NCBI GenBank assembly: GCA_016839445.1
Contig: JAEOUG010000021.1
Coordinates: forward strand, 1 to 35,630
DNA length: 35,630 nucleotides
Direction of reading: 5' to 3'
DNA from: Candidatus Thorarchaeota archaeon
Lineage (GTDB): Archaea > Asgardarchaeota > Thorarchaeia > Thorarchaeales > Thorarchaeaceae
Every line of letters begins with the position of its first letter. The stretch's first letter is position 1. Below the pieces are notes generated by a model. The model saw only the letters and a program-made list of their open reading frames with translations. It was not told where the DNA came from and did no database searches. The position numbers and the translations under genes are program-made. Below are positions 1 to 35,630 of this stretch, one piece after another.

Positions 1-2
1 TA

Positions 3-2213
3 TTTCTATCAAGTATAGCACTGATACCTTCTGTCTTCATGGCTGACACCATGGATGAACAGGCGGACATTTCCCTGGAATCCCTCGCTGTTCTCTCGCA
101 GACCACCACGACAGGCGTGCGTGTTGCAATCTACAACGAGGCCAACACGACTGCCCCTGTCTTCTCTGCTGCAGTGGACCTGACGAACTACGTCACCGAG
201 ATTAGGACATTGCTGCAAGGCGCAGGACACGACGTCACGCTACTGACTACATCAGACATACTCAATCACGAGCTGATTACTGCCGATTTCGATGTCTTTG
301 TGCTCGTCAACAACCTGCCTCGAGAAAGCATCACCAAGCTTGTGCGTGAGTTCTGGATGGGCGGTGGAGGACTCCTGACCTTCAACGGTGCCATGAGCTA
401 TCTCTGGTATGAGAGCATCATCTGGCCTGGAGTGTCAGCTGATCCTCGTGGGCTTGCTTGGGACTATGTCCAATGCGATGTTCAGAGGGTGAGTGTGAGA
501 CATCCCACGATGCTGGAGTATGATGTAAACGATACGGTTTCCGAAAGGGCCGCTGAGTGGGCTACCACAGTGGACACGTTCATGACAGCTTCTCCAGTTG
601 GCTACTACATTACTCCGCTTCTCCTCAACACCACCTCGCCGATGTACATATCTGGCTTGGCCATGGACCTAAATCATAAGGAAGGCGGCAGGCTTGTTCA
701 TCTGCCTGGAGATGGGAATAACATTCCTGAGGACTTCGAGAGCATCATTGTTGACTCTGTTGAATGGCTGAAGCCTCGAGTCAAGGGCAGAATCGCGTTC
801 GACATGTCACACATGCCCAGACTCGGAATCGACCCTTGGGATGTTGAGTTGGTGACCATCTATGTGGCCGGCAACAACTTCTACGAGTTCAGGAATCTTG
901 CAGTGAATCACTCATACACCTTTGACAAGCTCTATCCCTCTGCATCAGGCAACCTGACCGCAGAGCGGCTGGCCAAGTACGATGTTCTTGTCATGGCTTG
1001 GCCCGACCTAGAGCCGCGCAACTCTGAGTACGCAGCAGTTGAAGCCTGGGTCGAGGCTGGAGGTTCTCTTCTTGTGCTCGGGGACAGAACTGGGCTGGGA
1101 GGGGACGGATACATCTGGATCAATACGCTCCTTCAGGACTTCGACATGAGTCTGGGGACGACAGATGTTCTGGACTACTCGACCTGCGTTCCTGCGACCC
1201 ATGTGATGCTGGAGGGCTGCTCGGCACTCAATGTAGGATTTCGCAACTATCTGAGTGTTCTTGGTGACGCTGAAGAGCTCTGGCTCGATCTTGGCAACCC
1301 TGTTGTTGCATGCCAGGAGTACGGGCGTGGCAGAGCAGTTCTCTCGGGCGACATGAACATCTTCGACAGCCTTCAGCTTCCAATGTCGTCAAACCAATGG
1401 TTCGCACTCAACGTCCTCAACTGGCTCACAGCAGCTGACGCAGAGATCCTGTTGTTCTCCCATCTTGGAAATGGCTACTATGAGGACTGCACTGTGGCAC
1501 TGAATGATCTCAATCTCCCATACATGTTGGTTTGGCATGCACTCTATCTGGTGCCCAACATGGACGCAAAGAACTACAGTCTTGTGATCGTTGATGAGCC
1601 AAACTCCCCAATGTCGACAGCCAATCTAGACGCTCTCTACTCACATGTGGATAACGGAGGGAAGCTGTTGATGTCGTACTATGACATGGACTCTGCACCG
1701 ACGCATCCGCTGTGGTCACTTCTTGGCGTGGAGTACTCAGCGACGGTCCACCTAGACCCCAGCATGTACGTCTGGAGGCATAGTCATCCAGTCTTCAACA
1801 GGCCTCATGATCACAGTGACATGGAGTACAAGGCGGCCCCAGTAACTGCGGACGACGGTGATGAGGTGACAGTCCTCCCGGGTGCGACAGCACTGGCAGG
1901 AGCAACTGCCACAGAGCAGGATGACAAGGCCTTCATGACTCTCAACAACGGTGGAAGAACCATCTTCGCAAGCTACCTCATCTACCAGTGTAGAGGTGAC
2001 GAAGACAACTCCGCCTACCGCGACTCAGTTGAGCTGTGGCAGAATCTCGTGACCTATATGGCGATACCCTCTGGTGGCTTCATACTGGACACAACAACAC
2101 TGCTCATCATTGGAGTCGGCGCGATTGGTGTCGTGGCAGTGGTCGGCATTGCGGCTCGTCGAAGAGGAGGAGCTGCTGCACCTCCACCGAAAAAGAAGAA
2201 GACCAAGAAGTAG
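3..2213 (+). CDS. Membrane-anchored surface protein with three tandem class-I GATase-like (DUF4350/GldG/GIFT-type) domains; 5'-partial
   Basis: The frame is open upstream of ATG 39 to the window edge (FLSSIALIPSVF, hydrophobic, signal-peptide-like). Three repeats of a 'DV(F/L)V...GG.LL' core (FDVFVLVNN..GGGGLL; YDVLVMAWP..VEAGGSLLVLGD; YSLVIVDEP..NGGKLLMS), plus GRAVLSGDMNIF..NVLNWL. C-terminal TM helix followed by RRR..PPPKKKKTKK. Confidence 0.75.
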   Translation, partial: FLSSIALIPSVFMADTMDEQADISLESLAVLSQTTTTGVRVAIYNEANTTAPVFSAAVDLTNYVTEIRTLLQGAGHDVTLLTTSDILNHELITADFDVFVLVNNLPRESITKLVREFWMGGGGLLTFNGAMSYLWYESIIWPGVSADPRGLAWDYVQCDVQRVSVRHPTMLEYDVNDTVSERAAEWATTVDTFMTASPVGYYITPLLLNTTSPMYISGLAMDLNHKEGGRLVHLPGDGNNIPEDFESIIVDSVEWLKPRVKGRIAFDMSHMPRLGIDPWDVELVTIYVAGNNFYEFRNLAVNHSYTFDKLYPSASGNLTAERLAKYDVLVMAWPDLEPRNSEYAAVEAWVEAGGSLLVLGDRTGLGGDGYIWINTLLQDFDMSLGTTDVLDYSTCVPATHVMLEGCSALNVGFRNYLSVLGDAEELWLDLGNPVVACQEYGRGRAVLSGDMNIFDSLQLPMSSNQWFALNVLNWLTAADAEILLFSHLGNGYYEDCTVALNDLNLPYMLVWHALYLVPNMDAKNYSLVIVDEPNSPMSTANLDALYSHVDNGGKLLMSYYDMDSAPTHPLWSLLGVEYSATVHLDPSMYVWRHSHPVFNRPHDHSDMEYKAAPVTADDGDEVTVLPGATALAGATATEQDDKAFMTLNNGGRTIFASYLIYQCRGDEDNSAYRDSVELWQNLVTYMAIPSGGFILDTTTLLIIGVGAIGVVAVVGIAARRRGGAAAPPPKKKKTKK

Positions 2214-2223
2214 TACTACCTGT

Positions 2224-2269
2224 AAGGAAGCCTCGGCCCGGAGGCTTCCTTCCCAACTTTCTTTTCTTC
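2224..2269 (+). terminator. Hairpin + pyrimidine-tract terminator
   Basis: Perfect 11-bp stem aaggaagcctc/gaggcttcctt with 6-nt loop, starting 11 nt after the stop, followed by tcttttcttc. Confidence 0.7.
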
Positions 2270-2364
2270 GCTTGCCGAAAATGAGGCCGTTGCGCCAAAC
2301 TTGAGTCTCTTTTATTCTATGTTGGATATCATTCCCACGGAGATAGCTAGCGAGGGTTGATGAT

Positions 2365-3720
2365 ATGCAACTTACCGCGAAACGAAAGATCACACTAGTG
2401 TACCTGATTGCATTCATGCTGGTAGCGATGGTCATTCCGCCGCTCACTTCATCAGAGAGTTCAATTCTCCTTCGAGAGGGCGCAAATCCGGCCTACACGC
2501 CGCATGAGGCAATCCTGATTGATGGAAACGCAGAGCTGGTTGCGCAAGCAACAGCCGAGTTATGGCCTGGAAACGGGACAGCAGCTGCGCCGTATCTCAT
2601 TTCGGGATACTACTTCTACGACATCACACATTCGATTGAGATGAACAATGTGGACCTGCACTGGGCCGTCGTCGGCAATGAGATTGATGGACCCGGTGAC
2701 TCTACTGTGTGGTGCGGCATCGAGGCCGACAACTCCTCAAACGGCCAGATATCAGGCAATCTATTCCACAACCGGTTTCGGGGTATCTGGCTCATTGATG
2801 TGTACAATCTCGTAATCACTGGGAACACAATCCAGGACAACCTGTTCAACGGCATTGAGTGCGCGGGGTACATCAACAGCTGCCTGATATCCGAGAATAC
2901 GATTCGTCGCTGCAATGGCCTAGGAGTTCGGAGCGTATCCGCGGTCGATTCAGAGATCTCACTCAACTCAATATCCGATTGCGATGGAATTGGGATTCAG
3001 GTGATAGGTAGCTCGACGAATTGCGAGTTCACGGACAATCTGATTGTGGAATCGACTTCGATTGGCATATCGCTCGGAGTCTCAGTCGGTGTATCAGTAA
3101 TGCATAACAGAATCATCAATGCTTCTGGACCTGGAATGTACATCAGGAATACTGATGACATTGATGTGTACAATAACTCAATACTGAACGGCGGAGACCA
3201 TGGAATGGACCTCAGAGAGTTCAGCAACAGCGTTGTCCGCAACAACAGCATCGTGGGCTGTGATGGCATTGGCATAAGCATCCTCTCAGGTCAGTTCTCG
3301 ACCTTCCAGTCAAACAACGTCAGTTCATCATCTGACTACGGTATGAAGACTGGAGCCAGTGCTGTGAACATGACCGTGACAAGAAACATGTTCTACTCCA
3401 ACGGAGCTTCTGCGCAGGCAGCTGACGACGGAGGCGATAATCTATACCTCTGCAACTACTGGGATGATTGGGTCTCTCCGGATGCTGACAGCAATGGGTT
3501 TGTCGACAGTCCCTACCTTCTTGAAGGAACGTCTGCGAATACGGATCCCTATCCGTTGGCCGACCCGAACATCGTTCCACCAATCCCCACTACGACAACC
3601 GGCTCGGGAAGTTCCACTGGAAATGGAGTCCCACCGGTTCCACTCGAGCTGGTGATAGTCGGAGCGGGAGCCATCATTGTCCTCGTCGTGGGTGTCCTCT
3701 TCATGAAGCGAAGGCCGTAG
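2365..3720 (+). CDS. NosD-like right-handed parallel beta-helix surface protein, C-terminally anchored
   Basis: Signal peptide (KRK + hydrophobic stretch), HEAILIDGN/GNGTAAAPYLI start, many 'N.I.....GI' beta-helix repeats, NYWDDW...DPYPL end motif, Thr/Ser/Gly linker, TM helix + KRR. Confidence 0.85.
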   Translation: MQLTAKRKITLVYLIAFMLVAMVIPPLTSSESSILLREGANPAYTPHEAILIDGNAELVAQATAELWPGNGTAAAPYLISGYYFYDITHSIEMNNVDLHWAVVGNEIDGPGDSTVWCGIEADNSSNGQISGNLFHNRFRGIWLIDVYNLVITGNTIQDNLFNGIECAGYINSCLISENTIRRCNGLGVRSVSAVDSEISLNSISDCDGIGIQVIGSSTNCEFTDNLIVESTSIGISLGVSVGVSVMHNRIINASGPGMYIRNTDDIDVYNNSILNGGDHGMDLREFSNSVVRNNSIVGCDGIGISILSGQFSTFQSNNVSSSSDYGMKTGASAVNMTVTRNMFYSNGASAQAADDGGDNLYLCNYWDDWVSPDADSNGFVDSPYLLEGTSANTDPYPLADPNIVPPIPTTTTGSGSSTGNGVPPVPLELVIVGAGAIIVLVVGVLFMKRRP

Positions 3721-3727
3721 TGATGAC

Positions 3728-3779
3728 AGGGCCGCACTGGAGTCCATTGGCGGCGCCAGTGTGGTCTTCTCTTTTCTTC
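3728..3779 (+). terminator. Hairpin + pyrimidine-tract terminator
   Basis: ggccgcactgg (3730-3740) pairs with ccagtgtggtc (3756-3766) with two G-U pairs, followed by tcttttcttc; lies between convergent genes. Confidence 0.6.
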
Positions 3780-3792
3780 TCAAGTCTGACCG

Positions 3793-4377
3793 TCAGGGGC
3801 GCGCGCGAGCCCTCTTGAATCGTGAGGACAGGCCCGGTTTCTTCTCCCTATCCTCGGCCTTGTTACTGTGAGGGAAGGGTATCTTGGGCACATCCTTACC
3901 AAGGAACCTGCAGAGCTTCTCCCACCCGTCGCCCTGCGTGAGATTCATCACGAGAAGGTCATCAGGCCTGTCTCTGAAGTGCTCCTCTACCTCTCGGTAG
4001 TGCTTCAGGTATCTCTCTCTGTAGACTTCCTCGTGCCCTATCGGGTGGCCGATTCCATAGATCCATTCCCGCATTGGTGTATCCTTTGTCCCGAAGTGAC
4101 GAACAGCGCTCTTCATCCACTCCTCGACTGGTCGTGTTGAGAGAATGAACTTGCTTCCAGGATATCTGTCGTCCAGTTCTCTGTATATGATCGGCCATGG
4201 ATTGTCTTGAAAGGCATCAAACTTGTCTACTAGCGAGAACGCTATATCGAGAACCTCTTCTGCTATTCTAGGATTGCGTGTTTCATTGGGACCAGTGACT
4301 GAGTAGCCCAGATGTCGTAGGGCGTCTCTAAGTGAAGTGGTACCAGTCTTGTGGAATCCGATACAGAAGATCTTCAT
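3793..4377 (-). CDS. PAPS-dependent sulfotransferase family protein (Sulfotransfer_4-like, P-loop fold)
   Basis: 5'-PSB-like motif IGFHKTGTTSL, KFILSTR..EEW..S (3'-PB-like), GWEKLCRFLG..P..PFPH.N. Confidence 0.85.
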   Translation of the reverse strand: MKIFCIGFHKTGTTSLRDALRHLGYSVTGPNETRNPRIAEEVLDIAFSLVDKFDAFQDNPWPIIYRELDDRYPGSKFILSTRPVEEWMKSAVRHFGTKDTPMREWIYGIGHPIGHEEVYRERYLKHYREVEEHFRDRPDDLLVMNLTQGDGWEKLCRFLGKDVPKIPFPHSNKAEDREKKPGLSSRFKRARARP

Positions 4378-4464
4378 AGCAGCTTCGTGCCTCTCGAGAG
4401 TGAACCCGTGTTCTTGCTCACCAAGGTATTGGCCATATGAGGTTTTTGAATCACTTCGGGCTCA

Positions 4465-5388
4465 TCACTTCATGCCAAGTTCCTGGACTTGTGTCACCAA
4501 CCACTGCTTCAATCGGTCACTTCCGGGGAATGACTCTGTCCACGATGAGTCGCGATAGAAGCCCTCGTGACGGAACACCACTGTGTCGTCCATCGCTCGC
4601 GGCTTCGGTGCAGTCCTGTCTTCTCTGTGAAGATGGACCGGATAGTTGTAGGTATGCGGAAGCTCTTGGAGCTCTTCTTGACGAAACATACGGAGGATCA
4701 GCCCGGACAGAAGAGCTTGATGGATGAAGATGTCATATCGTTGATCCAATGCATAGAGTGACTGGAGCCTTGAATCAGAAACAACAGAGGCGAAGAGCAT
4801 CTTCCATTCTCTCAGCAGCCGTCTCTCGGGACGAACTACAATGAAGCCGGCATTGAAGTAGGGTCTTACCCGGATATCTTCAATGTGAGTCCTCATTGGG
4901 AAAACGCGATCGACAGGGGTATCACACAACTCGTACACAAGTGTCCAGAAGGGATCCAGTTCCTCCTCGATTCTGGAACCGATAAGTGCGTGATGCACAG
5001 GTCTGTAGCCTAGCGCGACGTCCGATGGCAAAAGAAATGCGCTCGGTTCTCTGACCACAACGGCATTTGGGCTCAGCCATGCGAGAAGGAGTGAACTGTC
5101 TTCCGCGTGTGACTCTGCAGTAGCGGCAGCGCACGCATGATCTGCAAACCAGTTTCTGAGTTCCTCATCAGGGGAGAAGGGCCGGACCTCGACCTTCAGT
5201 TGCATCGCTTTCTCCATGAACGTGGATGGCAGTTTCTTCTCTCTCTCGGGATAGAGGCACAGAATCGGTTCCTCGGAGAGGTTGCCACCAAAGGCACGAA
5301 TACTCTGCATTAGGAGCAAAGACTCTGCCTGGCTTCGTGCTCCCGGTTGCGCAACGGTGGCAAACACGATCTTCTTTCTCTCAGGCAT
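4465..5388 (-). CDS. Glycosyltransferase family 8-like (GT-A fold) protein, DxD position degenerate
   Basis: LL..SIR.FGG start, PYFNAGFIVVRP, HQALLS and LP..YNYP..H motifs typical of GT8-like proteins; the expected WLDxD reads WLSPN. Confidence 0.55.
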   Translation of the reverse strand: MPERKKIVFATVAQPGARSQAESLLLMQSIRAFGGNLSEEPILCLYPEREKKLPSTFMEKAMQLKVEVRPFSPDEELRNWFADHACAAATAESHAEDSSLLLAWLSPNAVVVREPSAFLLPSDVALGYRPVHHALIGSRIEEELDPFWTLVYELCDTPVDRVFPMRTHIEDIRVRPYFNAGFIVVRPERRLLREWKMLFASVVSDSRLQSLYALDQRYDIFIHQALLSGLILRMFRQEELQELPHTYNYPVHLHREDRTAPKPRAMDDTVVFRHEGFYRDSSWTESFPGSDRLKQWLVTQVQELGMK

Positions 5389-5506
5389 GAACTCCCTGCT
5401 GGCTTCTGCAGTTACTTAAGTCAGTGCTTGACGCAAGAATGGCCTAGTCTTGCAGCTATTGCTAAGAAAGCTCGGCTTTTATCCTATCAGGACATCTCGA
5501 CGGGTC

Positions 5507-6697
5507 ATGAGGTTGCGCGCGTTAGGGGTGCTTGTCATTGTCTTTCTCTTCACAACAAGCCAATTAGGCCAAGCTCAGGGTTCAATCGCAGCTGAGCTCG
5601 ACTACTTCCCAACTGACGAATGGGAAACAGCGGAGCCAGAGGCCCACGACATGAGTTCGGCTGTGCTTGAAGAGATGATTCAACACATCAATGAGTCAGG
5701 CGTCAGTTTCCATGGACTTGTCGTCGTGAGAGATGGCTACATCATGGCAGAGCAGTACTGGAGCTACTATTCCCAGGATATCAGCCATCACCTCTATTCG
5801 GTCACAAAGAGCGTCACCTCGACCCTCATCGGCATAGCGATTAGGGAGGGCTTCATCGGCAGCGTCACCGACCCGGTTCTAGATTACTTCCCGGAGTTGG
5901 AGATTGAGAATCTGGACAGCAGGAAGGAGTCAATGACAATATACCATCTGTTGACGATGACTCCCGGAGTCGACTGGAATGAACACAATTGCTCATACAG
6001 CGACCCCAACAATATGTACAACGTGATGTTTGGGAGTACTAACCCTGTTCAGTACTTCCTAGACCTGCCCATGGTGCATGATCCAGGCGAGCACTGGGTC
6101 TACTCGACAGGCGCCTCCCATATCCTCTCCGCCATTATAGTTCAGGCGACCGGGATGTCTACTAGGAACTTCGCATTGCAGTACTTGTTCAATCCAATGA
6201 ATGCCACCTGTGGTGCCTGGAACACGGATCTCCAGGGTGTGCATATTGGAGGCACACAGCTGTGGGTGCCGCCTCGTACGATGGCCAAACTTGGCCTGTT
6301 GATGTTGAACAATGGGACCTGGGACGGTCAGGAGATAGTCACCGAGGAGTACGCTGACCACGCAACGCGTCCGCTTGTTTCTGGAGCCTATGAATTCAGC
6401 TACGGATACCAGTGGTGGATCGATACAACTAATGACCTGTTCCTTGGTCTTGGCAGTAACGGGCAGTACATCATCGTTTCAAGGGAGTACAACTTGGTAG
6501 TAGCCATTACGGCGAACTCCGATGATGCATCCCCCTGGGAGATTGTCGCACCGTATCTTCAGCGGGCACTGCTGGACTACCACGGAACCATCGGGCAGAT
6601 ACCGATCGAGATTGTGCTCTTTGGAATCTCAATGTCTGTGCTGTGCTTGGTCATCGTTGCAGGTCTCGTACAGAGAAGAAGAGGCAAGTCAGTCTAA
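5507..6697 (+). CDS. Secreted, C-terminally anchored serine hydrolase (beta-lactamase class C/NylB-like)
   Basis: SxxK (YSVTKS), TIYHLLTM, PGEHWVYS, YGYQWW, G.NGQYI. Start ATG 5507 preferred (MRLRALGVLVIV signal peptide; ttttat about 25-30 nt upstream). C-terminal TM + RRR. Confidence 0.85.
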   Translation: MRLRALGVLVIVFLFTTSQLGQAQGSIAAELDYFPTDEWETAEPEAHDMSSAVLEEMIQHINESGVSFHGLVVVRDGYIMAEQYWSYYSQDISHHLYSVTKSVTSTLIGIAIREGFIGSVTDPVLDYFPELEIENLDSRKESMTIYHLLTMTPGVDWNEHNCSYSDPNNMYNVMFGSTNPVQYFLDLPMVHDPGEHWVYSTGASHILSAIIVQATGMSTRNFALQYLFNPMNATCGAWNTDLQGVHIGGTQLWVPPRTMAKLGLLMLNNGTWDGQEIVTEEYADHATRPLVSGAYEFSYGYQWWIDTTNDLFLGLGSNGQYIIVSREYNLVVAITANSDDASPWEIVAPYLQRALLDYHGTIGQIPIEIVLFGISMSVLCLVIVAGLVQRRRGKSV

Positions 6698-8494
6698 GCC
6701 GTGTCTTGCTCTAAAACGTTTGATGGCTTCTGGTCCGTGCCTACCCACAGCCTTGTCGATATCGTCCTTTCGCAGTCGAATCATTGAGGGACGGCCATGA
6801 CAGCAGTTGTACTTCCTGGTGGTAGCTGCCAGTTGAGTAATCAGATCTCTCATTTCTTCCATGCCGAGTGATTGACCTGCCCGGATCGCGGAGTGACACG
6901 CCGTGAGCTTCACGAGTTCATCCATGAAGATTTCACGAGCGGTTTCATGACCTACTTCGGCTGCTCGTCCCAAGAATGATAGCAGCTCTGTCTCATCCGC
7001 GCGCCGTCCGAACACCTCGGGGAGCGTGGATATGGCTACCTCATTTCCCCCAAATGGCTCAACGGTGTAACCGACTTCTTCCAGAACGCCCGCAATCTCT
7101 GACAGGAATTCGATTTCGTTTGTGGAAAGGCTGAGAATGATGGGCTCCAGAAGCTCCTGTACGTGAAGCGTCTGTTGGTCAATGTCTTGCCTCAATCGTT
7201 CGTAGAGCACTCTCTCGTGTGCGGCATGCTGGTCGACGATTAGTAGTCCTTCCTCTGACTCGAGAAGGATGTAGAGGTTGCTCAGCTGGCCAATGACTCT
7301 GTACACTCCCTTCAGAAACTCGACTTCTACACCCTGGTCTTCAACCACAGAAGGCTCTAGCAGTGACTGCTCGTATAGCTGGACTGCATCGGCTTCTGTT
7401 TCTTCCGAGTCTACGACTTCTTCAAGAGCGGGCTTGACTGTCACTTGAGACGCTTGATTAGTCGGTCCGAAGTGCTCCTCTAGGCTAGTGGACTCAGAGG
7501 TCTCTGGCTTCACAAACAGAGCTCCCCTCACCGCTTCCTTTAGGGTCTCGACAACTTCGTCTAACTGAAGTATCCTGACTTCCCTCTTTGTTGGATGCAC
7601 GTTCGCATCAACATCAGCCAGATCTACTACAATGTCGAGCGCGAAGACTGGATATTGCCCTTTCATGAGAAGTGTACGATAGACTGACTCTACAGCCTCG
7701 CTCAGCTGTGAGTCGACAATGGGTCTCTTGAGGACAGAGAAGTACTCCCTACTTCTGTTGCCCCGAGCAACTGGCGGGCGAACTACGAATCCCTTCACTC
7801 CGATGTTGCTTTTCGAGTGGTTGACTTGGACCAGTGCCCCCGCTATATCATGTCCCCACAGAGATGCTATTCTAGCAACAGGGTCTTGATTGGGAGGACA
7901 ATCGATTACGGTTTCATTGTCTCTGATCAGTCTGAAACCAATCTCAGGCCTCACAACTGCGTGCTTCATCACGGTTTCATGGATTCTGGAGTTCTCTACT
8001 CTTATGCTGCTGAGATGCTTTCTCCTAACAGGAACTCTCTCGAAAAGGTTGTACACCTCAACTCTTGTTCCTCCAGGTCGTCCTCCCTCCGCAATGACCA
8101 GACTCTGACTCTCCCTCGAGTGTATTGTCGTGCCAACCTCTTCCTCTGCGGCCTTTGTGTCAATCTTCATCTCTGCAACTGATGCAATGCTTGCCAGAGC
8201 CTCTCCTCTGAACCCGTAAGTCGTGATGGCGTCGATGTCCTCCCGGGATGAGATCTTACTTGTCGAGTATCTCTGAAGGCAGACCTCGCAGTCCTCTCTC
8301 AGAATCCCTGATCCGTTGTCGGATACGGAGATGTAGTCGATACCGCCTGCTCTCACCTCAATCTCGATTCTGTCGGCGCCGGCATCCAGGGAGTTCTCTA
8401 TCAGTTCTTTCACAATTGAAGAAGGATTCTCGATGACCTCTCCGGCCGATATCAGAGCCACCAGACTCTCTGGCAGGGCTCTCACTCTGCCCAA
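6689..8494 (-). CDS. mutL: DNA mismatch repair endonuclease MutL
   Basis: AGEVIENP..VKELIENSLDAGA, DNGSGI, GFRGEAL, D.NVHPTKREV, endonuclease motif DQHAAHERVLYE, ACH, CHGRP. TTG start behind a GAGGTGA SD. Confidence 0.97.
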   Translation of the reverse strand: MGRVRALPESLVALISAGEVIENPSSIVKELIENSLDAGADRIEIEVRAGGIDYISVSDNGSGILREDCEVCLQRYSTSKISSREDIDAITTYGFRGEALASIASVAEMKIDTKAAEEEVGTTIHSRESQSLVIAEGGRPGGTRVEVYNLFERVPVRRKHLSSIRVENSRIHETVMKHAVVRPEIGFRLIRDNETVIDCPPNQDPVARIASLWGHDIAGALVQVNHSKSNIGVKGFVVRPPVARGNRSREYFSVLKRPIVDSQLSEAVESVYRTLLMKGQYPVFALDIVVDLADVDANVHPTKREVRILQLDEVVETLKEAVRGALFVKPETSESTSLEEHFGPTNQASQVTVKPALEEVVDSEETEADAVQLYEQSLLEPSVVEDQGVEVEFLKGVYRVIGQLSNLYILLESEEGLLIVDQHAAHERVLYERLRQDIDQQTLHVQELLEPIILSLSTNEIEFLSEIAGVLEEVGYTVEPFGGNEVAISTLPEVFGRRADETELLSFLGRAAEVGHETAREIFMDELVKLTACHSAIRAGQSLGMEEMRDLITQLAATTRKYNCCHGRPSMIRLRKDDIDKAVGRHGPEAIKRFRARHGLD

Positions 8495-8503
8495 GAGATC
8501 ACC

Positions 8504-10063
8504 TCAGGCACCAGGTGCTGAATGTTCAACGAGACCCCCGACAACGGTCATTTCTATGTCTATGTCCTTGATTCTATCTGGAGCCACCCTGAGGATGTCT
8601 TCCGACAGAACCACGAAGTCTGCTCTCTTGCCCACAGTGAGACTACCTAGCGTGTGCTCCTGGAAGACTGAATACGCGCTCTCCATGGTGTAGCAACGGA
8701 GTGCCTCTTCGACAGTCAGACGGACTCTCTCGTTATGATGGGTTGTGGCCGACCATATGCCATAGAGTGGACCATAGGGCATGCCGTCCGATCCGAAACA
8801 GACCCGTGCCCCGTTGTCTAGGGCTACTCGGAACATGTTCATCCCTCTGACTCGCTCGTCGTCGAATCTTGTATCATAGAGGCCCCCTATCTGCTGCCAT
8901 CTTCCGACGAAGTTCGGCTGCATGGATAGGATTAGTCCAAGACTCACGGCTCTCCTGATCTGATACTCATTGATCATCTCAGCATGCTCTATCCGATGTC
9001 TCTGCTCTCTGACTCTGGCCTTATCGTCGATGTTCTCAAACGTGGAGAGAACCATCTCTATAGCTGCATCGCCGATGGCGTGAGTTACCAGCTGGATGTC
9101 ATGTTCGACCGCCTTCTTGACAATGGATGCATACTTCTTGGCATCTGTTAGGAATCTCCCTTTGTTGCCCCTCGCCCCCTTGTAGTCCTTGGTGACTGCC
9201 GCAGTCATTGCTCCAATCGAGCCATCGGTGTAGACTTTGACTCCCCCGATTCTCACCATGGGGCTTCCCATTCCTGACGTTACTCCCAGACTGATGAGAT
9301 GGTTCATCTGCTCGACTGGAATGTTGACCACCATTCGCGCCGTGAGCTCTCTCTCCATCTCGACTTCTCGGATGTGCTTCAGAGCCCCCTTCTTGGCATT
9401 GTCTACGACTGTAGTTATGCCGAGCTGATTGGCTATGTCATTTCCTGCCTTTATTCCCTCTCGGATTCTGTCTGGTCCGGGCCAGGTCTTGCTCCATATG
9501 TCGTCAATGTCTTTCAGGACTCCTGTGGGCTTGCCAGCCTTGTCGGTTTCAACACCTTCGGTCTTGGTCGAGAGACCCAGCTTCTTGAAGCCCGATGTGT
9601 TCACAGAGGCGAGGTGGCCATCAACGCGGGTCACCATGACAGGGGCCTCCTCGGTCACCTTGTCAAGATCCTTGGCTGTCAGGTATCGCTTCGTCGCCCA
9701 AGTGCTTTCATCATATCCAAAGCCCTGCACCCACTCTCCCTTCTCGTACATCGGCAGAGCCGCCTTGAGGATATCAATCACATCCTTGGCGGATTCTGCG
9801 TCACCAAGCTGTGGGTGCCTTAATCTGACTCCGTCACTAGTGATGTGTGTGTGAGCATCGATGAATCCAGGAACGACAGTCTTTCCTCCTAGGTCGATAA
9901 CCCTTCTTGCTGTGGGAACAAGATCCATGACTTCATCTTCGCCGCCAACTGTGAGAATCTTGTAGCTCTTCACAGCAAGTGCAGACGCCTGTGGATTCTG
10001 AGGGTCCATCGTGATAATGTTCCCGTTGAAGACTACCAAGTCTGCCTCTACCTTCATCTTCAC
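8504..10063 (-). CDS. Metal-dependent amidohydrolase, YtcJ-like (Amidohydro_3)
   Basis: DLGGKTVVPGFIDAHTH, K..TDGSIG, HAIGD.A, RHRIEHAE, FGSD, GKRADFVVL. An alternative ATG start at 10057 fits the GGAGTG SD. Confidence 0.92.
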   Translation of the reverse strand: MKMKVEADLVVFNGNIITMDPQNPQASALAVKSYKILTVGGEDEVMDLVPTARRVIDLGGKTVVPGFIDAHTHITSDGVRLRHPQLGDAESAKDVIDILKAALPMYEKGEWVQGFGYDESTWATKRYLTAKDLDKVTEEAPVMVTRVDGHLASVNTSGFKKLGLSTKTEGVETDKAGKPTGVLKDIDDIWSKTWPGPDRIREGIKAGNDIANQLGITTVVDNAKKGALKHIREVEMERELTARMVVNIPVEQMNHLISLGVTSGMGSPMVRIGGVKVYTDGSIGAMTAAVTKDYKGARGNKGRFLTDAKKYASIVKKAVEHDIQLVTHAIGDAAIEMVLSTFENIDDKARVREQRHRIEHAEMINEYQIRRAVSLGLILSMQPNFVGRWQQIGGLYDTRFDDERVRGMNMFRVALDNGARVCFGSDGMPYGPLYGIWSATTHHNERVRLTVEEALRCYTMESAYSVFQEHTLGSLTVGKRADFVVLSEDILRVAPDRIKDIDIEMTVVGGLVEHSAPGA

Positions 10064-10297
10064 ACACTCCGACGTTTTCCAATCACTATTCCCTAATCAT
10101 TCTTACCGTAGAACAATACCACGAATTGAGCTTTTCCTTGTTTTCCATCCAACATACGCTCATATATCAAGGATGCTCATAATCATCATCAATATATGAT
10201 ATTCATAGGCGCCGCCGGACTTCGATTTCAGCTTGACTGAAGCGCCACCCACAACGACCGAGCTCGGTGCGGAGTTCGACTGTGCCGTGGAGATGAT

Positions 10298-13200
10298 TTG
10301 ATGCGATCCATGAAACTGATGAACACAACATTCGCCCTGTTCATAGTCTCGTTGTTCGCCTTTTCCTGCTTCATATCAGGTAGCACAGCCGCCATTCCCG
10401 AATCCACTGCGGATACTGGTGCGGGGAACAATGCGCTCTCTGGTGTGAATCCCGTTGACAGAAGACTCCCCTCTGCTGAGGGCACCAATGTCAACTGGCA
10501 CTCGGAAACGGGATCCTACAACGATACTTGGACCTGGCAGCACAATAGCTGGCTGTACGGTCCCAGGTCGAGTTATGAGATCTTCTACCACAACGGCTCA
10601 CTAATGCAACGTGAGGACTTCATTCCAGTTGACGAGGAAGTCATTATCCGCGTCAACATCAACAAGGGTGTCCTGATGGGTGCCAGCATAAGCAGCGTCT
10701 ATGTGTCAGGTTCGCTCATGACACAAGACATGAATTTCTACGCTGGATTCTCCCTTGACTACTACAACGACACACTTGATCACTGGAATTCCTATTCTTA
10801 CAGTGAGAACTACACGAGCGGTTACTACAGTCCTCCGTATCTCTCAGTTGACGCTGGAGCGTGTCAAGTTGACGAAGATGACGCGATGTACTACGTGATC
10901 TTCAGTGCGACGTTCAACTCAACAACTCCAGTGGGTCTCTACAGCATGCATGTGAATGCCTATGACACCAACTTCGGATCCTATGACATTCGCTCCAGGT
11001 GGGCGGTCAGTGACATGGACTATGTTGACTTGGCCATTGGCCTACCTTTCAGAACCGCCTTCTCATCCACTCATAGTGGCGGGTACACTATCGAGAAGTT
11101 CGACCTCTCTGGTGACCCAATCTACAGCGTGAGCCGAGGCACAGACTTCATGATGCGCCTCAACATCAGTGCATTTTCTTCACTAGACTATGTGATTCTT
11201 GATGTGTACTCCTATGGAGTTCAGATTCCCGTCAACATGACCGGTGACCACGACATCACGGTCGTCAAGTACGGGGGATGGGTCTACGACTCAGATCTGG
11301 ACACTTACATCTACAACAGCTCAGCGCAATACACTGTTGTAGAGCGGGACTATGGGGACTACGTGGGAACCATGGACTTCCACGGATACCCGTACGTCGA
11401 TTACGAGTACAGATGGGCACGCTACAACTGGACCACCGATACCTATGAGGTTGTTCGCCAGCTTGATTCGCGTGAGATGAAGCTCGTACACATCTACAAC
11501 TTCACGAGTGCGTCATTCCAGACCGTCTATGGTTTCGCCTACACCGAGTATCCATCTGATGTGTATGTTGAGTCCCTGGCTCCTCAAACGATGTTCTATA
11601 CAGAGTCATTGGACAATGCCCCTGTCATCTTCACCGAGCTGAACGAGAGTCTCAGTTCGGTCTACAACTACGATGGTACCACAGTTGTGGAGTTCGGACT
11701 TCACTTCACGCAGCAGGCGCCGAAGGGGGCCCTGATGCATATCTGGGAGGAGGTCTACGATATCCATGGAGAACCGTACTGCGTAAGTGCTAGTGATATG
11801 CCTGAGGACCATGCTCCCATGACTTGGGATGAATACTATGACGCAACAGAGGTTGCCGTGGAGACCCCGGCGACCATCGCGAAGCTCATTCGCGTTGACG
11901 GCACTCCTGTGCACTCTTACTTCTTCCCTGCGAAACTGGGCGAACCCTTCATTGTGAGTGGTCGCCTTCAGGGAGGTTCTGATGTTGCCGATGACATCGA
12001 TGGTGCCTACCTCGAGTTGACCGCATATGATAGCTTCTGGTCAGAAGACGAATGGGGCTACTCAAATGTGATCTACGAGATACTGGTCCGGTCCGATTCA
12101 TCGGTCGTGCTGAATGCGTACAACTACAGCATGAAGGAGAATTACACCTACAGCACCTATTGGGACTACCTTGACACAGTAGTGACTGACTGGCACTGGG
12201 AGTACAATGAGGCTCTGGGAACTGACGAATGGGTCTACGGCGACCACATCGTCACCGAGTACATGGAGACTGAAGGCTGGCACTGGGAATGGTACTACTT
12301 CAACCAGAAGACTGGTGAATGGGTGCCTGAGCGTGACTGGTACAACTACGACTACAGATCAGAGCTGACCCGCGTCAGCCCGGGCTTCGCTTTGGTGACT
12401 GACGTGCAGCAGTATACCAGTGGTGGTGACCTCTACATGTCCTTTCAAGTTAATTTCACTGACGAGGTGCCCGAAACCTATCTGTATTGGCAATTCGACT
12501 TCGCTAACTACACCTGGGTCCGCGACTACAACTCGTACTATGGCTACCATGAGTCTGGGAAGTGGGTCGAGGACTGGGTATATAGCTTCGAGTACATGAG
12601 CAACGACCTCTGGGTGGGCATTTCATCTCAGATTGCGGTTGCGAACAACTCCATACCAGGTGCTGCTGATTGGATGGCTGTTCAGGAGGCTCCGTACATC
12701 ACGATTGGCGGTGTCAATTACCCGATTGTAGTCCGCGAGCTGATTGACTCCAGCTATGATGATCAGAGGATTCTCTTCTACGACAGTGCTGGAGACTACT
12801 ACGAACTCCTCAATGGAACCAAGATATACATCGAAGAGGAGAGAAACGCCTGGATCTACAACATCACAGTCGCAGGATACGGCTCGTTCCTCTCTGCTCA
12901 GGACTCGCCAGACCACTGGGACGATGGCACGGACTACTACTACAGCTGGTGGGACATCTATGGCAATGTGCATCAGGGCACTGATTGGATGATCTGGGAC
13001 AATCCCTATGTTACGGTGGAGTTTGTCAATGCATCGCCAGGCATCGCATCAAGTTACTATGTGCGAGTCGGCACTAGCGGCATGCTCGATGTCCAAGGAT
13101 GGGAGCGCAACGATCCGCGTACCGGAACCGAGTACATCCTCGACTTGGACGGGAATCGATATGACATCTACAGGATAGACTACAGCAGATACATTCTGTA

Positions 13201-16156
13201 CGAGTCAAGCCTTCAGCGCATCTCCTACGTTCGCCAGAGCTACGAGACCAGTTACATGAGTGCGCCCGCCTTCATCTTTGAAGGTTGGGCCATGCAGTAT
13301 CAGCAGTTCACTGTGGATGGTCACTTCGAGATGCCCTATCCCGGCGCTCTTGCTGACCGATGGGAGGCTAGTCAGACCACTGACCATTACGGCGCTGTCA
13401 GAACATCGAAGACAATCATGATAGACAGCACCCGCTACGAGATTGGTGGTGATCCCCTGACGGAGAACTGGTATGTAGGAGATTACTTCAACCACACCGG
13501 ATTCTGGGTGATTGTTGAATCTCAGAACTATACTCTAGGCGGTCAAAGACTCCTTGCAGCCAGCGTGAATGGAAGCATCATTTGGCAGCCGCTTGAAGTC
13601 GGAGCGCTTGCATCGTACGGCTCTCTCGATGGACTTGACTTCGTTGTCGAAGGTGAAGTCCAAGTAGACGACACTTACTTCATTCAGAGCAGATACCACC
13701 CTGTCTACGGCTATGAGACGAACTGGACAGTAACACTGCAGAATGGAACAGCCTTCTCCTGTGAACCGCGCAGAGTGTTTCAGGTCTACCTTCTTGATGT
13801 CATGGGTTCTCTTGTCTATTCCAAGGATTACATGTGGCAGTCTGAGATGCTCGGCAACGACAGTTACTACTACATCGAAGACTTGTACGGCGTTAGGCAC
13901 TACTTCGATGAAGGTATGTATCCTCCCACAGTGGATGTAGTAGTGACAGTGGGCTGGGAGGAGCGTGATGCTCTCGGTCTAGCGACGCTCCATTACTTCG
14001 TCAACGGCACAGAATACGTCGAGGCCATCGAAGGACTCTATGGTGACCTTATGATCTTCACCAATGGAACCCTCTCTGGCAAGTACTTCCACAGAACCGG
14101 CTGGGGTGATCCCGCCAATGATGCCCAATGGATCTACGAGATTCCGTTTGATGGGTCCTTCTACAATGTGACTGCAACTCGCGAATACATCTACAAGTTC
14201 GGCTACGTAGAGGGTCTTGACTGGGTCTATGAGCTTGCTCCGATTGAGTCGGTGACCTTCAGGAACTTCTATGAGATTATTGTAGGCAACCCCCGTGACT
14301 CCATGTGGGGACTTAGAGCCTGGGATGTTGCTCCCGAGAACAACGCCCTGGACCTAGATGGGGACTTGGAGACCACAGACGACCAGTACTATGTGCTGGA
14401 GTCGTATCAGTCGACTGACTCATGGCGCTCGGAATGGAGTCGCATGTGGGTAGATCTGATGTGGGACCCGAATGGAACCATCTTCGGGGACGAGATGAAC
14501 ATCCATTCTTGGATGGGCTTCGAGACCTACACTTGGGCCTATACCTGGCAGATGACCTTCTACTGGTACAATGCCCAGGACATGACGCCGGTGAGTGACG
14601 CTGAATTCGACACTATCACCGACATCGTGTTCGACGAGCACGGAGATCCCAATCCGGGCTACTGGGATGTCGCCTTCATGGCTGAGAACGTCACGTGGGC
14701 AGACATTCTTGCAGAGGCTGAGGAAGAAGGTTGGGACTGGATTAGTGGTGAGGAGCAGACATGGTCTTGGCTGAGCTTCGGAGTTGGCCAGCACTATGGC
14801 ATCTACTCCGAATCGAACTGGACCGACGTCTCTCTACGGTACGAATTCTCAGGTCTCATGATCTGGGATGACGCAAACAACAACTCCATCATGGAAACCT
14901 ACATGCTGACTCCTGGAGATGGTGAACTAACTCACTACTTCATCCCTGACTCTGTTGGAGCCATCGACTTCGTTACTCCTGGAATGTCGTTCGGCAACTT
15001 CGATGCCAACGGAACCATTCTTGCTGGAGTCGAGGATGAGATTGCGTGGGGTGTCACATTTACCGATGTAAATGGCACAACGTTCCCATTCAACGCCTAC
15101 GCGTACTGGGATTGGTACGGCGGAGTTGTCACCGGTTCTGACTTCAGAACCTTCGATGAGCGTCCGACTCGAGTATCAATAAGTGAGCTCGAGTTTCTGG
15201 TACACTTCCAAGGTCATCTGAATACTACTGAGGGTGCCTCCACGAACTACGCCGAGCTCAAGGTGGACAACACCGTTGGCCGGTGGAGTGTTGGCATGCT
15301 TGGGGGAATGGACAACCTTGAGGGCAGGTCACTAGCTCTGAACTACTTCGCTGACGTGAGCGTTTCATCGTTCTCCGTCAGGTCAGATAGCGAGGAAGTG
15401 ACAGGTGAGAACACCATCGTGTCTCCCACCTTCGAGATGGTCTCAGGGAGTCAGAGATTCGCGGAGATGATCATTGGAGGTGTGACATACGAATGGAACA
15501 AGGACCCCTACAACGTCTACAATGTGACAAGCCAGACGACACCCTTGAGCACCTTCAGATCTGCTTATGAGTCGGACACTGGCCAGTCGGCAACGTCCTG
15601 GACTTTTGCGTCGACCCAGTACTACGTCTCTATCGGATTCCCCTCTTGGGACGGTTACCGAGTCTATCAGGACCCAATCTTCGTGGGTTATGTCAGCAAC
15701 ACTGGATACAGCGGTGGCGAAGAGGAAGTGAAATTCCTGAGCTTCAGCATCTCGCCAGAGGTGCCTTCTTCCACTGATGCTGTGCAGGTTGGCGTGGACA
15801 TCGATACCGACCTGATAGTCACTGGCGTGGATCTCGATTACAGCACCGATGGAGTTGTATTCCACGGAACCTCGATCATGTCGGAGACAAGTCCTTCTCA
15901 CTATGTGGGCGAGATACCTCCTTACGTTGAGGGGACTCAGGTATGGTACAGAGTCGTTGTCCATACGGATTCTGGCATCTTTGAGTCCGCCGTGCAGTCC
16001 TACGTTGTGGGTTCTGGAGTGGTGACTACATCATCAACTACAGGATGGACCGGCCCCACAGGCGACGGTGAACTCCCAATGGAGCTCATCATGCTGGTTG
16101 GCGGCTTTGGCGTGGTTGTGATGCTGGTGGCTGTTCTGGCCAAGCGTCGTAAGTAG
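10298..16156 (+). CDS. Giant (1952 aa) secreted, C-terminally anchored surface protein of unknown function
   Basis: Uninterrupted 5.9-kb ORF with signal peptide, acidic Y/W-rich composition, many N-x-S/T sequons, DLDGD and DDANNN Ca-loop-like motifs, Ig-like C-terminal domain, Thr linker, TM + KRRK. Confidence 0.85.
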   Translation: MMRSMKLMNTTFALFIVSLFAFSCFISGSTAAIPESTADTGAGNNALSGVNPVDRRLPSAEGTNVNWHSETGSYNDTWTWQHNSWLYGPRSSYEIFYHNGSLMQREDFIPVDEEVIIRVNINKGVLMGASISSVYVSGSLMTQDMNFYAGFSLDYYNDTLDHWNSYSYSENYTSGYYSPPYLSVDAGACQVDEDDAMYYVIFSATFNSTTPVGLYSMHVNAYDTNFGSYDIRSRWAVSDMDYVDLAIGLPFRTAFSSTHSGGYTIEKFDLSGDPIYSVSRGTDFMMRLNISAFSSLDYVILDVYSYGVQIPVNMTGDHDITVVKYGGWVYDSDLDTYIYNSSAQYTVVERDYGDYVGTMDFHGYPYVDYEYRWARYNWTTDTYEVVRQLDSREMKLVHIYNFTSASFQTVYGFAYTEYPSDVYVESLAPQTMFYTESLDNAPVIFTELNESLSSVYNYDGTTVVEFGLHFTQQAPKGALMHIWEEVYDIHGEPYCVSASDMPEDHAPMTWDEYYDATEVAVETPATIAKLIRVDGTPVHSYFFPAKLGEPFIVSGRLQGGSDVADDIDGAYLELTAYDSFWSEDEWGYSNVIYEILVRSDSSVVLNAYNYSMKENYTYSTYWDYLDTVVTDWHWEYNEALGTDEWVYGDHIVTEYMETEGWHWEWYYFNQKTGEWVPERDWYNYDYRSELTRVSPGFALVTDVQQYTSGGDLYMSFQVNFTDEVPETYLYWQFDFANYTWVRDYNSYYGYHESGKWVEDWVYSFEYMSNDLWVGISSQIAVANNSIPGAADWMAVQEAPYITIGGVNYPIVVRELIDSSYDDQRILFYDSAGDYYELLNGTKIYIEEERNAWIYNITVAGYGSFLSAQDSPDHWDDGTDYYYSWWDIYGNVHQGTDWMIWDNPYVTVEFVNASPGIASSYYVRVGTSGMLDVQGWERNDPRTGTEYILDLDGNRYDIYRIDYSRYILYESSLQRISYVRQSYETSYMSAPAFIFEGWAMQYQQFTVDGHFEMPYPGALADRWEASQTTDHYGAVRTSKTIMIDSTRYEIGGDPLTENWYVGDYFNHTGFWVIVESQNYTLGGQRLLAASVNGSIIWQPLEVGALASYGSLDGLDFVVEGEVQVDDTYFIQSRYHPVYGYETNWTVTLQNGTAFSCEPRRVFQVYLLDVMGSLVYSKDYMWQSEMLGNDSYYYIEDLYGVRHYFDEGMYPPTVDVVVTVGWEERDALGLATLHYFVNGTEYVEAIEGLYGDLMIFTNGTLSGKYFHRTGWGDPANDAQWIYEIPFDGSFYNVTATREYIYKFGYVEGLDWVYELAPIESVTFRNFYEIIVGNPRDSMWGLRAWDVAPENNALDLDGDLETTDDQYYVLESYQSTDSWRSEWSRMWVDLMWDPNGTIFGDEMNIHSWMGFETYTWAYTWQMTFYWYNAQDMTPVSDAEFDTITDIVFDEHGDPNPGYWDVAFMAENVTWADILAEAEEEGWDWISGEEQTWSWLSFGVGQHYGIYSESNWTDVSLRYEFSGLMIWDDANNNSIMETYMLTPGDGELTHYFIPDSVGAIDFVTPGMSFGNFDANGTILAGVEDEIAWGVTFTDVNGTTFPFNAYAYWDWYGGVVTGSDFRTFDERPTRVSISELEFLVHFQGHLNTTEGASTNYAELKVDNTVGRWSVGMLGGMDNLEGRSLALNYFADVSVSSFSVRSDSEEVTGENTIVSPTFEMVSGSQRFAEMIIGGVTYEWNKDPYNVYNVTSQTTPLSTFRSAYESDTGQSATSWTFASTQYYVSIGFPSWDGYRVYQDPIFVGYVSNTGYSGGEEEVKFLSFSISPEVPSSTDAVQVGVDIDTDLIVTGVDLDYSTDGVVFHGTSIMSETSPSHYVGEIPPYVEGTQVWYRVVVHTDSGIFESAVQSYVVGSGVVTTSSTTGWTGPTGDGELPMELIMLVGGFGVVVMLVAVLAKRRK

Positions 16157-16163
16157 CACTATG

Positions 16164-16199
16164 AAGAGGGGCCGGGCCCCTCTTTCCTCTCTTTTCTTC
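16164..16199 (+). terminator. Hairpin + pyrimidine-tract terminator
   Basis: aagaggggc/gcccctctt 9-bp stem with 3-nt loop, starting 8 nt after the stop, followed by tcctctcttttcttc. Confidence 0.7.
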
Positions 16200-16315
16200 C
16201 TCCGTTTCATCTTGGACTGAGCTTCCCATAGAGTTGGTGCTGAGCTACTCCTGAGAAGAGTTTATTTTTCCTCAGAATCGACACCCTACAAAGAGCTTCA
16301 ATGAGTGAGTAGTCT

Positions 16316-16750
16316 ATGGAAAAAGGGAAGCTGTGTACCGTCATCTTCTTCGCGTTTTGGTGTGGGATGGCCTTCTGGATGGGGATTTGGATACTGCAGG
16401 TGTTTCCGTTCGGAACGACCTCTGCCCCTCTGATAGTTCAGTTGATGCCTGTCTTGGGTCCTTTCATTATGGGATTCATAGGTCTGTTCGTCTGCGTGGC
16501 TATTATTAGGTCCAAGCCTGTGGAGAGTCGGCCGGAGTCGGTGTACCCCTCAGAGCGCATGGTATACACAGGGGACTATGTCTCAGAGTTCGAAATACCC
16601 GAGGAGCGTCCCATGGAGAAGCAAGCCTACAGGGTTCCGCCAGAGTGCCCGTCATGTGGGGCCACCATCACCAATGACAATGTAGATTGGGTCGGCCCTC
16701 TCCGGGCTCGCTGTCCTTACTGCAGTGCGGAGTTTGAAGCAGGACATTAG
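16316..16750 (+). CDS. Two-TM membrane protein with C-terminal zinc ribbon
   Basis: Two hydrophobic helices, then CPSCG...CPYC. Confidence 0.75.
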   Translation: MEKGKLCTVIFFAFWCGMAFWMGIWILQVFPFGTTSAPLIVQLMPVLGPFIMGFIGLFVCVAIIRSKPVESRPESVYPSERMVYTGDYVSEFEIPEERPMEKQAYRVPPECPSCGATITNDNVDWVGPLRARCPYCSAEFEAGH

Positions 16751-16760
16751 ATGTCGTCGC

Positions 16761-17414
16761 CTAGGTCTTTAGCTTCTTGACCTTCTCCCAGTCTTCCAAG
16801 AACCGTTTGATACCAGCATCAGTTAGTGGATGGTTCACCATCTTCTCTAGGACACTGGGCGGAATCGTCGCTATGTCTGCGCCGATGAGTGCTGCCTCAT
16901 AGACATGTATGGGATGCCTGATGCTTGCGACGAGGACCTCCGTATCGAATCCGTAGTTGGCATAGATCTGTACGATTGCCTCGATGATCTCCATTCCTAT
17001 CTGTCCGACGTCGTCAAGTCTTCCGATGAAGGGTGAAACGAAGGTTGCCCCCGCCTTTGCCGCAAGGATTGCCTGATTGGGGCTGAAGACGAGTGTCACG
17101 TTTGTCTTGATGCCCTCGTCAGAAAGCTGCTTCACGGCCTTCATTCCGTCCCAGGTCATCGGGATCTTGATGGCTGCGTTGTCAATCCAGCTGTTCAGAT
17201 CTCTGGCTTCTTTGATCATTCCCTCTGCGTCTTCACTAATCACCTCAAGACTAATGGGCCCCTCTACGAAGGAAGCAATCTCATCCACAATCTTCCGGAA
17301 GTCCCGTCCTTCCTTTGCTACCAGCGATGGGTTTGTGGTGACACCGTCGACCATTCCTCTCTCATGTGCCTTTCTTATTGCGTCCACGTTTGCCGTATCA
17401 ATGAAGAACTTCAT
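16761..17414 (-). CDS. tal: Transaldolase (short TalC/FSA family)
   Basis: [15 protein letters not shown], Schiff-base Lys in [20 protein letters not shown]. Glu in SLEV and Phe in SPF are the transaldolase-type residues (FSA has Gln/Tyr). Confidence 0.9.
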
Positions 17415-17626
17415 GTCTATCTTCTCTCCACAGAATTGCCAGACTATGACTGGGCATGATGAGATTCAGGATTTAAACGGTGGGGTCAGGATAGCGAGGG
17501 CAGGTACAACGGGTGTAGCTGCGAGTATTCTCCCTCACTCATTCGACCATTTCCGAACATATGCACGGCAATCTCAACACGTTTTTAGGGGGGGCAAACA
17601 TGTGGGAGAGGAAGGAGGAACCGCAA

Positions 17627-18436
17627 GTGGTAATCAATCTACTACCCGGGCTGGAATTGGTCTGGGACATCGTGGCGTTCATTATCTCATTCGTTGTGGT
17701 ATTGATGCTAGTCCAGATTAACGCAGCAATAGAGAAGAGCGGGAAGCTCTCGACGGTTGTAACACGGAAGGTCATCCATACATTTGCTGCCCCCTTGTGG
17801 GTGGTGACATGGATTCTCTTCTCTGGTGGTATATTCAGCAGGTGGCTCGCGATTATCGTGCCGCTGATTTTCGTACTTCAGTTTGCCGCGATAGGCACTG
17901 GCAAGGTCAAGAACGAGGACTTCGTACGCTCCATGTCAAGAAGCGGGGATCCCAGAGAACTGCTCGGAGGCACTCTATACTACGCCTTCCTTATGGTAGT
18001 AGTTGGCATTCTGTGGTTCTATGTGCCTGCAGGTGGTAGTCTTGCTGGTGCGACCGCTCTGCCGCTTGTCGTGTTCGGGTGTTTGGCAGGTGGGGACGGC
18101 CTTGCAGATGTGATTGGCCGGAAGTTTGGTGGTGAGCGGAAGTTCGGCATTGGGGGAGCTGAGAAGACTGTTGCCGGGACCATAGGGATGTTCATCGGTT
18201 CATTCCTCTTCAGCATCATCCTAGTATTCATCTTCTCGCTGGAGCCTGGCTCAATCTTCTCTGTCGTCGACCTGATTCTGCCCATCCTGGTGGTCAGTTT
18301 TGTGGCTACGATTGTTGAGGCTTTGACTCCGAAAGGACTAGACAACCTCACCATCACCATTGCAGCCATTGTAATGGTGATTCTGTTGCCTTATCTCGGG
18401 CTGTACTGGCCATTCCCGATGTTCAGTCTGTTCTAG
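17627..18436 (+). CDS. CTP-dependent isoprenoid alcohol kinase (VTE5 phytol/farnesol kinase, SEC59/DGK1 family), polytopic membrane protein
   Basis: RKVIH, SMSRSGDPRELLGGTLYY (resembles plant VTE5/FOLK), GDGLADVIGRKFG, KTVAGTIGMF, DNLTI. GTG 17627 follows GGAGG (17614-17618); the ORF track starts at 17561. Confidence 0.85.
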   Translation: MVINLLPGLELVWDIVAFIISFVVVLMLVQINAAIEKSGKLSTVVTRKVIHTFAAPLWVVTWILFSGGIFSRWLAIIVPLIFVLQFAAIGTGKVKNEDFVRSMSRSGDPRELLGGTLYYAFLMVVVGILWFYVPAGGSLAGATALPLVVFGCLAGGDGLADVIGRKFGGERKFGIGGAEKTVAGTIGMFIGSFLFSIILVFIFSLEPGSIFSVVDLILPILVVSFVATIVEALTPKGLDNLTITIAAIVMVILLPYLGLYWPFPMFSLF

Positions 18437-18454
18437 AATCAGTGGTGTACAGCA

Positions 18455-19273
18455 ATGGTTGAGGACCTAACGGTCATCAAGCTTGGCGGCTCTCTTCTTA
18501 CTGACAAGAAGGAGCCGTACACCTACAGGGAGGACATACTGGAATCAGCAGCTGCTGAGATTGCGGAATGTCTTTCTGAAGGTCTGATCAAGAATCTGGT
18601 CTTGCTGCACGGCGTGGGTTCGTACGGCCACCCCCCTGTTCTTGAACACAGCCTTCACAAGGGCTTCCGTAGCCCCGAGCAGCTTCTCCCTCTCTCCAAG
18701 ACGCAAGAGATTGTAGGAGTCCTTCGCCACACCATCGTGAAGGCGTTTCAGAAGGTGGGTATTCCAATCTGCTTGATGTATCCGTCTTCAATGGTGATAT
18801 CTGAGAAGATGAAGATCACAGACTACTACTTCGAGCCTCTGAAGGGCTTCGCGTCAGTCGGCATGGTCCCACTGCTTGGCGGCGATATTCTGGTCGACAG
18901 GGCTATGGGCTGGAGTGTCGGAAGCGGCGACCAACTGGCTGTTACAATCTGTCAGGAGCTCGGGGCAATCCGTCTTGTGTTTGCCACGGATGTGGGCGGA
19001 ATCTACGAGTCTGACCCTAAGGTCGAGCCTGATGCAGTCCATATCGGACGCGTGAATCTGAACGAGCTTGATGCCACTCTAGAAAGGATGGGCAAGTCCG
19101 GGCTTGTCGATGCATCAGGTGCGATGAAGGGTAAGATACAATCTGTTCTGCCTGCCAAGCCGCTGATTGAGAAGGGTCTCGAGGTTGGATTCCTGTCCAT
19201 GATGGAACGAGGGAATCTGAAGCGATTCCTTTCGGGTGAAGAGTGCGTCTGCACGCGAGTTGTTGTAGAGTAG
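18455..19273 (+). CDS. ipk: Isopentenyl phosphate kinase (amino-acid kinase fold)
   Basis: VIKLGGSLLTDK, HGVGSYGH with the IPK-diagnostic His, P.LGGD, SGD, TDVGGIY..DP, DASGAMKGK. Confidence 0.88.
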   Translation: MVEDLTVIKLGGSLLTDKKEPYTYREDILESAAAEIAECLSEGLIKNLVLLHGVGSYGHPPVLEHSLHKGFRSPEQLLPLSKTQEIVGVLRHTIVKAFQKVGIPICLMYPSSMVISEKMKITDYYFEPLKGFASVGMVPLLGGDILVDRAMGWSVGSGDQLAVTICQELGAIRLVFATDVGGIYESDPKVEPDAVHIGRVNLNELDATLERMGKSGLVDASGAMKGKIQSVLPAKPLIEKGLEVGFLSMMERGNLKRFLSGEECVCTRVVVE

Positions 19274-19312
19274 TTGCAGGATGGGGCTCTGCGGAATCTC
19301 ACCTTCCTTTCT

Positions 19313-19984
19313 CTACTTCATGGCTTTCTTGAGATCCCGAACCCGTTGTTGAATGTCGTCAGCATTGAAGACCGCTGACCCAACAATGAAGAAGTCGGCT
19401 CCTGCCTTTCGCAATGTGCCGATGTTGCTCAGGTCAACACCACCGTCCACGGCAATGCTGACTTCGGGCTTCTTCTCGTCAAGCATCTGTCGAAGCTCTG
19501 TGATCCTATCAAGTGACGACGGGATGAACTTCTGGCCTCCAAAACCAGGGCACACGCTCATCAGCATGATTCTATCAAGAAGGTCTAGCAGAGGGATTAC
19601 GTTGCTGATAGGCGTTCCCGGGTTGAGGGTTATGCCTGCCTTCCCTCCATGGTCCTTAATCATCTGCACAGTGCGATAGATATCGTAGGTTGCCTCAATC
19701 TGGGGATAGAGTAGCTCAACTCCGGCATCAAGGAACATCGGGATGTACTCGCGGGGGTTGGTTATCATGAGATGTGCATCTAGAGGGACATCTGTGATTC
19801 TCTTCATGGTCTCTGCAATCATGGGCCCGTATGAGATATTCGGCACGAAGTGGCCATCCATGATGTCGAGATGGAAGTAGTCCGCCCCTCCCTTCTCAGC
19901 AGCCTTGACATCGTCTTCCAGCCTGGCGAAGTTGGCAGAGAGTATTGAGGGTGCCAGAAGCGGCTTCATGGCTACAACTGGCAC
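19313..19984 (-). CDS. rpe: Ribulose-phosphate 3-epimerase
   Basis: APSILSANF, HLDIMDGHFVPN, DAHLMI, MSVCPGFGGQKF, VDGGV, GSAVF. True start is probably the Met of MKPLLAPS. Confidence 0.96.
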   Translation of the reverse strand: MPVVAMKPLLAPSILSANFARLEDDVKAAEKGGADYFHLDIMDGHFVPNISYGPMIAETMKRITDVPLDAHLMITNPREYIPMFLDAGVELLYPQIEATYDIYRTVQMIKDHGGKAGITLNPGTPISNVIPLLDLLDRIMLMSVCPGFGGQKFIPSSLDRITELRQMLDEKKPEVSIAVDGGVDLSNIGTLRKAGADFFIVGSAVFNADDIQQRVRDLKKAMK

Positions 19985-20036
19985 CCTTGCAGGCTTTTAA
20001 TCTATCCTTCACCAAATGACTCCCGCGTGTCTCTTG

Positions 20037-21680
20037 TCAGTCCTTCAGTACACGGGGCACGAATCTCGATACTGCCCCGAACAGGGCGGCGACCAGAGCC
20101 GCCTGTGTGGCTATACAAAGAACATGAGACCCCGTCAGAATCATCATGAGGCCATAGCCTACGAGAGGAGTAATCCCGACAAGAGCCCCTATCAGGGCTG
20201 ACGCGAATCCCGTGGCTTGGTCTGTGGCAACATTGACGGCCACAGCCCGTCCTCCTCCTCGCCACTTGAATATGAACGCCCCTACACACATGGCAATGAC
20301 ATAGCCCATTGGGATCTGAACGATGGGCAGCAGGAGAATCAGAGGGTTGATTGGAGTCTGAATGAAGAAGACTATGTCAAGTGCAATCAGGCTCAGTGTG
20401 TATGGTACCCACGCGATTGCTGTTTTCGCCCTCAGAACAGACCTCGTGCTCACAGGAATACCCTCCTGCACTGATGCACCTTGAGTGTCAAACATGAGTA
20501 TCGACACCAGAGAAACCCCCCCAAACAGGTTCGCGTACGCTAAGGCGACAAGAGCGGGATAGCTTCGCATCAATGACGAAGGCGTGTCTTTCCAATACTG
20601 AAGCATTGGGAAGAGCATGATGACTAGGAAGATGGGAATTGCGAACACAAAAGCTGAGCCGATGTTTCTCGTGGCCAGCTTGAGATCCTTACGAATGATG
20701 CCTCGAAGTGGACTCACGACATTCAGTGAGACCTCTCTTGTCTGCTTTGCTTTGGCCGTTGAGACACCACCCAGCGCCACATCCTTCAGGGAAGACCCAC
20801 TTCTTCTGTAGGCCACAATCGAGACTACCGCGTAGAAGGAACTTCCCATGATTGAACCAATAAGAACATCCTGAGATGTGCCAAAGGCAACGGCAGCTGC
20901 AAGGAAGCCATAGGAGAACGGAAATATCACAGACAGCGCTGTGAAAACGCCTGGGCCCCACGTGGCTGAGAGACCTATGATGAATCTCATCAAGTTTGGT
21001 AGGTAGCTCCCAAGCGAATATACACTGATCATTCCAATCACAACACCCATCGAGGCCGCAATTCGAACAAATGCCGATAGCCTCGACTCGTCGGAAGAGT
21101 GTGATTTCTTGTGGAACCACCTAGAGACCTTCACTAGGGCTCCAATGGCGATGGCCACCGTGCTTGCACATGAAGCGAGCGCAACGATGGCAACCAGGGG
21201 TCCGAAGACTATCAGGCATCCTATTGGGAAGATGGTCAAGGAGAGTAGGACGGGAGCGAAGAATATCCTGACGAAGGTCACGAATGAGAGGTGTTCAAGC
21301 TCTGCAGTGCTCAAAGGCAGAGTCGCTGGAAGCCGCATTGCACCTGAGGAGAACAGACCGCTCGTAGTAGTCAGATTCAGGAAGAATATCACAACGAAGC
21401 TCAGAGTGAGGTAGACTGCAAATCCTACTGCCAACCGCGCATCTGGGCTACCAATCTCTGTGTCGAAGGCTGACGCGGCTAGAGCAATGATGGCTATCAT
21501 CGCAAGGATGAGTGTGGACATCACTGCACTGATGCGGCTCGATGAACGAATCGATCTGGCAATCCTCTGTGGCTCTTCCTTCACTCTTGCCAAGTTGGAC
21601 GGGTTCGCCTCGAGAAATGCCTGGAATCTAACCTCAGTTGATATTATCCCTGCAAGTCGCCAGCTCTCTGAGAACTTCAA
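20037..21680 (-). CDS. ABC exporter permease (multi-TM, ABC-2-like)
   Basis: About 12-14 hydrophobic helices and an IIRKDLKL..RN motif. TTG start overlaps the ATPase TGA stop (TTGA). Confidence 0.8.
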   Translation of the reverse strand: MKFSESWRLAGIISTEVRFQAFLEANPSNLARVKEEPQRIARSIRSSSRISAVMSTLILAMIAIIALAASAFDTEIGSPDARLAVGFAVYLTLSFVVIFFLNLTTTSGLFSSGAMRLPATLPLSTAELEHLSFVTFVRIFFAPVLLSLTIFPIGCLIVFGPLVAIVALASCASTVAIAIGALVKVSRWFHKKSHSSDESRLSAFVRIAASMGVVIGMISVYSLGSYLPNLMRFIIGLSATWGPGVFTALSVIFPFSYGFLAAAVAFGTSQDVLIGSIMGSSFYAVVSIVAYRRSGSSLKDVALGGVSTAKAKQTREVSLNVVSPLRGIIRKDLKLATRNIGSAFVFAIPIFLVIMLFPMLQYWKDTPSSLMRSYPALVALAYANLFGGVSLVSILMFDTQGASVQEGIPVSTRSVLRAKTAIAWVPYTLSLIALDIVFFIQTPINPLILLLPIVQIPMGYVIAMCVGAFIFKWRGGGRAVAVNVATDQATGFASALIGALVGITPLVGYGLMMILTGSHVLCIATQAALVAALFGAVSRFVPRVLKD

Positions 21681-22456
21681 TCCGTCAGCGCCTCCCGGAG
21701 CGCCGAAACCCCCTCGGCAACCTCATCTTCTTGCTCTGTGAGTTTCAGGAAGATGCTCTCCAATGTGGCTCCTTCCTCGTGTGACTGTTGCCTCAGCTCT
21801 TCCAGAGTGCCTACTGCTACCAGCTTCCCTTCATCGAGGATGCCAACCCGGTCGCACATGAGCTGTGCCACCTCCATGATGTGGGTGCTAAGCAGTATCG
21901 CTCCTCCATTCTCGGCATGAATCTTCACAATGTCCTTCATGATCTTGGCGGTTCTAACATCCAGTCCCGAGAATGGCTCGTCAAGAATCAGTAGTTTCGG
22001 AGTGTGCAGCATCGCAGCGATGAGCATGGTCTTCTGTCTGTTGCCCTGTGACAGAGTCACAATCATGTTGTCATAGTACTTCTCGAAATCCAATGCCTTA
22101 ACGAACTCCTTGATTCGCTTCTCTGTCTTCTCCGGATCCAAGGCGCGGACCGAGGCAACGAACTCGAAGAGTTCTCTTGGCGTCAAGGAGTCGTAGAGCT
22201 GTTGCTCCTCCGGCACATACCCTACTTTCCTCTTCACCTCTATTGGGTCGGTCTGTGAGTTGACGCCGTAGACTTCGGCCCTACCAGAGTCGGGGTCAAG
22301 AAGCCCCATCAGCATCTTCAGCGTTGTCGTCTTCCCGGCTCCGTTCGGGCCCAGTATTCCAAATATCTCGCCCTCTGAGACCTGGAAGCTGACATCATTC
22401 ACGGCAACGAGTTCTCCAAACGACTTCACGAGATTCTCAATACTCACAGCAGACAT
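21677..22456 (-). CDS. ABC transporter ATP-binding protein
   Basis: Walker A GPNGAGKTT, signature LSQGNRQK, Walker B LLILDEP, H-loop STH. ATG at 22456 (MSAVSI). Confidence 0.95.
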   Translation of the reverse strand: MSAVSIENLVKSFGELVAVNDVSFQVSEGEIFGILGPNGAGKTTTLKMLMGLLDPDSGRAEVYGVNSQTDPIEVKRKVGYVPEEQQLYDSLTPRELFEFVASVRALDPEKTEKRIKEFVKALDFEKYYDNMIVTLSQGNRQKTMLIAAMLHTPKLLILDEPFSGLDVRTAKIMKDIVKIHAENGGAILLSTHIMEVAQLMCDRVGILDEGKLVAVGTLEELRQQSHEEGATLESIFLKLTEQEDEVAEGVSALREALTD

Positions 22457-22482
22457 GGTCCTTCTTTCCCTCACTAGCAATG

Positions 22483-22526
22483 TGTGTTGTCAAACACAAA
22501 GGCCTCTCATCTGAAGCTCTATAAAA
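22483..22526 (-). promoter_or_regulatory. Putative ABC operon promoter: TATA box plus inverted repeat over the predicted start site
   Basis: Minus-strand ttttatag at 22526-22519; inverted repeat tgtgtt-gtca-aacaca at 22483-22498. Confidence 0.45.
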
Positions 22527-22548
22527 TCTGGGGACAGCGCCATTTCCA

Positions 22549-22989
22549 CTAGTCATCGTCATTCGCTCCGTTCTCTCTCAGACGGACGCCTCTTTTCACG
22601 AAAGTCCAGTAGCTGTAGAATGCAAGCCAGCCTATCGTGGGGAGGGCCGTGAAAATAAAGAACTCCGGTACTGCAAAGAACATGTAGACATTGAGGAAGA
22701 TGACTGTGGCTAGGTTGATCAGCCACGCCCTTTTCTGCCAACCGTAGTTGGTGACTATGTATACGGCACGTACGGCCGCATAACCTCGGTCATTCAGAGT
22801 GTATTGCCCCTCCTTGGTGGTAGTGATGACGTTCCCCATCTTCTTGAGATGGAAATCAAGCTTCCCACTGCTCTTGATTTTCAGCCTTCGCTTCAAGTCC
22901 GCGAATCCAAGGGGCCTCTTCTCCAGCTGCTTAAGGATCGCGATTCTTATGGGATGCGAGATTGCTTCGAACACTTCGTCGGAGGTCAT
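22549..22989 (-). CDS. ArsR-like winged-helix transcriptional regulator with two C-terminal TM helices
   Basis: FEAISHPIRIAIL..L, FADLKRRL.I.SSGKLDFHLKK, Y.L...G, then two hydrophobic segments. ATG 22989 preferred. Confidence 0.8.
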   Translation of the reverse strand: MTSDEVFEAISHPIRIAILKQLEKRPLGFADLKRRLKIKSSGKLDFHLKKMGNVITTTKEGQYTLNDRGYAAVRAVYIVTNYGWQKRAWLINLATVIFLNVYMFFAVPEFFIFTALPTIGWLAFYSYWTFVKRGVRLRENGANDDD

Positions 22990-23037
22990 TTTGTGCTCAG
23001 TACCGACTTGCCTTGGAAGCATATTATTCTACGGTAC

Positions 23038-23065
23038 TTGACCGGTAGGTCAACGATTGTTGACC
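23038..23065. promoter_or_regulatory. Triple TTGACC/GGTCAA half-site palindrome, candidate operator
   Basis: ttgacc(23038-43)-ggta-ggtcaa(23048-53)-cgattg-ttgacc(23060-65), just upstream of an AT-rich TATA-like element (23021-23030) in front of the wHTH gene. Confidence 0.5.
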
Positions 23066-23129
23066 CGGGGGAGCCTCTATGCAGTTCTAAGGCCTGCGAT
23101 GAAACCACGCATCTGCAAGATTGTATAAC

Positions 23130-24296
23130 CTATTCAGAGAGCTCTTGGCCTGTGGGAATAGAGGAAAATGAGTAGACCGATGAAACCAGTGCCATGCAGG
23201 CGAATACCGACAACACTGAGGACATGCTCCATCCAAACCCAAGGAGCAGGGCCGTACCAAAGGATCCGACCGACACTGCTGTGTCAACGCCGGCTGAGTA
23301 CACAGCCATGCCCTTGGCCTCAGAGGAAGTTGATACGGCTGACACGTATGAGTTTAGTGCGATGTTAGCTGTCGCCAGACCAAGCCCGATTGTAGAGGCT
23401 GAAACGACATAGGTCATCCATCCGGTGAAGAGGACAAGAGGCACGATACCAAGGACAACCGCCATGGCCCCAAGTGTAGCGACCATTCCGTACCTAGAGA
23501 CTCCTGTCCATGAGCCACCAAGTGCCGAACCTATCACCTGTGCAAACGCAAAAGCGGTGAAGAAGACTCCTGGGTTTGCGATGCCATTCAAAGATGCAAT
23601 CTCAGGAGAGTAGCTGAGAAGAACGCCCAATGTTGTGAAGAGAAAGAATACCGATATGGTCGGTTTCGCTATGGCCTTGTCGGGTAGTCCGGTTACAGGT
23701 GATTCATGACGCAAGATCACTGGCGTAGACTTCCAGGCGTACAGGGACAACGCAGTGCTTACCACACTCGTTGCCGCTGCCAGCAGGAAACATGTTTGGA
23801 ATGCTGTCGGGGTTCCTATTGAGACAATCCAGCTGCCAAGAAGAGGGAACATCAGTAGACTGATTGAGCCGAAGACATTGAGATATCCGAAAGCTTCGCT
23901 GACTCTGGGCTTGTCGGTGTTCTCTGCAATCATTGTCATCACGGTTACCGTGGACAGCGCCCACCCGAATCCCTGTACTGCCCTGATCACATAGATTGCC
24001 GTCGCGCTGGCAGAGAATGCGTACGCTGCAAGCGCAGCCGTGAGCAGCAAGTTGCCGACAACCAGTGCCAGCGCATCGTCAATCCTTTCAAGTATCCAGC
24101 CTGATAGGAAGCGGGAGACCACCGCGGTCATTGTGAAGACGCCAAAAGATGTCCCCAAGGCTCCTGCATTCCCAATCACGAGAAGCACATAGTCTTGGAG
24201 AGCAGTAAGAACGAGGTTGTATGCGGAGAAGAGTACGAATGCGACCAGGATGGTAAGTCGTGTTGTTCGTGAGAGTGCTTCTCGGATGTCAGACAG
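23130..24296 (-). CDS. MFS transporter, probably initiated at CTG 24296
   Basis: SRFLSGWILERID (motif A-like), IRAVQGFG, about 12 TM. The frame extends 36 codons above GTG 24188 and adds the first TM (LTILVAFVLFSAYNLVL). An in-frame TGA lies three codons above the CTG, with a GGTGA SD. Confidence 0.8.
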   Translation of the reverse strand: MSDIREALSRTTRLTILVAFVLFSAYNLVLTALQDYVLLVIGNAGALGTSFGVFTMTAVVSRFLSGWILERIDDALALVVGNLLLTAALAAYAFSASATAIYVIRAVQGFGWALSTVTVMTMIAENTDKPRVSEAFGYLNVFGSISLLMFPLLGSWIVSIGTPTAFQTCFLLAAATSVVSTALSLYAWKSTPVILRHESPVTGLPDKAIAKPTISVFFLFTTLGVLLSYSPEIASLNGIANPGVFFTAFAFAQVIGSALGGSWTGVSRYGMVATLGAMAVVLGIVPLVLFTGWMTYVVSASTIGLGLATANIALNSYVSAVSTSSEAKGMAVYSAGVDTAVSVGSFGTALLLGFGWSMSSVLSVFACMALVSSVYSFSSIPTGQELSE

Positions 24297-24496
24297 CTGC
24301 CTTCACCAAGCTGACTGCTTCGTGACCGAGTTATATCGTTGGCGGCTGGCATGCCGAATGGTCGCAATAGGTTTTGAGATGGAGATTGCAGCTATCTGCA
24401 ACGGGTCCCTGAGTGGGAGATGCCACTCTCGCTTGCGGCGTACCTGAGAACTTAACAGGGGCATGCTCGAATAGTACACAATCGAGCTGAGAAGCA

Positions 24497-25642
24497 ATGC
24501 AATACAGAAGGCTGGGCAGAATCTCTGATAGGGTGTCGGCGCTTGGATTCGGCTGCATGCGCCTGCCTACTCAGGAGGACAGAGGCCCCATCGACAGGGC
24601 GGAGGCAGTCAGGCTCATTCGGAAGGGAATCGACAATGGGATCAACTACGTTGATACGGCTTGGACATATCACCGCGGAGAGAGCGAAGTTGTCCTGGGC
24701 CTGGCTCTGAAGGATGGATACCGTGAGCGGGTCACTCTTGTAACGAAGTGCCCTGTCGGACGAGATGATTTCACCGAGCCCGAGCACTTCGACAAGTACC
24801 TTGACGAGCAGATGGGACGATTAGATGTAGACTCTCTCGACGTATACCTATTCCATGCGCTCAACAAGAAGACGTATGAGGAGAAAGTCGTCGCCCTCAA
24901 TCTTGTAGAGCGCGCGATGAAGGCGAAGAAGGAAGGGAAGATCAAACACCTGGGATTCTCCTTTCACGACACGCCTGAGGTTCTCAAAGAGATCATTGAC
25001 TCAGGTGATTTCGACCTTATGCTTGTGCAATACAACATCGTGGACCAGGTGAACCACGACATGATCAACTACGCAGGAGAGAAGGGTCTCGCAGTGGCAA
25101 TCATGGGACCCGTTGGCGGCGGGCGTCTTGCAGGAAAGCATCTACCTGAAGAGATGAGGAAGTGGCTGACAGCCGGTAGGGACAACCTGGCGGACCTAGC
25201 CTTCAAGTTCGTACTCAGTAATCCCAACGTTTCAGTTGCTCTGTCTGGAATGGGCAGTGAAGAGATGCTCGATGACAATCTGCAGATTGCCTCGAGAGAT
25301 GACTACGACCGGCTGACCAAGCAAGAGGAGAAGTCCGTTGAGGGGATAGCGAGAAGATTCAAGGAACTCTGTGACCTCGTGTGCACGGGATGCAAGTACT
25401 GCGAGCCCTGTCCAAACGAGGTGAGTATCAGCTTCATCTTCGAAGCTCTGCAGCGCTACCAAATCTACGGGGACCATGAGGACGCTAAGGCAAGATACGC
25501 AGCCATAGGGAAGATACCTTGGGCAAAAGGAGAGAACGCAGAAGCCTGCATTGAATGTGGTGAATGCTTGGAGAAGTGCCCCCAAGGCATCGACATCATC
25601 AACCAGCTAAAGAAGGCACACGAGTTCCTGTATTCGGGTTGA
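24497..25642 (+). CDS. Aldo/keto reductase with C-terminal Fe-S (4Fe-4S dicluster-type) domain
   Basis: VSALGFGCMRLP, GINYVDTAWTYH.GESE, GFSFH, CTGCKYCEPCP, CIECGECLEKCPQ. Confidence 0.93.
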   Translation: MQYRRLGRISDRVSALGFGCMRLPTQEDRGPIDRAEAVRLIRKGIDNGINYVDTAWTYHRGESEVVLGLALKDGYRERVTLVTKCPVGRDDFTEPEHFDKYLDEQMGRLDVDSLDVYLFHALNKKTYEEKVVALNLVERAMKAKKEGKIKHLGFSFHDTPEVLKEIIDSGDFDLMLVQYNIVDQVNHDMINYAGEKGLAVAIMGPVGGGRLAGKHLPEEMRKWLTAGRDNLADLAFKFVLSNPNVSVALSGMGSEEMLDDNLQIASRDDYDRLTKQEEKSVEGIARRFKELCDLVCTGCKYCEPCPNEVSISFIFEALQRYQIYGDHEDAKARYAAIGKIPWAKGENAEACIECGECLEKCPQGIDIINQLKKAHEFLYSG

Positions 25643-26275
25643 GCAGCGGGACCACTTCGGTAGAGCAAGCTCGGCAGCCTGCAGTTTCCGCTGATGACGC
25701 CGACTTAGAATGAACACCACGGAAATAGAAGCGAAGATGAAGAGCGCCGCTCCCAGTAGAGTCAAATCTGCGTCGAAGTACCAGGCCCTATTCATCGCCA
25801 CGGGGAAGGAGTATGCTACTGTATCGGAAACATAGATGCGGCAGTCTAGCACCCATCTGATTCTGATGTAGATTGTCTCATTGGTGGCCACATCGAAGGG
25901 AAACGGTGTCAGAGGGGAGTTGTGTACTTCGTACAGGCCTGAGCCGTTCGCGCTGATGTCTGGTGGCACGCGCTTTCCGAGTTCACGCCAGCTCTGGTTG
26001 TCCTTCGAGAGAAACAGTGACTCATAGTAGCCGAAGCTCACAAGCAGAGGGCACTCGAATTCAGGGATTTGCAGCCATGAGTACCTGATCTCGAGATACT
26101 TGGACCACCAATCTGTCTTAACCGCGACTGAGTCCATTGTGATGTAATCCGTTATGGGTTCCGTCGGGAACTGAAGCGCAATTAGGGTGGGCTCTGGCTG
26201 TCCTGTGTTGAGCAACACGGAACCAACAACGAATGCCACAAGCACGAAGATGGCTGTCCTACTCAGCCAAACCAC
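25607..26275 (-). CDS. Hypothetical secreted protein with C-terminal TM anchor
   Basis: N-terminal hydrophobic signal, beta-rich middle, TM + RRHQRK. 3' end overlaps the convergent AKR gene by 36 nt. Confidence 0.65.
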   Translation of the reverse strand: MVWLSRTAIFVLVAFVVGSVLLNTGQPEPTLIALQFPTEPITDYITMDSVAVKTDWWSKYLEIRYSWLQIPEFECPLLVSFGYYESLFLSKDNQSWRELGKRVPPDISANGSGLYEVHNSPLTPFPFDVATNETIYIRIRWVLDCRIYVSDTVAYSFPVAMNRAWYFDADLTLLGAALFIFASISVVFILSRRHQRKLQAAELALPKWSRCSTRIQELVCLL

Positions 26276-26351
26276 CTAGCTGACAAGGGCTAGGAATGCC
26301 ATTAGGGTTTCGGAGTGTGAAGTATTGTACTACACATAGCTGACTGTTGTC

Positions 26352-28433
26352 TTACACGTTTCTCCTGAGCTTGCCTGTCTTGATTAGGATGACCAAGGCA
26401 ACAGGGATTGCCACGATGATGCCAGCAAGGGACAGGAACAGAGGATTCAGCACGTTTGAGGATCCAGGTAGTTGGCCGTATAGCAGCACAGATGCCACAA
26501 TGCCGTCACTGTTCTCGACTTGGAGTATAATGTACCTGACGCCGTCGGGTAGAGTAGTGATCGATATCAACTTCTCAGCGACTAGCCACTGAGGCTGAAA
26601 TACCAGTGAATCCTGATAGACCTCCTCGCCGTTGACAAGGATACGAACCTCGCCTGTTGAGGTGTGCATCTGCTTCACGCAATTGTAGACGGAGAGATTC
26701 AGGAATAGAGTGTGTTGGTTTACATTGAGATTCTGCTGGTTGATGTGAACTACAGGTTCCTCGTAGAATCGTTCCAGTCTGTGTGCCCAGTAGTACGTTC
26801 CTTCGCCTCCGCAGATCTGGAGTTCCCAGACAATCTCTCCTTCAGGGGAGACCTCTGTGAAGATTACAGGAACAGGTCTAGCTTGAACTAGTGCCATGTT
26901 CCCGAATATTCCAAGAGTGTTTCCATCAGGCAACCTATCTGCATCGCCACCAGACTCAGAGAAGTAGTAGGTTTCATTCATGGCATACCAAGACCAGATC
27001 TCTCGCAGAATCTGGTTTTCTTCGTCCAGCTCAATCTCAATGAACCCAGATATCCCCGTCCCGTTTTGTGTCATTGAGGTTGGTACATCAGGATTGAAGA
27101 GACCATTGTCAAACAGCATGTAGTGGTCCTCACCAACCCATTCAAGACTATGAGGGTAGTTGAAGACCGTGTCAACCTCAGTTCCATTGAGAGTGAGAAC
27201 TGTGAAATTCCCCCAACGACCTGCCTTCCAGATGATCTCGCCTGTATCTTTGTCAATCTTCAGAAGCGTGTCCTGATTTCTTACGTTCAGCCAGATTGTG
27301 TTCTCTTCTTTGTCCCACGAGAAGCTATTGGCGTGCATCCAATCTGCGTAACCTCTGAAGGTGTAGTTGTGGCCAAGCCAAGTGTGGACTGTCGAATTGA
27401 ATGGGTAGTGTACCCTAGCATCCCACTGCCAGAGGAGGTCTCCATCCCAATTGTATTCGCTGATAGTATCGTAGATGACCTCTAGACCATCCCAGATTTC
27501 GCCGGAGGTCGCAGTTTCCAGAACCATGAATGTGTCAGTTGCAGGATTGTAGTCGAGTTCATGATGTCCTGCCGGAACCGGCAGTGTGACACGAGTATCA
27601 GTTTCGATGTTCCAGAGTTCCATCCATCCGTCAGAGCCGCCCATCATCACAGTGGTGGAATTCATGAACTTGTGTACACTATGCATTGCATCATTCAGCT
27701 GATTGACAACCTCGCCCTTGTCGTTGACTATGAGGACTTTCCCAGAACCCATTGAACCAATCTGTGCTGATTCATTTGCTATGATGATCTCCATGCATGG
27801 GAATAGTGTCAGCCCGGATGTATACGAACCCTCCTCCTGGTGAGTCATTCGAAACTCGATGATTCCGGATGAGTAGTAGATTGCGGCATCCATGATGGTG
27901 TAGGAGAAGATGGTATTGAGCCTGTCAATCTTGAGAGCGATACCAAGAGTCCCGTCGAAGTCGACCTCACCTCGTTGAAAGGCTGAAGCAGCCGTCGTTT
28001 GGCAGCTGAATACTTCTATCAAGGTATCAAAGCTCAGAGCTATGGTGACATCCGTCTCGACCGGCGCAACCAGCTTGGCCTCAAGGTCGAGTGTATCATT
28101 CTCTACAACGAACCAGAGGTATCCTGTGTCTATGATGTCCAGAACAGCTGTTATCTCCCATCCCGTTGTGATCTCAATGGCTTCCGGTTGATGGGCCGCA
28201 ACATACTCCGAGAAGACTGAGAAATTCTCCATGTCATCCCAGGTGAAATCTCCTCTTGATAGCTTATCCTTCAGGTCTGCCTTCATTGCTCGAATCTCTG
28301 CGGGGGCGTCGTCGAGATTCAGAGGCTCGGGTGGCGGTGGGTTGAGAATGCCGTTCAGGACGTAGAGAAAGGATGATACTCCTATCAAAGCTACAAGCAG
28401 GATGACAAGGAGTCCCTTGTATCTTCTCCTCAT
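26352..28433 (-). CDS. Aryl-sulfate sulfotransferase (ASST beta-propeller) with N-terminal SCP2-like domain, membrane-anchored at both ends
   Basis: ASST motifs GHHEL, DWMHANS, NVRNQD..KID..TGEIIW, NYPHS, LFDNG, GDADRLPDGNTL. SCP2-like segment DVTIALSFDTL..VFS..TTAASAFQRGEVDFDGTLGIALKI. Start MRRRYKG + TM; C-terminal TM + basic tail. Confidence 0.82.
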   Translation of the reverse strand: MRRRYKGLLVILLVALIGVSSFLYVLNGILNPPPPEPLNLDDAPAEIRAMKADLKDKLSRGDFTWDDMENFSVFSEYVAAHQPEAIEITTGWEITAVLDIIDTGYLWFVVENDTLDLEAKLVAPVETDVTIALSFDTLIEVFSCQTTAASAFQRGEVDFDGTLGIALKIDRLNTIFSYTIMDAAIYYSSGIIEFRMTHQEEGSYTSGLTLFPCMEIIIANESAQIGSMGSGKVLIVNDKGEVVNQLNDAMHSVHKFMNSTTVMMGGSDGWMELWNIETDTRVTLPVPAGHHELDYNPATDTFMVLETATSGEIWDGLEVIYDTISEYNWDGDLLWQWDARVHYPFNSTVHTWLGHNYTFRGYADWMHANSFSWDKEENTIWLNVRNQDTLLKIDKDTGEIIWKAGRWGNFTVLTLNGTEVDTVFNYPHSLEWVGEDHYMLFDNGLFNPDVPTSMTQNGTGISGFIEIELDEENQILREIWSWYAMNETYYFSESGGDADRLPDGNTLGIFGNMALVQARPVPVIFTEVSPEGEIVWELQICGGEGTYYWAHRLERFYEEPVVHINQQNLNVNQHTLFLNLSVYNCVKQMHTSTGEVRILVNGEEVYQDSLVFQPQWLVAEKLISITTLPDGVRYIILQVENSDGIVASVLLYGQLPGSSNVLNPLFLSLAGIIVAIPVALVILIKTGKLRRNV

Positions 28434-28516
28434 GCCGGAGTGCACATGTGGAAGCACGATATAAGTCTAGTATTAAGCTACAGAAACTCCGCTCATAGCC
28501 AGCCTCATTACTTGAA

Positions 28517-31117
28517 TCAGCTGGACTCTCTGCGCTTGAGCTCGTCTTGTACCTCTTTGAGTTTGAGAAGTGCATCCATGGGAGTTGTACGTTCTAGGTC
28601 CAAATGCTTCAGCTTCTCGAGGAGGGGGTCTTCTGCCACGAGTGCTTCAAGTGTCGTCTGCACCTGCTCAACGCGTGTGTTTCTGTCCGGCAGCGAAAGG
28701 TTGTTCTCTCTCTCAATCGTAGCCAAGATCTGTTTCGCTCTCTTCACAACAGACTCAGGCACTCCAGCTAGACCTGCAACCTGCACTCCATAGCTCTTGT
28801 CGGTGCCTCCGTCCACGACTTTGTGAAGGAAGACAATTGTGTCGCCGGACTCCTTCGCAAGCGTGTGAACATTCTGAACCCCATGGTACTGAGAAGCCAT
28901 GTCGGTGAGCTGATGGAAGTGGGTTGCGAAGAGCGCGCGGGTCTTCATCTGCACAATCCTCTCTGCGACGGCCCATGCTAGAGCCATGCCATCAAAGGTC
29001 GAGGTGCCCCTTCCAATCTCATCTAGAATGACCAAGCTGCGCTCTGTGGCGTTGTTTAGAATGTTGGCGGTCTCAATCATCTCTATCATGAATGTGCTCT
29101 GCCTAGCTGTCAGGTCATCAAACGCCCCTACACGAGTGAAGATGCGGTCCACTAACCCAATCTCTGCAGACTTCGCCGGTACGAAGGAGCCCATCTGGGC
29201 TAGGAGTACAATCAATGCACACTGGCGCATGTACGTGCTCTTACCTGCCATGTTTGGCCCGGTGACAATCTGCAGAGTCTTGCCGCCGTCGCCAATCTCG
29301 ATGCTGTTTGGTACGAACTCATTCCGGCCCAGTATCATTTCCATTGATGCATGGCGCCCGTCGACTATGTTGATCCTGGTTCCCTCGGTCACTATCGGCC
29401 TGCAGTACTGCCGCTTCACTGCAACATCTGCAAGCGAAACCAGAACGTCAGCTACTGCAATAGATGCCGAGTCCTTGCGGAGCGTTTCTGACACCTTCTC
29501 GACTTCTTCTCTCAGAGCATCATAGATCTCATACTCAAGGCTGTTGATCTTCTCCTCCCCTGCGAGAACCGATGCTTCTTTCTCTTTCAGTTCGGGCGTC
29601 ACAAAGCGTTCAGCATTGGCAAGTGTCTGCTTTCGTTCGTAGTCTTCCGGAACCATGTTCAGGTTGGATTTCGTCACCTCGATGTAGTAGCCAAAGACCT
29701 TGTTGAAGCCAACCTTGAGTGACTTGATTCCAGTCCTTCTTCTTTCAGAGGTCTGCAGCGACGCAATCCATTTCTTGTCCGATTGGATGGATCCCTTGAG
29801 CTTGTCAAGAGCTTCACTGAAGCCCTCCTTAATCATGCCTCCTTCCTTGACAGAAACGGGAGGGTCATCGACAATGGCCGAATGGAGTGTTTCATGAAGT
29901 CCGGGCAGGGGATCGATGGAAGAGGCGCATCCCTTCAGGAGCTGGCTCTTGCAGTCCTTGAGCGACTTCTTTATCTTCGGAATCTTTGCTAGGGCGTTTC
30001 TTAGTGATAGAAGATCCCTTGCTCCTGACTTCCCGAAGACTATTCGGCTTGTCACTCGTTCAAGATCCCCGAGGTCTCTGAGGCTGTCTTCTACTCCCTT
30101 ACGAACCAATGCATCTCTCGCCAGTTCCTCAACCGCATCTAGCCTCTCGCCTATAGCCGTGAGATCTCGAAGTGGCTGCAATATCCATTGTTTGAGTTTC
30201 CGTTTTCCCATTGGCGTGATGGTCTCATCTAGAACACTCAGGAGGGTTCCTCTCTTGCTTCCATCGCGGGCGTTCCTAGTGAGTTCGAGATTCCTCTGTG
30301 TAGTCGGGTCAACAATCATGTGCTCTTCGATTGAATATGTTCTGATGCCTGAGAGTGCAATCGAAGCCGCCTTGTAGACATCTCTGAGGTATGCCATGAC
30401 TGCGCCTGCCGCACCCAATGCTGCCCTCTTGTCGGTGATACCGAAGCCTTCGAGTGTGGCCACGCCAAAGTGCTCCTTGATGTAACCTTCTGCCGAGTGT
30501 GCAGAGAAGTCATGGTCATTGCGAATTGTCACTCTTGCAGCAAGTTCCTCAATCTGTGGATTGCCCCTGTGCTTGGACATGCTATCAGGCAGCAGGACCT
30601 CAGAAGGTGACAACCTTGCGACCTCATTCAAGGTCTTGTCGTCATTGATTCGTCCTGCGAACTCCGTGGCAAGGAACTCCCCTGTTGAAACATCAACCAC
30701 AGCCACACCCACAGTATCCTCATGTTCGACAAGGGCAACCAAGTAGTTGTTAGTCGCATCCTCAAGAATCGAGCTCTCAAGAACTGTTCCAGGAGTCACG
30801 ACTCTGACTACATCCCTCTTAACAAGTCCCTTGGCCTGAGACGCATCTTCCACCTGATCAGCAATTGCCACAGTGAATCCTGCCTGCAGCAGCTTGGCGA
30901 CATAGCCATCGACGGCATGATAGGGGACTCCACACATTGGCCAGCGATCCACTCCCTCTCCTCTTGCGGTCAGGACAATATCGAGTGTCTTGCTTGCCAG
31001 CTTGGCATCTTCATTGAACATCTCGTAGAAGTCACCAAGCCTGAACATCAGTATGGAGTCAGGATGTAGCCGCTTGAGCTGCAGGTATTGCCGCTGCATG
31101 GGAGTCTGCTTGGCCAC
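28517..31117 (-). CDS. mutS: DNA mismatch repair protein MutS (MutS1)
   Basis: TPM..QY, mismatch-binding FRLGDFYEMF, VVTPGT, Walker A TGPNMAGKSTY, STFMIEM, DEIGRGTST, FATHFH, SYGVQVA. Confidence 0.97.
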   Translation of the reverse strand: MAKQTPMQRQYLQLKRLHPDSILMFRLGDFYEMFNEDAKLASKTLDIVLTARGEGVDRWPMCGVPYHAVDGYVAKLLQAGFTVAIADQVEDASQAKGLVKRDVVRVVTPGTVLESSILEDATNNYLVALVEHEDTVGVAVVDVSTGEFLATEFAGRINDDKTLNEVARLSPSEVLLPDSMSKHRGNPQIEELAARVTIRNDHDFSAHSAEGYIKEHFGVATLEGFGITDKRAALGAAGAVMAYLRDVYKAASIALSGIRTYSIEEHMIVDPTTQRNLELTRNARDGSKRGTLLSVLDETITPMGKRKLKQWILQPLRDLTAIGERLDAVEELARDALVRKGVEDSLRDLGDLERVTSRIVFGKSGARDLLSLRNALAKIPKIKKSLKDCKSQLLKGCASSIDPLPGLHETLHSAIVDDPPVSVKEGGMIKEGFSEALDKLKGSIQSDKKWIASLQTSERRRTGIKSLKVGFNKVFGYYIEVTKSNLNMVPEDYERKQTLANAERFVTPELKEKEASVLAGEEKINSLEYEIYDALREEVEKVSETLRKDSASIAVADVLVSLADVAVKRQYCRPIVTEGTRINIVDGRHASMEMILGRNEFVPNSIEIGDGGKTLQIVTGPNMAGKSTYMRQCALIVLLAQMGSFVPAKSAEIGLVDRIFTRVGAFDDLTARQSTFMIEMIETANILNNATERSLVILDEIGRGTSTFDGMALAWAVAERIVQMKTRALFATHFHQLTDMASQYHGVQNVHTLAKESGDTIVFLHKVVDGGTDKSYGVQVAGLAGVPESVVKRAKQILATIERENNLSLPDRNTRVEQVQTTLEALVAEDPLLEKLKHLDLERTTPMDALLKLKEVQDELKRRESS

Positions 31118-31209
31118 CTCAATTCACAACGCAGCTGGCGGTTCTACTGCGTCTCTAATAACGGCATCGCAGGATCCTCTGATTCTCCCCTTGGCCCCGA
31201 ACATCATCT

Positions 31210-33201
31210 CTATGGGCTGGGGCCTCCTCCTCTCCTTCTAATGAAGACCACTGCCACCAAGACCCCCGCTGCTACTGAACCAATGCCAATTCCGTACGCT
31301 ATGAATAGGATGGGATTTGCACCTTCTCGGAATATTCTAGAGAGCAGAAAGGTCTTCAGCACCAGGTTGACTCGAGTTCCATTGTCCTCACTGCACAGAC
31401 AGACCAACTCGTCATTGCCCATAACAAGAATCGAGCATGGCAGCATAGGTGTCCGCTCACCTCCTTGGTTCAATTGAGAGGACACCGAGCCAGTGAGGTT
31501 TAGGTCTGTCTTGAAGAGGACCTTGACGCTGTCATACCTGTAGGTTTCTGCGAGCACGATGAGCGAGCCGCTGTCAGTCAAACATGTGGCCTTGCATTCC
31601 AGGAACTCGTACCATTCGCCTTGGTATACGACCTCCATAGTGATTCTCTTCTTGGATTCTCCGCTTGATGTCCACTTCTCAACATGCAAATGGGTGGCAT
31701 TAGCTGATGTGGTGAAGAGTCCCCCGGTGCTGTCAACCATAACATCATGAAAACACCTTGTGGCAGGAGTTGTCAAGTTCCACCTCTGTGAGCCGTTCAA
31801 ATACCAAGAGCTCAACCGATTGGGTTCGAGGGTGAATATGGTTTCGTTCGACAACGCAATACTGTGGCCAAGCTCGATGCCATGCCACCAAGGCAGATAC
31901 CACTCCTCACTGATCACGGTCCATTGATGGGTTCCATTCTCGCTGAATTTCAGGAGCTCGCTCCTCATTGTGAATATCAGCTCACCTACCTCTAGGTAGA
32001 AGACTCCTGCGACATAGATTGAGTGATCGTGAGATACGGCAATGTCGATTTCCAGCGCGTCATAGTAATCCCCCCAATAGGCCACCCACTCCTGTTCCCC
32101 CTCCTCGCTCCATTTCGCTAGAAAGCCTTGATGAGCGTACAAGTACGAGCTGGTATTGCGCGTGATTCCTGCCGTGAGGAGGTCCTGCGAATCTGAAACC
32201 AGAGCAAGCGCTACCGCTGACCCATTTCCATTCCAGGGGTCTTCTAGGTTGCGCTGGTCCAGATTGACCAAGACATGGCTGTGGGTGTCAGATGGTTGAT
32301 ACCAAGAACGAGGTTGTAGATTGGCCAGTCCGAATCTCATCCCGCTGGTGGTCACTGCTAATCCCTTGCAGAAGAGATGCCCCTGAGTTGTGGAAAGGAC
32401 TTCAGTCGTAGTCGGCGACGGAACCTGCCCTATGGGAATGGCTTCAGAGAGTAGGGCTTCTACTTGGAAGCTGTCTACGGTAAGCTTCACTTGCCCATTG
32501 TAGTGCAGCCAAGGTTCGTAGTCAACCCATTGCTCGAACCTGTAGGTGGGCGAGAGCGCGATTAGAATATGGAATCCTGAAACAGGCTCTCCGTTCTCAT
32601 CAAAGCAGTCCTCGAGAACGTTATCCCAAGCGTAGGTGATAGATCCTTGTGGCAGTTCCTGACTCTTCGTAACGGACCCTTCACTATCTGTTGGGAAATG
32701 AAGAATGGGATACCAGTCCGAAGGTGACTCGGTTGTCTTCACGTACACCGTGCACTCGAACATCTGGCGGCCATCCTCTTCAGTGGCAAAGTCTCCAGTG
32801 ACCTCCAATCTCGCAACCATTGCTGCCCGAAGACCATCAGGTTGCCTGTTCTCGGCCCAGAATGCATTCTCGGTCAGTCTGACATGATCTAGACAATCCG
32901 GCCATCCAAAGCCCTTTGAGGCCCAATTGAGGGGAGTGCCCGCCACATGTGTCCAAACGAGGTCGGCTGAGTTCGATGTTGAGTTCCATCCTGAGCTGAA
33001 CTCTCCAGATGTCCCCACGTTTGTCATGTTTGGTTCCGTGGTCAGGTTCGGGTTGGGAACTAGCTGCAGTGTATTGGCAGCTGGGGAAACATATGCCGCA
33101 TCATGAGTGTTAGAGTCAGGAGGGAGGTTGGCAGAGAGTGAGAGCACTAGGAGGAGAACGAAGGCAATCCCTATCGTTTCTTCACTCTGCAAGGTCTTCA
33201 C
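31210..33201 (-). CDS. Secreted, C-terminally anchored surface protein with a C-terminal beta-propeller-like region
   Basis: Hydrophobic N-terminus, repeated 'L.K(W/F)S..G...W' blades (AKWSEEGEQEW, LKFSENGTHQW, SWYLNGSQRW, EKWTSSG), TM + RRR. Confidence 0.7.
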   Translation of the reverse strand: MKTLQSEETIGIAFVLLLVLSLSANLPPDSNTHDAAYVSPAANTLQLVPNPNLTTEPNMTNVGTSGEFSSGWNSTSNSADLVWTHVAGTPLNWASKGFGWPDCLDHVRLTENAFWAENRQPDGLRAAMVARLEVTGDFATEEDGRQMFECTVYVKTTESPSDWYPILHFPTDSEGSVTKSQELPQGSITYAWDNVLEDCFDENGEPVSGFHILIALSPTYRFEQWVDYEPWLHYNGQVKLTVDSFQVEALLSEAIPIGQVPSPTTTEVLSTTQGHLFCKGLAVTTSGMRFGLANLQPRSWYQPSDTHSHVLVNLDQRNLEDPWNGNGSAVALALVSDSQDLLTAGITRNTSSYLYAHQGFLAKWSEEGEQEWVAYWGDYYDALEIDIAVSHDHSIYVAGVFYLEVGELIFTMRSELLKFSENGTHQWTVISEEWYLPWWHGIELGHSIALSNETIFTLEPNRLSSWYLNGSQRWNLTTPATRCFHDVMVDSTGGLFTTSANATHLHVEKWTSSGESKKRITMEVVYQGEWYEFLECKATCLTDSGSLIVLAETYRYDSVKVLFKTDLNLTGSVSSQLNQGGERTPMLPCSILVMGNDELVCLCSEDNGTRVNLVLKTFLLSRIFREGANPILFIAYGIGIGSVAAGVLVAVVFIRRRGGGPSP

Positions 33202-33367
33202 TCCCTCATTTCCTCTTCCGAGAGCTCTGTAATCAAGTTAGCGGTGTAAGGGCGAACACATTCCCCTGATCTTGGTCAGCGCACCGAGGACGGCAGTACA
33301 GGGAATCTTGCGTTGATATCCCTCCTTATGAAGTCACAGACCAATAGTCTTCTGAAGGGTGATTCCT

Positions 33368-33553
33368 ATGGCCTTGATTAGAGATGAGTGGTTGATACCG
33401 ATTGGAAGCCTCTGCCTTGCTGCGGCGATACTTGCAGATCGATTCATTCCGCTAGAGGCTGCGATTCTAGACTTCATCATAGGTGTGCTGACAGGAATCT
33501 CGATGGTTCTTAGTCTGGTTGGGCTCTACAAGATGCGGAAGTCCACGGACTAG
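33368..33553 (+). CDS. Small two-TM membrane protein
   Basis: ATG 33368 behind a GGGTGA SD; two hydrophobic helices and a basic tail. Confidence 0.6.
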   Translation: MALIRDEWLIPIGSLCLAAAILADRFIPLEAAILDFIIGVLTGISMVLSLVGLYKMRKSTD

Positions 33554-33613
33554 GAGGGAAGTCATACCACCGAAGGGTGGCATTCATAACGAGTTGCAGC
33601 TTGGCCCATAGCG

Positions 33614-34807
33614 ATGCAACGGCAGAAGTATGATGTAGCCGTCGTAGGAGCAGGTCCTGCCGGCACTATGGCCGCCAAAGCAATTGCCGAGAGGGGACAT
33701 GAAGTCATCATACTGGAGAGAAGGCGCGCCGTTGGAATACCCGTTCAGTGCGGAGAATTCCTTCCCGCTGGGAAAGAGATCTCGGACATGTTTCCTCATT
33801 CCCCAAGAATGGCGCGTCTCGTTGAGATCCCTCGAAGGTTCACGCTAAATAGAACATCGCGGATTCGTCTGGTGTCTCCGCGAGAGCACAGCTATGAGTT
33901 CGACTTCGAGTCGAACATAATTGACAGACGTCGCTATGACGCTCATCTTGCCGAGCGAGCAGTAGAAGCGGGAGCAGAGCTGTCACTTGGGTTTCGGGTT
34001 ATTGCCCGCGAATCAAAGGAACTCCTCAGAGTCAAGTCCTCGTCAGGAGTTGGGACTGTCTCGGCAAAGGTAATTGTCGGAGCAGACGGTCCTGTTTCAC
34101 TGATATCTCGCTCCATTGGTAATCCGTACGACCGCCAAGACAGGGACCTCAGTCTCTCTCTGCATAGAGTCTATTCCAACGCCGATGTCGACCCCCGTGT
34201 TGTAGAGATGATATTCGGAGGTAGGGCCGCCCCTGGGGGATATGGCTGGACCATACCCAGAGGAAACAGAGAGGCCAACGTTGGCATCGGAGTTAGGAAG
34301 AGCATGGCTCTGGGCAATGCACCCCTGAAGAGCTACTTGGACTACGTTGTCAGGAGAGTTCCGGGGAGGTATAGTGACGCCGAAGTAGTCAGATCTGTAG
34401 GAGCTCTCATTCCGGTTGGAGGTCCAGTGGCTTACACAACTCGTGGAAACACAGTCATTGTTGGTGATGCCGCCGGCCATGTAATGGCCACGAACGGAGG
34501 TGGGATTCCGACAGCTCTCTGTGGTGGCGAGATGGCTGGCGAGGCCGTGTCGAGTCATCTGGAGAACGGGACTCCCTTGAACAGATACGATGCTCTCTGG
34601 CAATCAGAATTCGGTACTGAACTTCGAGCCTCACTTGCGGCACTCAGGCTGGCTGACAGAGTCATGGGGTCTGACAGCCTGACGGAAGTTGGAATGGCCC
34701 TAATGCGGGCAAGATTCCTTGAGCCGATAATCAGGTGCAGGCTTCCACTTCCCTCAGGAATGATGTCTGGTGCTGCGGTTTCTGTTCTACGCCGGCTCCT
34801 TGGATAG
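33614..34807 (+). CDS. Geranylgeranyl reductase family FAD-dependent oxidoreductase
   Basis: YDVAVVGAGPAG, PVQCGE, VGADG, PGGYGWTIP (YxWxFP-like), VGDAAG..ATNGGGI. Confidence 0.9.
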   Translation: MQRQKYDVAVVGAGPAGTMAAKAIAERGHEVIILERRRAVGIPVQCGEFLPAGKEISDMFPHSPRMARLVEIPRRFTLNRTSRIRLVSPREHSYEFDFESNIIDRRRYDAHLAERAVEAGAELSLGFRVIARESKELLRVKSSSGVGTVSAKVIVGADGPVSLISRSIGNPYDRQDRDLSLSLHRVYSNADVDPRVVEMIFGGRAAPGGYGWTIPRGNREANVGIGVRKSMALGNAPLKSYLDYVVRRVPGRYSDAEVVRSVGALIPVGGPVAYTTRGNTVIVGDAAGHVMATNGGGIPTALCGGEMAGEAVSSHLENGTPLNRYDALWQSEFGTELRASLAALRLADRVMGSDSLTEVGMALMRARFLEPIIRCRLPLPSGMMSGAAVSVLRRLLG

Positions 34808-34810
34808 AGA

Positions 34811-35629
34811 TTAGCTCTCCCTCTCTACTGCAAAGGATGCTAGAGCTATCAGGTGGTTCTCGTTCTCGAATCCCTTTCCAAGTATGGCGCTGACCGCCTT
34901 CTCTGCGTAGTCCCGCGCGACACTCTGCGAGTACTCGACTGCTCCAACCTTCTCAATCACTCTCAGCGCTTTCCGCAGGTTTCCACTTGCGAGTGCCTCC
35001 AGGCAGGAGTCTGTGATCTCATCCGGGCATTCCTCAAGTGTGTGAACCAGGACGTAGTTCGGCTTGTTGCCCTTGAGGTCCGAGAGAACGCTCTTGCCGA
35101 TTCGTTTTCGGCTGGACGTGACGTCCAGAATGTCATCTCTTACCTGAAAGGCTAGTCCTAGCATCTCGCCATACTCTGCGAGGCTGGCCTCCTCCTCTGC
35201 GGTCGCATCTCCAAGAATCGCCCCTATTCTGGCAACTGCCTGCATGAAGGCTGCAGTCTTCCTACCCACAATGTCGAAGTATTCCTGTTTGGTGACGACG
35301 TGTTTTGGGTTGGCAAGAGTAAGCAGGTCCGCTGCCTCGCCCTCAGCCATTCGGATTCCTGTAGTCGAGACCATCTTCAGTAGTTCTGGTGTGGCTTGCT
35401 CTCCAACCAGCTTGACTGCCATCCCTATGAGCAGGTCTCCCGCAAGAACCGCCATTCGATTACCGAACTTCCTGTGAGTGCTCTCTACACCACGCCGCAT
35501 ATCATCATCATCAATGAAGTCATCATGCATCAGACTTGCTGTCTGCATGAACTCAGTAGCAACTGCGTAGGGAAGCATGTCTGTTATATTGCCTCCCACT
35601 GCCTCGCAGGTGAGCAGCATCAACAGTGA
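34811..35629 (-). CDS. trans-polyprenyl diphosphate synthase, 5'-partial
   Basis: FARM HDDFIDDDDMRRG, AVLAGD, KTA, SARM FQVRDDILD, GK..SDL. The frame is open to the window edge. Confidence 0.92.
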   Translation of the reverse strand, partial: SLLMLLTCEAVGGNITDMLPYAVATEFMQTASLMHDDFIDDDDMRRGVESTHRKFGNRMAVLAGDLLIGMAVKLVGEQATPELLKMVSTTGIRMAEGEAADLLTLANPKHVVTKQEYFDIVGRKTAAFMQAVARIGAILGDATAEEEASLAEYGEMLGLAFQVRDDILDVTSSRKRIGKSVLSDLKGNKPNYVLVHTLEECPDEITDSCLEALASGNLRKALRVIEKVGAVEYSQSVARDYAEKAVSAILGKGFENENHLIALASFAVERES

Positions 35630-35630
35630 A

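Follow-up and report, generated by a model that had tools for sequence, protein, structure and literature searches.

For aryl-sulfate sulfotransferases (ASSTs), it is described as largely unknown which donors and acceptors they use in nature and what roles they play (PMC13426309). The closest described system is found in caprazamycin biosynthesis, where phenolic sulfate esters are reported to be made by the PAPS-dependent sulfotransferase Cpz8 and used as donors by the ASST-type enzyme Cpz4 (PMC4257720), which sulfates a sugar hydroxyl of the liponucleoside (PMC13426309). A separate body of work concerns SCP2, which is among the few lipid-transfer folds common to archaea and eukaryotes (PMC12139934). 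For UbiJ, for example, the proposal is that its SCP2 domain binds ubiquinone intermediates by their polyisoprenoid tail (PMC9499169). Here, we describe a protein in which these two modules are joined. It is encoded in a 35,630-nucleotide stretch of DNA from a Candidatus Thorarchaeota archaeon (the window), and the SCP2-ASST fusion forms a family that is conserved throughout the Asgard archaea.

Gene and protein architecture

The open reading frame has a GTG start and spans 26352..28457 on the minus strand (701 aa), while translation from the ATG at 28433 gives a protein of 693 aa. The consensus start of the homologues, MRxRTK, agrees with this ATG as the start of the window's protein. Along the 693 residues the order of parts is an N-terminal transmembrane (TM) helix, an SCP2 domain, an ASST propeller, a seven-strand sandwich and a C-terminal TM helix, and the AlphaFold2 model of the whole protein has a pLDDT of 87.5 and a pTM of 0.83. 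The features are as follows.

26352..28433, minus strand: whole coding sequence of the SCP2-ASST membrane protein (693 aa and stop; ORF list, translation P0001)
28344..28415, minus strand: TM helix or signal anchor at the N terminus (aa 7-30), after RRRYK (hydropathy, AlphaFold2)
27891..28301, minus strand: SCP2-fold domain (aa 45-181; Pfam PF02036, profile matches, domain model, Foldseek)
26766..27866, minus strand: ASST-type beta-propeller (about aa 190-556; Pfam PF05935, AlphaFold2 model, Foldseek)
27561..27569, minus strand: GHH motif (aa 289-291), putatively with the first histidine or histidines of the active site (conservation, Cpz4 alignment)
27327..27341, minus strand: WMHAN motif (aa 365-369), corresponding to His356 and Asn358 of E. 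coli ASST (HMMER alignment)
27279..27281, minus strand: Arg385, corresponding to Arg374 of E. coli ASST (alignment to 3elq; 54/54 homologues)
27150..27152, minus strand: His428 (YPH), corresponding to E. coli His436 and putatively the nucleophile that forms the sulfo-histidine (alignment, conservation)
26475..26753, minus strand: C-terminal seven-strand beta-sandwich (aa 561-653; DSSP on the AlphaFold2 model, block pLDDT mostly 92-96)
26376..26444, minus strand: C-terminal TM helix (aa 664-686), then KTGKLRRNV (hydropathy, AlphaFold2)

All of the motifs listed in an earlier note on this DNA are present, namely DVTI (128-131), AASAFQRGEV (148-157), ALKI (166-169), GHH (289-291), WMHAN (365-369), VRNQ (384-387) and YPH (426-428). 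An NCBIfam search with P0001 gave no meaningful match. In a promoter and terminator scan with bacterial-type models, sites did not rise above the shuffled-sequence level. There is an A/T-rich stretch 26-43 nt 5' of the ATG, and calling it TATA-like is our own reading only. The downstream ORF of 222 aa with a TM segment (25607-26275) was considered as a partner and rejected, as it has no Pfam or NCBIfam match and none of the related loci contains a relative of it; an ESM Atlas search with it returned nothing usable.

The SCP2 domain

The window's protein matches Pfam PF02036 over aa 90-172 with E = 5e-5 and 24.0 bits, which is just 2.7 bits over the curated cut-off of 21.3 bits and so marginal for a single sequence. 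This score is backed by the family profiles, which match solved SCP2 proteins (4jgx at E = 1.7e-5, 4uei at 9e-5, human and rabbit SCP2 at about 2e-3), and by the fold. The domain model has a pLDDT of 94.8 with five strands and six helices, and all 34 Foldseek matches listed at E<=1e-3 are of SCP2 fold. The best of these is UbiJ-SCP2 (6h6o; E = 8.2e-7, TMq 0.58, about 10% identity), followed by SdsA1 (2cfu; E = 9e-7, TMq 0.61, rmsd 2.9 A over 119 columns), with Pisa1 (rmsd 2.8 A) and classical SCP2 proteins among the further matches. Similarly, a precomputed PF02036 label is carried by 50 of 86 family matches, and the profile of the family's SCP2 domain pulls in genuine SCP2 proteins, the lowest Pfam SCP2 E-value in a check of 28 being 1e-55. 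The earlier note's assignment of the N-terminal domain to SCP2 is thus borne out by profile and fold, and its comparison with SdsA1 is apt, given the rank of that structure. By its fold the domain would be expected to bind lipid. A complex prediction of the SCP2 domain with the propeller and sandwich (score 0.00, mark 0.32) counts neither for nor against docking.

The ASST propeller and its active site

Pfam PF05935 (Arylsulfotrans) matches aa 233-540 with E = 5.2e-25 and 88.7 bits against a curated cut-off of 24.2 bits, covering model positions 30-363 of 374. In a Foldseek search with the whole model, the best 11 rows are all Cpz4 or E. coli ASST chains (Cpz4 9kf4 at E = 4.7e-22, E. coli ASST 3elq and 4p05 at about 1e-13).

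The active site was compared with the E. coli ASST residue list as given in PMC13426309. HMMER alignment to 3elq and 4p04 pairs H367 with H356 and N369 with N358, and these residues are kept in 54/54 and 52/54 homologues, respectively. His428 aligns exactly with the histidine of the Cpz4 'WQH' motif and falls one residue off His436 of the E. coli 'TQH' motif, and it is retained in 54/54 homologues. H290 and H291 are likewise kept in 54/54, with Cpz4 H139 pairing with H291. The region that would correspond to E. coli His252 was reached by no E. coli ASST alignment, and a search with aa 233-345 gave generic WD-type repeats only. Through H290/H291, H367, N369, R385 and H428, the His/His/Asn/Arg/His set that the earlier note had read in the propeller is recognisable. 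Because five catalytic-site residues are invariant in 54/54 homologues despite an overall identity of only 38-75%, catalysis is likely to have been retained, and the family would have sulfotransfer activity.

The resemblance of the SCP2 domain to alkylsulfatases raises the alternative of an enzyme whose net effect is the desulfation of lipophilic esters. Such an enzyme would do the job of an alkylsulfatase on another scaffold and, by freeing or moving their sulfate, tap sulfated lipids or compounds resembling sterols as a source of sulfur or carbon. The SCP2-like domains of SdsA1 and Pisa1 are among the closest structural matches, and family fragments match Pfam Alkyl_sulf_C weakly (E about 1e-4). 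However, the catalytic domain is of ASST type, and the Pfam scan of P0001 gave no Lactamase_B match, so that no metallo-beta-lactamase domain accompanies it. In the ping-pong mechanism of ASSTs, the leaving group has to be a good one, for example phenolate, which makes alkyl sulfates poor donors, and the PAPS-type sulfotransferase gene adjacent to family members (see below) points to the synthesis of sulfate esters rather than their cleavage. We regard net desulfation as quite unlikely.

Membrane anchors and orientation

Hydropathy places hydrophobic segments at aa 4-31 and 658-690, and AlphaFold2 places helices at 3-30 and 664-686. Both ends are conserved: an N-terminal hydrophobic segment occurs in 54/54 homologues, whose first 10 aa have a median net charge of +4, and a C-terminal TM segment occurs in 54/54, with a median net charge of +3 over the last 12 aa. 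The ectodomain carries 11 N-X-S/T sequons where 4.8 are expected from shuffling, a number reached by 0.65% of 2000 shuffles. Taken together, the positive-inside rule and the enrichment of sequons suggest that the ectodomain probably faces outward. The earlier note had described an Ig-like domain followed by a second TM segment; the seven-strand sandwich and the helix at 664-686 are both present, although the label 'Ig-like' corresponds to the secondary-structure pattern only.

A protein that is anchored twice and rich in sequons, and that adjoins other surface proteins in the Heimdall and Hod loci, could also be a non-catalytic adhesin or envelope component with a leftover ASST-like propeller and SCP2-like fold. 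We reject this reading on the invariance of the catalytic residues described above and consider it very improbable.

Distribution and paralogues

The full-length relatives from named sources are all from Asgard archaea. An ESM Atlas search with the whole protein returned ASST clusters only, at scores below 0.9 that serve as leads only, and no SCP2 plus ASST cluster. Our literature search likewise found no description of an SCP2-ASST family and no other SCP2 plus ASST architecture, in keeping with the earlier note, which did not know the fusion as described. However, the fusion is not unique to the window, as it belongs to an Asgard-wide family whose database entries carry the automatic name 'aryl-sulfate sulfotransferase'.

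The tree of family genes has three deep clades, and the window's gene is a member of a derived Thorarchaeota paralogue clade of nine genes. Several genomes hold two or three paralogues; loci L001, L003 and L009, for instance, come from one isolate.

Gene neighbourhood and a putative PAPS-type partner

Neighbourhoods were collected for 42 family genes with up to 6 kb of flank per locus, and 25 representatives of the neighbour clusters were scanned with Pfam. A gene with Sulfotransfer_3 or Sulfotransfer_1 match (cluster c1) lies within the fetched locus for 19 of the 42 and directly adjacent for 17, on the same strand in 12 and divergently in five, and the linked genes are present in all three deep clades. 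The c1 proteins, conventional cytoplasmic sulfotransferases of PAPS type, have no TM segment (18/18) and keep PAPS-loop-like motifs. In the Heimdall and Hod loci, the family gene also adjoins PKD-domain proteins and a family of 290-320 aa proteins with a signal and a TM segment.

The window itself differs from the family at large. A linked PAPS-dependent gene, as in the Cpz8/Cpz4 arrangement, accompanies family genes elsewhere and is missing from the window, where tblastn found no c1 homologue at E<=1e-2 in the 35.6 kb and the sole Sulfotransfer ORF is an unrelated Sulfotransfer_4 gene 22 kb from the SCP2-ASST gene. The partner is also absent from the fetched flanks in the window's clade (nine genes) and in its sister clade (five genes and L027), so that a relay with c1 may not apply to the window's paralogue.

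These observations bear on the possibility of a scavenging or detoxifying surface enzyme, acting on aryl sulfates and phenols of the sediment, in which SCP2 would capture poorly soluble aromatic or alkyl compounds and neither an endogenous lipid nor a PAPS-type enzyme would take part. The natural substrates of most bacterial ASSTs are said to be unknown, with small exogenous phenols usually suggested (PMC13426309), the window's paralogue is without a PAPS-type neighbour, and two or three paralogues per genome would fit diversification toward varied external substrates. However, scavenging hardly explains an adjacent PAPS-type gene in 17/42 genes spread over all deep clades, and a TM anchor at both ends keeps SCP2 near the membrane, not exposed to bulk solute. 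On balance, we find scavenging unlikely.

Isoprenoid genes in the window

The earlier note had suggested that the enzyme adds sulfate to lipophilic alcohols or removes it from them, possibly feeding an isoprenoid-alcohol kinase in the window. The genes in question are listed here.

18455-19273, plus strand: isopentenyl phosphate kinase of archaeal type (match to NF040647 at 152 bits against a cut-off of 120)
33614-34807: geranylgeranyl reductase family gene
34811-35623: polyprenyl synthase gene

Their presence would favour such a link, as would the PadR gene and the geranylgeranyl-reductase-family gene that directly follow the family gene in six of the nine members of the window's clade. However, isopentenyl phosphate kinase is a cytoplasmic enzyme of the mevalonate pathway that acts on isopentenyl phosphate, and an extracellular product would not reach it. 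In addition, the kinase gene is 7 kb off on the opposite strand, and no homologue of it occurs near any of the 41 related family loci. The link to the kinase is not supported by these findings, and we consider it scarcely credible.

Proposed mechanism

We put at roughly 50% the reading in which the protein is a membrane-tethered SCP2-ASST sulfotransferase of the outer face that receives a lipid-tailed substrate from its SCP2 domain and, across the family, works in relay with a PAPS-type enzyme. The enzyme would be PAPS-independent, as of ASST type, and the TM helix at either end would fix it to the outer face of the membrane with the SCP2 domain positioned beside the membrane, N-terminal to the propeller. 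A sulfuryl group would pass from an aryl-sulfate-type donor to His428 of the propeller, with the sulfate held by His290/291, His367, Asn369 and Arg385, and would then be handed to a hydroxyl acceptor. The lipid-tailed donor or acceptor would be drawn from the membrane by the SCP2 domain and offered to the active site, which would parallel the SCP2 domains of the alkylsulfatases and UbiJ. Lipophilic substrates may reasonably be expected for the window's enzyme as well.

By analogy with Cpz8 and Cpz4, the pairing with c1 suggests a two-step relay, in which the neighbouring cytoplasmic sulfotransferase would load a carrier inside and the outer enzyme would transfer the sulfate outside, where PAPS is unavailable. 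A more specific version, which we consider unlikely, holds that activated sulfate is exported on a lipid-tailed aryl carrier (quinol-, alkylphenol- or pyrone-like) that would be loaded by the PAPS-type enzyme, flipped, lifted out by SCP2 and relieved of its sulfate onto surface glycans, proteins or lipids. Among the 25 Pfam-scanned neighbour representatives (flanks of up to 6 kb), none is a phenolic-carrier enzyme such as a type III polyketide synthase.

Implications

The family has a lipid-binding domain, is fixed at the surface of the membrane and has a PAPS-type gene as its conserved partner, and it thereby offers unusually clear hints about the donors, acceptors and roles of ASSTs. The relay, if real, would explain how a cell can sulfate molecules beyond its cytoplasm, in a space that lacks PAPS. 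It would also point to sulfated lipids or glycans at the surface of Asgard archaea, whose surfaces and lipid-handling proteins are relevant to the origin of eukaryotes. A lipid-tailed carrier, in turn, would do for sulfate what dolichol-phosphate-sugar donors do for sugars in extracytoplasmic glycosylation, and would give ASSTs a first physiological role outside antibiotic biosynthesis. Furthermore, an ASST directed to membrane lipids could serve the cofactor-free sulfation of hydrophobic alcohols.

Comparison with known systems

UbiJ (PDB 6H6O) is the closest structural match of the SCP2 domain, and its proposed role is to hold the isoprenoid tail of phenolic ubiquinone intermediates for partner enzymes. 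UbiJ differs in being a cytoplasmic accessory of a bacterial metabolon that is not fused to an enzyme. The type III alkylsulfatases SdsA1, Pisa1 and SdsAP, like the SCP2-ASST proteins, combine an enzyme for sulfate esters with an SCP2-like domain. In them, however, catalysis lies in a metallo-beta-lactamase domain and SCP2 is at the C terminus, and the window's SCP2-ASST protein is not a member of this group.

E. coli AssT (PDB 3ELQ) shares PF05935, the propeller fold, counterparts of His356, Asn358, Arg374 and His436, and, probably, an extracytoplasmic location. It is soluble, in contrast to the TM helix at either end of the SCP2-ASST protein, and the single-sequence match is weak, at E = 0.06 to 0.09. 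The E. coli and Salmonella enzymes are described with an N-terminal seven-strand beta-sandwich, whereas the SCP2-ASST protein has SCP2 at the N terminus and a sandwich after the propeller. The missing N-terminal sandwich is no bar to membership among ASSTs, since it is an accessory feature that is absent from Cpz4 too.

Cpz4 of Streptomyces (PDB 9KF4/9KF6) leads both the sequence comparison (profile E = 4.3e-9) and the structural one, with the histidines conserved, although identity in the structural alignment is just 18-19%. It has 472 residues and no SCP2 domain, and it is a bacterial enzyme whose gene belongs to an antibiotic cluster. Among the neighbour representatives scanned around the Asgard genes, no polyketide synthase for making a carrier is seen, and the window's gene is without the PAPS-type neighbour. 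What Cpz4 and the SCP2-ASST family have in common is the pairing of an ASST-type enzyme with a PAPS-dependent partner, Cpz8 in the one case and an adjacent PAPS-type gene for 17 of 42 family genes in the other.

Architecture and topology

The open reading frame for the SCP2-ASST protein opens with GTG, and the start at ATG 28433 agrees with the homologue consensus start 'MRxRTK'.

Features of the window
26352..28457, minus strand: SCP2-ASST open reading frame, opening with GTG
26352..28433, minus strand: coding sequence of the SCP2-ASST protein P0001 (693 aa), from ATG 28433
28517-31117, minus strand: full-length bacterial-type MutS with all five MutS domains
31210-33201, minus strand: 663-aa ORF upstream of MutS, without a Pfam or NCBIfam match
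6689-8494, minus strand: full-length bacterial-type MutL
3793-4377, minus strand: 194-aa ORF, Pfam Sulfotransfer_4 (E=1.6e-38)
10298-16156, plus strand: 1952-aa ORF without a Pfam family at E<=1e-3

The 3' end of the MutS gene lies 84 nt upstream of the ATG of P0001. Hydrophobic segments are present at both the N- and C-terminus of P0001 and in all 54 homologues, in which both extreme termini are net positive. From the positive-inside rule we infer that P0001 keeps both termini in the cytoplasm and exposes its SCP2, propeller and sandwich domains on the outside. The ectodomain carries 11 N-X-S/T sequons against 4.8 expected from shuffling (at least 11 in 0.65% of 2000 shuffles).

The SCP2 domain

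An earlier note had read an SCP2 domain fused to an ASST propeller from sequence motifs, all of which are present in P0001 in their places, and both domain assignments hold. Pfam SCP2 (PF02036) matches aa 90-172 above its cut-off (24.0 versus 21.3 bits, E=5e-5). Because this single-sequence score is marginal, the domain was examined in three further ways. Two profiles, A1 from 54 full-length homologues and A3 from 32 domain-only sequences, each match solved SCP2 proteins, including Helicoverpa 4uei and the human and rabbit proteins, with Yarrowia SCP2 (4jgx) at E=1.7e-5 to 2.7e-5. The AlphaFold2 model of aa 42-185 (pLDDT 94.8) gave 46 Foldseek matches in the PDB at E<=1e-3, and all 34 of those listed have the SCP2 fold: UbiJ-SCP2 (6h6o, E=8.2e-7), the SCP2-like domains of the alkylsulfatases SdsA1, Pisa1, SdsAP and YjcS, and classical SCP2 proteins from yeast, human, insects, Thermus and Archaeoglobus are among them. 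A search of 1.84 billion representative proteins with A3 returned 260 matches at E<=1e-3, and 28 of the 150 listed, when checked with Pfam, were mostly bona fide SCP2 proteins. The domain is real by family profiles, predicted fold and library search alike.

The sulfotransferase domain

Pfam Arylsulfotrans (PF05935) matches aa 233-540 (E=5.2e-25), and the full-length model (pLDDT 87.5, pTM 0.83) most resembles Streptomyces Cpz4 (9kf4, E=4.7e-22), with E. coli ASST next at about 1e-13. According to excerpts of a review (PMC13426309), the active site of the E. coli enzyme comprises His252, His356, Asn358, Arg374 and Thr501, and His436 is the residue that becomes sulfated for a time. In HMMER alignments to 3elq/4p04, H367, N369 and R385 of P0001 correspond to His356, Asn358 and Arg374; the 'WQH' histidine of Cpz4 pairs exactly with H428, which is offset by one residue from His436. 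Of the proposed His/His/Asn/Arg/His set, the GHH motif can be equated with His252 only indirectly, through H139 of Cpz4; aa 233-345, searched against solved structures for a direct match, gave generic WD-type propeller repeats only. H290, H291, H367, R385 and H428 are identical in 54/54 homologues and N369 in 52/54, at overall identities to P0001 of 38-75%. Judged by modelled fold and residue conservation, the domain looks catalytically competent.

Distribution and novelty

In a collection of 5.8 billion proteins, 86 family members (P0002-P0087, mostly 690-710 aa) were found at E<=2.5e-121, 50 of them with a precomputed PF02036 label; the next matches, at E>=3e-40, are remote ASSTs that lack SCP2. 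All source names given are Asgard lineages: Thor-, Hermod-, Hod-, Heimdall-, Sif- and Lokiarchaeota, Promethearchaeota and 'Asgard group', the kingdom Promethearchaeati containing both Thorarchaeota and Promethearchaeota. A scan of one genome per species gave 46 loci, 42 of them carrying family genes and coming from MAGs labelled Asgard or 'uncultured archaeon', the others being a weak partial archaeal match (L043) and distant bacterial ASSTs (L044-L046). As far as these searches reach, the family appears confined to Asgard archaea. Some MAGs carry two or three paralogues (L001/L003/L009; L002/L011; L007/L008; L016/L019; L017/L034), which come from different tree clades.

The SCP2 + ASST combination was absent from the 28 other A3 matches scanned with Pfam, and the sole full-length match among those listed (about 700 aa, domain at residues 44-187) is P0044, a family representative. 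Literature searches found no relevant pairing of Asgard with ASST or sulfotransferase, and the word 'archaea' does not occur in a recent survey of ASST clades. The fusion is real and conserved, with no published description found, and P0001 is an ASST whose lipid-binding domain and tethering to the membrane are without precedent.

Gene neighbourhoods

Features of related loci
L035:4788-5927, L036:4793-5926: c1, examples
L013:8087-8629, L003:3162-4568: clade A PadR/flavoprotein arrangement, examples
L010:2373-3521, L028:4986-5957: clade B arrangement, examples
L015:8056-9018, L018:7186-8058, L024:2535-3407, L031:8184-9053, L032:1696-2565, L037:5708-6580, L042:817-1761: 290-320 aa neighbour protein
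L029:2411-5569, L034:1521-4694, L037:6655-9846: 1052-1063 aa ASST paralogues

ORFs of the 46 loci and the window were clustered by BLASTP, and neighbours were counted for 42 family genes (each at least 400 aa and at least 36% identical to P0001). Cluster c1, a protein of about 380 aa present in 19 loci, is directly adjacent to 17 of the 42 (L012, L014-L016, L018-L020, L025, L031, L033-L039, L041), co-oriented and 0-321 nt away in 12 cases, divergent in five. It matches Sulfotransfer_3 (E=3.9e-18) and Sulfotransfer_1, and its motifs 'aRaGtT' and 'RnP..HIAS', which align with PDB sulfotransferase chains, are read here as putative PAPS-binding loops. Transmembrane segments are absent (18/18), and c1 is likely cytoplasmic.

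The 23 family genes without c1 comprise 15 in two Thorarchaeota-type clades, A, to which the window's gene belongs (9), and B with L027 (6), seven more with <400 nt of upstream sequence, and L017, the only other c1-less locus with full flanks. A quick, unrooted maximum-likelihood tree of 33 full-length members places c1-linked genes in each of its three deep clades and unites A and B in a derived group with good support (99*). The simplest reading would be an ancestral pairing that was later lost, which is not proven because the tree is unrooted.

In clade A, a PadR regulator and a geranylgeranyl-reductase-family flavoprotein (470 aa) follow the family gene on the same strand in 6/9 cases (L001-L004, L007, L013), often with a FAD_binding_4 oxidase next. 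In Thorarchaeota clade B (L008-L011, L028), genes for a type I phosphodiesterase/nucleotide pyrophosphatase-family protein and a threonine/serine dehydratase precede it, rather than the sulfotransferase. The window has neither the clade A arrangement nor a c1 homologue; downstream of the P0001 gene lie a relative-less 222-aa transmembrane ORF and an aldo-keto reductase with a ferredoxin domain, and 5 kb upstream of it is a gene of the geranylgeranyl reductase family. The suggestion that the enzyme feeds an isoprenoid-alcohol kinase in the window is not borne out, the gene being an isopentenyl phosphate kinase that shows no synteny with the family at any of the related loci.

Several further neighbours were observed. 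The window's Sulfotransfer_4 ORF is PAPS-type, unrelated to c1 and 22 kb from the P0001 gene, and a homologue of the 663-aa ORF (653 aa, cluster c26) is found upstream of the L002 family gene. A neighbour of the family gene in Heimdall and Hod loci is a protein of 290-320 aa that has a signal sequence and a C-terminal transmembrane segment, matches no Pfam family, and shares homology with the C-terminal ~230 aa of ASST paralogues of 1052-1063 aa in the same clusters. In L031:1885-4645 and L037 (clusters c24, c45), a NeuB-type nonulosonic acid synthase and a cytidylyltransferase/GT28 fusion adjoin the PAPS-type sulfotransferase, a hint of a connection with the synthesis of surface glycans.

Proposed mechanism and comparison with known systems

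Everything past domain identity, residue conservation, transmembrane helices and synteny is what we infer: the cytoplasmic PAPS-type enzyme and the outward-facing ASST would act in sequence across the membrane, and the SCP2 domain would supply a lipid-tailed donor or acceptor to the ASST. The best structural matches of this domain are UbiJ, proposed to handle isoprenoid-tailed phenols (PMC9499169), and the SdsA1 family, which handles alkyl sulfates. Cpz4, the closest characterised relative, acts second in a two-step sulfation: as excerpts of the sources have it, phenolic sulfate esters made by PAPS-dependent Cpz8 are used by Cpz4 (PMC4257720), which sulfates a liponucleoside at a sugar hydroxyl (PMC13426309). 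By analogy, the Asgard pairing suggests the Cpz8/Cpz4 logic laid out across a membrane.
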